Shown piece after piece: positions 1 through 64,000 of a stretch of DNA of 64,000 nucleotides; the first letter of the stretch is position 1; the number at the start of each line of letters is the position of its first letter. The notes under the pieces were generated by a model. The model saw only the letters and a list, made by a program, of their open reading frames with translations. It searched no databases and had not been told where the DNA came from. The DNA comes from Lophium mytilinum (lineage: Eukaryota): NCBI GenBank assembly GCA_010093605.1, contig MU004186.1, forward strand, positions 575,765 to 639,764, written 5' to 3'. The position numbers and the translations under genes are program-made.

Positions 1-490
1 AGCCCTAATTCCACGGAGGGGAAAGTGGAGAGTACAGTGACCGGCCGTGAATCTGGATACACTAGTTTGCCACTGCTTGGGGTACCCCCAAAGCCTTTCG
101 AAAACCCAAGGGCGACGTTGGGTTTCAAGCAGTGTATATTAGACTGCCTCTTGACTATCTGACTACTCAGCAGCCAGGCCACCCCCTACAATGGTGTCGA
201 GTAAGCAAGATTGAAGTCAAGCAGTGACGAATCTGTGTGCCTAGACTTACGTATAGTACTCGTACAATACAATAATTGTCGTATAAACGTAACTTTTCGG
301 GCAGGAAAGACGACAATAAACACAACAGAAGGATTGACAGGTTTTAAAGTAGTGTCAAGAAGTTTTTCGCTCTGGCTGGTTATATGAGACCGCCATAATC
401 TGAGCACTAGTAGTGGAAGGAAAACAGGAAGACAAGCAGTAAACTCTGCCTTATGACCTAACCCTTCTTCGGAAGTTGGTGTCAGCTACT

Positions 491-1653
491 TCAGCCCAAG
501 TTCATCTTGTCGAATGTATTCTCAGCTTCTCGCAGCTGCTTAGCGTCCTCTTCATCGTCCGCCGTTGCTCGAGGTACCATTTCTCCGTCTTCCCGGCCTG
601 GCTTGTATTTGACGCCTTCGTCTCCGTATGGCAGCCCTTCACCCTCCATCTCACCTCCACTCTGCCTGCCCCCACCAGCCGCGAACTGTCCAGTACTCAT
701 ACCCCTCATGACTTCGAACGCCCGGCTGCCTCCGCTGTACTTTCCCTTAGGTGACTGCTTGAACGCACCCTTGCCCTTTGGCGACTGCTTCGAGACACCC
801 TTTCCCTTCGGTGACTGCTTCGGGACACCCTTTCCCTTCGGAGACTGCATGGAGCTTGGGCCTTTTGGGGCGTTATGGGGAGCACCCGAGCCTCTCATGG
901 CCTTAGGCTCTGTAGGAGCTGCATGCACGGGATCGTTGGAGGCAGAAGCTGTCGCACGTGTAGTGGGCTGACCACGGAAGATCGGGTGTAGGTCGGGTCG
1001 GATTGGCAGCACCACTGGGCTGTGATCGGCGTCTTCTTTGTACCAGAGAATGCGGATGGCTGCGGCGTCCGTCTTGTCCAGGCACGGGATGATAGTCCCG
1101 TCAAACGCCACGTAGGCGATGAAGCATTGGCGCAAGGGGGCGAGGGCAAGGTCTTCGCCGGAAGGGCCGGTCTCGTGTTCCTCGAGAAGCAGCTCTGGCC
1201 AGCTCTTTGCTTTCTGCTTGTTTGCTTTCTTGTCGGTGTTGGACGCTCGGTGGCATAGACGGCATCCAAACTCTGGGGCGAGTCCCTCGGCGTCAAGTAA
1301 GTCTCCATTCTAATAATTTTAATTTAGTGTAAGTTGAGAGGAAGGTAAGGGCAGTGACTTACCTCAATGGCCATGCAGTTGGTGGCGCACTTCTCCGGAT
1401 GGTGAACATAGACCCAGTGGCCGCAGCTGAGTCTATGTAACTTTGAAGCTGGCTGCTGGCAAAGTCGATTCTCAGAGGCCTGGAGCCCTGTGCGGCTAAG
1501 GAGGAGCATTTCCTCCCATTCTCCGCCCGCTTTCTTGTCGGCCATCAAGCGCTGTATATCGGCGTAGCTGAGACGCGACTGAATACCAAGGACGGTCTGG
1601 CCCTGCGGTGTAGCGGCCGGCGCCTGGTCTGTACCTCCAAGGGGGGAAGACAT
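491..1653 (-). CDS. Uncharacterised Cys/His-rich protein, tandem paralog 1 (2 exons; intron 1310-1362)
   Basis: The 53-nt phase-0 GTAAGT...TAG intron joins ENRLC..SKLHRLSCGH..CATNC to FGCRLC..WPELLLE..LRQC..DGTIIP; the same motifs occur in paralogs 2 and 3. Confidence 0.8.
740..852 (-). repeat. 30-bp coding tandem repeat, ~4 copies (QSPKGKGxxK)
   Basis: MQSPKGKGVP-KQSPKGKGVS-KQSPKGKGAF-KQSPKGKYS in the translation. Confidence 0.9.
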
Positions 1654-2085
1654 GTTCGGCTTCTTAAGGATGTTTGATCTCGAACACCAAGGTAGAGGAA
1701 GAAGGATGTGACTGATTGAGACTGGTGTTGAGGAGAAAATGTGGGCTCTGCGGGAGCAACGTTAGAGTTATCAAAAGACTGCCAATTTCCGTGTGTTCGC
1801 CGAGGGTACCCGTGGGCTCACATAGAGCCGTATTAAATAGTGAATGCCCACAGCAAGACACACGGCATAAAAGTACTACACAAAATCTCCTGCATAGACT
1901 TAAAGAGGCTGAGTTATATATGAAGAAGGTTTAAGAAGTATAAAGTGTTTGAAGGATTCTGCGCCGGTTGGCTCCAATGACAAAACCAGGCTTTGAGGAG
2001 GATTTAGTATAGAAAACTACGAGAAGTACCTTCACATACTCTACCACCTATCTTGAGAGCGCACACCAATCGACCCATTCCCACC

Positions 2086-3405
2086 CTACTTCAGGGTTAT
2101 CGCTTGAAGCTTTTGTCGAGCCTCCTCAAGCTTCTTCCGCTCTTCTAACTCCTTGTGCTTGTGCTCACTGGCCAACTTCAGCTGCTCACGCTTCCTGCGA
2201 CGAGTTTCCTTATCATTTTGCGAAGAAAGACCACCGACCCGCATCTCGCTCTCCTCCGATCCCTCTATGGACGTAACCGTTTCATCGCTATAGCCCAGTA
2301 CCGGGCCACCCGCGTCCGTCGCGTCGTCGCCCACCCTCTGCTTGCCTTTGCCCTTCTCTTTAGCTTCTTGAGCACTTCTGATCGCCGCCGCCTTCGCCTT
2401 CCCATGCTTCTTCACTGCTTCCCGTTTACGACGGTTGCGATCGCGAGTAGCCGGCTTGCCGCTGCCAGGTTGGACACTAATTTGCGGGGGTTTGGCAGCA
2501 TGAGCCTTTGGAGGAGTAATTCTCACCGGTGAGTAGTCGGTACGAACACTCAGACCAGTATGAATACCGGCAAGAAGGTCGCTAGGAACAGTCGGGGCAC
2601 TAGCAGCGGGACTGGCAGACATGTTAGCGTCGATTTGCGAGGGGATGCTGTCCAGGTTGAATCAAGTGAAGTCAATGCTAGCCCAGGCATGAATAACTAT
2701 GGTGGGTTCATACTCCAAGTCGGCACGCTGGAAGAGACGGACGCGCTTTGTCCAGAGAACCCGGATCAGCGCCACGTCGATCGGATCGATCGCAGGGATA
2801 ACGTTTCCATCACTCGCTAGGTAAGCAATATGACAAGCCCGGAGACCCGCGAGCGGACCAGACTGTGCGTCGGGATCGAAGTTATGCTCCAGCAATAAGT
2901 CGACCCAGTTGTCGCCCGGCTCACGGAGAGATAGATCGCTGGACTGTGCCGCGCGTACGCAGATCTGGCATGCAAAGTCCGGTTGCTGAACGTTGATGGG
3001 AAGTTGATTGACATTCTATCGTTTTCAGTATAAATACAAATATTGGTTGTCGTTCATAACACACACCTGCATGGCCAAGCAATTCGGCGCGCAATCAGTA
3101 GCGGAAGGCGTGAAGATGAAGTGGGTGCACTTCAAAACGTGCAGCTTTGAATGAGAGTTTCGGCAGCAACGATTTTCCTTAGAGGCGTCGATGGCTGAGG
3201 TGGCGGAGGCGGAGGAGGAGACCGCAGGAAGGGTGACCTCGTACTTCTCCCAAAATCTGCCGACTTCTAAGAAAGCCCTCACGCTGCGCCAGTTCAATTT
3301 GGCTTCAAGGGCCAGGATTTCAGAAGGACGGGATCCGGGCTCCATATTAGTAGGCGTGGCGGCAGACGGCGAACTGAAGTCATTGAAAGATGGGGTGGAA
3401 GTCAT
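2086..3405 (-). pseudogene. Cys/His-rich paralog 2 (intron 3016-3066) with in-frame TGA at 2662-2664; truncated gene or pseudogene
   Basis: Same motifs and intron position as paralogs 1 and 3. ORFs 2662-2895 and 2086-2622 are in the same frame, separated by a single TGA. Confidence 0.7.
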
Positions 3406-3757
3406 GAGGGACGTCAAACGCGAGTTCGATGGAGGATACAAAGACGAGAAGAAGGGAAACTATGGAACGCCAACGGTGTGTTGGAGAAGAGGGCAAAGAT
3501 CTAGGGGTGGTGACAAGAGTTCTGGGGAAAAGGTTGTGGCCCGTGTAAACGCACGGGCGTAGGTGAAGAGAAGCGAAGAGGTGAATTTAATGCGAAACTC
3601 TAACGCAAAGATAGAGCACCAGACGCCAAAAAATGAAAAGAGAATTCAATGATTTACCGCGCGTTGTGCAGCGGAAGTGAACAGAGGAGTAAAGGTAGAC
3701 ACGCTATAAGACTGGAAGCACAAGTCAGCGCCCACGACCTTCCCATCCCATCCACCT

Positions 3758-5093
3758 CTACCCCAGAGCCATCTTATCCAGGCCCTGCTCTGCGTCCCGA
3801 ATTTTCTTCGCCGTCTCCTCATCGTCCTCCATGGGTTCGCCCTCCTCGGCCTTTTCCTCGCTTTTGTTTGCACTATCCTTTGCAAGCTTTCTTTTAGCCT
3901 CCTCCTCAGCTTCCTGCTTCGTCTTCGTCTCCTTTTCTGCCTTCCTCCGCTCTTTCTCCAATTTCTGGCGTTCTCGTTTCTCGCGACGAGCTTTCGTCTC
4001 TTCCTCCGACCGCATACCCGCAACGGACCCCCCGACTCCTTCGTCTCCGTAGTCTAGTCCGGAGTCAGCTGTGGTGCTCGACTCCCTGTGCCCCCCTCTG
4101 CCTCTGGCTGATCGCTGGCCTCTGCTCAACGGCTGGCCTCTACCCGAAGGCAGTCCTCGTCTCGCTCCGCCATCACGCTCTACATTTCTCGCCTCATAGT
4201 CGTAGGCCATCTTCCTCTTGTCTGGCCTGGCTGACTTGCCGCCACCTGGCCCCTTCGGCACCTTGTCGTAGTCAAAGCCAGAGGCATCCACACCAGATGG
4301 ACCTCGGACGGCTGGTGTGAAATCAAGGTCCGCTCGTTGCTTGAGCTTGAAGCGGTGGGTCATCAGCGCGCGGATCAGGGCCGAGTCGATTGGCTCGACA
4401 GCTGGAATCAACGTGCCATCTTTCGCCATGAACACGACCTGGCAAGCTCGGAGGCCAGTGAGTGGAGTTGAATCCCGCTCAAAGTTCTCTTCCAAGAGCA
4501 AGTCAACCCAGTGGTTTCCAGGTGTACGAAGGGCAGGATTGTTGGCTTGTGCGGCACGGAGGCACAGTTGGCAGCCGAAGTGTGGCCCTTGGACGGTGGC
4601 GGGAAGGGGAGTCGGGTGCTACTAGTGTCAGTACATCTTTTGCTGTGTGAGGTGCATAACATCCTATACGTACCTGACCACCCAAGCAGTTCGGGGCACA
4701 GTCAGTGGCCGAGGGAGTCCAAACATAGTGCAGGCACTGCAAGCGGTGCAACTTCGAGAAGCTTCCCTTGCACGTGCGATTTTCTTTGGCGGGATCAAGG
4801 GCAAGTGTGATGGGCGGAGAGGTTGCTGTTGAAGAGGAGGCAACCAGGCCAGATCCGGTGGAAGCGGACGAAGTTGCAGCGGGAATACTGAGACGAGAAG
4901 GAGTCGACCCAGCTTCGGTGGGCATCACCTCCTCGTACTTGCCCCAAAACTTGCCCACTTGTAAGAAAGCAACGACCGACTTAATATCCAGCCTGGCCTG
5001 GAGTTCAAGGATCTCAGAGGCAGGGGCAGCAGAAGGGGCCTCGCCGGCGGTAGAGTAGAGACCAGTCAAGTCGAAGGCGCCAGAAAAAGCCAT
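3758..5093 (-). CDS. Uncharacterised Cys/His-rich protein, tandem paralog 3 (intron 4619-4673)
   Basis: The GTACGT..TACTGAC..TAGTAG intron joins KENRTC..SKLHRLQCLH..CAPNC to FGCQLC..WVDLLLE..LRAC..DGTLIP; charged C-terminal tail ending DKMALG (paralog 1 ends DKMNLG). Confidence 0.82.
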
Positions 5094-5517
5094 ATTGTGG
5101 GTTGTGCCGCTTTTGGAGAGAAAATGTGGATAGAAAGGAGAGAGAACCGTCTACCCGAGGTGCGTGAGTAGCTGTTGTTGGACTTTTGCTGGTGCTGTTG
5201 ACGGAAGCAAGTCTAGTGAAGCAACAGTATCAACATATTATGCAGTGGCTAGCTTCTATGCGCCACGTGGAAGCTGCTAGTGATAGTGAATGGCCTTGAT
5301 ATCGCAGGCAAAGCGCTTGGAACCCCATATTACGCCTCTCGTCGGCTGTCTAATAGGAACATCCGAAGACGAGGGCCGCATGTTACGTGATTTTTAAGGG
5401 AAACAAATTAGAACAGCTTGAACGAGTCACTGGTTGAAGCTACTGCTATCATCATGAAGACGCCGGCCTTACGCTCTTAAATACTTCGTTCGTAGCCTAG
5501 AAGCCGTTCACATTGGG

Positions 5518-6533
5518 TCACGCGCCGTGTTTGTCTTCGTAGACGACCACGGTCATATGGAGCGGTGGGCAAGACTGGCTTGATGTGACTTCGAGTTTGC
5601 CCGACAATGAGACCGATCGAAGCCACCTTGACACCTTCACGAGGCGGAAAAAGGTATAGAAATGACCACCTAACTCTCGCTGCCTGACGACGCTATTGAA
5701 ATCGAACGAGGTATCGTCACTATTGAAAATGACACTATGAACGAGCGTGACAGGATTGAAAGTTCGCCTACCTATGTAACGGATCGAAGCCAGTCTAGTA
5801 TTTCTAAGAGGGCCATGAAATAGCAACCAGACCTACGAGATTCGCGCTGCATGGCCTATGCTTGTCTCCATTAGAGCCGAAATCGGCGATGTTGAGTACT
5901 CGTTTTGCGAGCGTGAACAACGCTCGGGAGTCATCCAACTCGCTATACGCCTACACATCAGTCACGCTCATACCGCTCGATATCAAGCCTGTGGAATCTG
6001 ACATTCAGCCATAGAAGGGTCAGGAGCCCTCCAGCACGTTACCAATAACTGCACAGCAGTCTGACACCAGTACCTAGTATGCAGCGCCTCAACAATGTCC
6101 CTTTCGTAGGCGCCCCCAATCTGTCTTGCAACCTTGCAATGATTTACCTACCTTGATTCTATTGAGAAGCCTCCTACTCAATCGTCAAAGTTGAAAACAT
6201 AACTATTCATGATTCTGAACCGCTCTTCCGCTGTGAGCTTGTTCGCCGTGTCACAGACGCACTTGTTCCCGCAAAAGCAGCCATCGCGTAGAAGAATAGT
6301 CTTGATACCTTCAAAGGCGCAGGGAGTTGAGCAGTTACACTTAGGAGGCCTATTGATATGTTAGTATTGTTGGTAAGTCTAAATATACGCATTGAGCTGG
6401 TGTTCAATTGCTCTTGCAAGGTGCTGTCACACCACGAAGCGACCCAGCAATCGCATGGATGGAGTACAGCTGCAACCGGAGCTTTCAACTCAGACAACAT
6501 ACGTCCGGAACGTAGACACGTAATGAGAATCAT
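5518..6533 (-). pseudogene. Possible decayed coding sequence of unknown family
   Basis: Several short protein-like frames broken by stops; no recognisable motif. Confidence 0.2.
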
Positions 6534-6535
6534 GC

Positions 6536-7774
6536 TTACCAGTGATGTCCAGTCATGTTCATATATGTCCTCAACTCTGATCTGAGATCATGATGAACTC
6601 CGTTCCGCTCGTCTGTCAGAATCTTGTCCCAGCCATTCTTGACGCTGGTTTTGATGTATCCGGTCAGGTCAACCCGGGGAATGTGCTGAATCCACTTCTT
6701 TGCTGCAGTGAGAATCCAGTGTACCACTACCTTGTTGCACGAAGTAGATTGCTGAAGTACGAGCGTTGACCTCGCTGGAAATTTCCGCCATAGATATGGG
6801 TCTGTCTGAATGCCGTACTTGGTACTCTGGAAATTGAGCTCTAAATGGCGGAGATTGGACATGTAAGTCGAAGCGAGACATTGCGCAGGCGGATGTGAGC
6901 TTCGATTGTATTTTGGAGTCGGAAGCCCGAAGAAATACATGAAGCTCTCCATCATGAAGTCGAGTTTGATGTGCGTGAAGGTGGAGAGATCAAACTTCAT
7001 TGGTCCATCCTTGAAGTAAAATGCCCCAAACGCGCCGGGGTCGAGGAATATCTTGCGACTCTTCATCCAGCCAAGCTCGAATGACTCGTGAAACAGCTGC
7101 TTGTTTGCTAGCATAAGAGCTCTATTTGGTGGCTCCGCATTGGTCGGTTGGTCGTGATATGGTCTATCACGATGAAAGGTCATCCCTCCTGGTATACCTC
7201 GGCCAAGCAAGCGAACATCCTCGACGGAAGGCTCATCATAGCCCCGGATATAGAGAGAGTCGTTGAGAGTAGGGTAGATGTCTCGTCCGATGGCATGTCC
7301 GTAGATTTGATTTCGTAGTTCTCCAGGAAGCTCCAGGAATAAAAAAGCTTTTCCAGTCGTCTTCCACCACTCCATTTGACCCTTGTAGCCTCCTGAGTCA
7401 TCGCTCTCAACATCCTGTTTGTCTATCCAGCTTTGCAATGAGATCCATTTCTCGGGGACGCCGACTAGAACATCCTGTATTTGAATCTTCTTTGATAGTG
7501 ACGTCCCTACGGCGCAGGCGCTGAGTGGGATACTCTGTGCAGTACGAATAGGATGGAAGCATGGCTTGACTTCAAGAGTGAACTGCCTGATCTGGAACCC
7601 CTCTAGGAGAGGGAGCGGAGCGAAGTTATGCTTCAGCGATGTGTTCGATGCGGCACTGACGTCAAACAACCAGGCGCGAAAGTTCGTTCGTTGACGATTG
7701 TCGAGGTAAGATTTCACCGCCTCTATGAACAAGCCATCATTCGATGGTTCCGGAAGACCAAATTCGCTCGACAT
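6536..7774 (-). CDS. Hypothetical protein with internal F-box-like/2EXR-like motif
   Basis: 412-aa intronless ORF; FLFLELPGELRNQIY motif typical of fungal F-box-like hypothetical proteins. Confidence 0.75.
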   Translation of the reverse strand: MSSEFGLPEPSNDGLFIEAVKSYLDNRQRTNFRAWLFDVSAASNTSLKHNFAPLPLLEGFQIRQFTLEVKPCFHPIRTAQSIPLSACAVGTSLSKKIQIQDVLVGVPEKWISLQSWIDKQDVESDDSGGYKGQMEWWKTTGKAFLFLELPGELRNQIYGHAIGRDIYPTLNDSLYIRGYDEPSVEDVRLLGRGIPGGMTFHRDRPYHDQPTNAEPPNRALMLANKQLFHESFELGWMKSRKIFLDPGAFGAFYFKDGPMKFDLSTFTHIKLDFMMESFMYFFGLPTPKYNRSSHPPAQCLASTYMSNLRHLELNFQSTKYGIQTDPYLWRKFPARSTLVLQQSTSCNKVVVHWILTAAKKWIQHIPRVDLTGYIKTSVKNGWDKILTDERNGVHHDLRSELRTYMNMTGHHW

Positions 7775-8048
7775 GGTTGCGATCCGGCGGTTGATGATGA
7801 TTGTGGGGTGGGGATGCGGGCGTGGTGGCAGTGCAGCCCGGGCAGCTTTCCAATTATACTATTCTAAGTGCCAAGGCTGAATTCTATTTGGGGCTTAGTG
7901 CACTTCACATCCACTTCTAGTTTCGCTTGAGAATTACGCTTTCAGATCAGGCGATCCACGATGGATACTTCACTGGATTTAGGATTCGAATCTGACGACG
8001 CTGAAACCTTCCGGTGTCAAAGTCTAAACCAAAATCTTACACCTAATC

Positions 8049-8982
8049 TTACTCACCCTTCGGATAGTCAGTGCTATGGCTAACATCCTTCCACTCCGTC
8101 AACAAGGCCTCAGTCTCCTCACATTTCCCCCGAATGAATTTCTCTCCGTCGCTCCCCAGTACCAGCCTAACCGGGATTCCTTTCCCTTCCGCAACACCCG
8201 TCTGGGTCAACACATCCACAATCACCTGGGCTCCTTTCTTCACGTCGCCAGGCTGATTGTTGTTCGTTTCATCCAGCACCTTCCTAACCTGTCCCACTGC
8301 GCTCTCGTCATACACCGCCAGCTGCACGCCTGACTTTATTCTCGCGCCCGGGTTCAAGAAATTAGTCCTGAAGTACCCGGGCTCGATCACGGTCACTTGG
8401 ATTCCGAACGCCTCTACCTCTGTACGTAGCGACTCGGTCAACCCTGAAACAGCCCACTTCGTCGCAGCGTATAGCCCGAACGCTGGGCCGCCGCGCCAAG
8501 AGCCTACGCTTCCAAAGCTGGCGATCACACCGCTCTGTTGAGCGCGTAGGTACGGGAGGAAGGCGCGAACGACGTTCAGAGTGCCGAATACATTCGTGTT
8601 AAAGGTATCCTGAGATTCCTCGGGCCTGCGTACGATCTTCAGAAGAGCTTCGGATGCACTGGCGAAATGTCCATACTCACGTGGTCTCTTCAATCGCGCC
8701 CTCGAGGATGTAACCCGCGGCATTGATCAGATGGGTGATGCGACCGTACCTAGAGTGAGCCTCCGCGGCTTTACTCCTTAGTTCTTCGAGAGAGGCCGTC
8801 ACGTCAAGACTCATGACGCCTGCACCTGCGGCTTCAAGATCGGCGAGCTTCGAGGCATTGCGGGCGGTTGCGATCACTTTGTGGCCGCGGCTGAGGGCTT
8901 CGAAGGCAATGTTCTTGCCAAAGCCGCTGGTGCTACCAGTTATAAACCAGACGGGAGTCAAGCTAGAGATCGGAGCAGACAT
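8049..8982 (-). CDS. Short-chain dehydrogenase/reductase (intron 8626-8680)
   Basis: WFITGSTSGFG Rossmann motif, NAAG, catalytic YAATK, IEPGYFRT. Confidence 0.95.
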
Positions 8983-9709
8983 GGTTGGGAAGGTGCTTGA
9001 GTTGATGGATTGAGTGGAGCGGTGATTGAGAAATGAGACAGATGTTCTAAGGATGATGATTAAGGCTCAGATGCAAATGAAAGCTGTCGCGTATGAGACT
9101 AAAAGACAATGACCTAGGAAGAGATGTAATAATGGAGCAGGAAGTTGACCGCTGGCTGCTGTCAGCGTCTTTATATGCCTCGCGCTCGGCTACAACGCGC
9201 TTTCTTGGCTGTGTTGTAGCAAAGCACTGTATCACTGATGGTAAGGGTAACAATCCTGGTATCCGGACGAGAAGATGCAATATATCTCCGTTGCTGTAGA
9301 AGATCGGGGAGAGTTCTAGTGCTGGGGGAATAGCGAAAGGGAATAGTGACGATGGCAAGGGATTAAGACGGATATAAGATGGAGCTAGTGCTATTCGTCG
9401 GGTGCGGAATAGGTAGCGACGAATCCTTGGCGCGTTTTTTCGGTGCCCGTGTTCCCTACCAAAATTTGTATGAGAATCGCGGGAGCACCGCCTAATTGAA
9501 TATCATTTATACTTGCTAAACACCCAGAGAGCCTTATTTATTATTATCTTAAGGTCTGCCACTCAGTGCTAACACCGCTTTTTCACACGAAGACTCCAAT
9601 GTGACCCAATACGCTAATGCGATCTCTTCTGGGGACGTCCCAATCGCGTCACCAAATAAATTGTAGGAACCTTGGGATTTCGTTCAAAAGGGGTGTAGGA
9701 TAGCCATTA

Positions 9710-10510
9710 GTCTAAAAGTGGGTAGCGTAGATACTACCCCGGTCATTCGAGGCGGAGTTCCACGACGTCCCTCCTCCATCACCGACTCTTCTCCACGCCA
9801 TCCCCTAACTCGATCACTTCGCATTGCGGTTATGTAACCTGTCTTCTGATGAGTATGTGTACGCCTGTCTCTTGCTATACAAGGTATCCAGTAGTGCTTT
9901 TACAGATGCACAATAATCAGAGTTCTGTCGTTTTAGATGATCTTCGTGGGCGTCGTCCACGTCTTTTGCATCCCTCCAGGCTTCATGAGTTCTCCCTTGT
10001 CAAATTAAAGAGTAGGTGGAGCGCCAACGCAGAATTCCCGACTCGTTCAGTGTTTCTTCCAAGCATCATACTCAGAATCGCCGATTTCGACCCTCCCAAG
10101 GCGTAGAACTCCCTCCGGCTTCCCAGGCTCCATCCCCTATCAACCTGAAGGCGCCACCATCTACTTCATCCGCACCGAGGCGCAAGAAAACGGTCCTCCA
10201 AATCCGGTCGTTGCATAGCCATCAATAATAGCCTGCACGGAAGCCTGCAAGTTTCGAGTTAGCAGTGAAAGTGGAAATAAGTCGGACGAAGCCTTCACAT
10301 CCGCCCTCCGCGCTTACGAGCTCTGTGTCACCTCGGAGAAGCAAACCTCGAACGCCTTCCTGATCTCCACCCTCGTCCTCAAGTGCAAGAAGCTGAAGTG
10401 GGAGGAGCTGTTTGAGCGCCTTCCTACTGGCGGAAAATCCAAAAGATTGAGTGGCGGGAAGGTCCCTAAAACTTCTTCTCGAGCTTTGGAAAAGGTTCAG
10501 GAAACGCAAC
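9710..10510 (-). pseudogene. Possible decayed coding sequence downstream of the noxR fragment
   Basis: Protein-like frames (e.g. LCNDRIWRTVFLR) interrupted by multiple stops. Confidence 0.2.
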
Positions 10511-10621
10511 TAGTCGACTGTACCCGCTCTATGTCAGGTACCACCGATCCTGGCCGGCTCAACTGACAGCACGAAGCCCACGCGCTGAGGTCTGATGGGA
10601 GATAGGTAACAGTGATGCCAC

Positions 10622-10741
10622 GTCGTTGAAGTTTGCGAGAGCCTCCTCAAAGTCGCCCATGAGGAAATTGGACACGCCCTGTTGGAAGTTCGCTACGGCG
10701 AGGTACTGGTCCAGCCGCACTGCGCGCTGGTAGCAGTCCAC
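10622..10741 (-). pseudogene. noxR: Isolated noxR (NADPH oxidase regulator, p67phox-like TPR) exon fragment; possibly the 3' exon of a chimeric gene
   Basis: VDCYQRAVRLDQYLAVANFQQGVSNFLMGDFEEALANFND closely matches the fungal NoxR TPR segment as I recall it; preceded by GCTAAT branch and CAG acceptor; rest of noxR absent from the window. Confidence 0.85.
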
Positions 10742-10746
10742 CTGTT

Positions 10747-12270
10747 CTACATTAGCCGTAACTCTTGCAATTCGAGTACAGCCAAACGCACAGCCTCTCC
10801 CTCCTCCTCATCACCATCATCCGGAAAGGCGACGTCGAAATCGAAGGAGATGCCGTGCAGTACAGTTCGATCCAGATGGAGTCGAGGGTCCCAATGGTCC
10901 TTCATCTCATTGCACACCGCAGAAAGGTAGAAGTACCGAAGAGACGTATGCTTTTCGCTTATCAAATCTTGCAAAACCCGGTTCCAATTACCGTCCACGT
11001 TAAGGCGACCGTCGGCGAAGAGATACACTTTGTTCAGAAATAGACAGCTGACGCTTTCAAGATGGGTCTGAAGCAGCAAGCGTATGCTAGTTTCGCTGAA
11101 GCACCAGGGTCCGTCGAGACTCAATCGACGAAACCTGCTCTTGGTATTTACCAGTGCTGGAATGACACGTTGCCAGGCATACGGCACCCGACTCATGTCG
11201 TAACTCACGTCGGAATACCAAATCGTAATATATTGAAGGGTAGACGTGGTCCTTAGCAAGTTCGAAAGCGCGAGATCATCTTCTCGTGACCCGTGTGTGG
11301 TGATCTGGAGTGTATGGAGAGATTCCAGAGTGCCGCTAAGATGATGAAACAGTCCGCTTACTACGGACGGCTCAATCGCTTCGCAATGTTCGTCATCGAG
11401 ATTAGCCGTCCTGAAATCTTCCAGACTCTTCCCTGACCTAGCCAATGCTGCGAGGATAACCGGTAAGACCTTGTAGCTAAGCTGATGGCTCCAGTCTTTG
11501 TAAAGTGGATGCATCTGTTCAGCAATCTTGATGACCTGGGAGTTTGTGGCTTGGGTATCTCGAGGTTTTCTCGCTTCCGCTGCCAACAAGAATTCCACCC
11601 AGATCTTCATCATCAACTCTCGTTCCTCTGGGGCCAACCATGCTCGAAGATGAGTACCTGCTTTTCTGATAGGATCATAGATGCAGATCCTTACCTTTTT
11701 GACCTGTTTTAAGGTCCGGAGAGCGGCCATGAGAGCATTGACTCCTCGATCTGACGCATAGAGCTCCTCCTGATTCTTGTGACATTCCATGTACTTTTGG
11801 ACCATTCCCAGGAAGGCACTCTCTTCTTTTCTTCCCTTCATAAAGACTGGCAGTTCATCAAAGAGGGCACTATTTCTTCTTGGCCAACTCACGATGTTGC
11901 GTTGTTGCTCATCCGGTATTTCTTGGCCATTGAACCCTCCCGTCCCGAATGTAAGAGTTCTGACCCATGGTGCAAGATCCGCAACTTTAGAGATCTCGGC
12001 CAAATCATCTAGGTCAGGTCCTATGAGTCGAAAATGGAGGTCGCCGACAAGCCTTCCGAAGGACTTCCACGCAGCTTGTCGAAAGTCGCGAGATGTCTGC
12101 CGGATACTCAAGATATCGCATCGGGATTGCTCCGTAAGTATGGGCCATTTGTAGAAGCCTATATTTTCCTCGTCCGTGCTGTCGGTGAACGCGGGTACGT
12201 AGAGCTCCTCCAGGTGCTGAACGACGAATTCCTTGATCTCCGGAGGAATATTATCGATATTGCACGCCAT
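10747..12270 (-). CDS. Hypothetical protein, N-terminal F-box-like motif and degenerate LRR-like C-terminus
   Basis: 507-aa ORF; IDNIPPEIKEFVVQHL; LxxLxI-type repeats (LESLHTLQI, LQYITI, FRRLSL, LRYFYL). Confidence 0.75.
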   Translation of the reverse strand: MACNIDNIPPEIKEFVVQHLEELYVPAFTDSTDEENIGFYKWPILTEQSRCDILSIRQTSRDFRQAAWKSFGRLVGDLHFRLIGPDLDDLAEISKVADLAPWVRTLTFGTGGFNGQEIPDEQQRNIVSWPRRNSALFDELPVFMKGRKEESAFLGMVQKYMECHKNQEELYASDRGVNALMAALRTLKQVKKVRICIYDPIRKAGTHLRAWLAPEERELMMKIWVEFLLAAEARKPRDTQATNSQVIKIAEQMHPLYKDWSHQLSYKVLPVILAALARSGKSLEDFRTANLDDEHCEAIEPSVVSGLFHHLSGTLESLHTLQITTHGSREDDLALSNLLRTTSTLQYITIWYSDVSYDMSRVPYAWQRVIPALVNTKSRFRRLSLDGPWCFSETSIRLLLQTHLESVSCLFLNKVYLFADGRLNVDGNWNRVLQDLISEKHTSLRYFYLSAVCNEMKDHWDPRLHLDRTVLHGISFDFDVAFPDDGDEEEGEAVRLAVLELQELRLM

Positions 12271-12514
12271 TCTCGAAGACTCCGCGGAGGCCCAACGATT
12301 TTGTTGAGGGGGGCAAGAGGTTGGTGTAGGAGGCCAGGTTTGGAGGTGCGGTCAAACGGTAAGAGAGTTTAGCTAGCGCGTAAACGCACGACCGCGTAGG
12401 GCCTATGAATGCACGTGATTGTAGTCATCTGCTGACACTTGCCTAGCACTGTCCGGAGTGGCCTAAAAAGGTTTACCGATGAGTCAAAACATCCTTTCGA
12501 CACATTCGTGAGCT

Positions 12515-12548
12515 TGTTGGAGCACCCCTAACAGTGGCAACTGGTCGT
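12515..12548 (+). repeat. 34-bp dispersed direct repeat, copy 1
   Basis: TGTTGGAGCACCCCTAACAGTGGCAACTGGTCGT; 33/34 identical to 13274-13307. Confidence 0.9.
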
Positions 12549-12737
12549 AAGCACATATCTATTCCAAAGAAGAAAATTTGGAAATTCAGACTTGCCAGAG
12601 CTCCCGCTAAACAATCACCTCCACATCCATCCGCGCGTGCAGCCATTCCGTTTGGCGTGACCGCACGTGATGCCTTGCGAGCTGCCTCCGAGCTACCTCA
12701 CGAGCTGCAATACAAGCTGCAATGCTTGAGCCCGTAC

Positions 12738-12957
12738 TATTACTTCCATTACTTACATTACTCCCATTACTTACATTACTCCCATTACTTACATTACTCC
12801 CATTACTTACATTACTCCCATTACTTATATTACTCCTATTACTTATATTACTCCCATTACTTACATTACTCCTATTACTCACATTACTTACATTACTTAC
12901 ATTACTCACATTACTCACATTACTCACATTACTCACATTACTCACATTACTCACATT
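12738..12957 (+). repeat. 9-bp minisatellite (CATTACTYM), ~24 copies, in a RIP-like TpA-rich segment
   Basis: Direct tandem units ACATTACTC/CCATTACTT. Confidence 0.95.
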
Positions 12958-13273
12958 AACCTTACCCCTAAGTGAAACTGTACTTGCACTCTCTAATTTA
13001 TTACTATCTGTCGTACCTAAGTTCCTAGCAAATGCTAGAACTACCAAACTCTCACCTTATATAGACTGCTTTCCATTAAGCTTAGCCCGATGCCTGCCTG
13101 GCAATCTACATCGCCGCCTGTGCTCGCTCATCTGTTCACTTAAGAGGAGGCTTCAAGGGGCTAGCCCAGTTGCTCCAGCCAACTAGAAGATTAGACGAGA
13201 TTAGGGTATACGATTATTAGTCCTCCGTTACAAACACAATCGTTACAGCAACCTCTTCAACATGTTAAAAGCG

Positions 13274-13307
13274 TGTTGGAGCACCTCTAACAGTGGCAAC
13301 TGGTCGT
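13274..13307 (+). repeat. 34-bp dispersed direct repeat, copy 2 (degenerate third copy ~13521-13560)
   Basis: TGTTGGAGCACCTCTAACAGTGGCAACTGGTCGT. Confidence 0.9.
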
Positions 13308-13864
13308 GCACATACATCCACTTATAAATGCGGACAAGTAGTCAGGCATGCAGTACTTAGGTAGGCCAGAAGTGTGAGCACATAGATAAATTATTACTAG
13401 ACTCGAATCTTGCTCGCCCGATGCCACTGTAAGGAGTAGCCTGAGCTCCAAACCGCTGCTTAGCTAAGAGGTAGTCTATTTCGCACCGCACGAGACTTGA
13501 TATCGCGCCTATAATTTTGAAGCCTGTGGAGGTACCCTAAACAGTGGCAATCGAGTGTGCAGACTTATCACAAAAATGCTTCTTTTCTTTCCAATCCTAG
13601 AATCTTGTTTCCCCACCTCATCACATAAATCAAGTACCTCAAACCGAAACACTACGCTCGTTCGTTACACACGCGCAATGTCCATCTCCTGCTCCCGCAC
13701 CTCACCCTACCACTATACCCCTCCATCCCTCCTTCTTCTATTCTACAACAAACTCTCCAAACCTCACATCTCGATCGCACGCAAGTCATCCTCTAAGCAT
13801 CTACCTGCAAATCTCCCACCAACTCTCCATCCAGCTCATCCAACGCATCTACTCCAAACCCACC

Positions 13865-14260
13865 ATGGCGCCCCGCCCCTCCTCAACCTCCCCCGCAGCT
13901 CCTCCCACGACTCCCGATATCACCTACTACAAAGCAACAACCTACCCGAACCCCGACTTCCTCTCAAACACCCGCCGATGCAGCTACACCGTCTTCGTGA
14001 CCCCTGTCTCACCTCCCCTTTCGAATCCGCAACCGAGGCCAGATGCGCGGCGGAGGAGCGCGTCGCAGGAGCGGTTGGAGGCGTGGATGCGCATAAGGGG
14101 GATGGAGATGGTGCGGCCGAAAGGGGAGGAGGTTAGGAGAGACGTGGGACAAGGGATGGGAGGGATGGGAGGCATGGGGAAGGGGAAGGAGGTGGCTAGG
14201 AGGAGGAAAGGGGAGAAGCGGGTGAGGTTTGCGGAGAGGGTGGTTGTGATTCCGGTGTGA
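13865..14260 (+). CDS. Small hypothetical protein (131 aa)
   Basis: ATG in good context (CACCATGG) after a C-rich leader; C-rich to G-rich gradient like other genes here; C-terminal KRVRF. Confidence 0.55.
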   Translation: MAPRPSSTSPAAPPTTPDITYYKATTYPNPDFLSNTRRCSYTVFVTPVSPPLSNPQPRPDARRRSASQERLEAWMRIRGMEMVRPKGEEVRRDVGQGMGGMGGMGKGKEVARRRKGEKRVRFAERVVVIPV

Positions 14261-14642
14261 GAGAAGGGGGGAGGGGATTGAACAGGAGTCTCGCGTCAGC
14301 ATTTTGGGTTTGAGGTGGGGATTGGGTGTTTTTGGAATTAGGATTTGGGGGGGTTTCGTTTCTTTGCGTGTTGGGTATAACTAGGATAGGATAGCGAAGT
14401 GTTGGTGGGGTAGCGGGGTGTATATTGTACTGTATTGGAGCAGGTATTATATCCCACGACCTCTAGAGCTATAAGGTGCTTTCCTGACGAGCTCAAATAT
14501 AACCTCTTAGTTTGAGAATTCAGATGAAGCGCGTAAGTGAGGAATCCGAGAGAGCTTGGCTCATCACCGGACCCAAAAGTTGCGTGATGCGTTCACTCAC
14601 TTCTTCATCCATCCACAACCCGACGTCCAGTCCCCATTGCGC

Positions 14643-15769
14643 TCACACCAACTTCCATCTCTTCGCGACCTCAATCCCCTCCGCAAACGTCCCCACCCTC
14701 GCGTCAATCGCGTACCCCTCCTTCTCCAACCTCTCACACTCCGCATACAGATCCGTCATCGGCACCGTAAAGCACTCAATGAACTCGCTCTCTTCAAGCT
14801 CCGGCTTCGGGTTCTGATTCTCGGGGAGCGACATATCGATCGTCACATGTATCATTTGAACATTCGTATTGCAGAAACCAGGGTCTAGGAATATGTCAGA
14901 AATAGGATACTAAACCCGAAGCCGCGTACTAGAACTCCAAAGACAAAAGTAAAAACTCAGGTTCCAAATAGTGCTCACCATTGAACTGCACGGGCGTCAC
15001 CCCAAACCCCTCCACCACCTTCCCCCTATACCCGGTCTCCTCCCGCAGCTCCCGTAGTGCACACACCTCCGCCGTCTCGCCCTCGTCAATCAATCCAGCG
15101 GGGACTTCAATCACAATCTGGTTAATCGGCGGCCGGAACTGCTTCTGTAGCAAGATGCGCGGCGGGGCGGAGGGGTGCGCGGGATCGTTCTCCATGATGG
15201 CGATGATGCCGACGCCGTCGATGGCGCTGCCATGGGGACGAGTGAGGCGCTCGGAGGATTCCCATGTGCGGGTAGTGGATGTGGGGTCGGTGTAGGATAT
15301 TCTTAGAAGGCGTTAATGGGAGGGAAAGGGGTTGAGGAACGAATAGTAAGGAAAAGCTTCGACATGTCCATAATGACGAGGGGAAGGGTCGTGAAGAGAA
15401 GAACAACATCCCCAGCCACCCATCTTGCCAAGGCTCCAGAGTATTCCTGAAGCTCCAGTAGCCAGGGCTTGTGAGCTTGTTTTGACATTTTGAGTTTTGA
15501 GACAGCGAGGATCAGGTTGATTCCTAGCAGGATGAGGCTGGCTTACGTGACCCGGTACTCCCAGATCTTGTTCATGGGTCGGGAGCCCGTGATGGGAAGG
15601 AAAGGTCTAGTATACAGAAAAGGGGAAAGCATACTTTACTAGTCTCACCCAACGAGCGTCTTTTGGGTCCTGACGACATCAGGACAAGGGATTGAGGAAG
15701 AGGTGAAGAGGTGATGAGACTTACCAATGGCTCGGTGGCCGTTACCTTAGACTTATCGAGGGTCGACAT
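14643..15769 (-). CDS. YSA1: ADP-ribose pyrophosphatase, Nudix (introns 15670-15724, 15302-15634, 14885-14978)
   Basis: QFRPP..IEVPAGLIDEGETAEVCALRELREETGY Nudix box; DPGFCN; IDARV. Confidence 0.93.
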
Positions 15770-16334
15770 AGTATCGATCAGGTCACATAGCATATGTAGA
15801 AGAAGGTTGTGTTTGAGTCTAGAATCGCGAGCGTGGTGATGCAACTGTGGCGGTGCGACGGCGCTAGAACGGTTTTACTCTAGCATCGATCTGGGGATCA
15901 CCGACATCGCTTGACAACCTCATGGAGGGTGCGCTCGGGGGAATAGCTGGCGCATTCGATAGGTAGGGTCCAGTTGATTATGCGTGGGATGGCCCGTCCC
16001 CGCAGGTGTGCGCTGTACAGGTCTCTAAGAGTGAAGAGAATTTGATTTAGTCGGAGTGCATGACGGGTCACATAGATTTACAAATACTGGATGATGAAAC
16101 ATTGCTTTAATGGCGTCTAATTCCAAATGCCAATCATCAATGCATAAGTACCCTGATCATGAACTCCTAAATCATACATCCCCTGAGCCTGCAATATTCA
16201 CTCTTCTGGAGATCACAGTCATAGTCCGAAATGCAGTGTGACGTCCTATCAGATGTCGCACTTGAGACATCAAACCATGTGCACCTCTGACTTACCACTT
16301 CGGTAAGCTCCCACGCAAACCAGTTGCAGTGCAC

Positions 16335-18362
16335 CTAGAATCCAGCGCCCTCGCCGTTGACACCATTGACACCGTTAGCCCCGTTCGCGGCCAGTCCCTT
16401 GCTCTCCTTCAAGATGTCTGCCGTTATCTGATCCAGCACGCCAGCGCTAGCAGCCATGAAGCCCAGATAGGGCTTGCTAGGGTTCAGGACGCGACTCAGG
16501 TACTCGGGATGGAACTGCACACCAACGAACCACGGGTGGTCCTTGAGTTCGATAATTTCCATACGCTCGCCCTTGTCATCCTTGCCGACGAAGCTGAGGC
16601 CGCCTTGCTCGAGGCGCTCAATGTAGGCGGGATTAACCTCGTAACGGTGCCGATGGCGCTCCAAAATTTCGGGCTTTTCGGCGTAAAGCGCGCGGAGCTT
16701 GCTCCACTCACTTCCAGACTGGAACAATGTAGGCCGCTTCCCTAGCCGCATTGTGGCGCCCATAGTCTTCTTATCAACCTCGGGCATGAACATGATAAGG
16801 CGCTCCGCGGCCTCTGCATTGAATTCTTCAGAGCTGGCGCCTTCAATGCCGCAGACATTGCGCGCAAACTCTATGACGGCGATTTGCATTCCAAGACAAA
16901 TGCCTAGATACGGAGTTCGGTTCTCGCGGGCCCACTTGGCCGCAAGGATCATGCCTTCCGTGGCGCGGTGGCCGAAACCACCAGGAACCAGAATGCCGTT
17001 AGCAGTGCATAGCTGGTGCCAGGCCTGGTGGTATTTAGCAGGGTCTTCGGTCTGATAAGAGTGCTCCAGGTACTCCGCGTCAATCCAGATAATATTCAGC
17101 TTGCGCCGGCACCGCATAGCAGAATGCTCGAGAGACTTCGTGACGGAAAGATAGGCATCGTGCAATTCGACGTATTTTCCAACGAGGGCAATATTTACGG
17201 TCGCGAAGAAGTGGTCTTCGGGGGCGGTGAGACGCTTCCACTGATCCCACGTGGCGCTTCCTTTCGCGACCACCGCCGGAGAAAGGGAGAGGCGGTCCAG
17301 GCTGAGGATGTCTTGGAGCTGCGGAATGAGACCTTGCTGTTCCAGAAGCATAGGAACCTGGTAGACGGTAGGCATGTCGCGCACCACAATGACAGATTCA
17401 ACTTCTACTTGACAGAAATGGGCAATCTTCTCCACAGCTCCCTTGTCGAGGTTGCGCTCGCAACGGCAAGCAATCTAAAACAGAAAGTCAGATCTGCTCT
17501 TGGGCGCTCGGGAGGAATGTCTCACCAGATCGGGAATGAGGCCAGCACTCCGCACCGCTTTGACAGCCTGTTGGGTGGGTTTTGTCTTCTGTTCGCCATT
17601 GATGGTAGGAACATATGAGACGTGGATTTGTAGGAAGTTGTGCTTTCCCGCGCGCCGCCGCAGCTGCGTCATGGCCTCAACGAAGGGGCTGCTCTCGATG
17701 TCTCCAACGGTGCCACCCAACTCAATGATGCACACGTCGGGCTCCTCGCCGGTATCATCGACGGGTATCCGCGCAACCCTGGTTATCCACTGTTCAATGG
17801 CGTCGGTTATGTGGGGCACCACCTGCACCGTCTTCCCAAGATAGTCGCCGCGGCGCTCGCGCTCGATGACCTGCTGATAGATCTTGCCCGTGGTGATATT
17901 GTTCTCGCGCGTCAGGGTGATGTTGAGGTATCGTTCGTAGTTGCCCAGGTCGAGGTCGACCTCACCGCCGTCGTCCAGGACAAACACCTCGCCATGTCTG
18001 CACAGACTTTAGATGCTGCAATCCCCCGCCTGGTGGAGACACGTACTCTTTCGGGTTCATAGTCCCAGCATCGACATTAAGATAAGGGTCGATTTTAATG
18101 GACGACACGTTCTGAGGATGTCAGCTGCGTGTCTCGTCGCGTTGGGAGGGCTCACCTATCTTCAGGCCGATTGTCTTGAGCAGCAAACCGGTGGAGGAGG
18201 CTTTGACGCGTAAATTTAGCTGCCAACCATACGCGGGGCGGGCACATGCATACCGATGATGCCCTTTCCCACACCGGATATAACACCTACGCGGGTTAGC
18301 ACCGAATTGGCAGTCACGATAGAAGAAATACACGCACCTCCAGAGACAAGGACGTATTTCAT
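16335..18362 (-). CDS. URA7: CTP synthase (introns 18287-18337, 18201-18253, 18109-18159 [AT-AC], 17998-18046, 17475-17525)
   Basis: [61 protein letters not shown]. Confidence 0.98.
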
Positions 18363-18898
18363 GATGGCGATAGAAGTATGCGGTGCCGTTCCTGGCCAAT
18401 GCCAGGGGGAAAGAAGAGAAGAAGCTGAGCGCCGGCTCAAAGATTTTTGTACGGCGGGGTGGGGCGGACTGTCGGACGCGCTAACCACGAGACGAGCAGC
18501 GAGGCGCCATGGCTCAGCGCGACGGATCCTTCATTCAACGTCACTTCGTCGACGCACTGCTGCTCCGCAGATCCTTTCAGTCTTGTAGGTGAATTGTATT
18601 CCTCGTAAACATGCTAGGTAGGCTATGTCTTGGTATCGTACTCGATGCGCTCGCAACCCCCCAGCGTATTACACCATGCATCGCCAACTACACGCGTCGT
18701 GTACAGAAATATCGCCGTAATCATACGTTCCAGTCCGTCACTCCGTCCGTCTTGTTTGTCGTCAAAAATGCCCGGGATATCTGTCCAGTAAAGTGCCAAA
18801 TTTGAATCAATATGCCGCGCCGCCTGCGTCTAGAAAGAAATTATAACCCATATCCCAAGAAAAAATGCCTGCCATATGCATGCCGCGCCGCCGTCTCG

Positions 18899-20403
18899 TC
18901 AAACCCTGCGCCGTCGTTTGCTTGGGTCTTCGTCATCGTCTTCCTCTTGGTGATAGGGCGGCTCTTGTTGAGAGGCCGCCTCTCGCTGGTTGGCTTCGTT
19001 CCAGGCCTGCTGGGCCTCTCCAGCCTGCCGCTTGCGCGCGCGTGTCATCGCGGCAATGGCCTTTTCATTCCCTTTCTTGACCTGTATGTTACATCCTTGC
19101 AGCTTGAGTGCTCGGGTAAGGGCGCTGCTCGGGCGCATGCCAGGGAAGTCCTTCGCGGTATACACGGTGAAGACGTCGCTTAGCACTTCGGTCAAGATGG
19201 GTGAGAATCCGCCCACGTGCAGATTCATCGGGTCTATCCGCATCAACACGAAACGTAACCGGTACTTTCCGTGTGTCCGACACGACAGGTCGGGGAAACA
19301 GAAGAAGCAACCCTCGACGTCGTGCTCGTCTTTAGCAACCGACGGCGAAGCTACGAGCTGGCCCATCAGCCTGCGTGTGGTTCGTCGGTCTGGTTGGATG
19401 AGTGCCGTCTCTTCGTTCGTTCCATCTGCGTTCCACAGAGTACAATGAACAACATTGAGCGAGTAACGTAGCTCATCGGTGTCAGCAACACCGGTCTTCG
19501 GGTCGGTCACTAGGAGCTGTATGATCGGGGGAGGATCAATGACCCTCCGGTCTCGTTCGCCAAAGCCGCAAGCGCGCGCTGCGATGGGTTGCTGGCGCAC
19601 TCGTAGCTCGTACGCTAGGTTTCTTCACGGCTATGTTAGCTTTCTCCCTTATCCGCGGAATTACAAGCTTACAGTTTCTCGTTCACAACAGGCTGCGGGA
19701 TAGAACCGGGTAACGGTACGGCGCTGGGTAACGGTCGAGGGCCTGCCGTTGCAGGTTCCGCATACGCTAGCGAGCCCAGGGAAGATGGGATGGATCCTCG
19801 ATGCGAGCCTATGGATCCCCGGAATGGAGTATTGCTGGACGCATAACTCGGCGTGTAACTGGGTGATGGGAGTGGGGCATACGACGGTTTCTGTGACGGT
19901 TCGACGGGCGAAGCAAGGGGTGCGTACTGCTGCTCGGGATGGCTGGGTCGCCTATCTTCGTAGGCATACCGCTGTTCCACCAGGCGCCTGGGAGCGCTTC
20001 TGTCTTCAAACTGCGAGCGCGGCGAGATGGAGGGCCCATACTGCTGAGGTGAGTAGGGTGGATCCGACCTTGGCGGGGTATACGGGTTCGCCTGGAGCAA
20101 CTTCTCGACGGGCGCCGCAGACGCCACATGGCCTCGAGGCTGGCTCGGGCGTGCTGGAGGGCCTGGCTGAATCGAGGGGAGTGGCTGTGCGATGGGAGAG
20201 CGGAATTGATACTCTGGTCGTACAGCGTTCGGCGGGATGGTGAGCGGTGGCAGCTGGACAGGCTGCGGCAGACGGCGATAGGGATTGCCTAGGAACTGGG
20301 GCGGAGGAAAGGACGGCGGCTTCTGAGTTTCAGTCATGGCTGGAGAAGAGAGGGCGGAATTTGGCGGATGCAGCGGCGGAGGAGGAGGTGGTTGTCGGGA
20401 CAT
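18899..20403 (-). CDS. velC: Velvet-domain protein, VelC-type (intron 19623-19672)
   Basis: Pro-rich N-terminus then C-terminal velvet domain RQQPIAARACGFGERDRRVIDPPPI..FPDLSCR..FPGMRPSS. Confidence 0.88.
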
Positions 20404-23338
20404 GCGTGGATTATTAGTTGCCCGCGGCTGGACAGGCTGCACGAAGCCGCATCTGGCGCTCCGCTGGGTGACGGGAGAGGCTCTGGGGGGAAGCGTAGCA
20501 GGTTCGAGGTTAGACAGGAATGACGGCGTGGGCAGCGCTGGGGCACGATGGGCGGTCTGGAGGTTTATAGGGTCCCGGCGGCCCAAGGTGCACGCATGGA
20601 GGAGCTCGATCGTCACCAGCTCGATCGCCACCACGCAGCGGACCACTGAAGGACAGAGCAGGCGGGCACGCTGCGGCGGACACTGAGGGATCCGGGCTGG
20701 GGTCGGGCTGCTGGGTTCTGGGAGCAAAGCCTCAGGGCGGACATCTGCGACACGCAATGGGGAGCGCTGGAAGCAGCCGAGGCGGGCAGCAAGCAAACAG
20801 CCTCGTTCACTGGAACGGCCCTGGCGACTATGTACTGGCGGGCTTGGCAACTCACCCCAGAGACCAAGTGGGATTCTGGCACACTAGATTGATATGGCGC
20901 CGGGACCGAGCAGGGCAGGGCGCGGGGTGTCTCTCCAGACTGGCCGCGGTGGCTGGGAGTGGTGTAGTCGTAGGTGAGGCCGGCGGGGGAGACAGGTCAG
21001 GATTATGCCGGGCTTTATCCTGCAACAACGGCTGCCCGCGAGCTAGGCGACGGCGTGAGAGCGGAGTGTTTGAGGACGAGACGCAAAGGGCGAGGACGCA
21101 AATAATGGATGGACGGGGGCGCTGGCAATGGGGGGACGGGCGGCGCTGCAAGACATAGGGCTTGGGGCGTGGTGGTGCAGGGCCAGCGATGCTTTTCGTC
21201 GTGCCCGTCCAGCGTGGAGAGGTTCGCCGGATAAAACAGGGCCCAAAGCCTCTTGCGGTGCTGAGGTTTCGCAAGGTGCAAAGGGGGGCGGGTAAAGCGA
21301 CTGTTTCGAATCGACGGCGCTGCAGCACCAGCCAGCGACGACGAGGCGTATCACACTGTGCTCCGCCGGCACCCAATTTGTGAGCAATTATCGCATAGAT
21401 TGGCATGTAACTCTGGCCATTGCTGGCCCGTCCTGAGGTAGCATCGCCGGCCGCAGACGCGGGGAGGGGGGATTCCACCGCGAGCCTGGCTCCAAGGGCG
21501 CGCGTAACGGCTCTGGAACTGCCGGGTTCAGGAAGACAGACGCCACGGTGCGCTGAGTGCGGCCGCGTGCCCTACAGAGATGATATGCTGGACAGGGCGC
21601 TCTAGTGGTGATGGCCATCGCGGTGGTGGTGCTGGGGGGCATGTTCGACCTGCCTTGGCCCAACCAGGAATCGCTGCGATCTTCTCACCATGGCCTGGCT
21701 CCCGTGCGGCTGCGCGAATCAGCGCCGACAATGCAGCCCACCGGCCTCGGATAACTCCATCGGCCTCCTCTTCGGCTCAAGCGCCCGAATGCACCCCGGC
21801 CCGTGTGGCGTGCGATCCGCTCAACACCATGCGTCTCTCGTCGAACCCCGGCTGGCCAACATCATCACACTCGCCCTCAGCCACCGCATCCCAGGTCTGC
21901 GGGCCCTGCAGCAACGGCTATCATGCATCGCGAGATGCCTCCGAGGCCACAGAGGCTGGACGATGCCCCCTGCGCATGCTTGCGGCCTTTCGAGGTCCAA
22001 TTCACCGAGCGGCGGGCGATCTGCCGACGCGCTGCCTTCCATACGCTGCTCTCCGCGGACGCTGTCTGACTGTCCCCAGGGCGTTGATGTCGCTGGCCAC
22101 TGACCATCCCCGCAATGCCATGTCTGTCCCTGGCCATGGGAGGCGGAACCGCAATCCGGGCAAATGTGACATATCGCTGCGGTTTGAGCACCATCTGGGA
22201 GCGGTCTGCTCTGAGCGGGCCGTGGCGGAAGGCAAGTGGCCGGCAGCGACATCGTGTCATGCGATATCTTCATCATCCAGATGGGGGCAGCATGGAAACC
22301 CCGGCTGCGTCGACCACGGCACGCTCCATCGAATGGCGTCTCGGTGATTCTGCACAGCAAGATGCAGAGAAGCTTAAACCACAACGAGGCAGCTCGTGCC
22401 GCGAGTTTTCCCATTTCAGCCGACGGGGGGGCTTGTCGTGGCTGCAGCTCCCGAAGCGTCAGCAGCGGGAGGCCGAAAATCTCGTTGACCGTCAATTTCC
22501 AGCCTAAAGCAGACGGCTTCTGCAGCTCCTTGCCCATCCCAGGCTTGCCCAGATCCCATGCATGTGACACCACTGGAAGTGAGTGCGCTATTGAAAAGCA
22601 GCTCTGCGAGCGTGAGACGATAGAGCCGAACGCCAGCTCGTGGGGTTCTGACTTCTCGCCCGTGCCATGGCTGTGCGCGCGGTGCAGCAGTCACCGTTGA
22701 GATTGTGCCTTGCTTTTTGATTGCCCCATGCGTGCGGCGGGCGGCCGTTGTCGAATGGCTTGCCGTGGACCGTGGAGTGCATCACAAGCGGCAGCTCAGG
22801 CGCGGATGCAGTTAGCGCTCAGTTCGAGGGCCGGTTTGGAGCTCCAGGCATGAGCTCTGCTCAGGTGGGCAATAATGCGGAATTGATCCTCAATATCAAC
22901 GCATGCGCAAGATCTGAGGCCCAGGTTCTTGATGTACATACTCGCCTCTTACCACTATCCGCGGTGCTTTGAAGCGTGCTCATAGATTCGGACGAGAGAA
23001 AAAGAAAATGCATTGATCAGTTGAAAATACAGACGTACCTTAAAGCAGTGCCTACTGTGACACCGATGCATGTGGACCTCACCTTGATGCACGAATCTAC
23101 GCGAGCCATCCCCCTTCCGCATCACGACTGCCAAGGAACCTCACCTCCGCCAATACACCACCGCACATCCTAGCTGCCTCTACTGCACTCGCATCTGTGC
23201 ACACCGCCGGCGCAGGGCTCGCGCTGAAGATCGGAGCAAATCTCGACGGCCACCCTCCAACATCGCAATCCAGGCCCGCTTTCTAGACTCGCTGCCGACG
23301 ATCAGCGCCTCTGCCGCTCCTCTCGCAGCGTGACAGCC

Positions 23339-24445
23339 ATGACTGCCGTGGGCAACTATCACCGTGAGTGGCACATGTTCATCTGCATCGCGCAATATCA
23401 CAGGCATACTGCGCTCACTTGTCCGCCGCTCCTTAGGTGGCCCTAATGCGTCCATAGCTAACAACGCCAAAGGATATCAGGGCGCTGCACGAGACATCCC
23501 AGGTCCTGCGCCCGCACCGCACATCAAAGACCGCCGTTTGGTCCTCCTCGACGGCCTGGTCCCGGGCCTCTTCGCGGACGGTTCAGCGGTGCTCGATGTC
23601 GGCTGCAACGCCGGCGCTGTCACAGTCCAAGTTGGTAAGCCTGTCCCAGGGATCACCCTGCTAATATGCAAGCGATTAAGGTTTTGACTTTCTGATATTG
23701 TCTCCCAGCCCACTACTATGACATTGGCTCCGCAACGGGCGTGGATGTCGACCCTCACCTGATTAAAAAGGCCAAGAGTCATTTCACATTGCAGTCCTCG
23801 CGCATTCGGCCCGCTACCGACGACCGTCCCAGAGAACTAAACTACTATCCTATCGCGGCAGTTGCAGACCTGGGCCTGCTAGAACGATTTCTTTTTGGCG
23901 ACGAGGAGGAGGAGTCTAGCGACAAGCATGAAGAGTCTAGCGACGATGATGAAGATTCTGGCGACGAGCATGAAGACTCTGGCGACAAGCACGAGCATTC
24001 TCACGACGAGACCAAGGATTCTGACGACGGCGCTAGCTCTAAGAATCCTAAGTGGACGTCTGATCTGCAAACTGTCCAGTTCATCCGCGAGGACTGGGCC
24101 ATATCGAAAAACCCCGAAACCTCAGGTCCATATGACGTTATTCTCGCTCTCAGCGTGGTCAAATGGATCCACCTCAAACATCTGGATGCAGGGCTGGAGG
24201 CATTCTTCTGCAAATGCGCTTCCTCGCTGAAGGAAGGTGGATACTTCGTTATCGAGGTACAGTCTTGGAGCTCGTATTTGACCGCCATCACGCCGGGCAA
24301 AACGCCTCACTTCGAGGATGCGCTGCTGCAGCTCAAGCATCGGCCTGAGACATCCTTTACCGAACTGCTGGAACAGAGCAGACTTATTCATGTTGCAACG
24401 TCCGAGGAACTCCCGCGCCGGATAAGCGTGTACCGCAAGGCCTGA
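23339..24445 (+). CDS. Bin3/MePCE (Bmc1-like) RNA methylphosphate-capping methyltransferase (introns 23364-23472, 23635-23708)
   Basis: Spliced N-terminus MTAVGNYHRYQG; VLDVGCNAG; YDVILALSVVKWIHL; EVQSWSSY. Confidence 0.9.
23911..24030 (+). repeat. 21-bp coding tandem repeat, ~6 copies, acidic insert in Bin3 protein
   Basis: ESSDKHE-ESSDDDE-DSGDEHE-DSGDKHE-HSHDETK-DSDD. Confidence 0.85.
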
Positions 24446-25799
24446 AGGTTTTGCGGGGTGACCTGATCTCCGGGCGGGGATTATCTCGACATTAGGCTCG
24501 TGCCGGTGCCCAGTTCCAGACGTGGCCGTGCGCTTCATCTACAACTTCGGCATTTCCCTGGCTTTCTTCAGGGCAAATTTAAACATCCACCCAATCAGTT
24601 AATCCGATCGTGTCATATGCACAAAGGTAGGTCTCTTTTCTTTTCTCTCGACCAGTATATTGCCTAGCTTTTGCGGCACTTAAGTTCGGTTCAAGCATTG
24701 CACACCGACTCATTACCAGGGCGCTTCTCGGCTCTGTGCAGAGCGGGCGGTCCAGTTTTCCCTTCCCTTCTTGGTCATACCCACCCTTTCTTATCACTGG
24801 TCCTGGCTACTGCACTCTCGTCACGCAGCCGACTGTGGTGAGACTACCCTGCTTACTTTCCCCAACTTCTTGATCAGTCATAGAATCCCAAAAACTTGGA
24901 AGTATAGTATAACACTAAACGTGATCCGAGAATCCCAATCAACCGAATCGTTGTACTTTCCATTGTGCAAGGCCTTCGCGACTCTCCTCTGAGTTATTGG
25001 CTCACTCTGTAGCGTTTTGGTTGGATTCTGTCCTGAGGCACCGCGCCGTGCAACTGACACCAGGGAATTGACTAACAGACCGGTAGCGCAGCTACCAATC
25101 ATTTTAACACTAACCTCTCCTACCGGCTACGTAAAGCCCCTTCTAAACACCAGTGCATCATTATCCTAAAAGCTAAACAGGAGAAATAAAGATACAAATA
25201 CCGGATAAGCTGGATTAAAGCGGCTCTGAACTCATATGAATTTCCCAGTATCGTCCGCTCAGTATCGTTTTAGACGGATTTTGCCTCCACCAATCTCGAA
25301 ATACTGCTCTCCCGGATGGTAATCCGCCGTACTACCCGCTGGTAAGTATGCGCTGTTAATACATGAACTAGATATGTGAGCAAAACGGATTTTCCTTTTT
25401 TGGGTACACCTAGAGCACTGTTGGAGGTGGCCTGGTGAGCTTCTTTATCGCTCATGATGGCTGCATCTCAATTCTCATATTGCATCAACAAAACGCAAGC
25501 AGCGGTGAAAGTAACGTAAGCCTGCAATTATACGCAGTGTGAGAGAAAGGGCATGTCACGTGCCCAGACTCAATTATCAATCGAGGAGCGTTAAGAGTTG
25601 CTAGTCGAGCTATGTTCTACTCGTACGAGTTCGCTCATCCTCTCAATGATTAACCTTGGGGCTTGCGCATTCCTTCGGCGACTAATGCAAAGATCTGCTG
25701 TTACGAGGACTTAGAGCCAAAGTTTGAGATCCCGAATGCTGCCCGTTATCGGACCACTCGTAATCGGCAGTCTTTTCTGGGTGAACACACCGGGCTTCG

Positions 25800-26740
25800 G
25801 TTCATATGTCTTCCGCTCTATCGGAAAAGCCTACATATATCCAAATGCGCGGTGTAGCGATTAGTGCTGTTTCCCATACTGTTACGAGACCATCTCGGAG
25901 TATGTCAAGCTCTTCGGGACTCCAGAAGTTCATATGCAGGGTCTCAAGATCGAATGTGGCTTTCAATGCGTGGAACGGTTCACGATAAAACTCCTGGACT
26001 ATCAATTCGAGGGTCCCAATCGTCCCCTTCATAGACTTGGCGTTCACTAGAAGCCATTCACCCTCGTCCGGCCTGAACTCATAGCTCCATCACTATCACG
26101 CCACGGCACAGATATCTAACACCCTAAAGAATAGTATCCCATGATGAGGGCCACTTTGTTCAAGAAATAAAGGGTTTAGCGTTTTGACACAGCGGCTGAT
26201 AGATGGCAAAAGCCGCACTACTGATCTTTGAAACCTTGATAACACCGATTCCGTCATCAGCGTTCGAGAGAAAGAGGCCAAACCCAATAGCTCTCAACTC
26301 AACCCAGAAGTGCGACCACCTAGTTAGTCCCAATGCAAGGACGCAACGTCGAATTGAGGACCAGACTCAGCGGTTTGATCTCCGCTTACCGCCCAAACCT
26401 CGGAAACACATAACAGAGCCTCGTCTCGTTCATCAGCTCGTGCCCTACGGAGTAGCTTCTTACCATCTATTCCAAGATATTCCGCGCCAAGCCGACTAAA
26501 CCATCTCCTAGAAAATACCATCCTATGCGTGGTAGGGTAACATCACAATCGGGAGTTCTCCCTCCATTCCCGAACCCCTGCAATCGGGTGGTTCCTCGTC
26601 AGCATCGCACCACACTACTGAAATGCAAGAGTTCAGCATCGCAGCTGCAAGACATTCCTATCGACGTCAACTTGTCCATGGAAGCTAACCCGAGCTGCAT
26701 TCTTCCATCCTTCTAGCTCTTCGGAGATGATTCTTTCCGA
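25800..26740 (-). pseudogene. Possible decayed gene of unknown family
   Basis: Successive protein-like fragments (26324-26521, 25802-26047) broken by stops and frameshifts. Confidence 0.25.
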
Positions 26741-29700
26741 TCGACTAAGGCACCCCCGACCCGACTCTCTGAGATGCTTTTGCACCCGATGAAGGTCTAG
26801 ACCCACAGCAGAGCTGACCCCTTACCGCAGCACACGTACAACATCCCACAGGACGGCTACGTGCACGTGTCGTTAGGCTGAGGTGGCGGTCTGACGAGCT
26901 GGATGGCGGCGTGTGGGACGAGGTGGGTAGCCGTGTCCGAGCCGAGGCAATATTGAACTCCAATCCAACACTCGGAGGCTGCTGGTGGTACTTGAAAAGT
27001 TGGTTTATCGGGGATGGCGGCGTGAGAGGACTATGGCTAGTTCGCTCTACGGGAAGTGGACGCGGCTGAAGTGAACGGGTGGTCAAGGCCTAGGTCCAGC
27101 AACCAGCTCCCGAAGCCTAGGATCCCTCGATCAGCGGCAGTGTGAGGATCTTGTACGCGCTGATGGTGTTGGTCATTGGATGTAAGAGGGGGAGGGGCGT
27201 ATGGCAGATATCGTGAGTGCTGGCTGGTGAGCTGGCCCCCGATACTACGCCTGTCCACTAATGACAACACATTGGAAAAAGGGGAAGCCTTGCTCTCTTA
27301 TCTTCTAGCAGAGTACAGCAGAGAACTTAGGAGAAACCAGGAGAAATGACGCGATATTCGATGAGATTGGTGAAGGATACCTAGAGTAACAGAGCATGAG
27401 AACGGAGAGGAAATCATCCCGTGATATAACCACAGCATGTGTTCTTTCCTCCATCAAGCAAGGAAAACACACAACGCCCCTTCAGGAAATCCGCTCCGCC
27501 TCGGGACCCCTCTGCGCTGGAATTTTAACGTTCCACAACATCATTAGGCCCGCATACATCCATCTCGTGCCTGCCAGGCAGGTGAGCAGAATTCGTGGAA
27601 CACTTCAAATGGCCCGTGCAGCAACATCAACAGTCTTCCTCAACACGACGTGAACTTAATAAGCTGTGGATTGCTAGAACAACTCAGAAGCTAATTTTGT
27701 ATGTGGTGACGAGCTTTTGGAAGATAATTCCAACGTGGCGTTGAGCCAGAAAGAAATGAATAGGTTGACTTAGTCAGCGGTGTTCCAGGAACTCTGCTCG
27801 CCTGCCTGCTGCTTTCCTGGCACCAGACAACAAATATAGCCATGCCATTTATTTCTTCCTCTCGAACCCCTAAACACGCATCACACAATTGAAACCATAC
27901 CGTACTGTATCATCCCAACCCTATTCTGCGATAAGCCAGCCACTCCCTCGGGCGCGAACAACGAAACCTGGCACGCACTGAATGGCCGCCCGACACCGGC
28001 GGCCGATGCTGCACGTCGCACGATCCGGCCGCCAACGTGGGAGAAGGGGGGCGCAGTGGCGCTGCTTCCGTGGTCCTTGGTTTGCGGTCCCGAGCGCTCG
28101 GACAAGGGGAGCCTTTCCCAGTGGGCCCCTGTATGTACAGGCTATGCAGGCCTGCGCATCCGTTCACTTAGGAAATCCCGTAATCTTTGCATTCATGCCT
28201 CTATCCAAGTTGTGGAAAAAAAGGGTATGGACGTAGCGTTGCTTCTTAAGTTTGGATTAGTCAACCGTTAGAAGATTAAGCGAAACGTGGAATCGAATGG
28301 ATATCTTCGGTCGAGCACAGACTTGCGTAGTATGTACAGCTCTTAGACGCATGCTGTGGTTAGTGTGCAGGTGGCCGTAAGGATAAAATACAGTACTGGA
28401 AGCTGTTGAGAGAAATGTCATTGGCTAGAATAGCTTTTCTAGGGTTATGAAGCCACTGGGTACGCAGCACTCACGAAACACACTGACCATAGCATGTGTC
28501 AAGGTGCTGTACTATACAAGGTCGAGGCTTGTCTAGGGCTTTCCGATGGTGTACCATTATAAAGCGCAAAAAAAAAGGAAGCGCGGAAAGCCAGCATCAG
28601 CATCAGGCCAGCCACCGCCCAGCAGGGCCCTCCGTGCTACAAGACCCGGCGCGTTACATATGCAATACCGCATATCCGGTACATGCTACCAGGCCTACCT
28701 TTCCCAGCATGTTCTACATAATAAGGCGAAAAAGGGGGGGCCTCATCTTTTCTTGGGATAGGTGGGATACATAGCGTCAGCACGCATGGCCAGCGCATCG
28801 CATCTCAGCCCTAGCGCGCCGGCCCGCCTCCAGCGGCTATCGCAGCGACTGCCAGCGAATAGAAGGGGTTCCAGCTGGCGTGGGAACGCGGTGCGGCTGC
28901 AAAACATCGGAGGCCCTGGCCCTTTTCTCGTGCGACAGGCGAGAGGGGGGCAAACAGCTGGCTGGTTTGCGGATGCAATGCACGACATTTTGGAGATGGA
29001 AGGACGCGCTGGCAGATGCAGCTGACTGGGAGGGATGGGTGTGGTAGGGCGGGAGTAGGTTGTGGGATGCCACGTAGCGGGCGCGATGATGGGGGTTGGA
29101 GGTGGGTGTGGATGGAGTTGTTAGGGTGGTGAGGGAAGGAGTATCCTGAATGGGGTTGATTTATTCCAAATGTACGTGTGGTGGGACGGTTTAAGGGGCA
29201 TGGAGGGACTACCGTGTAAGTGATTAATGATTAGATTGCTTTGGCAAGATGACTTTCAAGATGACTTCCAAGATGTCCTAGAATAGATCAGCTGGGAGGC
29301 CTGCTTCTTCTAAGGTACTGTACGTAGGAGGGAGGTATGTCAGAGGAGTGCAGAGTCGAAGGATGAATCTCCTACCCACATGTTACCCCTTTTCCACACT
29401 CCCACGCCACGACGTCTAGATTCCAATTTTTCTGTTCATGGATGCGCCCTGCCCCGCGTATACTGCCAGCCGCTAGACCACTCACAAGCCGGCGCTCTGC
29501 ATGCGCAGTGTGGGCCCTTTTACCAGGCCCCCGGCTGCTCGACGACGACACCACCACCCTTGGGATGCTCTCTGCCATCGCACGCAAGACCCATGATGCC
29601 CGCCCGCCGCGACAGATACGCCGCCAACAACCAGCACTCGAAAAACGCACCATGGCAGCCAGCGCGTCGCCTTACTCCGGGCAGGTGGCGGCATCGACTC

Positions 29701-30114
29701 AGCTCGCAGTGAGCCGTGGGCCCTCGCTAGCCAAGTATTGGGAGGGAGGCGCCAATAGTTATATATCCACGCCTCCGCGACGACGCTTCGTTGCCACCGC
29801 TGCGTAGCAAGACGACGACGACAGACCCCAGCCCGCCTGAAAGACCTGAACGTAAAAGAGTCCAGCATCCGCTGCCAATTGACACGGCAAGCCCCATTGC
29901 CTGCCGGAGCGCCTCCGTCGCGTCCCAGCCAGCCACCACTCCGACGCGACTGCTGACCCTTCTCGACATCGCCATATCCACGCGGCGATCACTGCGCGCG
30001 TGCCGTTCACCAGATCGCGGGGCCGATCGGGCATTTGAACGTTGCAATTTCTTAATCCTCCTGCCGCCCGTCAGCTTACATCTGCCCCCCGGCTCCAGTG
30101 CAGCGAGGAAGCGA

Positions 30115-30150
30115 ATGACCTGCTACTGCCCGTCGCACACGCCCGAGTAG
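30115..30150 (+). promoter_or_regulatory. Candidate uORF (MTCYCPSHTPE) in the leader of the DUF1349 gene
   Basis: ATG...TAG between TATA-like TTATATAT (~29759) and the main ATG at 30333. Confidence 0.4.
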
Positions 30151-30332
30151 ACGCCCACACGCAGGACCAAGGGGACAATCAGGGCGGGGTATACATACAC
30201 TGAACGGCACACGCCCCGGGGATAGTGCCAGACGACCACGACGCGGCAGACGACCGCCCTCCCCCAGATCGCCCGAGCCGACGATCCTCCCGAACCTCCC
30301 CTCCCCCCTCGCGGATCCCATCGAGAGGCACA

Positions 30333-31130
30333 ATGCCGCCCGACAGCTCCTCCTTCACGGCTCTCAATGTCCCCGCCCACCAGGTGCCCGACTGGATGGG
30401 CTCCTTCACCCTCGTCGCGCCCCCCAACACGGACCTCTGGCGCAAACCTCCTAGCCGCGATACCTCCACTGCCCCGATCCTCTACACTGCTCTACGCAGT
30501 CCCTTCATCGCCGCCGAAGTCACCGTGAGCGCCGACTGGGAGCTAGAGTGGGACCAGGGCGGGCTGGTGATATTCGCAGGGGCGCCACCAGGCCGAATCG
30601 GCGCCCAAACAGCAGCCGCAGCAGCAGCTATAGCAGCAGCGAATACAGCACCACCGTCGACGCCCGCTGCAGCAGCACCTCCAGTTGTGGTGGCGCCTCC
30701 TGTTGTGGCACACGACGACCCGCCGCCCGCGTACGTCACCCCCGCGCCGGCATCGAAATGGGTGAAGGTTGGGCTCGAATTCTGCAATAATGCGTGTCAT
30801 GCTACGTCGGTGTGCGCGACCTCGGACGGCGCGGATTGGGCCCTCACTTCGCTGCCACCGCACCACGCCCGCCGGCTCGATCTGCGCGTCAAGATCGAGC
30901 GCATCGGCTACGCCCTCTGGGTCTGGTACGAGGACGAGGTGTCGGGTTGGAAGAAGCTGCGCGAGGTGACGTGGTTCTTCTGGGGCGTCGAGGATAAGGC
31001 GGTGCGCGTGGGCGTGTATGCGAGTCGGCCGGCGAATTTTGGCGCGACGCATTATGAGCGCAGACATGGGGGGCCGAGTGTCACGCAGAGGAATTTGTGT
31101 GTTGATTTTGAGGGGTTGGAGATATTCTAA
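30333..31130 (+). CDS. DUF1349 (Ree1-like, concanavalin-fold) protein
   Basis: TDLWRKPP, WDQGGL, WVKVGLEF, LREVTW, VGVYASRP, VDFEGLEI. Confidence 0.9.
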   Translation: MPPDSSSFTALNVPAHQVPDWMGSFTLVAPPNTDLWRKPPSRDTSTAPILYTALRSPFIAAEVTVSADWELEWDQGGLVIFAGAPPGRIGAQTAAAAAAIAAANTAPPSTPAAAAPPVVVAPPVVAHDDPPPAYVTPAPASKWVKVGLEFCNNACHATSVCATSDGADWALTSLPPHHARRLDLRVKIERIGYALWVWYEDEVSGWKKLREVTWFFWGVEDKAVRVGVYASRPANFGATHYERRHGGPSVTQRNLCVDFEGLEIF

Positions 31131-32207
31131 GGAAAAAAATGTTGAAAAAGAGGAGAAGTTGGATAGGCGAGAGAAACGATATGGTTCCGAGCATTGGTTT
31201 ACGACTGTGTGTTAGCATGTCTTTCCTTTCTTCTTATGATGTGATACCATCAGCGAGTCATCTTTTTTCTGCTTCGATTTAGACTATTTCTATTACTGCT
31301 GTCGTCTCTACACTGCATTCTCCCGTTGTAGGTATATCGATGCTTCGGCTCGCCCAAAAACTCTTTTATGAGCTCTTTCTAGTTGCAATTTGGGCGTCTT
31401 TATGTCATTTCTGTGGTCGGATCCTGCTTGTTTCGGCGAACGTTGGTTACTATGTAGGTTCTTCATCATGGTCATCAGCCTACCTAGTCTTATTACTCTT
31501 CGGAACATATATATTCTGATATACTTATTTGATCTGTAGCTCATATTCTCCATTTCATTGCGCTCGTGACCCGAACAAATGAGGAGAGTGTTGGAACGTA
31601 TACGTTCTGCGGATCAAAGTTCTATGAGACAGGTCTGTGCACTTTTTCTTAAAATCTCCTCGAAATATCTCATCACGTACCTATATACTCCAGACAACAG
31701 CAAGGTAGGTCGATCCGAGCGCTCCGATCCGCTTAGATATACGGTCTTGGTGCGCTGGAGTGCCGCGAACTATGCCAAGCAATAGTGCACAGAGTTTTGT
31801 CAAGTCCTGTAGTGCCGTGTACTTGGAAAAGAGGCGACCTCCATGCTTGTAATCTTCCTGACTTTCATCCGAGCTTCACTTATGGTCTACGTATGAAATG
31901 GCCAGCTTCTTCCTTTCTTCACTTTCTATCCATCTGTGTATCTACCACGTGAAGCTATGTAGGCCCGAGAGCCTCCCATACACGGCGCATCATGTGCCCC
32001 CTGACCGACTTGCCAACACCCCTCGACACGCGCCCACCGCATCTTTCCATGCATCACCTCATCCACCCCTCATTCTTATAACCCCTCCATCGACATCCTC
32101 ATCAATTCCTCTTCTACCAACTCCGTTTACATCTCAATCTATCAATCATTTACCTAGTATCATTATCACCATATCCATACTCGAAATATCAACACTCACT
32201 ATTCAAA

Positions 32208-33399
32208 ATGCACTTCAATCCCCTTTTCACGCTCATCGCCCTCCTCGCCTCCACCTCGGCCTCAGCCTCCCCCTTCCCAGCCGCCGCCGACGGGCCCGCC
32301 CCAACACCCACCTCCGGAACTGAGTACTGGTGCTGGGTATCCCCGGCCTGCGTCTCCGCCTACAAGAGCATCCAAGCCTGCTACAACACCCTCGGCGGGA
32401 TTTCGGACCCAAACGACTCCTCCCAATCCAAAGCCGGGCAATTTTGCATATGCGACCCCAAGACAAAGGGCCGGTTGGCCCACCAGGCCGACTTCGACGC
32501 CTGCTCGGTGTGCTTCCGGGGCACGAACCCGCGCACCGACGAGGCGAGCCTAGAGGAGTGGCAGAACGACGGGAGCTTGTTTTGCGGAACAAATGGTACG
32601 GAACGTTTACTTTTGAGAATGATTTCCCCCAGTTTTCCCCTTCCAGTGAGCACAACACTGCTAACACAACGCTCCAGACCCGTCCGTCTACCTCTTCCTC
32701 GCGCAGATGCTGAAGTTCATGGCGGTCGCGCACACGCCGATGCCGTACACGCAGGCGCTGTCGGGCCCGATCACGGTGGTGACGACGCTATCGGATCTCT
32801 TCACGCCGCACAGTGGGTTGAACGAGTATCCGGCTTCGTCGGCGGCGTCGACGACTGCGGACCCGGGGAGCGAGAGTTCGGCTGCTGTGACTGCGCCTGC
32901 GCCGCCGCCGCCGCCGTCTTCGGTCGCGCCGGCGCAGACGCCTGGCTCTACTCCAACTCCCACTCCCTCGCCGACGGTCACGTCGACGCCAACGCCTGTG
33001 GCTACGGGGATTGCGACGCCGAAAGTCACGGGGGGTAGTAGTGTCTCGAAACCTGCCACTTCTACAACGCTAGCTGGGAGTGGGGGAGATGCGGTGGTTA
33101 CGCAGACGCGCTCGCTGATCTATAACCCTTCCCTCCTCCCTTCGCTGCTCCCGTCGTTTTGGACTCACTGGTTGAAGCCAGGGAGGTGGCCGGGGCAGCA
33201 CCAGGAGCCTGTCACGATTACCGCGTCGAACGGGCAGCCGATGCTGGTGGTGCAGCCGCCGGCGGGGGGGAATTGGAGGAAGGAGAAGAAGTCGAATGTT
33301 GGGATGGGGAAGAAGTCGGGGGCGGGGAGGGTGGGTGTGGGGGTTGGTTGGGCGGGGGTTGTGGTGGGGTTTGGGGGCATTGGGTTGTGGTTGTTTTGA
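32208..33399 (+). CDS. Secreted, probably GPI-anchored protein with 8-Cys N-terminal domain and S/T/P-rich stalk (intron 32596-32677)
   Basis: Signal peptide MHFNPLFTLIALLASTSASA; Cys cluster; SGAGRVGVGVGWAGVVVGFGGIGLWLF hydrophobic tail. Confidence 0.85.
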
Positions 33400-33752
33400 G
33401 GGGCATTGGGGTGAGTGGTGGTGAGACAAGGGGTGTTGGGAGAGATGGGAGGAAATATTGAAACTGCTGAGCGGGTGGTGCAGGTTTGAACCTTTTACGA
33501 AGACGATGGCAGTGCTGACTTGTCCAAGGTCCAGGAATCTTGAGTTCTGACGGTATGTTAGTGAGGCGTTAATATAGAGGGGTTTTTCGAGAGTGGCTTA
33601 CGTTCCAGACGGTGTGGCGAGAGATTAGGGCACATTTAGGACATTATCAGGGTATCCTTCTAGCCTTCCCAAGTCCTGGCAGGGTTAAACATTGCAAAAA
33701 CCGTAAAGAAGTCGAGGGTGTGTTTGTCGACTGCTTGTACCGGTGCTAAGGT

Positions 33753-35987
33753 TTATACGAGGATTATGTCCTCTTCTTGGAATTCCCCACTCTTTAGCTT
33801 CTCCATGACCTCGCCCTTCATTAAGCCATGGATATAGCACCCGGCGACGAGTTTGTAGTTACCGGGCGATTGAGCTGCTGGTCTGAGGATATAAGGAATA
33901 GGTGCGCCAGGAAATACGCAGCAAAGATCGCCCTTCTCCAATGTCATATGACCGATCCCATAGTAACCAGTTTGCGTGCAGAAGAAGGAGCGATTCGTGA
34001 CCGTCAACTTGCGCTCATATTCCAAAGCATAAGCGCGCTGTTTTTCCTCAGTAGCCTCGGCCCTTCGTATAGGTTGTCGCACCGCCTCTCGATACGCCGC
34101 AAAACGCCTACGATGCATAGCGATAAAATCTTCCGCCGGGCGCATACTCAAGAAAGCATTGCCTGCCACCAGTACTAGACTGAAAGCATCTTCCTGTCTC
34201 TCTAGGGTTTGAATATCTTGGTCAGTTTCTTTCCTCAAACCCCATTCTTCCACCTCTTTCCATAGAGAGTCGATCGGCGGGACTAGCATACCACTGCTTT
34301 GGACCGTGGTTTGGATGGAGAAATCCTTGTTATGCAGCACTTTTGATTTGTGAACGATCGTATCAAAAATGAAGCCGCGCAGCTTAAGCGACTGATTCGA
34401 TTGGACGATAGCTTTGAATTTGACCTCTAGAGTTCCGCCCGCACGATACCAGTTGTCTATATTTCCGATCCTTGATACGCGCCCGCCTTCGTCCCAGCGC
34501 GGTACCCACGAAGGTCTGCTGCCGAAGAGAGATTTCGAATCCAATGTATGGTCGACATAGGTGAGAGTTATACAAGGGTGCAGGCCGTAATTGATCATCG
34601 CGCTAGCAGCTTCAAAATATACATCTTCCACCGATTTAGTATAATCGACCTCAACGAATTGGCTTCCGTCCGGCAGCCTGGCGTATGGGTGTCCGAGAAA
34701 GGCGTAGATATAGTCTCTTGAGTCGGTTGCTTCAAAAAAGCGCGCTATGGATAAGATGTCAAGGATGGTAACTGGGAAAGGTCGAAATCCTTGTTCCATG
34801 GTAGTGACCTCACTTCTCCAGCTTTGATGGTTTCCGTACGAATTCCATAACGCCCGGTAGGCTGAGACGATCTTTCCTGTGCGTAGTTCGCCTCTCAAAT
34901 GCCAGAGATCTTTTCGGAACATGTCAAGCAATGCTAGTTTGACGAGCTCAGACCAGTTCATCGTAGAATCTCCGTACATGATAGTGGCAAATGAAGCAAG
35001 GCCAACTTCTTGCAGTACCCATACGCGTTTGAACCAAGAATATTCCAGCATTTTCTTGACCTTGTCCCATTCTGTTTGGTCTAGCGAAACCCGAGGATTG
35101 TCGTTGGGAATAGGCACTCGCCGCAGGTCGCCGTATCGCTGTATTCCGGTCTCAAAATACCGATTCGACTCGATGATGAGCTTGAAGCAGTCTTCCGCGG
35201 CTCCATCGTCGTGCCCAAGCCATATCAGCACCTTTTTCGCATTCTCGTATATCTTGCCCATCCTCTCTACCTGATGGCCCTGCTCTTTCTTGTCGCTCTG
35301 ATTGATGCAGATTGCATCAGCCCATAACGCCTTCGCTTGCATGGGGTCTCGTATCTGGTGGAGCGCATCGCTGAGGCTTTGGGTGATTGAGAGCATCTTT
35401 CCGTCGCATGTGATATTAGAAGTCTGGCTTACGTCTCCCCACACGTAGGATATTGCCTCGTAGGTTCTAGCAGCATGCTCCAGTTCCATTGGCAAGAGCT
35501 TGCAGGAAAGCGGCCCCGCTCCAGGCTGAAGTTCTAGCACTCTCAAGTAGTCGTCTCCAGGAAACGGTTCATACTCGTATGGCTCATGGTTCGCCGAATC
35601 GTGCCTCATCGTATCATGGCTGGATGGTCCACTATCGGACGGTTCCTGGATTGATAGCTCATGATTGCATGGCTCATGTTCGAGGGGCGAGTCATTGTTG
35701 AAGGATTTTGGTCTCGATGGCCGCTGGGATGTGAATGGCTTGATCCCATCTATCCGCCCCATGGGCTCTAGCGCGGCAACCTCGCGCTGTTGAGGTGGGA
35801 GCATTAATGGGCTAATATTGAGGGGATCGCTCTTCTGGTTACTTCTACTCCTAAGGCTATATCTGTTGTTCGCTATCTCGAAGGGAGAAGAAGGCACCAT
35901 CAGCAACATCGCCTTCCCGTCCTCTTGCTGGGACGAGGCTTGCGAGGCTCCTCTGCGATCACCTTTTCTCTTCTTTATTTTCGGCAT
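33753..35987 (-). CDS. HET-domain (het-6-like heterokaryon incompatibility) protein
   Basis: LRVLEL, YEAISYVWG, LWADAICINQ, MGKIYENA, WFKRVWVLQE, ATDSRDYIYAFLG, PSWVPRW, GCYIHGLM. Confidence 0.93.
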   Translation of the reverse strand: MPKIKKRKGDRRGASQASSQQEDGKAMLLMVPSSPFEIANNRYSLRSRSNQKSDPLNISPLMLPPQQREVAALEPMGRIDGIKPFTSQRPSRPKSFNNDSPLEHEPCNHELSIQEPSDSGPSSHDTMRHDSANHEPYEYEPFPGDDYLRVLELQPGAGPLSCKLLPMELEHAARTYEAISYVWGDVSQTSNITCDGKMLSITQSLSDALHQIRDPMQAKALWADAICINQSDKKEQGHQVERMGKIYENAKKVLIWLGHDDGAAEDCFKLIIESNRYFETGIQRYGDLRRVPIPNDNPRVSLDQTEWDKVKKMLEYSWFKRVWVLQEVGLASFATIMYGDSTMNWSELVKLALLDMFRKDLWHLRGELRTGKIVSAYRALWNSYGNHQSWRSEVTTMEQGFRPFPVTILDILSIARFFEATDSRDYIYAFLGHPYARLPDGSQFVEVDYTKSVEDVYFEAASAMINYGLHPCITLTYVDHTLDSKSLFGSRPSWVPRWDEGGRVSRIGNIDNWYRAGGTLEVKFKAIVQSNQSLKLRGFIFDTIVHKSKVLHNKDFSIQTTVQSSGMLVPPIDSLWKEVEEWGLRKETDQDIQTLERQEDAFSLVLVAGNAFLSMRPAEDFIAMHRRRFAAYREAVRQPIRRAEATEEKQRAYALEYERKLTVTNRSFFCTQTGYYGIGHMTLEKGDLCCVFPGAPIPYILRPAAQSPGNYKLVAGCYIHGLMKGEVMEKLKSGEFQEEDIILV

Positions 35988-36939
35988 GTCAACGAAACGG
36001 GTTGCAAAACACTCCAAAACGTTGGCGCTTGAGGAGGACAGGAAGCTATACCGATCGTCCCGATGAAGGAGCCCGACTTTGAATCAAAGCTAGGGAAATC
36101 TGATCTACCGTACGAGGCACTTCAGACCTCAGAAAAGTCTACATAGGAACAGACACAATAGATCGCGTACTAGAATAGCTGAAGCGAAGCTGGAATGATG
36201 CATCAGAGGGAGGGAGAAGAGATGAACGGTGAGAACAGATGAGGTTGGGAGCTGAGGCTGAAGTAACATCGACAAGGCTGAGACTTCTAGGCATCCAAAG
36301 AGGCGAGAAGTTCAGCACTAAACCGAAACCGGAACACGGGTCCATGCCGCGCGGTGTATTAGATCTTGCCCGTTCTCTCTAACTGATGTTTCTGCTCTTT
36401 CCGCTCTACTTGATGCATAGCGCATCGCTTCAAAGGCTGGACGCATCAAGCGATCCCAATACCATCACCGCTAGTACCTTTTTGCTATAACATGACCAAG
36501 CCCTGTAGCAATGCACAACGTTAACTATGCCAAGTTAAGATGTAATCAGGTTACATAAGCGGAAGCACCACTCCACCTGGGCTGGTCAGGGCATTCCCCA
36601 GCAACCCAACTGTCCTGTCAATGTGTAGATTCATCTCATGACATGGAGCATTGAACTCTGTAGCACGTCACTCAACGACTTCGTCCGTTCTTAAGCGTCG
36701 CAATATTTATCATTTTTAACCTGCAACATATCGTCCGATACGAGCGTATTGCTGCCTGTTTCGCCATTGCTGGCATTCTTATCAGGTACCTCATCAATCG
36801 CTCTCTCAAATCGGGAAACAATGTATGGGTTGCCGCACCTATCTGTATTGCTTGTATGATCACCAGCCATTTCACCGTTTCACTGATCAATTATCGGAAT
36901 GACGCTGCGGAACGTCCTCTGCGGCGTACGCAGGCGAGG

Positions 36940-38786
36940 CTCCAGCATGCTGGCTATTTCGACTACACCTACAAGCCCCTCAACAAGTCAAATCCAAAAC
37001 GCATACGCCTCATCGAGCTAGTCCCGTGGAACGATGCAGATTTCGAAGACGAAATATATGTGCGAATCAAGATGCGGGTTTCCTCGCTAGAAGCCCAGAT
37101 GTGGAGTCATACGAGGCACTCTCGTACTGCTGGGGCGATCCAAATTGTCTTCGACCACTCGTCTGTGACGATGCCGTATATCTCGTCACCGAGCCCTTGT
37201 ACAATGCTCTTACCTGACTACGCTTGTTGAATTCTAAAAGACTCATATGGGCGGATGCTGTGTGTATCAATCAACGCGACTTGGAAGAAAAGAACTGGCA
37301 AGTCCAGATGATGTCGGAGATTTACCAGAATGCCACCCAAGTACTCGTTTATCTTGGCGAAGATGAAGGCAACAGCCAGCACATCGAAGATTTAGTTCTA
37401 AGCTTATCAAAGGCGAAGCTTAAGCTTGAGATGAGACAGGAGAATGGCACCATTACTAAGAACTCTGTTCTCACCAAAGAACTTCAGAAAGAGTTGGGAA
37501 TTCCGCTCATGAACTTTCTTTACTATGTTCCGTTCTTAGCCTTGCAAACACTTCTCCTGAGAGATTGGTTCCACCGGGTTTGGATAATTCAGGAAATCAT
37601 TCTTGCGAAGAATGCCATTGTGCTCTGCGGAAACTGGGAAGTACATGGGCGACCCTCTATGCTGCACTCGAGGTAACCCAGCCTCTACCAGACAACGGTG
37701 AAGATGTCATTGATCTTGGCTTAGACCGTCTTCGGCGGCTAGTCTGGTCTAAAGAACAAATTGTATCAGATGGTGCCACGTTGGAGCAATTGCTACCCCA
37801 ACACCGTGGAGCAGGCGCTACAGACCCTCGAGATCATGTTTATGCCCTTCTTGGGCTAGCTACCGATAAAGACGATTTTGAGGTCGACTACACAAAGTCA
37901 GTCTCGCAGGTGTTCTGCGATGCTGCTAGACAAATACTTACTTCTTCCCAAAACCTTCGGCTTCTCGAGCTCGTCAGCAACGCTCGGTGCAGAAACGATC
38001 TAACGCTGCCTTCGTGGGTGCCCGATCGGGGAAATGATCTGCTACGCATGCCGTTGACGGAACATTGCCTTCGTCCTTTGAAAGTTCACCATGAACTCAG
38101 TCCTGATGGGCTAAAACTCACAACCATCCCTGGCACAGAGGTTGACTCGATTGCTCTCACTGGTGTTTGTTTTCCGTTCAAGCTAAATGGACCAGTATAT
38201 AGACCCGTGGTATCAATTGCGGTGTCACTCAAGCTTCCGCAACTGGATTGACGTTTTCCAACCCTTTTTTAGCGAGCCATATCCTATTGGAAAGGAACCT
38301 AATGTCAACGCTTTCTGGCAGGTATTCACAGACAACGATCTTTCTTTCAGCATGGACATGTGCTATCAGAGGGTCCTTGGGCTCTTTTGTCGTTTAGCAT
38401 GCTGGGTGGTTTGTTTTCCAGTAACATTCGATTCACCACTACGACAGATTCTTGGCTACTTCCTCCTGTTTTTACCTTTGTCTGTGCCTCTTCGTCTGTA
38501 TTGGCGAGCGTTAAATAGCGAGAGATTCCAGACCTTACCGGTTTCGAAGTATTCCAATGGACGTAGAATGATCAGAACGGCGAGAGCTCTACTTGGGCTG
38601 GCACCAGAAGATACGAAGGTAGGCGACATAGTCTTCTTGCTGCATGGCGGTTCCATACCAATGTTACTGCGTAGAAGCTTGAGCGATCGAGACGCATACG
38701 AAGTTGTTGGCGAGTGTTATCTGCACGGGTTTATGGATAAGTTGGCAACTCACATTGGAGAGTGTTATAAGATCTTCCTTGTTTAA
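36940..38786 (+). pseudogene. HET-domain (het-6-like) pseudogene: 3 frameshifts and 1 in-frame stop
   Basis: IRLIEL / YEALSYCWG..NALT*LR..IWADAVCINQ..WFHRVWIIQE / ATDPRDHVYALLG..PSWVPD / VGECYLHGFM split over changing frames; TGA at 37215-37217. Confidence 0.88.
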
Positions 38787-39882
38787 AGAACACCCGCCGT
38801 TGATCGAGGATTGGGGCACATGAAAGTTAAGTACAAGCATTCTCACACGACCTTCATTTTCAATTCCAAATGCAACCCACATATCCATTTTCCTAACAAC
38901 CCAAGCAAAGGCTTTGTATCTAAAGACCACGGACTATCCTGGCCCCATCCTAGTATCCCCTGTTGCCCATGTCAATCATGTAGGACACATCCGCATCCAC
39001 ATTGCAAACCAGCCACCCACCCACAGTGATATCAGAACGGTTTCTCATTCAGCAAGCTTTCCACTGTTACCAATAACCAGACACCCCAGTCCAGGTTTCC
39101 ACCGGAGAAAGAGAAGGAAGGAAAAAGCCGTTCAGATCCCACCTACACACCATACCAGAGAAGTAAGTAACCACGGAGAACCAAACGTAGGATACAAGAA
39201 GGTTAGGTCCGAAGTCCCGAGAAGTGCCAGAAGCTCAAGAACCAGAAAAGCCAGCTGCCAAACATGCTCAAGTGAGCACAAGGTATCGAAGCGAGTGGTG
39301 GTGGTTCCACGCGGGAAAACAGAAAAAAGGATGGCAGGGCATACAAATCGTGATTCCGAAAGGCAAGCCTGCTTCCTTTCCTCCAATTCCTTCCGTTGGA
39401 AATCCGGAGAACGAGAGACAAAAGGAAAGTGCAGAAGCAGTGTTTTTCGCACATCGGGGACGTTCGATCCAAGTGGACAGCCAGTGCCTGCGTGGAAAAA
39501 AAATTCAATCCCGATGAGATGAGAATGCGATGATGGTATGAGAGTGGATGTGTGCTGCAAAAGCCTTTGCAATACGAACTAGTAGGCCAAGGAAAAATAA
39601 GTCGACAGAGCCTCGGGGAGCATTGGCGAGCGAAAGGGAATCTAGCAGTCCGATCTTCAGGCAAAAGGTAGAAAAGGGAAAGCCCCGAGCTCGACAATCA
39701 TATACAGCATGTGAAGCTTGTGGGCTAGACGCTCCCAAGAAGATTGTAACGCCGCCGCCTGCTGAACCGAGAAGATTGTGCTTGGGATGAATCTGATTGA
39801 TGTGGGTCAAAGGGAACCGTAGATGTAATGGAGTATTCACAGGTATCGCGAGAGTACATCCTTGTGTTCTTCAAAGAAGTAA

Positions 39883-42800
39883 CTATCTCTGAGATTGGTG
39901 TCAGTTACTAGATCATTGATTGTCGTCGCATTGCTGTGGACTTGATTACTCACCCTTCCGCGTCGGCCCTGACCTGCGCCGACTTGCTGCTGTTGCTGTT
40001 GCTGGGGTTGCTGCATGTACATTCCGTATGGATACATCTGGGGGTTCATGACACCTCCCATTCCCTGGCCAAATTGAGCTTGTTGAAGCATTGGAGAGCC
40101 AGCCATGCCCGGTGGAACCATCGGTGCCCCATTCCTAAATCCTTGGACACCCAAGGCTGGCGTCTGAGGACTCTGGAACCCGTTCATAGGTTGGTAGAGC
40201 GCATTCGCCCTAGAAGCGGCGAGAACAGCTTGTTGGTACTGGTACTGAGCCTGCTGTGGCGTCAAAGCTGCGAGTGGAATGTTGGCTTCTGGTGAGAACA
40301 TGGGTTGGTTCATTCCATTTAGAGGGTACTGCTCGAAACCGTTGGAGTCCACGCTACCGGTCCTCTGCAGTGCGATCGGATCAAATGCCGGAGCGGCCAC
40401 ATTTGAGTAGAACTGCCTGTTCAACTGTGCATCCATGTTGCCTTGGCCGAGTTGGCCGTTTGCTTGGCTTTGCTTCGATCCTGGCCTAGTTTCGCTGGGG
40501 TCCCTGTGGCCATCACGACCACCAGATCCACCACCGCGAGTCGACAAGCTAACTTCATCCATGAGGCGTTTATAGCCCTGTGCAGGCTGAGCCTTGATTC
40601 GGAGCAGGACATTGCGCACGTTCTGAACAACACCCGCCCGGATTTCCTCATCGAAGAACGGAGTGGTCAAGACCTTGAAGATCAAGGTGGCGCCACAGCT
40701 CTGGTCACTCAAGATGTCCTCGAGTACCTGGTCATTGGCGGAGAAGAACAGGGCTTGGAGAATTGTATCGCGGGCCTCGGGTTCGTTTCGCTGGTTGATT
40801 ATTTTCAGTACAGTCAAATAGGCGACCTTGTGAGTGCACAGATGGACGAGGTGAGGAACGAGGCGAGGGGCAAGAACCGTGCGCCTACGAGGAAAGGTGC
40901 AAGTGTCGAGGAACCAGGTGAGAAGAAGAGCTCCGTTGGCATTAGTTGCAAGCTGGACGCTGTGAAGGGCAATGGTAGCTGCAACCATGCGTTGCTGATC
41001 CTTGGTTGCGTAGTGGCTCTCTAAACAAGCTCGCATAGCTCTGGCACCGAACCGTCCTTGCGCCAGTTCCCACAACCGGGCGAGCATGACGTCGAAGATG
41101 AAGTTGTTCAGCGGGAATGAGTACCTGAGACATCCTTGCATAACGTAATTTCCAAATTGGTCCAGGAATAGTGGCATAGCATACGCTCGAAGGCTCTCGA
41201 CAACCAACTTCATCAGCTCAGGGGTCCTGGCGACGTCGATGATCTTCTGAGCAGCCCATGTTCCGTTCTTGTGAACGCCAATCTTTGCAAGATGAGGGGC
41301 GATTTCGGCCAGCATGGCCTCTTTGGTTGGCTCCGAACAGTACTCGAACAGCTTCTGCACCACCGTGTTTCCCAGGTAGTCGGAGGAAAGCTCGGCTATT
41401 TCCGGAAGCATGTTCATGGCAATCTCTTCGATCTCAGGCTGAGAGCACGAGTTGTTGTCGATCCTCTTCCGAATTTCACGGAGTCTGGGCGCGTCATGAA
41501 CTCGACTGTGGCTCGGCTCTTCAACGTTGGGGATCTCGTCCTCATAGTGATTGTTCTTGATAGCCTGCTCTACATAAGCAGCAATCGTAGCTTGCTCAGC
41601 ATCGCTAGCTCCAAGTTCTTTGACGATCTGGACAATGTCTTCGCGGATATCGGGCAATTCGGGTGTCGTCAGAGGCGCGACCGCAGTCTCTGGACGGGAT
41701 CCATTGGTCTGACGAGCAGTGTTGTTGCCAACTCCTACCGGACCTCCCTCCATCTGACCCTTGGCGAGCGGGTCTGGGCTGGGTGACGGGAATAGACTGT
41801 TGTTTCCAGGAGTGGCAGACGCACTTGGGACCTTAGCGTATCCAATTCGGACAGGTCCTGCGCCGGGAAAGATCTCCTTGCCGTTCAGTTGCGACTTTGC
41901 TTGCACTGCGCTGTCTAGAGTCTCGAAATTGACAAAGCCGCAGTTCTTGTGGGTAAGAACTCTAGTAGATTCAATGGGCCCGTAGGCGTTGAAGATGACG
42001 TTCAAGGACGAAACGGTCGTAGAAGATGGGATATTTCCCAGCCACAGAGCTCTAGTTGGGCCTTCTAGGTTATTGTCGTCCCCTCCCATGTTAGTGCTAG
42101 GCTTTCCATTAAGCTGCATGTTATGCACAGCTTCGGCGAGGCCAGAGTATTCCGACTCTTCGCGAAGTTGCAAGTCCGATGCGGACACACTGTTGTCTAG
42201 TCTGGATGAAGTCGGAAGATAATTGCGCATTAGGCGTGAAGATGGAGAGTCAAGGACTCCAGCAGTGCGGGCCCGAGGACGGCTCGCACTTGCAAAGTTT
42301 GCGAAGGCTTGGACTTCAAGATTGTGCTGCCGAACGGCCTCTTGAATGGTAGCATAAGCTGCGGCATCGGCGGAAGGGGTGAGTGTGCCACTGTAGTTGC
42401 CAGGATATCCCATCTGGTCGAGCTCGTCGTCCTCTTCGGCGTACTTTTCCTTTGCGTTGACAGAGTAGGATCGGAACCGGTTGGCATTACGGTTCAGCAG
42501 ATCATTCTGATTGAACGCGTTCCTCTGACCTTCCAGGAGTAACTCAATATCCGAAGGAGCAAGTGTAGCCCTGGCAGGCTGAGGGGTGTCAACGAGACCA
42601 AGATAATCTAGCGTTCTAACATCAGCATCCGCGAGCGATTCGCGTGAAAATGAAGATTGGGCAGGTGAAGTCGGACCGTTGGATGACTGGATGCTGGCCA
42701 AAGTGTCGCCTCGCTGTCGGCCGGTAGACCAATTAGACGAGAAGATAGATGAGCCAAATGGAGACGAAGAAGGCAGGAAGCCAGGGCGTTGAGGCATTGA

Positions 42801-43481
42801 GCCAGCCCTGAGACGGGAGAGAAGAGCTGAGGTCGCAGCGGCAGAAGTGTTGGAACCAAAGCCCGCGGTCTCGGTCGGCGTTCCTGGCTTGAAAGGACTC
42901 GTGGAAGGCGTTGGACGAGAAGTCTTAGGAAGAAGGGAGGGTTGTGGCATTGAACCAGTAGGTGCACCAGCTGGAGAGAAACGTGAAGGCAAGGTTCCGG
43001 CACGAGCCCTTCGGCCAGCCGTCTGCGGAGTAGGAGGCTCAGGCATGGATGAATTGAAGTCAGGGAAGCTGTCAGCGTTTGGGGACTCGGGGATGGTTTC
43101 GCGCAGAGGAGTCGAGTTGCCGCTGGTTGGTGGTCCCCACAATTGTGGACCAAGTCCCTCCTGGGCCTGGATCTCGCGGGCACTAAGGTCGGAGGTTAGC
43201 TAGGTCCCAATGAATTGCACGTTTCATGTATCAACTTACCGTTTTGAGAAGACTCTGTACTCATGCGATGGCGAACCGGCCCCTAGGCGCACGCCTGCAG
43301 TAGCATTTCCAATTCCACTCGCAGTGTTGCCATTGCCCAGAGGGTATCGGGTTGACGAGCTGGTAGGCGGCTCGATTGGAGAGGTAGCGGCAGTGGAGGA
43401 GCCGGACCTCGGGGCTTGGGAGGTCATCTGCGGGAGGTAGTTGAGGTTGATGTGATGGTCAGGCCGCGTTGGGGGAGCCAT
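39883..43481 (-). CDS. JSN1: Pumilio-family RNA-binding protein with RRM, JSN1/PUF2-type (introns 43183-43239 and probably 39889-39953)
   Basis: RALWLGNIP..CGFVNF RRM; PUF repeats DYLGNTVVQKL, HKNGTWAAQKI, DQFGNYVMQ. Confidence 0.92.
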
Positions 43482-45134
43482 TATGAATTATAGACCCTGT
43501 CCGTTTATCGTGTAGGCGTTTAAAGACGAGGGGTGCAGTGCTGCCCTCGATTACCAAACCAGGGTAAATGTTGAAGAAGAATTGGGCCGGCCGAAGGAAT
43601 GTAATGGCAGTCGAGTATTGCCAGCAAGACCGTATTCAGCGCGAGCGACGACGACGAAGGCTCTGCGCGGGTTGTGCGTGAAATGTACAGGGGAAGATGC
43701 CTATCCACCCAGACCTGCTGACGAGAGGTCTTCCGTCGGAGGAAGCCAGCGGGAGCGCTGATGAGCGAGGGCAGAGGCGATGATATCGAGCAAGTTGAGG
43801 ACAGCCAGCTTCCGTGAAGGAGGACAATCGGAGCGAGCAGGACGCAGCGTTGTTGAATGCTGCTGGCCAGGGACGAACAGACTGGCAGCGGACGAGGCTC
43901 GAGTGGCGACAGGCGAGCGGTGGGCGTGGAATTAGCAAGGAGCGTTATATTCGGGAAGCCGGGCTCGTCGGGGGCTCGATTATGGTACAGACGGCGATGG
44001 GTGCAATAGACAAGCCTGGGGCGCGGCCTGGAGAAGGAAACGAAACAAGATTACGACAATGCCGATTAGGAGGGTTAGGGCGCGCAGAGGACGAGACGGA
44101 CTGCGGTGAAGGAGAGGGGGGAGGGTGAGGGAGCGAGGGAGGGAGGAGACTGCGCAGGTGGTGAGGTTCTCGGGGTGGAGAGGTCGGTGGAGCTGTGGCC
44201 GCAGGCGAAACGGGAGCGACAAGGGCTGGACAGGGAGCAGAAAGCATCAAATTCAACGCGGCCGCTTTTTCTCTCAAACGGCGCCGAGGGCAGCAAATGG
44301 GCGCCCTGATCACACGGGCGACGGCTTTGGCGGTGCTGCAGCGGCCTCCTCTCCTGTCACAGACACTGGCTTGGCTGGGGGCTGTCCTGACTGGCCCATT
44401 CAGCTTACCACTGCACCACGATGAAACAAACGGGGCGCTTCACCTCCGCAGACGTGCATCCACGCCCGGGAGCAGCCCGGCAGCCGTCGAGAGCATCTCT
44501 TACGTGGTCCCCAGGCACCAAGTCTATACTTGGGTGCAACGCGCATCCTCGCCGTGTTGGGGTCATTTATATACGGCGAGGCAGCATCGGCAGCGCTCAG
44601 TCATGCTTCGTAGCCAGTCTGCCATCCGACGGCCGTCCTTTGTTCTATCAGACAGCCGCCGCGCGGTTTGAGACAAGCTGAGGGCCGCAACAGAGAAGGG
44701 ATTCCAGGACATTCAAGGGGAAGCAGGCACGGCGCAGAAGCAGTGCCGCATGCCACCCCGATGCGCAGTGTGTTGCGGCTCGAGTGACTCGCGCTGAGGC
44801 AGTATCCACTGTTCTGTCTCGAGTCGTCCCGAGGTGGTTGAATGCAGCTGTCTTCGAGCCTGAGGCTGGAAAGATGAGGCGGCTCGTCTATCGCGCACGC
44901 TACCCAAGTTTCACGTGCCACATCCCTGCCATTAATTCCCACTGCTTGCCCGCAACCTCACTCCACCAGCGCGTCTCCAGTCGAACTCTCTGGAAACCCC
45001 CCATCAACCCCAGACGCTGTCCTCGCCTGCGAAATCCAACTCGCTTTGCCTCAAATCTGTCCCTATCGCCTCGTCCTGCCCTCCTCAGTTGATCTCTCTC
45101 CTCCACCTGCCACACCCGCGTCCACACACCCGCC

Positions 45135-47306
45135 ATGGCCCCAGATCCACAACCCCCGGCAGATCTGCCCGTCGACATGGAAATCTTGGCGTCTGAGGAG
45201 GAGAACGAGTCCTCTGGAGCCGAGGTGGACGATGCAGCCGAGTTGATGGTGACGACGCGGACACGCCGATCAAACGCTGGCAACCGCATGAAGACCCTCA
45301 TTGACCAGGAAACAGTCGACGAAGAGCGACAGCAGTGGGGCGAGGACTGGGAGGAAGCTTCTGACGAAGAGGAGTTTGTGGGTAATGAAGGGGACGACCA
45401 GGGCGACTTCAATATGGAGTCGTCCTCCAGCGAGGATGAGGACGGCGGTGATGACGACGATACCGGCGAGAAAGAGCTGCGGAAGGCGGAGAGACAGGAG
45501 CGGAACAAGAAGCGCAAGAACGGCACTAACGTATTTGCGGTCGGCGTTGCTGCTGCCGCGAAGAAGAAAGCCAAGCTCAATGGCCCAACCACCGAGACCA
45601 CGCCCGCACCCGGGCCAAAGAAGAGAATATACACACAGAACATTCCCGCAACTGATGATGGACCAGCTCGCCAGTCTTCCCGCCGACTCACCATGGCGAA
45701 CAAGGAAGAGACGACGAGGAGGCTGAAGAAGGCGGAGGCGCACCGGAAGAAGACACTGGCTCAGATGAAAGCGGCCGAGGAGCGGAAGGAAAAGGAAAAG
45801 CCAAAGGCCATGACCCAGGAAGAGAGGCTAGCCGATGCCGCCAGGGTCGAAAAACAGAACAGCAAGAGTCTGCACAGGTGGGAGGAGGCCGAGGAGAGAA
45901 GGGCTGCCGATCGTCAGGCCAAGCTGGAAGCGCTCAAGAGCAGGGAGCTGGAGGGACCATTCATCCGGCATTATAGCGGCCCTGCCATATGGATCGATAA
46001 CAAACTCAAATATGCCGGCAAAGACGCCCCCAAGGTCGAGGAGCTGGAGGAGAAGCTGAACAGTCTCGCCGCCAGGACCAAAGAAGCCAAGAGAATCCAA
46101 GACGCTGCCGTTGCCAAAGCACTGGACGCAGCGAGGGCACAGGAAGCTGCAAGGCTACAGGAGTTAGCAAGGGTACAGGAAGCGGCAAGGGCACAGGAAG
46201 CAGAAAAGGCGCGAGATGCTGAAGAGGCTCAGGAAGCGGCAAAGGCACAGGAAGCGGAAAAGGCACAGGAAGCAGTAGGAGCACAGAACGATTCCAATGC
46301 CGAGCAGACTACGGACGGTCAAGCCCCCAATACTCAAAACGCCACAGTTACGACGAATGCAGAATCGAGCACGAAGCCCGAGCCCACAGGAACACCCTCA
46401 GCTCAGGAGCCTTCAGCATCATTAGACACGATACCTGGACCTCAGCAGTCTGAGCAAGCTCCCACCACTCCTACTCCCCAAGGCCAACCACCTGCGACTA
46501 CGACTGCTCCTCAGCCACTCGAATACCCCAACTCCATCATGTTCGCCCCTCCCCATAACCAAAATAGCTTCCTCTTCGGCATCGAGCACTGGGCCTCCCT
46601 CTCCGACCCCTCCAATCTCCCCTTCGGCTCCGCAAGCCTCCCTCCCCACCCACAACCCCAACTACACCCTCAGCCACCGGAACCCCTCGCCACTCTTCCT
46701 CACCCCCCTCCATCCTTCGCACCACCCCCACCCCCTCCACCCCCCGCCCCTATCCCCAAGAAAACCATCGACCTCGCCCTCCGCTCCCTCATCACCCTCA
46801 ACGCCTTCTCCACCCTCGAAGACCTCCCCCCCTACCACCCCCACCCGCGCACCTCCACCACCACAGCCAAGAAAAACCCCGCCGCCCTCGCCGCCCTCAC
46901 CAACCCCCTCTTCGCCTGGTCCCCCGCCGACGCCCTCTCCTTCGCCTCCATCCAACCCAGCCACTACAAGACGAAGCACAGCGCGCTGCCGGTGCCGGAG
47001 CAGCTGAAGTGCGTCATCACGGGCCTGCCGGCGTGGTATCGCGATCCCGGTACCGGGCTGGGGTATCGGGACTCGTATGCGTTTAAGTGCGTGAAGCGGG
47101 TTGTCGCGGGCGGGGTTAGGTGGAGTGGGAGCTTAGGGTGCTATGTTGGGCCGGTGTATGCGAGGGATGGGGCGGGGGCGAGGCCGGCGAGGGGAGTGCC
47201 GGCGAGGTTTTTGGGAATACGGAACGGAGATGAGGGAAAGGGGGATGCGGTTAAGAGTGTGGAGGCGAAGGTTGAGGCGGGGGGAGATGTGGAGATGAGT
47301 GGTTGA
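45135..47306 (+). CDS. VPS72: SWR1 complex subunit Vps72/Swc2/YL1
   Basis: RRSNAGNRMKTLI, MTQEERL..E..N..SL, C-terminal CVITGLPAWYRDPGTG. Confidence 0.9.
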   Translation: MAPDPQPPADLPVDMEILASEEENESSGAEVDDAAELMVTTRTRRSNAGNRMKTLIDQETVDEERQQWGEDWEEASDEEEFVGNEGDDQGDFNMESSSSEDEDGGDDDDTGEKELRKAERQERNKKRKNGTNVFAVGVAAAAKKKAKLNGPTTETTPAPGPKKRIYTQNIPATDDGPARQSSRRLTMANKEETTRRLKKAEAHRKKTLAQMKAAEERKEKEKPKAMTQEERLADAARVEKQNSKSLHRWEEAEERRAADRQAKLEALKSRELEGPFIRHYSGPAIWIDNKLKYAGKDAPKVEELEEKLNSLAARTKEAKRIQDAAVAKALDAARAQEAARLQELARVQEAARAQEAEKARDAEEAQEAAKAQEAEKAQEAVGAQNDSNAEQTTDGQAPNTQNATVTTNAESSTKPEPTGTPSAQEPSASLDTIPGPQQSEQAPTTPTPQGQPPATTTAPQPLEYPNSIMFAPPHNQNSFLFGIEHWASLSDPSNLPFGSASLPPHPQPQLHPQPPEPLATLPHPPPSFAPPPPPPPPAPIPKKTIDLALRSLITLNAFSTLEDLPPYHPHPRTSTTTAKKNPAALAALTNPLFAWSPADALSFASIQPSHYKTKHSALPVPEQLKCVITGLPAWYRDPGTGLGYRDSYAFKCVKRVVAGGVRWSGSLGCYVGPVYARDGAGARPARGVPARFLGIRNGDEGKGDAVKSVEAKVEAGGDVEMSG
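46125..46280 (+). repeat. 18-bp coding tandem repeat (AQEAxK/R) in VPS72
   Basis: RAQEAARLQELARVQEAARAQEAEKARDAEEAQEAAKAQEAEKAQEA. Confidence 0.8.
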
Positions 47307-48241
47307 GGAAGGGTTGGAGGAGTTTTATGGGCTGGTGGTTATGGGGTTTTGGGCTTGGGATGGTATGGGATGGTATTGCATGGGTTATGGCGATGGTGTT
47401 ATGATCCTTTTGTTATGGGCTACTGGTGTAGCTTATTTGCATAGCAGGGAACGGAAAACTCGGTGATCGCCGACTTGCTGGATGCAATCGGACTCCTCTA
47501 CTCTGGGGCATTAGCAGTAGAATTATGCACCGGCAGTAGATTAGGTAGACTCTTAAACACAAACTTTGAAGTGTCCAGCTTGATCATATCCAAATTCCCA
47601 TATTGCGAGGCCGTGGTGCGACATCAAGACGTGTATAGCGTCATGCAGACGGAAACGGACTTTGTCGAGAGTGTTAGCGTGAGAGGGCAAACTATGTTGT
47701 AGTCCAAAGGCGTTGCTAAAGGGAGATCAGTTGCGTCTGTCATAGGGTATAGGGGCACGGTGTTTCCTTTCCTTGCCGATAGAACTGGAACCTAGCTCTT
47801 GGAGGCGGTAGGTCTTCTAAGTTTTCGGGTTTGACCTGGATGTGAAGGAGGGGCTCAAGGGAGGTTCAAGGGGTGATTGTTTTCCTGCGTCGCGTAGGCG
47901 TGGAGCTAGACGTCGCATTTGTAGCCTTGAAACGGTACTGATATACTCAAGCACTCAAAACAAGCCAGGAAAGACACCAAGCATCGCAAGTCAACGGTGC
48001 AATCTCGAAAGAAGTGTCCGTTTAATGCTATGCAAAGGCCGGGATCAGTAGACAAATGAAGCACGAACGCCATCCATCTTGCCTCGCCACCCACACCATT
48101 GCCACGGCAGAAGAGCTTTTTGGCGTACGGTGATGTACAAAATGCCCGATATTCCGCGTCCCGTCCCGCCGTCGTGGCCGCATCTCCGCCACAAATCTCC
48201 AAGAAAGACCGCCGCCACTACCACCGTCATCAGCCAGCCGC

Positions 48242-48796
48242 TTATTTCTTGTCCTTCTTCGATGCGCCCTTCGTCTTGGCCGTGCCCCGCATTGTCTTGC
48301 CCCTGTTCTTGCGCTGCTTGCCTGTTTGTCGAGATAGCCGTTAGCGTATGCCCAATATCCATTGTCTGGCCCAAACTCATCCCCGGTGTGGTGAGACGTA
48401 CGTTGCTGCCTGCTAGCCTTCTCGATCTTGTTCGCCATGCCGACGCGCACCAGTCTGTAGTGGGGCTCGAACTTCTTCATCGCCTCGTTGCTCTCGTAGA
48501 TGAGGGCGAAGCCGGTGCTCTTTCCGCCACCAAACTGCGTCCGGAAGCCGAAGACAGAGATCTCGTCCTTCTTGGCCTTGTAGAGCTCGGCGAGCTTGGT
48601 GCGGAGCTCGTCCTTGGAGACATTGGCGCGGTTGGGGTGGAGCACGTCGCTGATATAACGCATTAGACTTAGTTCCTACGGTTTCGATTCATCATCTAGA
48701 TTTTGTCCAAAGCACTTACACAACCATCTGGCGGCGGCCGAGGAGCGGGTTTCGAATGAACTTGCGCGTGCGCAGAGTCACTTGGGAGTCGGACAT
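48242..48796 (-). CDS. RPS24: 40S ribosomal protein S24/eS24 (introns 48650-48719, 48322-48401)
   Basis: [54 protein letters not shown]. Confidence 0.98.
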
Positions 48797-49189
48797 GATG
48801 GGCGAAAGAGAGTGAGACTCGCTGGCCAAGTTGTTAGTACTGGGGTCCTGCAGGCTTGTATGGCGGTGCGGGCGGGCCAAACGTACGGAGAGATGCTCAA
48901 TGGATTGTCGTACCTGTATCCTTCTCTCTGCTGGGTGGAGAGATGGGGTTGTCGTGGAGCAGCGAGGCGTCGTCGGTGGGGGTTGCAGTTCGATGAGGTG
49001 CCTCTGTGAAATTCGTTCGAGAGTCTTGGCAGTGGGCGGGCTCGCTAAAGAAATAGGTAGCGTGCCCGCATGGACTTCACGCCAAACATTGCGCCCCGCA
49101 GCAACACCCGAAAAACACCACACACCCAACGAACCCACCCATTGGAATACCAACACAACCCCATCATAATAGCCACAAACACTGGGCGC

Positions 49190-49915
49190 AATTAACTCGC
49201 CATGGCCTACCGAGCAGAAATATTACTTTAGCAAAAGTCTCCGGACGCGTTTAAAGCGTTATTCGCGAGGCTAGCCAAGGGGAGCTAAATTCCTTGCGCC
49301 CGTACACACCCGCCCCCTTTCGCAAGATTATAAAACCACATTATTATAAACACCATAGCCACATTAGAACTAAGGATCTAATGCTAGAAAGCTGCAGAGG
49401 CGCTTACACTAGTAACTGCTAGTAGTTAGCCTTTATTAACTACAGTCGGTCGGACACCGCTACTAGGGGCTGGGAGTTAGAGGTCTGCAATAGAACAGCA
49501 TTAGTAGAACTAGCACTTCTATCTAGCAGGAATAGAAGGAGAGGCCGCCTTAGCGTAAGATATTAATAATCCGATACAACTATAAGGACACCTGCTAGCT
49601 AACTATACCTAGGTATCTTTAGTAACTTAGCGCCAAAAGCACCATTAAATACTGCTAAGGGACTGTTGTACCTAGAATGCAGGTAGGCGCTCTAGCTCTA
49701 AATTAGGGCCCTACGGGCACTAAGGAATCACCACATCTATCTATAACGGGCGGGCAGAGGAAGGAACGGGCATATACTAGTGGCAGGCACTTTTCCCTTA
49801 GGATACTAAGGTTTTTCCCTATTTACTATTCTTGTATTAGTCTATTATAGATAGGTAGAACCTACTCCTAGGGGTTTTAGACCCCCCAGGCGGTTGGAGA
49901 GAAATCTCTAGCTAG
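49190..49915. mobile_element. RIP-like degraded repeat or transposon relic
   Basis: Marked TpA/TAG excess, CpA/TpG depletion and no long ORF; no identifiable domain. Confidence 0.55.
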
Positions 49916-50033
49916 GATGACTACGCGGCGTGCGCCCTTGGCGCTCTACACCCGCAATATGAATGAACCAACCAACCAACCAACCAACCACGCAGCAACA
50001 CCACCACGAGGGCATCGCGAGATTCATCACGTT

Positions 50034-51370
50034 ATGGCATCATCGGTTTCGCAGCAAGGGCAGCTGGATCTGTTACGACGCGAGTATCTGCAGTTGGTCG
50101 AGATCGAGCACATTAGATGGCCAGATGCTGCGCTTCTCAAGACTGCTGATACGCAAGCGTGGATCTACGAAAAGCTCATTGATCGGGACATGTTGCAGTC
50201 ACCGCCACCGGACCGATATCAGGTCCGATTCTTGAAGAGCCTTGTGAGCAAGATTGAGTCCGCGATTGAGGATCCTGAGGAGGAAGTACGCCATTACCTT
50301 CATTTTCTTTCTGCATTCTCATACCCCATCTCATTGCACGTCTTAGAACATATATGCAGATATATCTTTTTCAATATGTACATACTGATGATCTATTTCA
50401 TCGAGTGCCAATAGGAGATTTCAGAAGACCTGATATTTCGTCTATCTACTCTTCTCAGTTCGAAGCTTCCCTCAGACGCTTTCGCAGCTCAACAGCGCGT
50501 GTTCGTGACGTACGCATTCCCGAACAATCCGAGTAGTAATGAAGTGCCGGACGAGCGGACAGTGACCATTCTTGAATCTCGCTCAGTTCTTGCTTCTGCT
50601 GGAAGCACCGGACTGCGAACTTGGGAATCTGGTCTTCATTTGGGAAAATTTCTTAGTACGGCTGAGGGCATTGCAACAGTCCGGGGCAAAAATGTCCTTG
50701 AACTAGGCGCAGGAACAGGTCTACTATCCATCTTATGCGCCAAACACCTGGGGGCGTCTCGGGTGACAGCTACCGATGGCGACGAAGCCATCGTCGATTC
50801 GATGAGAGATAATGTTTTCATCAATGGAGTGGACGCTGGCGCGTCTTCCACATCTGTGGAGTGCGCGGCTCTTAAATGGGGCTTCCCTACCGATGCAACA
50901 GCGTTTGAAGAAGACTACGGACTCGGCAAACTGGATGTCGTACTAGCTGCAGATGTCGTAAGGCTTCCCCACAGTATTAAACCTGCTCAAAGAGCGAAAC
51001 GTTGAGCAAACTCTCCAGACTTACGACAAGAGACTCCATTTGCCACTGGTCTCCACATTGAGCGAATTGTTCGACATCAGGCCGTCTCTACAGGTGCTCA
51101 TTGCCGCAGCTGTACGCAACGAGCAAACGTTCGAGGCCTTTGTCAACGCATGCAGTGGGTCTCACCGTTTCGCCACAAAGGGGATCGTATTTTTACACAT
51201 GTGCTCAACTTACTGGTTTTGTGGCAGAACGGAACAATCTCGGCCTTGCAGACAACGACTTTGAAATGGTGCCAATCGAGTTGCAGGATGGGCCCTTCTA
51301 TTCGGCAGCTCCCATTCGGATCTTGACTATCACTCGCTCCCAGGAACGGGGAGACCCTTTCAAATTCTAG
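50034..51370 (+). CDS. EFM3: eEF2 lysine methyltransferase Efm3/FAM86A-like (introns 50286-50414, 50958-51018, 51155-51227)
   Basis: FAM86-like N-terminus (RREYLQL..YQVRFLKSL), GSTGLRTWE, VLELGAGTGL, ATDG, AADVTYD. Confidence 0.85.
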
Positions 51371-52941
51371 GTGACTGATGCAGCGCCTGCAGGCTTTGCT
51401 GTCCGTTCTGCAAGCGGTAATCCGGTAATTGGAGATTCAGCCTATCAAGTTGCGCTTTGAGGGCATGGATTGCATAAATTGCAGCAGAGAAAGAGAATGG
51501 CGTGAAGCGTGCCGGAGTTGTTGGTTGGTGGTGACTCCAAAGCAAGCTGGAAACAAACACGTAGGTCGGTCAGAAAATTCCAACCGACTGGTTTCTTCAA
51601 ACCGGTGCTCGACTGATGGCCGCTTCCCCGCTTGTGTTACTTCAGACCGATGGAAAATCTCTGAAGCTCCAATTTTTTGAAACAAAGCGACTCAATACAG
51701 TACCGAAATAGCACGACTGGGTAATACAATGCTATCACGGCATTCATATGAAAGCTTACCCGGACGACGCGTACGGTCTGATGCACACAGTGGTTATTGC
51801 GGTACCCTAACGAACCATCTCGGTACCGTCACGAACCAACTGCCAACGCGTGGACCTTGTTCAACGTATGGTCCCGTGGGATAGTGAGGCCGGTGATTCG
51901 TTGGAGGAAACCACACGCTCCGCTTATGCACAACACCATGCTGGCCGGCACGTCCAGCTTCGAGGGGTTGGCTGCTTTCATGAGAGCTGGTGCGCCGGCT
52001 GAATCGACGACTGGTCCTGCTGCTGCGTGTGGGAAGGGGTCTGATGGGGCTTCTGTGGATAGTGCGGGTGGGGTTGTGCCCTTATGGAAGTCCGCTATTC
52101 GGCGATGGTGTGCTCGATGATAATGATGGCTCCATTATCCTCGCCATCGTCTCGTCAACCAAGAAGCGACCGGGCTCGAGCTTATCGTGACTGTATGCAT
52201 ATTGCACAGTCCCCTCACTTGTTATATAGAGCCGACCCCTCGCTCCCGGTCTCCCATATCCACGCACACATCATCCGCGCCCGATACATACACATACGTC
52301 CGACCTCGCTGCCGTCCATCGCTCTCCCAGCACCCAGCACCCAGCTCTCTCAGCACCTACCCAGCCCCAGCCAGCCCTAGCTGACACGGCATCCTATTCT
52401 CTAGCGCTGCCCGACAGCCGTCGCAAGCCGCTCTAAGGAGGCCCTCGGCTCTTCCAGCATCGCCAAAGCTTAAAGCTTATCAGGTCGGGATCGTCATCGG
52501 CTTGGTGGAAGAGAGTGTTGCACCAGATATCCAGTGCGAAGTGAGTGCATTCCGCGGTCGCACCCCCCGCCGTAGCCATCGGTTTCCCCCGAGTCTTTCC
52601 TCGCTGCTGCACGTCGTCGAACGCGGGCCGTCAGGCTTCGATGACCAGGCGTTATTCGGCGACGGCGGCCTCTCTTCTGTGCGCCGTTCCTGGCTAAATT
52701 CTTGCTGCAGGGGATCACGATAAGGACTCGAACAAAGCCGGTCTACGCCCTGCCACCACCCGCCACCATTGTAGTGCCATATCAGCACATCAGCACTTCT
52801 CCTGCGGCTGTGTCACCGCCTCTCCCCCGGCGTCAGTCCTTGCTGGCAGCATCGTTGCTCGCTGCTTCTGATACGGCGTACGCGACTCACCCAGTCCAAC
52901 CGCACCCAATCCTATAAACCTCTCACCGTCTTTCCAATCCA

Positions 52942-53972
52942 ATGGCGACTCAGCACCGCTCCGCCCACCACCCTAAAAAGCAGCTGCCGGCCCATGCCCG
53001 CCCCTCGAAACCGGCCCCTCTCTCTAAACGCTCCCATTCGTACGGCGGCCATAAAGGCGGGCGCAAGGCCGACCACCACAAGGAGGAGGACACTGAGGAC
53101 GAGGAAGTGATGGCATCGAGTTTTTTGCAGTACTGGTAAGTGAGGACTCAATCGATGCCGAAGTGACTCATGCTGATATCTTTTCGTAGCACGACTTGCG
53201 AAAAGCAGATTATTGTCCCCAATAATTTAGTGCTATATTGCTCGGAGAGGTATGATAGGCCAAATATTCCCTCGATTACACAATTTACTGACCCATACTT
53301 TGCTGTAGCTGTAGGAAAAAGGACAACGAGAAAGTCGTGTCGTATTCGATAGACTACTCGCCTCCACCGACGCCCTACTCCCAATTCTCATTCGACGACT
53401 TCCCCACCCGAGACATCGTCGCACCGCGCTCCCCGACGGCGCCCCACTCGCAGCGCTCCTCGATCGCCTTCTCAGAACTCTCGTCCGACGACAATGCCAA
53501 CTCGGGCGACGAAAAGTTGCGACAGGACTCGGAGGCGTCGCGGTACCTACGCCAATTCCAGTCTGCAGCCGCCAAAACAGAGACAAGCGCGACGCGTCCG
53601 ACCCGCCCCCGCTACAACCGGGCCTCCACTTCCCACGCCACGATGAGCGCGGCGCCCTCGTTGTCGCACACGCCCGCTTCGTCGGCGAGCATGTCGATGC
53701 CGTACACCCCCTCGAACCGGCCCCTGCCACCCCGCAACAACCCACATAGCTCGTCGTACAAGGGCTATGGCTCTCGCTCTATCGATCTGGTCATGCCATT
53801 CACCACGGGCGCCACGGCGCCGTCTAGTCTCAATTACTCGCTCAAGAGCGCCGCGAGTTCCCGGACGGAACTGGGCGTCGTCGAGGGCGAGATCCGGTAT
53901 GAGAAGGTGGCGAGGATACCGTCGGTGTCGCCGGCGAATGGAAGCTTGAAACAGCTGTTTTCGTCGAGGTGA
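52942..53972 (+). CDS. ecl1: Ecl1-family life-span regulatory factor (introns 53136-53189, 53250-53308)
   Basis: Spliced FLQYCTTCEKQI..LYCSESCRKKD four-Cys motif followed by S/P-rich tail. Confidence 0.85.
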
Positions 53973-54822
53973 AGGGGGGCGTCGTCGTGGGACTTCTCTT
54001 CCTTCTTCGGACATATTTTGTGGATTTTTTTTGATTGGCGTTCATATAGATGGCTTGATCGGTCAGAGGGTGGCTAGCTATGTAGCATTGATTGCTGCAA
54101 GTGTCTAAAAGTGTGGCGTTCTTACAACCATGAGGTCTCGGAGACTGAGGTTGTGCTTTATTTTACTGCAATATACCAGAAGGCGGAATGCCGTTGCATA
54201 GATTGGGTCTCCAATAGAGGCGAGGAGAGGATCTATCTAATGAAGAAGTATTACTCTAGCTGATGATGGGATCAGGCCGCTGAGAGGTGTTTGCATCGTG
54301 GTGATCGAATTTGATACAGCGCCTGTCACCTCCGATACACCCCAGCAAGCTTAATTCCAACGTCGCACTACCACTTTCCATCTCATGTCCTTCGACACTT
54401 TTCCTTCATTTTTATATTAGGAACCGTCTGGACTCGCTTTAGTCCCGACATAGATCTTGGCAATCGCGAAGAAACACCAAAGCATGAAGTCTGCTATCGT
54501 GCTAACTTATGCAAACAGTATCAGTCACATTATACAGTGCAATAATCATTAATCTGCCTCTTGTTTCTCTAACCGGAAGACTTCTCCAGCATCACCATAC
54601 GTCTATGTCGTATTCCTTTTCAGTCTCGTCGGCCTGCATATCTTCGTGAACGCGGATTGGTGGCCGCTCCAAGCTGCAGATTCAGCCTCGCAACCCAAGG
54701 CTGTATCTTCGGCGGGCGTCACAGGTGGGCTGTGCCGCGCAACACATCACTCTCCCTTATCATGTCCTCTCTGAATATCTTCTCTTCTCCTCTGTTAAAG
54801 GACTGTGCCAAAGCGATCACTC

Positions 54823-57627
54823 ATGGCCGACCCGATATCGATCTTCGGCGCTGCTGCAGGTGCCGTTCAAATCGCCGATACAGCGCTAAGGCTGAGCCGA
54901 AAGGCTTATGGCTTTCTCTGCGAGGTTAAGGATGCCAAAAAGGATATTGTTACATTGCGAGACGGTAAGCCGCCGATACCTGGATGTCTTTCCCCATGCT
55001 GACACGTTCAAAGCACTTCGAGACGCAGAGTCGAACGTTCGAAGCCTCCGAAACTACATTGACGAGTTCGCCAGATCCAGGAACGCAACTGTTGAATTTG
55101 AAGTTCTTCCATCGACTATTACGGAGTCTATTCAAGGCTTTCGGGATGACCTTAACATCCTAGCGGCTATCTTACCTGTAGACTTGTCCCCGAATCTAGC
55201 CAAGAAGATCAAGTGGGTCTTCGACAAAAAGAAAATCAAAGATGTAACTAAAAGGCTTGATCGCCGCAAGATTGACGTGATACAAATCACCAATAGTGTT
55301 GGAATGTGAGAGATGCGCTTCCCGTTATCATGTTGCGCAGGTGTTAATCACTTCATAGCCTCCATCAACTCAAGACACGATCAGACAATCACAACACCCA
55401 TACTCTGCTACAAAGTACAAGACAAGTGGTCGATCAACAATCACTCAAGCAGGATCATACCTCTCGGGACTTATTAGACTACAGTAGGGCCACTAGGGAC
55501 TCTCATACTCAAATCTTGAGCAACCTGGACACTCAGCGCATTTCGCACGCAACTACGGCATCACAACAAGTCCTGCACCAAACGCAAACCACTCAAACTT
55601 TATCACACATCACGGATGATATCGGGGCCATCCAAGCTTCTCAAAATCAAATCTTAGGCAACCTATATGATCAGCGCGTTGCTCACGACAATGCAGCAGC
55701 ACAGCGATCACTTCGTCACACTCAAGTCATCCAGACTTTATCAAGAGTCACAAACGATACCGGACTCATTCGAGACTCTCAGTCTGAAATGTTGACCGCT
55801 ATAAAAGGAACGCACACTTCAGTCGATATAGGTACATCGCATCTCGCCCAAGGTCAGACACGGATACTGCACAGTATCGATGGTTTGCGCACACAACTCA
55901 ACCTTGCTGCTTCGTCGACAATTATCTCTGCCAGTAATGCGGATATGCTAGGGCGTACTTTCCGAGCTCAGCTGCGTAGCATCCTCCCGCCTCTCCTCGA
56001 ACAGAGCCAAGCTGAGGCTCAAATTCAAAACGAGGCACGTCTCCGCCGACTGGAGAGGATGATTGACGATATCAGCACTCAACTCTCTAGTGGTGCAGCG
56101 TCTGCGCATATTTTTCCATCAAATACATCACCTGTTCCCACTAGCGCTGGTGATGACCATATATTTCATAGATCACCACCACCGGATGAACATGTATTGT
56201 GGAGACAGCCTTCCGGTCCAACCCATGATGATACGGCTCCGTCCAATATAGCGTTACAAAGAACTACCTACACGATAAAGTATCAGACTTTCCGTCGTCG
56301 CTGGTACTTCGAATGGCTTATCGGCAACTTGGCCATCGAAATCGAAACAATCAGTCAAAGGCGAGCATATTCATCTAAAAGCTCAACAGACTTCAAAATC
56401 TCGATTCAATTCTGGCCATCGCAGGCACTCTTCGCCATGCCGGGAATTGCCATATTTTCCTCCTCGGTGCCGGATCAACGGGGATACTATCATGTGACTC
56501 CTTGTATGAAGACTTTCCCGATCATATCTTGGAATGCACCGATATGGGGCAGGATTCGCCATGGTGATATTCCAGGCATTCAGCAGCTTTTCGTGGATGG
56601 TATGGCAAGTCCGAGAGACCAAGATTCTGACGGGTGGACACTGCTACATATAGCCATTGCGCGTGGTAAATTCGACGTAGCTCAATACCTTCTTTCTGAA
56701 GGAGGTGATCCTACACAGAAAGCCTACGATGGGAACGACGCTTATGCGACACTTCACATCTTGAGATTTTTCAACAGCGACCCAATAAGGGGCCGCCTGC
56801 AGTTATCGGAAGACAGCGTAAACTCCACTATTGCGCTTTCGCAGGAGTTTGAACTTGCAGGCTGTGATTACGAGAACTGGGCTTCGAACGCAATTGGGCT
56901 TGGAATTTACAGTATACTTGAAGGAACATGTAAAGTTCCCGGCACAGCGTACAAGTCGTGGACCACTTCGTTGTTACAGAGGGGTTCGGACGTATTTGGA
57001 GCGTTTCTTGAAGAGACTCCTTTCAAACCCGATGCCCGCCACTTGGCACTTTTGAGAGTAATGTTGGAAGCTGGACTTGACCCAAACCAAACGGTGGGGG
57101 ATGCCAGCGAGCCTCTACTCATTGACTGTCTTTGGGACATGAGAAATGAAAAATGGAGAACGCAGAGGGAGGGCGAAGAGGAAAGTAGTGACGAAAATAG
57201 CGACACTGAAACGCAAAGCAGCGATGAAGAGACTGACGTGGAAACGTTTGATGAAGAGAAACTTCCACTGTGGTGTATGGTCGAGTTGCTCATCCGTGCC
57301 GGCGCCGACATCTATATCATTTACGGAGAACTTCCTCGGCGGTTCAGGAGGCTCGGGAATCATCAAGGCACAGCTTCACCGGAATATATTTGTACGCCGA
57401 CGACGTACGCGATTTGTTACAAAGTAGAGGAAGAGTGGTGCGAAGCTCTTAGAGCTTGTGATCTGGATCCGGATGAAGTGTACGAGGAAGACTACAGACG
57501 ACGTTCGCGATATGTTCGGCTTCACGGTGGCGACACTACGGGAGTTGATCTTAAGGAGCTTGATGTACCATCTAGATCTGGAATGAGGAAGAGAGCCAAC
57601 CGAGTCAGCAGCAATGACGATGTCTAA
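54823..57627 (+). CDS. Protein with fungal STAND-type N-terminal (HeLo-like) domain and ankyrin repeats, no NACHT/NB-ARC seen (introns 54965-55013, 55306-55358)
   Basis: MADPISIFGAAAGAVQI..VKDAKKDI..KIKWVFDKKKI; DSDGWTLLHIAIARGKFDVAQYLLSEGGDP; MVELLIRAGADI. Confidence 0.85.
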
Positions 57628-57761
57628 CTCATATTCGTACGGACGATGTTCGTTGTTCGTTCAGTTTTCGATTGAACATTCAGGAAGACTTGATCTTATC
57701 GTTTTCGCAGCACGAGCGATTTCCGTCCTTCTCATATCATCTTTTATGACACATTTCTCCT

Positions 57762-59335
57762 TCACGGCCTCGAAGAGTGCGCTCCCACGGCCTCGATATT
57801 AAGGTCAACAACCGTCTCCCTCGCCTCAGACACCCCTTTCCTCTGCATCACGCCGCTTTCCCTCCGCTCTTCCTCCAACTCCTCTCCAATCGCCTCCGCA
57901 TCCTCAAACCGCGTCGCCCCCAGCAACTCCGCTCTCGCCTCCCTCCTCCGATCCACCCGCCGCCGCCACGGCTTGTATAACACTACGCTCAACCCCCCAA
58001 AAACCACAAAACTGCCACAAATCACGCCCCCTACAACATCATACCTCTCCCCAACCTTCCCCACTCCCTCCCAAAACCGGCCCTTCGGCTCTGCCACATT
58101 CACCACTAAACTCAACACCTGCACCATCCCAATCACCAGCGCCACCAAAACTGTCAACACCGTCAACACAATGCTATAATACAACACCGCCATCTGATCC
58201 CTCGCCAGCGCGGTGCTCGTATACAGCGCCATCATCAACGCGCCATCCGTCGTATCCAGCAAACACATCCCCGCCGTAAACAACAACGGAAAGATCAGAA
58301 TCAACCAAATCGAGGTACCCTTCGCCGCCTGAATACTCGAAATCCCCAAAATCGCAATCTCAGAACTCGTATCAAACCCCAGCCCAAATAGCACGCCGAG
58401 GGGATACATCTTCCACGGCCGATCAATCAGCTTAAACATCTTCTTAAGCACATGGAACAAGCACCCCCCGCCTTGGATCGTAAACGCCTCTTCGGTGCCG
58501 GGCGCGCTGGCAATGATGGCGCGGAGTTGGCGGATGAGTTTGTACAGGATGTAGAGGTTTAGCACGGCGAGGATGAGCAGGAAGGCGGCGGAGACGGAGG
58601 TGCCGATGATGCCGCCGACGCGGGAGAAGGAGCTGAAGGAGTGCGAGACGGCGGCGGCGGTGGCGGCGACGGTGATGGAGGTGATGATTACGATGGTGCT
58701 GTGGCCGAGGGAGAAGAACATGCCGACGGTTACGGGGCGTTGGTTGGCGGCGATGAGGCGGCGGGTCATGAGGTCGATTGCCTGGGGGCGGGGGTTAAGG
58801 AGGGGATTGGAAAGAGGGTTTAGGGAGAAGATATTTAAAGGAGAATAGGAGTTGGGAAGAAGGGGTGTTTCGGGGGAAAGGAGAGAAAGGAAAAGGGTTT
58901 TTTACTGAGATGTGGTCGGCATCGAGTGCATGGCGGAGACCGAGTGTATAGGACAAGATGGCTGTGGAGATGAGAGCGCTGTAGACTTCATCAATACTAA
59001 AGTCAATTTACACCACATGTCACAGGGAACTCTACCCATGAAAATGCTAGAATCAAGATTAGCATCAACCTCATCCAATAGGGACTGAATCAAAGTTAAT
59101 TTGTCAAGGGATAAGAACGCACCAGCACAATTCCAATACCAGCCCAAACCAGACAATTAACCAGGATCAGAATTACAATCACAGCGACTACTGAAAACGG
59201 CAGTTTGCTGATATACGGCACGCGCCCATGATACACAGCTGCCTTCTTCGAGAAGCCAGTCATTAGACCGCGCCGCTCTGCTGCTGTAGCAGCTTCAGCG
59301 GGCATCAGAGGGGGGGAGAGTTCTAGGTCCGCCAT
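57762..59335 (-). CDS. nic1: High-affinity nickel transporter, NiCoT/NicO family (introns 59047-59122, 58979-59035, 58782-58905; 11-nt microexon 59036-59046)
   Basis: LGLRHALDADHISAID, FFSLGHSTIV, LGVLFGLGFDTSSE, GMCLLDTTDG. Confidence 0.93.
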
Positions 59336-61211
59336 CGTAGCTACTAAGACTTCTCAACGAAAGTGAGGAATGGACATTGAAGACCTTCGAAACTCAAAGA
59401 GAAATAGAGAAACGGGGTTACAGAGGAGAAGCAAAGGGTCTGGATGATAGAAGGACGTGGGGGTAGTGGGGTACTTCGAACTTATCGCGATGGCGGGGTA
59501 TGCTTAGGTAGTTGAGCACACTAGGGAGTGGAGACGCCGGATAGGCTCGAGCCGCGCGTGATACGTTATGTGATTGGACCAGGGCAAATGTTGCATTTCT
59601 GTTTTGGTATATTAACCTCAGGGCCAGTTCGACTACACCATTGAATACGCTACCGCGCCTCGATGAGTATACGACGTAATAGTATAGGCACGATTAACTT
59701 TCTACGGCCTATTCGGAGGCGCTTTGTAGCCGTAATGCCTGCCTTCCAAGACCTAGCATTTACTAGCCCGGATATTAGCTCACTGGCCTCGAAGTAGCTT
59801 TCCTAATACACAATCAGCCTCAAACGCTCGAGATTACTCTTTGAGGCCCTCAGGAGTTTCGAGATTAGATGGTAATGTTAAATCTTAACATAACCTAGGA
59901 TCATTCAAAGATCATTTCATAAACCCTGCCATACCCATTCACTTAGTACCATATAATGGGTCCTGATTCATACCTTTTTAATCAATGATCGGACTATTAG
60001 AATTGCTCAGGAATTATATAGAATGTTATCGCATTTTGAATAACTTGAGCCCTAAATTCTGGCTTTTCGTACCCAGTATCGGGCCAGAAATTACTAGTTT
60101 CTAGTTGTAAATTTTAGAGTTATGCTATTTACAGTCTTACGCATGTTTGCACACAGCACCCGAACAGAGCGCCCGAACCAGGCACGTGCCAGGCCGTAAC
60201 TGTAGCGTTCCAGCCTCCTTTTAGGTACGGCCCTTGAAATGATATACAAAGCTTAGCATTTTCCAGCCCCAGGAGACGCATCTGTGATTAATGTGCAGGT
60301 GGCTTTCAGAGAACATGGGATAGGCCGGTGGCTCCACTAGATGGAGCTCATTGGTCCAGATCAGTCTTTCCCAAGGATCAAAAGTCGTTGTGACGCCGCA
60401 CCACTTGCAATGATAACCACGAGATGCATGAAGAGGCTATACATACATGATGTTGAGGCACAGTAGCGTGTGGGGTCACTGGACCGACCTATCAGGGCAC
60501 AAATATTGACCTCAGACACAAGGCTGAGTAGAGCCTGGGACCGCTCGCGGGGCAGTGGATTCGGAGGCTGTGCACCCGAACCGGCATGATCCAACCACAG
60601 GGTTTCCCAGAACCGAGTCGCGTTTCATGAGCCAATAGGAGGCCATCATCACTATCGGTTTCTCTCTGTTAACTCATAAGCCTCCCTTGGCACACCATCT
60701 CAAGCGCATAAGTTGCCCGTTCAGTGCCAGCGTATCAGGTCAACGCTAGCGACCTGAGTTGTGGGCTACTTGCGCCTGAAGCAGTCTGTCATATCCGCTA
60801 CGATCCACTCTTCAGCCCTCCTGAGTTTAAGGGATCGACTGGTGCGCCAGTGCTGAGTTATGTACAGTAGCAGGGCACAAGGATAATGCCCCTGCTTTTA
60901 CTGTAAAAGCGCATGATTTTGTTGATTGTCAAGGGGAGAAATCAGGACTGGGCAACTCCAAAAGGGTTGGATGCAGCGCTGGTGGCGTGGTGCAACTTTG
61001 CCGTCTCTGCTTCTATGTATAGGTACTGTTGTCCCCATCGCATTGCTCCTGTTCTGTGCTCTGCCTACTACCATTGAATCAATCCACTGTAAAGGCTCGA
61101 AGACGAAGAAACGCAACACACGGCCGAAACATAAGAACAACCCAGGAAGAGCTCCTGCTCAGAAGTGCGTACGGCGGTCTCAGCCTTGTATCACGTCAAC
61201 CTGCCACCTCG

Positions 61212-62741
61212 ATGTTTCTCACATTGCTTATCACCGCACTACTTTACATATTCGAAAGATTCGCTTCTGCCGGTATTCTGTTCTTGCAACCCGCTTCGAG
61301 TAAAAAAAGCTGACGCGTTTAAGCCTGCAACGGAACTACGACAATACTGAAGCAAGATGACGCGACAGCCCTCGCGAGTTGCAGGACTTTCACAGGAGAC
61401 GTGGCCATAGCAACTGGCGTCACCGACCAAATTGACTTCGGAGACTTGGCTCGCATCAATGGGGATCTCAACGCTACTAATGTTACGCTCATAACCTCCT
61501 TGGGTGGGACCAGCCTGGAAAATATCGACGGCAAATTCATATTGAACGGGGTTCAAGTCATGACAGAGCTCAGCTTTCCGAACCTCACCAACGTAGGAGA
61601 GATCCGATGGAATGCTCTGCCAAACCTCAATCAGTTTACCTTCACAGCTGGCATCAATCTGGTTTCAGTGGTCAATATCCAGAACAGTGAACTGAGTAGT
61701 CTAGAGGGGCTCAACATCAAGGTGGCGGACGATGTCTATATTGCGAGCAACCGTAATCATACCTTGCTCTTTTATGTTAGAAGTTCCGGATGGCTGATAC
61801 TGTGCGCAGGACACCTTACCGACATCACAATCCCTTTCACCAACATCAACAGTTCATTGGTCATCGAAGCGAACGGTCCCGCCGTAAGCGTGTCTTTTCC
61901 TAGCCTAAACTGGGCAAGAAACATCACGATCAGAAACGCCTCTTCGATAGATATGCCGTCTCTTAATTACGTAGACGATATTTTGGGATTTTTCGGGTGC
62001 GACATCGAAAAGATCATCGTCAACACCCTGAGTGTTGTCAAAGGCGCCCTTTTTATCGCCGGCAACACGCATCTCACAGATATCTCCATGCCTAATCTCC
62101 TCTCAGCTGGGAGCTTGGATATTCGGAACAATACCTTGGTTGAGTCGATCGATGGGTTCGGCCAACTTGGTAAAGTGATTGGGAATGTCGAGCTTGGTGG
62201 CAACTTCAGCAAGTAAACGTTTTGGCCTCTTCTCGCGCATCGCTTTCATATCTGACCGCCGATTAGAGTCCTGCTTCCAGACCTGAAAAGCGCAGGCCCG
62301 CTCTCAATCAACACTACGAATACCGCCATGGACTGCGCGACCTTCGACGACTATCTGAACGAAGGGATTCTGCAGTCCTACACCTGCAATGGGAAAGTAC
62401 ACCAGGCAGTCGGTAGCCCGTCGACATCTGTGTCCTCGAGCACGTCTTCTCCTGCACAAACGTCTACAACCGGAAACAAAGGTCTGTCCGTGGGTGCGAA
62501 GGCGGGGATAGGTGTTGGCGTCGCCGTCGCAGCTGTAGCCTTGCTCTCTGTCGGTGGCTTTCTTCTCTTCCGGCGGCGTAGACGGGGAGCTCAGCCCCCC
62601 ACAGTTGACGCGGCTATCAAACCTGAACTCGACGGGGAGGATCATTGGGGGAAAACTCGAGTCGAAGAATCCCAAGAGCTACCTACTGGTCAAGATGCTG
62701 TGGAGCTGGAGGCTCCTCATCATGTTAGTGAGCTTGGCTAA
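61212..62741 (+). CDS. Ecm33/Sps2-like receptor L-domain surface protein with C-terminal TM helix (introns 61273-61323, 61753-61809, 62213-62266)
   Basis: Signal peptide, C..DATALASCRTFTGDV, LSFPNLTNVG repeats, GLSVGAKAGIGVGVAVAAVALLSVGGFLLF-RRRRR. Confidence 0.85.
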
Positions 62742-63082
62742 GTTTTACTCTACTTGTCAGGGAGTAGCAGTAAAGACTCCGACAGGCGCAAGTCACTTCT
62801 TGTATATAGCCTCACCCTCCTCCAAATCAGTAATGTTATTGGACTGAAGTGGAGCCGCGGAAGTCTTTACTCTACTCCACTCTAGGAAAAACGTAATCAA
62901 GCTCTGTATATAATGCTAAGATAAGGAGAGAGGGAAGAACCTAAGGTAGCCTAGCGCAGATACACCACGTGCAAGGCTGGAAGGGGGGAAAGCTAGCTAA
63001 AGGTTAGCTATTAAGTATTATAGACTTTACAACATTAATCCATATCAAGTAAATGTTCCTGTGATAACACTATCTCACTCCC

Positions 63083-63107
63083 TTCTTCTTCTTCTTCTTC
63101 TTCTTCT
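63083..63107 (+). repeat. (CTT)n microsatellite, ~8 units
   Basis: Direct reading. Confidence 0.9.
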
Positions 63108-63499
63108 ACGTCTTCCCCTCCTCTTCCTCTCACGTCTTGTTATCTAATTAAGTAAGTTCTTATTTCACGCAATGTAACATCAGTTGATATTCTCTTACAA
63201 ACCTTATCAGAACCCCTGCAGCCCTGATAGCCCTTCATCCATTTATGTAGCAGGCTATTGAGACTGGCTCCAGAAGTAGAAGTAAAGCCTCCATCTACTC
63301 ATTTCTTATTAGCTGCAGTGAAGAAAAAATCACGGCTCTAACCCTCTCTTTCTTCTTTATTATTATCACCTAATATATCACGTACACGGCCTACGTCTCC
63401 TCCTTCCGTGACACCACTGCTTCCGCTTACAATCGAAATCTACTTTGTCAGGTGCCCATTCTCGGCTTGAACTTCTTTTGGTATATGTAGCATCTGAAC

Positions 63500-64000
63500 T
63501 CATTTGTATCTACTAAAACACAAACTCGCATTTGTGCCTCCGAAGCCGAAGCTATTCGATAGTGCAACGTCGACATGATGGTCTTGAGGAGTGTGCGGGA
63601 CGTAATTGCAATTGAAATCAATCGCAGGGTCGCCGGGGTTATCAAGGTTGAGCGTTGGCGGCAGAGTATTCTAACGCATCCGTAAGTAGAGATATAGAAA
63701 AAAGAAATCAGCAAACTCACATGATGCAGTGCCAGAATAGTGAATATGGCCTCCACCGACCCAGCCGCGCCGAGCACATGCCCAATCGCGCCTTTAGTAC
63801 TGCTCACGTTGATCTCTGACGCCTTCGCCTTACCGTTTTCTCCGAGGAGTAGGTCTTTAATCGCTCTATTCTCCGCCGCGTCACCCAACGGCGTCGACGT
63901 GGCATGAGCGTTGACATAATCAACTTGTGCTGGTTCAAGACCAGCATGCTTCAGCGCCCGCCTCATCGCCAAAAACGGCCCCTGCCCATCCTCCCTCGGC
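63500..64000 (-). CDS. CEM1: Mitochondrial 3-oxoacyl-ACP synthase, 3' part (intron 63671-63720; 5' end outside the window)
   Basis: [50 protein letters not shown]. Confidence 0.93.

Follow-up and report, generated by a model that had tools for sequence, protein, structure and literature searches.

The 3' end of an F-box-like gene of Lophium mytilinum carries a 680-bp insert (10796-10117) which is a chain of short pieces of unlinked genes, and the intron brought in by its first piece is spliced, joining part of noxR in frame to the host gene. The window, i.e. the whole stretch that was analysed, comprises 64,000 nt (contig C6, 575765-639764, of a 43.4-Mb assembly), and all positions refer to it. 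The insert is flanked by a target duplication. Its identified donors lie at five unlinked loci on five contigs and gave pieces of 66-175 bp with 91-98% identity. The probable origin is a capture of genomic fragments during end-joining repair of a DNA break, with a near-neutral chimera as the outcome. The features are collected in Table 1.

Table 1. Features of the chimeric gene and its insert, ordered along the host gene
Feature	Positions	Strand	Remarks
Approximate transcribed unit	9690..12320	-	X3 contigs stop there, DNA runs continue; one study only
Exon 1 of chimeric gene, F-box-like N-terminus and predicted LRR-type solenoid	10792..12270	-	493 codons
Left copy of 8-bp target duplication, GGAGGGAG	10797..10804	-	flanks insert
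Piece 1, noxR from contig C3, sense	10622..10796	-	167/175 identical, E 1.3e-74
Captured noxR intron, 50 nt, GT...AG, phase 0 of 507-aa ORF	10742..10791	-	spliced in chimeric RNA
Exon 2 coding part, 40 NoxR-derived residues and 20 residues from piece 2	10559..10741	-	stop 10561-10559
Piece 2, from C7, same direction	10559..10624	-	64/67 identical
Part lacking an identified donor in the L. mytilinum genome, 154 nt	10405..10558	.	DNA and pattern searches
Piece 3, exon of CHIP-type TPR co-chaperone gene, C19, antisense to host	10286..10404	+	117/119 identical
Piece 4, Aa_trans permease gene, C8, sense	10176..10300	-	95% over 125 nt
Piece 5, exon of peptidase S10 carboxypeptidase gene, C23, antisense to host	10116..10185	+	64/70 identical
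Right copy of 8-bp target duplication, GGAGGGAG	10109..10116	-	same codon phase as left
Stranded original host 3' end, 20 codons and stop	10047..10109	-	frame runs on across duplication

Piece 1 consists of 5 nt of noxR exon 2, the whole of intron 2 and 120 nt of exon 3. On C3, native noxR codes for TPR and PB1 domains (Pfam), and the donor exon 3 matches human p67phox at E 2e-19. The captured intron has a branch-like CTAAT. Its removal opens a 553-aa frame with a stop ending at 10559; the final 5 nt of exon 1 are noxR exon 2 sequence. A first-pass annotation made from the letters had proposed this phase-0 intron within the 507-aa ORF, the noxR identity of the piece including a Y>N change, and a capture at the DNA level with the intron kept. 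All of this was borne out, and the parental gene which it suggested to look for was found on C3, intron included. The 40 residues that it had assigned to NoxR are indeed derived from noxR; it had not recognised that the last 20 stem from the second donor on C7, nor the chain of further pieces and its 8-bp duplication. A capture specific to noxR was too narrow a view, with noxR contributing only 175 of the 680 inserted bases and at least five donors being involved.

Three sequencing runs contained the stretch, all as assembled contigs. X1 and X2 are from one DNA sample, X3, listed only as presumed RNA, is from another study; it was taken to be RNA on the evidence that both native introns, of noxR and of the permease gene, are spliced there. 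One 1611-nt X3 contig (12320-10660) omitted exactly the 50-nt intron (splice joint 10738->10789, cut +3, CT..AC) and was otherwise identical to the window. It joined 1.5 kb of the host gene to the noxR piece across the intron and carried the noxR alleles of the copy at 10690 and 10721, not the native ones. At three listed positions inside the captured intron X3 had no depth; the splice was the only joint listed in X3 for the region and the spliced form the only one seen. This confirmed in RNA the junction 10742-10791 that had been put forward for checking, and at the RNA level the other option of the first-pass annotation, an inert fragment, was wrong. Further X3 contigs extended the coverage of the insert down to 9690. 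With the strand of the transcribed unit taken from the splice ends, we infer one continuous mRNA of ~2.6 kb with a ~870-nt 3' UTR. A public gene model, P0001 (642 aa), has two more introns, 10567-10510 and 10317-10245; if both were spliced, the frame would gain residues derived from antisense CHIP together with most of the permease last exon. Their splicing was not seen in X3, where contigs crossed both unspliced; as contigs drop rare forms, a minor isoform may use them.

An empty, insert-free allele was not seen in any of the three runs; therefore, the pre-insertion state had to be deduced. The host-gene and junction contigs of all three runs showed no differences from the window. Could the insert be an assembly chimera? 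No listed contig spans the whole stretch, three of the seven joints have an overhang of less than 31 letters on one side in the records shown, and the sample of X1 and X2 is possibly the source sample. However, the other four joints were bridged by at least 31 letters on both sides, the pieces differed from their donors at fixed sites in DNA and RNA runs from two studies, and the target duplication is in codon phase. An assembly error is extremely improbable.

On C7, the donor site of piece 2 precedes the start codon of a kinase gene by ~750 nt; this RS-rich gene looks CTK1/CDK12-like from a reading of its ORFs. The donors of pieces 3, 4 and 5 carry the Pfam domains TPR and CHIP_TPR_N, Aa_trans and Peptidase_S10, respectively. 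Piece 4 contains the last permease intron minus its 5' splice site, plus the last exon. All five identified donors persist on other contigs, the four coding ones with open coding frames around them. Two introns (noxR, permease) were retained in the insert and two of the five pieces (CHIP, S10) are antisense. For the segment 10558-10405 a DNA search of the genome yielded no donor. Three 20-nt patterns with 2-3 mismatches produced eight non-self matches, none of which extends convincingly (the best one 74% over 38 nt). The one of six frames searched had neither a Pfam nor an Atlas match, and among the run contigs no donor contig at 85% was present in the bin 10408-10508. Possibly this segment is composed of several very short pieces.

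Seven joints delimit the pieces, two of which have only one identified parent. At the five joints with both parents known, perfect microhomology amounted to 0, 3, 7, 3-4 and 1 nt; the 7 nt are at the joint of pieces 3 and 4. Imperfect matches were 12/15 at CHIP/permease and 8/10 at permease/peptidase. Such joints might be left by serial template switching of one nascent strand (MMBIR or polymerase-theta-like) which re-anneals 8 nt upstream and thereby creates the duplication. Microhomology exists at three internal joints, two of them with the longer imperfect matches, and the available sections of PMC11724301 give NHEJ, Alt-EJ and MMBIR for joints with 0-20 nt of microhomology. Against template switching, the outer joints have only 0 and 1 nt, six or more invasions of unlinked loci would be needed in one event, and distant insertions in yeast depend on Lig4, not on Rad51 or Pol32, as far as the accessible parts of PMC11372161 and PMC11724301 go. 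We consider it unlikely.

The chance of an 8-bp duplication is ~0.0016, allowing 3 nt slack at each end. Terminal inverted repeats were absent from the insert ends (best 5 nt, offset by 8), a DNA search of the genome did not find a second copy of the 680-bp unit, and no part of the insert is repeat-derived; both ends match single-copy host genes. Pack-type DNA transposons (hAT/MULE) have terminal inverted repeats, further copies and an 8-11-bp target duplication. The insert fits in the length of its duplication, but terminal repeats and further copies are absent. Helitrons capture sequences between a 5' TC and a 3' CTRR end at an A|T target and leave no duplication; such ends were not found at the insert, and a duplication is present.

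An RNA-templated origin was considered as well, i.e. a LINE reverse transcriptase jumping between cellular (pre-)mRNAs during target-primed insertion. A target duplication exists, comparable chimeras occur in Magnaporthe (PMC2104539, available sections), and all five donor stretches are in X3 contigs minus their spliced introns. In addition, both intron-bearing pieces start within a few bases of the donor 5' splice site, noxR 5 nt before it (10796) and the permease 5-11 nt inside it (10300-10292); this nearness, observed in just two cases, might point to fragment ends that are linked to splicing. According to the same sections, however, the Magnaporthe chimeras need uniform orientation, a retroelement 3' part and 10-20-bp repeats. 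Here, two of five pieces are antisense, a repeat part is absent, introns were retained and poly(A) is lacking (A runs of at most 3, T runs of at most 4). The target GGAGGGAG is not a TTTT/A insertion site. The retention of introns and the mixture of orientations speak for DNA as the template. The orientation of the pieces contradicts RNA templating, which is largely refuted and which we regard as very improbable.

The surroundings of the insert were inspected for carriers and for similar events. A large element bounded by terminal inverted repeats (59-13558) was rejected since its arms look like members of a dispersed-repeat family; likewise, a MITE-like arm at 9393-9505 was dismissed as a carrier, being a single arm 600 bp outside the duplication. 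This arm belongs to a family which elsewhere forms inverted pairs of 290-610 bp (C1, C11, C14, C20), some AT-rich inside; no partner arm exists within the window. Further captured copies were not found in 300-9390. The control region 13600-28300 gave one 81% match and is a weak control, its own self-match not being listed. A search with 10780-14500 was swamped by a minisatellite, with 40 of 58 candidates scored. This 9/18-bp minisatellite (12740-12960) is located upstream of the host gene and has dozens of similar tracts genome-wide. A ~216-bp dispersed repeat with 320 candidates is at 29-273; degenerate partial relatives at 12511-12559, 13270-13318 and 13362-13568, inverted relative to that copy, sit around the upstream region of the host gene. 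Between 500 and 5100 there are three small minus-strand genes, alike by eye, with a Cys/His-rich N-terminal part; a 40-nt repeat occurs there at 3237-3276 and 4931-4970. A 412-aa single-ORF gene (6536-7774) had no Pfam match above the cut-off; inspection by eye suggests an F-box-like LPxE motif in its interior. Another gene with an ORF is found at 16335-18162.

What is the host gene? The public protein P0001, annotated as hypothetical, corresponds to the 507-aa ORF and is identical over 97% of the ORF length; its first 552 residues are the chimera. The host protein had 76 matches among cluster representatives, itself included. The closest relative is a 474-aa protein from Mytilinidion resinicola with 46% identity, whose C-terminal end is ~30 residues past a shared motif. 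The loci examined in the L. mytilinum genome contained nine paralogous ORFs. With this relative in another species and the paralogs, the earlier designation of the gene as an orphan had to be given up. Three paralogs with 25-29% identity to the host are clustered within 20 kb (C11:1628000-1648200; L055-L057). The Pfam F-box match of the host protein was at E 0.035 and 14.5 bits, below the cut-off of 20.5, and PF00646 matched at E<=0.1 in 12 of the 54 family members that were aligned out of the 76 matches. In the predicted structure of P0001 pLDDT was mostly >75 up to residue 480, and over this length helix/strand repeats form a confident LRR-type solenoid. Foldseek with this model returned LRR proteins as top matches (E 6e-5 to 1e-3, low TM-scores), and COI1, Skp2 and TIR1 were among the LRR folds matched. 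Judged by the model, the host protein would resemble such F-box/LRR proteins in an F-box-like N-terminal motif and a solenoid, with the Pfam score below cut-off and TM-scores low.

The original 3' end of the host gene has survived. It now sits in the 3' untranslated region, behind the insert and in the host frame; the computed protein without insert has 511 aa. The stranded tail was scored against the last 45 residues of six relatives, using 2000 shuffles. It resembled the C-terminus of P0021 (equally good shuffles, 10/2000) and weakly that of P0004 (76/2000); the likeness to P0002, P0003, P0005 and P0006 was not significant. By eye, P0002 and P0003 have the same spacing and L/V-x-F-G/C motif as the stranded tail.

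The 40 NoxR-derived residues of the new tail align to p67phox 57-96. From the repeat boundaries we take this to be about one TPR unit of four. The equivalent of Asp-67 is kept, that of Arg-102 falls outside the piece, and Y74N affects a residue common to native NoxR and p67phox. Both Asp-67 and Arg-102 are named critical for Rac binding by p67phox in the accessible part of PMC2121648. Compared with the NoxR/p67phox TPR domain (PDB 1e96), the captured piece has no Arg-102 equivalent, no activation domain and no PB1; a complete TPR domain with both residues is absent. The view that it supplies a working part of the Rac-binding region was not supported. The pLDDT of the tail was 42-59, which is weak evidence because there was no alignment depth over the tail. 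A NoxR-like piece was present in P0001 only, among 77 proteins compared; the relatives of the 507-aa gene in this set, to which the first-pass annotation had also directed attention, do not carry it. Non-synonymous changes occurred at 1 of 92 sites in the translated noxR piece and at 1 of 163 sites in the untranslated pieces (Fisher P=1), a comparison of two changes which has almost no power. Nothing in these sequences shows selection on, or usefulness of, the new tail.

We also asked whether the chimera is adaptive. The NoxR piece might serve as a binding module or decoy linking an SCF-type adaptor to Nox/Rac, or the antisense 3' UTR might regulate CHIP and the peptidase. The tail is in frame and spliced, no other form was seen in the RNA run, one TPR-like unit can still be discerned in it below the cut-off (E 1.7e-5), and a TPR match was found in only 1 of the 54 aligned family members. 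Yet the piece lacks an Arg-102 equivalent and the remaining TPRs, Y74N alters a shared residue, the translated piece shows no excess conservation, landing in phase had a prior of 1 in 3, and spliced donor transcripts occur in the same RNA run. Adaptation is improbable. Most likely the product is an ancestral-type F-box/LRR-like protein and not a Rac binder.

The differences between the pieces and their resident donors were counted in the non-overlapping coding cores of the four coding donors, a count that excluded joint overlap zones as well as the piece from C7. In the donor frames there were 7 synonymous and 2 non-synonymous changes (78 and 255 sites; pS 0.090, pN 0.008). Intron differences were 7/91 (0.077). 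In the antisense pieces alone, 5 of 6 differences were synonymous in donor frames. Compared with neutral drift from a direct ancestor of the resident allele the synonymous bias had P 0.010-0.086, depending on transition bias and on whether adjacent changes are counted as one. This is no more than suggestive of a young insert with pieces that came from alleles other than those of the resident donors. Such alleles might have been supplied by a genetically different nucleus, i.e. a fusion or mating partner, e.g. one destroyed in an incompatible heterokaryon, with debris of sub-nucleosome to nucleosome size being ligated into the break. Foreign nuclear DNA would explain the allele-like differences, even in antisense untranslated pieces, as well as the donor-less 154 nt. 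A tamer reading, in which the species is polymorphic and normal outcrossing followed the insertion, fits the same differences, and we consider a foreign nucleus rather unlikely. A MITE copy in the L. mytilinum genome has RIP-like dinucleotide indices, the insert does not. RIP typically acts on duplications of >400 bp (PMC4522978, available text). If DNA of a different nucleus was indeed captured, pieces far below the ~400-bp threshold would constitute a RIP-proof route to instant spliced exon shuffling in fungi of this kind.

Our preferred reading, break repair by end-joining, would run as follows. A DNA break occurred near the 3' end of the F-box-like/LRR gene and was closed, presumably in a single event, by a patch assembled from loose pieces of genomic DNA, each 66-175 bp long; at least five unlinked loci served as templates, the originals remaining intact. 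The 8-bp duplication would have arisen when staggered break ends were filled in, or when a transposon left its excision footprint. By a chance of 1 in 3 the intron of the first fragment landed in the reading phase of the host. The spliceosome removes it, resulting in an mRNA for a host body of 492 residues followed by 41 NoxR and 20 junk residues. If translated, this new 553-aa protein would stand in for the former one of 511 aa, and what remains of the patch would be 3' UTR. The chimera would most likely keep the role of the ancestral F-box/LRR-like protein, its helical tail being poorly folded and near-neutral. Piece sizes, intact donors and the multi-fragment structure are as in yeast break insertions. 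Against break repair are the duplication, five or more fragments where yeast has two to four, the 154 nt without donor, and a synonymous bias that is unexpected from simple copying of resident genes.

As a protein, the chimera probably matters little. The locus is a very clean case, with expression, of exon shuffling through what is probably break repair, and probably not a new functional protein. Multi-fragment break patches are known from cancer genomes and from assays in yeast; in this natural fungal genome, both breakpoints can be read, as can the displaced tail of the host, the five donors and the product of splicing. A captured intron can function at once and place a foreign exon in frame; thus, one repair event can re-tail a protein. 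Because RIP typically needs >400 bp, patches of short pieces may offer RIP-active fungi a way of rearranging their coding sequence. The synonymous bias offers a direct test of whose DNA is captured. In the openly accessible literature, the matches listed included no account of this locus or of comparable inserts from wild fungi.

How does the insert compare with known systems? As far as the accessible sections of PMC5110952 go, human class 1 templated sequence insertion polymorphisms (TSIPs), produced by LINE ORF2 in trans, have a target duplication of at least 5 bp, poly(A) and a TTTT/A site, and class 2 TSIPs are break-repair products defined by the absence of a target duplication. They share with our insert that sequence from distant loci is inserted seemingly at random. 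The insert combines a class 1-type duplication with class 2-type microhomology; however, with a duplication lacking poly(A) and a TTTT/A site, and as a multi-donor chain, it fits neither class. The fillers left at excision sites of DNA transposons in rice are foreign segments between remnants of the target duplication, with a mean of 13 bp (1-123 bp; PMC4423477, available text). Segments within a duplication are alike in both, but no transposon remnant is present at the Lophium insert. Template-jump chimeras of Magnaporthe LINEs (MINE and a tripartite element) are described in the available sections of PMC2104539 as RNA copies in the same orientation with a retroelement end. As the insert, they are fungal, multi-part, flanked by direct repeats and transcribable; unlike them, the insert has mixed orientation and kept introns and no LINE/SINE or other retroelement part.

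Closest are the complex templated insertions at double-strand breaks in budding yeast, reportedly described by Yu et al. 2018 in a paper on Dna2 (cited in PMC6943134). Dependence on Lig4/Pol4 end-joining is a mark of the yeast type. In the accessible parts of PMC11372161 and PMC11724301 yeast break insertions are short (about 45-300 bp) copies of distant nuclear loci whose donors are not deleted; complex ones comprise two to four fragments, and distant ones need Lig4. Short distant copies, intact donors, several fragments and short microhomologies are common to both systems. The kind of event is known; what varies is its setting and outcome. The yeast insertions are induced laboratory events, whereas the Lophium insert is natural, derived from at least five nuclear donors, i.e. 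the five found plus a donor-less part, flanked by a target duplication, and its captured intron is spliced in frame in a chimeric mRNA.

Follow-up and report, generated by a model that had tools for sequence, protein, structure and literature searches.

A U2-type AT-AC intron conserved in the CTP synthase gene of Lophium mytilinum and related Pezizomycotina

The CTP synthase gene of Lophium mytilinum was found to contain a short intron (intron 3) with AT and AC as its terminal dinucleotides, and its removal from the RNA is exactly as predicted. AT and AC ends are present in 65 of the 66 related loci that carry an intron at this position. Intron 3 is very probably a genuine, constitutively removed U2-dependent ('type II') AT-AC intron, as judged from contigs, which give no isoform ratios. 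All positions refer to the window, the whole analyzed stretch of 64,000 nucleotides (assembly GCA_010093605.1, contig MU004186.1, positions 575,765 to 639,764).

The gene is located on the minus strand (Table 1). Its product carries both domains expected of a CTP synthase, namely CTP_synth_N on exon 5 (Pfam PF06418, E 9.8e-71) and the class-I glutamine amidotransferase domain on exon 6 (GATase, PF00117, E 4.4e-41). Exon 6 is 100% identical to a protein named CTP synthase from Lophium mytilinum and shows 63-82% identity to relatives among the matches listed. The other four introns, for which the first-pass annotation had given a range of 49-53 nt, have lengths of 51, 53, 49 and 51 nt and are all of the GT-AG form.

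Table 1. Coordinates of the CTP synthase gene and of the signals in and around intron 3 (window positions).
Feature	Position	Strand	Basis or remark
CTP synthase gene, start to stop codon	16335..18362	-	six exons, 590 aa, open spliced CDS of 1773 nt
CTP synthase exons	18362-18338, 18286-18254, 18200-18160, 18108-18047, 17997-17526, 17474-16335	-	
Intron 1, GT-AG, 51 nt	18287..18337	-	joint in contigs with 3-5 letter positional ambiguity
Intron 2, GT-AG, 53 nt	18201..18253	-	spliced frame and contig joint
Intron 3, AT-AC, apparently U2 type, 51 nt, ATAGGTGAGC...CTGACATCCTCAGAAC	18109..18159	-	sequence, frame, contig joints
5' splice site of intron 3, ATAGGT (A1 T2 A3 G4 G5 T6), exon AAG before	18154..18159	-	
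Branch-site motif CTGAC	18120..18124	-	putative branch A 18121, 12 nt to the terminal C, 9 nt to the nested AG
3' end AAC (terminal AC), then exon GTG	18109..18111	-	
Nested GTGAGC...CAG, potential GT-AG intron, 44 nt, frame-shifting	18112..18155	-	translation GLKIERVVH, then stop
TAA met after the nested 44-nt splice, 39 codons	18095..18097	-	translation
In-frame TGA met on retention of intron 3, within the CTGAC branch motif	18121..18123	-	translation
Intron 4, GT-AG, 49 nt	17998..18046	-	spliced frame and contig joint
Intron 5, GT-AG, 51 nt	17475..17525	-	spliced frame and contig joint

The minus-strand junction reads GGC CTG AAG/ATAGGTGAGC...GCAGCTGACATCCTCAGAAC/GTG TCG TCC ATT AAA, and excision of the 51 nucleotides from 18159 to 18109 restores the boundary GLK/VSSIK. 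For the enumeration of possible excisions, every start in 18195..18136 was combined with every end in 18140..18076. Among all enumerated pairs, no in-frame GT-AG or GC-AG excision was found. GLK and VSSIK are both kept by two excisions only, the AT...AC excision of 51 nt and an AT...AG excision of 48 nt with one extra Asn. The latter is in frame but was rejected, since the contigs skip 51 nt and the AC is invariant in relatives.

A stwintron consists of an internal canonical intron whose removal creates a canonical outer intron. Such a two-step canonical solution was likewise rejected: removal of the 44-nt GT-AG intron leaves 7 nt (ATAG+AAC), and no canonical second excision can give AAG/GTG since AAG is followed by an A. 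The sequence statements of the first-pass annotation on the junction, the nested intron, the branch site, the TAA after 39 codons and the TGA on retention could all be reproduced. Its claim that the gene needs an AT-AC intron holds as well, given the lack of any in-frame GT-AG or GC-AG option and the 51-nt excision in transcript contigs.

This excision was read from assembled contigs. The contig of run X3 (depth 896) matches the window with 0 differences in exon pieces of 1175, 472, 62, 41, 30 and 86 nt. The stretch missing from it at intron 3 is exactly 18109..18159 (joint 18108->18160, 'GT..AT' on the plus strand) with no positional ambiguity, and the four GT-AG introns are absent from it as well, all five junctions being present. 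The identical exon junction, again with 51 nt skipped, was found in one contig of run X10, which stems from a relative (164 differences), and in two contigs of run X4, from a second related organism; the value 'both' for this joint is 0 in all three runs. Because all five introns are absent, the contigs of X3, X10 and X4 are taken to be transcript-derived (the RNA label of these runs is a guess). No 18111->18156 joint and no intron-retaining contig is listed for X3, X4 and X10, where contigs drop rare variants.

A DNA contig of run X1 (depth 154) spans 16300..18420 with 0 differences from the window. X1 is possibly the window's own source sample and is then an independent assembly, not an independent sample. 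The G on the minus strand at 18159 that the first-pass annotation had named as refuting its reading was not found.

The conservation of the intron was analyzed at this codon boundary in 80 related loci, which are metagenome contigs whose taxonomic placement rests on the closest named protein and a quick tree (FastTree). The ends were AT...AC in 65 and GT...AG in one of them, 11 loci have no intron and three were unreadable. Mixed AT-AG or GT-AC termini were found in none of the 80 loci.

The AT-AC introns comprise 49 unique sequences with lengths of 49-84 nt. A on position 1, T on position 2, G on position 5 and the G at the last exon position (-1) were found in all 49 of them, followed by T on position 6 (48/49) and A on position 3 (47/49). 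The family consensus of the 5' splice site is ATANGT, represented by ATATGT (21), ATAAGT (20), ATAGGT (4) and others (4). At the 3' end, A at -2 and C at -1 are invariant (49/49), whereas position -3 is C in 36, T in 8, A in 5 and G in none of the introns. This is the same pattern as that of YAG in intron 4, which served as control and for which GT-AG fits 71 of the 72 rows having it. In 47 of the 49 introns, a CTRAY branch motif was found 9-13 nt before the 3' end. Whether this spacing sets the AT-AC introns apart was considered and rejected, since the control intron 4 has the same spacing of 10-12 nt.

The combination A3, G5 and T6 is present in 46/49 AT-AC introns compared to 28/83 when introns 2 and 4 of these genes are taken together (nominal Fisher p 2e-12, which is overstated because the sequences are related). 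Intron 1 was left out of the comparison, its search motif having overlapped the split codon. Intron 2 was counted in this tally only where a single GT-AG intron fitted; 13 rows were ambiguous with longer intervening stretches, mostly in Pleosporales-like loci. A G at position -4 was found in 36/49 AT-AC introns compared to 24/83 controls, an enrichment without explanation.

In the tree, the AT-AC carriers group with references of Tuber (L074/75), Thermoascus (L076/77), Chaetothyriales-like fungi, Cadophora/Lachnellula/Botrytis, Lasallia/Piccolia, Aureobasidium, Elsinoe-like fungi and Pleosporales, so that the carrier clades group with five classes. L074/75 show 90% identity to a T. brumale protein. 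A further locus with none of the assessed introns (L029, 98% identity to T. brumale) has its exons joined precisely where the genomic L074 carries its 54-nt AT-AC intron. In L029, L069, L073 and L079, no intron was found at any assessed position covered; these could be transcript-derived contigs or intron-less genes.

Outright loss of the AT-AC intron was found in at least seven loci that retain other introns, and conversion to GT-AG in one locus. The losses fall into Pseudogymnoascus-like, Exophiala/Rhinocladiella-like and Elsinoe-like clades, with a minimum of 6 state changes on the tree, and the neighboring GT-AG introns show a similar rate of loss. For the loci sampled, the sequence comparison indicates that the AT-AC intron was already present near the base of the Pezizomycotina and has been inherited since. 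This age is a lower bound because the sampling comprised Pezizomycotina only.

By its signals, intron 3 looks like a U2-type intron with a G1-to-A variant of the U2 donor. Its AT and AC ends are removed and conserved, the 5' site is of the U2 type except at +1, and the branch site is of the U2 type, which are the features of type II AT-AC introns. None of the 49 unique introns starts with ATATCC (the U12 consensus being /ATATCCTT or GTATCCTT), and the U12 branch TCCTTAAC at 10-15 nt from the 3' end was not found, the 3' profile of the 49 introns being CTRAY. These results agree with the first-pass annotation, which had noted no U12 signature and had read the donor as a G1-to-A variant. Since Ascomycota including Pezizomycotina are described as having no minor introns or snRNAs (PMC10639083; PMC2846911), the major spliceosome (U1, U2, U4, U6) would have to splice intron 3.

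U2-type AT-AC introns are known to exist and to be conserved in orthologues (PMC1557818), and for metazoan type II introns the consensus /ATAAGT was described (PMC5029451). In fungal gene models, AT-AC introns account for 0.03% according to PMC4084796. A search of the open-access literature, supplements excluded, gave no relevant report on CTP synthase paired with AT-AC, minor or U12 introns. For AT-AC introns in fungi, Neurospora or Aspergillus, only general surveys were found in the open-access literature, and a report elsewhere is possible. Intron 3 is no new kind of system but adds a new member, with deep conservation, to the known class of U2-type AT-AC introns.

For its splicing, a mechanism can be proposed in which the donor is recognized as an ordinary fungal donor via positions +2 to +6 (TAGGT; ATANGT in the family) and the exon AAG. 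The branch site would be the ordinary CTGAC, 12 nt from the end. In the second step, the A at +1 would pair non-canonically with the terminal C, as suggested by published genetics, in which a G1-to-A change is rescued by last-G-to-C with an efficiency below that of normal splicing (PMC1557818). Such a pairing would direct the ligation to the AC, so that the CAG three bases upstream would be passed over.

In the loci sampled, the AT-AC ends were inherited, with several outright losses and the one GT-AG conversion. For their persistence, a two-mutation barrier can be argued: a switch to GT-AG would take two coordinated changes, with either single intermediate (GT-AC or AT-AG) presumably being splicing-defective in an essential gene. 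The GT at +5/+6 that opens the nested intron is nothing but G5/T6 of the ordinary donor consensus, and the strong GTGAGC donor in this species is probably a lineage-specific accident of the bases following it.

Alternatively, the AT-AC ends could be selected and not a mutational trap, with slow splicing limited at the second step tuning CTP synthase across the Pezizomycotina. The retention of AT-AC in 65/66 intron-bearing loci from lineages grouping with five classes, the unusually strict 5' site and exon -1 G, and the unexplained G at -4 fit such a selection. The strict flanking signals would, however, be expected just as much if they compensated for the A1 mismatch, and the losses in several clades, the one conversion and the comparable loss rate of the neighboring GT-AG introns argue against selection, which is considered unlikely. 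The same holds for a more elaborate version, a speculation in which the AT-AC intron is a selected kinetic brake on the rate-limiting enzyme of CTP synthesis, the window adds an NMD-coupled decoy, and the G at -4 together with the exon AAG forms a recognition code for AC ligation.

The first-pass annotation had suggested that CTP synthase is limited or under feedback regulation through competition between a weak productive AT-AC splice and the strong nested GT-AG splice (18155..18112), coupled to NMD. The nested GTGAGC resembles the donor consensus, its CAG lies 9 nt past the branch A, and its use leads to the premature stop after 39 codons. U1 pairing is by inspection about equal in both registers, and the reduced efficiency reported for the G1-to-A/last-G-to-C rescue (PMC1557818) would suit a weak productive splice. 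The alignment of orthologs, proposed as a check, bore out the conserved AT and AC ends but not the nested sites: a GTRNGY donor at +5 was found in 1/49 unique introns, that of the window, and an AG three bases before the AC (AGNAC) in 14/49. The nested sites are therefore not a conserved device. An indispensable regulatory role is further argued against by the loci that have lost the intron or converted it to GT-AG.

In addition, the nested intron of 44 nt is shorter than the shortest intron of this gene measured in any locus (46 nt). The RNA folding around the competing sites shows nothing notable either (MFE -18.2 kcal/mol, z -0.53 compared to shuffles). A splicing/NMD switch is thus unsupported and quite improbable, and the regulatory idea that had made the finding look exceptional is likewise unsupported.

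A third possibility is a fossil U12-type intron that kept its termini and took on U2-type signals in its interior when the ancestors of the Dikarya lost the minor spliceosome. U12 introns typically have AT-AC ends, ATAT (ATATGT) is the start of 21 of the 49 unique introns, and animal type II AT-AC introns are described in gene families that also have U12 introns (PMC1557818). This origin is nevertheless held to be very doubtful: neither ATATCC nor a branch resembling TCCTTAAC occurs in any of the 49 introns, all sequences compared lie within the Pezizomycotina, and no link between CTPS and minor introns was found in the open-access literature.

A present-day U12-type intron spliced by the minor spliceosome, with which intron 3 shares the terminal dinucleotides only, is hardly conceivable given the 5' site ATAGGT instead of ATATCCTT, the branch CTGAC instead of TCCTTAAC, ATATCC in 0/49 introns and the reported absence of U12 splicing in Ascomycota (PMC10639083; PMC2846911). 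An artefact, either a pseudogene or an error at 18159 (a true G and a 48-nt GT-AG intron adding Asn), is suggested by the prior rarity of AT-AC in fungal gene models alone (PMC4084796) and is just as implausible, since the X1 contig equals the window, the transcript contig skips 51 and not 48 nt, AT and AC recur in 65 other loci, and an intact frame encodes a 590-aa protein whose exon 6 is 63-82% identical to relatives among the matches listed.

The type II AT-AC intron of CTP synthase resembles the animal type II introns of SCN4A/SCN5A and TAF2, which likewise have AT and AC ends on a U2-type 5' site with conserved termini and are described as extremely rare (PMC1557818). Their consensus /ATAAGT compares with the sites ATAAGT, ATATGT or ATAGGT of the CTP synthase introns (PMC5029451). 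In contrast to the animal introns, the CTP synthase intron is located in a fungal housekeeping gene of a lineage without the minor spliceosome and is very short (49-84 nt), with a yeast-like CTRAY 9-13 nt from its end.

Rescue of G1-to-A by last-G-to-C was engineered in yeast and mammalian introns (Parker & Siliciano 1993; Chanfreau et al. 1994; Scadden & Smith 1995; as cited in PMC1557818 and PMC5029451). It follows the same first-last pairing logic as the natural data, but in CTP synthase the AT-AC arrangement occurs naturally, is fixed in an essential gene and is not a suppressor mutation. With 65 AT/AC, one GT/AG and no mixed pairs, the family represents a natural covariation experiment on the interaction of the first and last nucleotides in the major spliceosome. 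In the 14 introns that have it, the AG three bases before the AC is skipped, and no minor spliceosome in the lineage confuses the reading. Some carriers have cultured species among their near relatives (Aureobasidium, Parastagonospora, Thermoascus, Cadophora), and the rules are therefore testable at the native locus.

In S. cerevisiae, an endogenous AT-AC splice within the RPL30 intron was described (PMC5029451), likewise in an ascomycete without the minor spliceosome. According to this source, it affects 1-2% of the mRNAs, uses a 5' site unlike the U2 AT-AC consensus and is not the productive splice. The AT-AC splice of CTP synthase, unlike that of RPL30, is the only productive one and has a consensus-like 5' site. 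AT-AC II introns were also hypothesized in xylanase genes of filamentous fungi (PMC1557818), which concerns the same class and organism group and a different gene.

With U12-type AT-AC introns, the terminal dinucleotides are in common, whereas the U12 5' site and branch consensus are absent in intron 3. GC-AG introns combine a deviating donor with an otherwise stronger 5' consensus (PMC1557818), as seen here for A3, G5 and T6; in contrast to them, intron 3 deviates at +1 and needs a matching change of the last base. Unproductive splicing with NMD has in common with the window that a premature-stop splice is on offer, whereas the competing sites are not conserved. As the CTP synthase family demonstrates, an AT-AC intron of the U2 type is able to outlast the radiation of a whole subphylum, the escape being mainly by loss and rarely by conversion.

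The first-pass annotation had also expected gene predictors to misannotate this junction, and this is the case. The public model of L. mytilinum itself (100% identity) starts at Met50, and 71 of the 154 named public Pezizomycotina models are wrong at this junction. In aberrant named models, GLK is followed by an 'I' in 11 of 12 cases, and VSSIK is preceded by H, Y or N (codon NAC) in 22 of 24, as expected for AT... and ...AC. The gene of an essential, universal enzyme is thus mis-modeled in about half of the examined Pezizomycotina models because of one intron, for which standard predictors have no placement. When AT-AC is permitted at the GLK/VSSIK boundary, the models are repaired.

The six joined exons of the CTP synthase gene form an open coding sequence of 1,773 nt (590 aa), in which Pfam identified the domains CTP_synth_N (E 9.8e-71) and class-I GATase (E 4.4e-41). 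Introns 1 to 5 are 51, 53, 51, 49 and 51 nt in length, and four of the five are GT-AG introns. All sequence statements of the first-pass annotation on the remaining one, intron 3, were found to be correct on re-reading of the window. Translation confirmed that excision of its 51 nt, from AT to AC, restores the conserved junction GLK|VSSIK. A retained intron 3 meets an in-frame TGA (18123..18121), and the nested GTGAGC...CAG intron (18155..18112, 44 nt) shifts the frame, giving GLKIERVVH followed by TAA (18097..18095). When all possible excisions near intron 3 were enumerated, no frame-keeping GT-AG or GC-AG intron was found around the junction. Both GLK and VSSIK are kept only by AT...AC (51 nt) or by AT...AG (48 nt), which adds an Asn.

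Positions of the CTP synthase features, the intron of locus L045 and the neighboring gene
Feature	Position	Strand	Basis or remark
CTP synthase exons	18362-18338, 18286-18254, 18200-18160, 18108-18047, 17997-17526, 17474-16335	-	sequence and open frame
CTP synthase intron 3, AT-AC	18159..18109	-	reads ATAGGTGAGC...GCAGCTGACATCCTCAGAAC
L045 intron at the AT-AC position	L045:890-942	+	53 nt, GTGCGA...CTCAG; the only GT...AG related locus
Velvet-factor domain protein gene, next upstream of CTP synthase	18902-19624	-	Pfam PF11754, E 2.8e-62

Four public sequencing runs were compared over 16300..18420, using assembled contigs, which cannot reveal rare isoforms or isoform ratios. Run X1 is DNA and may stem from the same sample as the window; one of its contigs (depth 154) spans the whole region with 0 differences. 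The base at 18159 is A in this contig as in the window, and since no difference was found, neither this A nor the C at 18109 is a slip of the window assembly. In run X3, one contig of 4,917 nt (depth 896) shows 0 differences over all six exon pieces and skips five stretches. Four of these are GT-AG introns (CT..AC on the plus strand), and the fifth is 18109..18159, which reads GT..AT on the plus strand, i.e., AT..AC on the gene strand, with no positional ambiguity. None of the public runs listed as carrying this sequence was on record as RNA, and the RNA label of X3 is itself only a guess; the record was treated as transcript-derived because all five introns are missing while the identical DNA has them. 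The same five joints were found in run X10 from a relative (164 differences), and the joint 18108->18160 in two contigs of run X4 from another organism; in both runs the exon junctions are visible, the intron ends are not. In the assembled transcripts, it is the AT-AC excision that is seen. The X3 contig runs approximately 2.85 kb past the 5′ side of the gene and probably joins neighboring transcripts, so that the mRNA ends are not defined by it.

For the comparison with relatives, metagenome contigs were scanned with exon 5, resulting in 80 loci in which exons 3 and 4 were found by their peptides and the intervening sequence was read. The junction carries an AT...AC intron in 65 of the 80 loci, a GT...AG intron in one (L045) and no intron in 11; it was unreadable in three (L061, L065, L068). 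Seven of the 11 keep other introns (L050, L051, L053, L055, L056, L060, L071), and four have none at any assessed position covered (L029, L069, L073, L079). Mixed AT-AG or GT-AC ends were not found among the loci read, and the intron ends covary perfectly across the relatives. Including the window, 49 distinct AT-AC intron sequences of 49 to 84 nt were obtained. When a 150-nt stretch of coding sequence was roughly clustered, the AT-AC loci fell into 43 lineages at 97% identity and into 29 or 30 at 90% (29 pure AT-AC clusters and one also holding an unassessable locus). The interiors of the introns cannot be aligned, so conservation is confined to the ends.

The 5′ hexamer of these 49 introns is ATATGT (21), ATAAGT (20), ATAGGT (4) or, once each, ATACGT, ATAAGG, ATTTGT and ATTAGT; the last three bases are CAC (36), TAC (8) or AAC (5). 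As the first-pass annotation had stated for the window, a U12 signature is lacking and the donor is of the U2 type with A at +1: none of the 49 starts with ATATCC, and a CTRAY branch motif lies 9–13 nt from the intron end in 47. The 5′ site is stricter than in introns 2 and 4 (A3, G5 and T6 together in 46/49 vs. 28/83), the nominal p of 2e-12 for this contrast being overstated because the sequences are related. Exon 3 ends with AAG in all 49 cases and never with the synonymous AAA. The control, intron 4 of these loci, conforms to GT-AG in 71 of 72 rows in which it is present. Judged by sequence, the signals of intron 3 are of the major spliceosome type, with A replacing G at +1. Position −4 is a G in 36/49 AT-AC introns (mostly GCAC|GT) vs. 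24/83 neighboring GT-AG introns; in the window (18109-18112, minus strand) this G belongs to the nested CAG.

U2-dependent AT-AC introns ("type II") with termini kept in orthologs have been described, and were hypothesized in xylanase genes of filamentous fungi (PMC1557818). The same source reports that a last-base G-to-C change rescues G1-to-A with lower efficiency. A few dozen metazoan cases with a strong /ATAAGT consensus, and the yeast RPL30 intron, in which an internal atypical AT-AC pair is used at 1–2%, are given in PMC5029451. Minor introns and minor snRNAs are described as absent from the Ascomycota, including the Pezizomycotina (PMC10639083; PMC2846911). In one pipeline (PMC4084796), about 0.03% of the introns in fungal gene models were AT-AC, and such junctions were reported to be less frequent in fungi than in either animals or plants (PMC7072748). 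No report of an AT-AC intron in a fungal CTP synthase gene was found in the open-access literature. The class itself is already known; the CTP synthase case is notable for its deep conservation, its presence in a lineage without the minor spliceosome and its effect on annotation.

Following the published genetics, the first step would cut before A1, and the second step would then prefer the terminal C, which would leave the upstream CAG unused. The near-perfect match at +2 to +6 and the exonic AAG may offset the mismatch at +1. The AT-AC state would endure because a change at one end alone would severely impair the splicing of an essential gene; exit would for this reason occur by intron loss and rarely by a double change.

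Taxonomic placement of the loci relied on the nearest named protein of each and on a quick tree built with FastTree from exons 5 and 6, leaving out the intron region. The 102 rows of the tree comprise 73 loci, the window and 28 named references, seven further loci having been excluded because too few of their columns were filled. Sequences carrying the AT-AC intron group with Tuber (Pezizomycetes; L074/75, 90% identity to T. brumale), Thermoascus (Eurotiomycetes; L076/77) and Chaetothyriales-like sequences, Cadophora malorum (Leotiomycetes; L048/49), Lachnellula and Botrytis, Lasallia and Piccolia, Aureobasidium (L024-28, 97–99%) and Elsinoe-like sequences, as well as Parastagonospora (L005, 97%), other Pleosporales and the window, L. 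mytilinum itself belonging to the Dothideomycetes (Mytilinidiales). Loci without the junction intron fall into a Pseudogymnoascus-like clade, an Exophiala/Rhinocladiella-like subclade and Dothideomycetidae-like clades. At least six changes of the junction-intron state are needed on the tree. L045 is a candidate for a natural AT-AC to GT-AG conversion, since it is sister to the intron-less L051, L056 and L060 (98% local support). The intron-less L029 has an uninterrupted 576-aa frame with 98% identity to a Tuber brumale protein and aligns to genomic L074 in blocks omitting exactly the 54-nt AT-AC intron (L074:2804-2857); it may be a transcript-derived contig within the metagenome collection. 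For the sampled loci of the Pezizomycotina, the only subphylum compared, the simplest history is an AT-AC intron already in the common ancestor, followed by several losses and one conversion. In the Pleosporales-like loci L005-L023, L036 and L044, intron 1 is absent and the 5′ gene structure differs; the stretch from GKG to STGLLLK (exons 2-3) measures 102–257 nt, and no single canonical intron fits it by a simple test.

The first-pass annotation had further proposed a candidate splicing/NMD switch, in which competition from the nested splice could limit or feedback-regulate CTP synthase. In the relatives, the AT and AC ends are conserved, and an AG three bases before AC is present, and passed over, in 14/49 introns including that of the window; the consensus-like nested donor is not conserved. 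The nested intron owes its existence to the GT that G5 and T6 form in any good donor; in the window the next four bases, GAGC, complete the consensus-like GTGAGC, found in this one of the 49 unique introns. With 44 nt the nested intron is shorter than the shortest intron measured in CTP synthase at any locus (46 nt), and 9 nt separate its AG from the branch A, a spacing at the low end of the 9–13 nt seen in AT-AC introns. RNA structure around the competing sites is unremarkable, and several clades do without the junction intron. Taken together, these points make a conserved regulatory design unlikely, and the proposed switch was not supported; some unproductive splicing may occur in L. mytilinum alone.

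The expectation that gene predictors misannotate the AT-AC junction was borne out by 154 named models, hand-listed from 330 proteins found in protein searches. The junction is intact in 81, the landmark motif is absent in two, and 71 are aberrant at or around the junction: 39 start downstream, 20 lack exon 3, seven lack exon 4 in whole or in part, and five have extra residues. Examples span many genera, including Rhizina, Lasallia, Ophidiomyces, Geoglossum and Phylliscum. Aberrant models that read on past exon 3 continue with Ile (ATx) in 11 of 12 cases; where they read into exon 4, VSSIK is preceded by His, Tyr or Asn (codon NAC) in 22 of 24. These residues are the footprint of AT.../...AC in those genomes. 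The public 541-aa "CTP synthase [Lophium mytilinum]", to which exon 6 is 100% identical, begins with MNPKEHGEV at residue 50 of the 590-aa model, exons 1-4 having been lost by the predictor. A public 910-aa model (P0166), which bears the name of a plant, holds CTP synthase and Velvet domains together and looks like a fungal sequence in which a predictor fused two neighboring genes.
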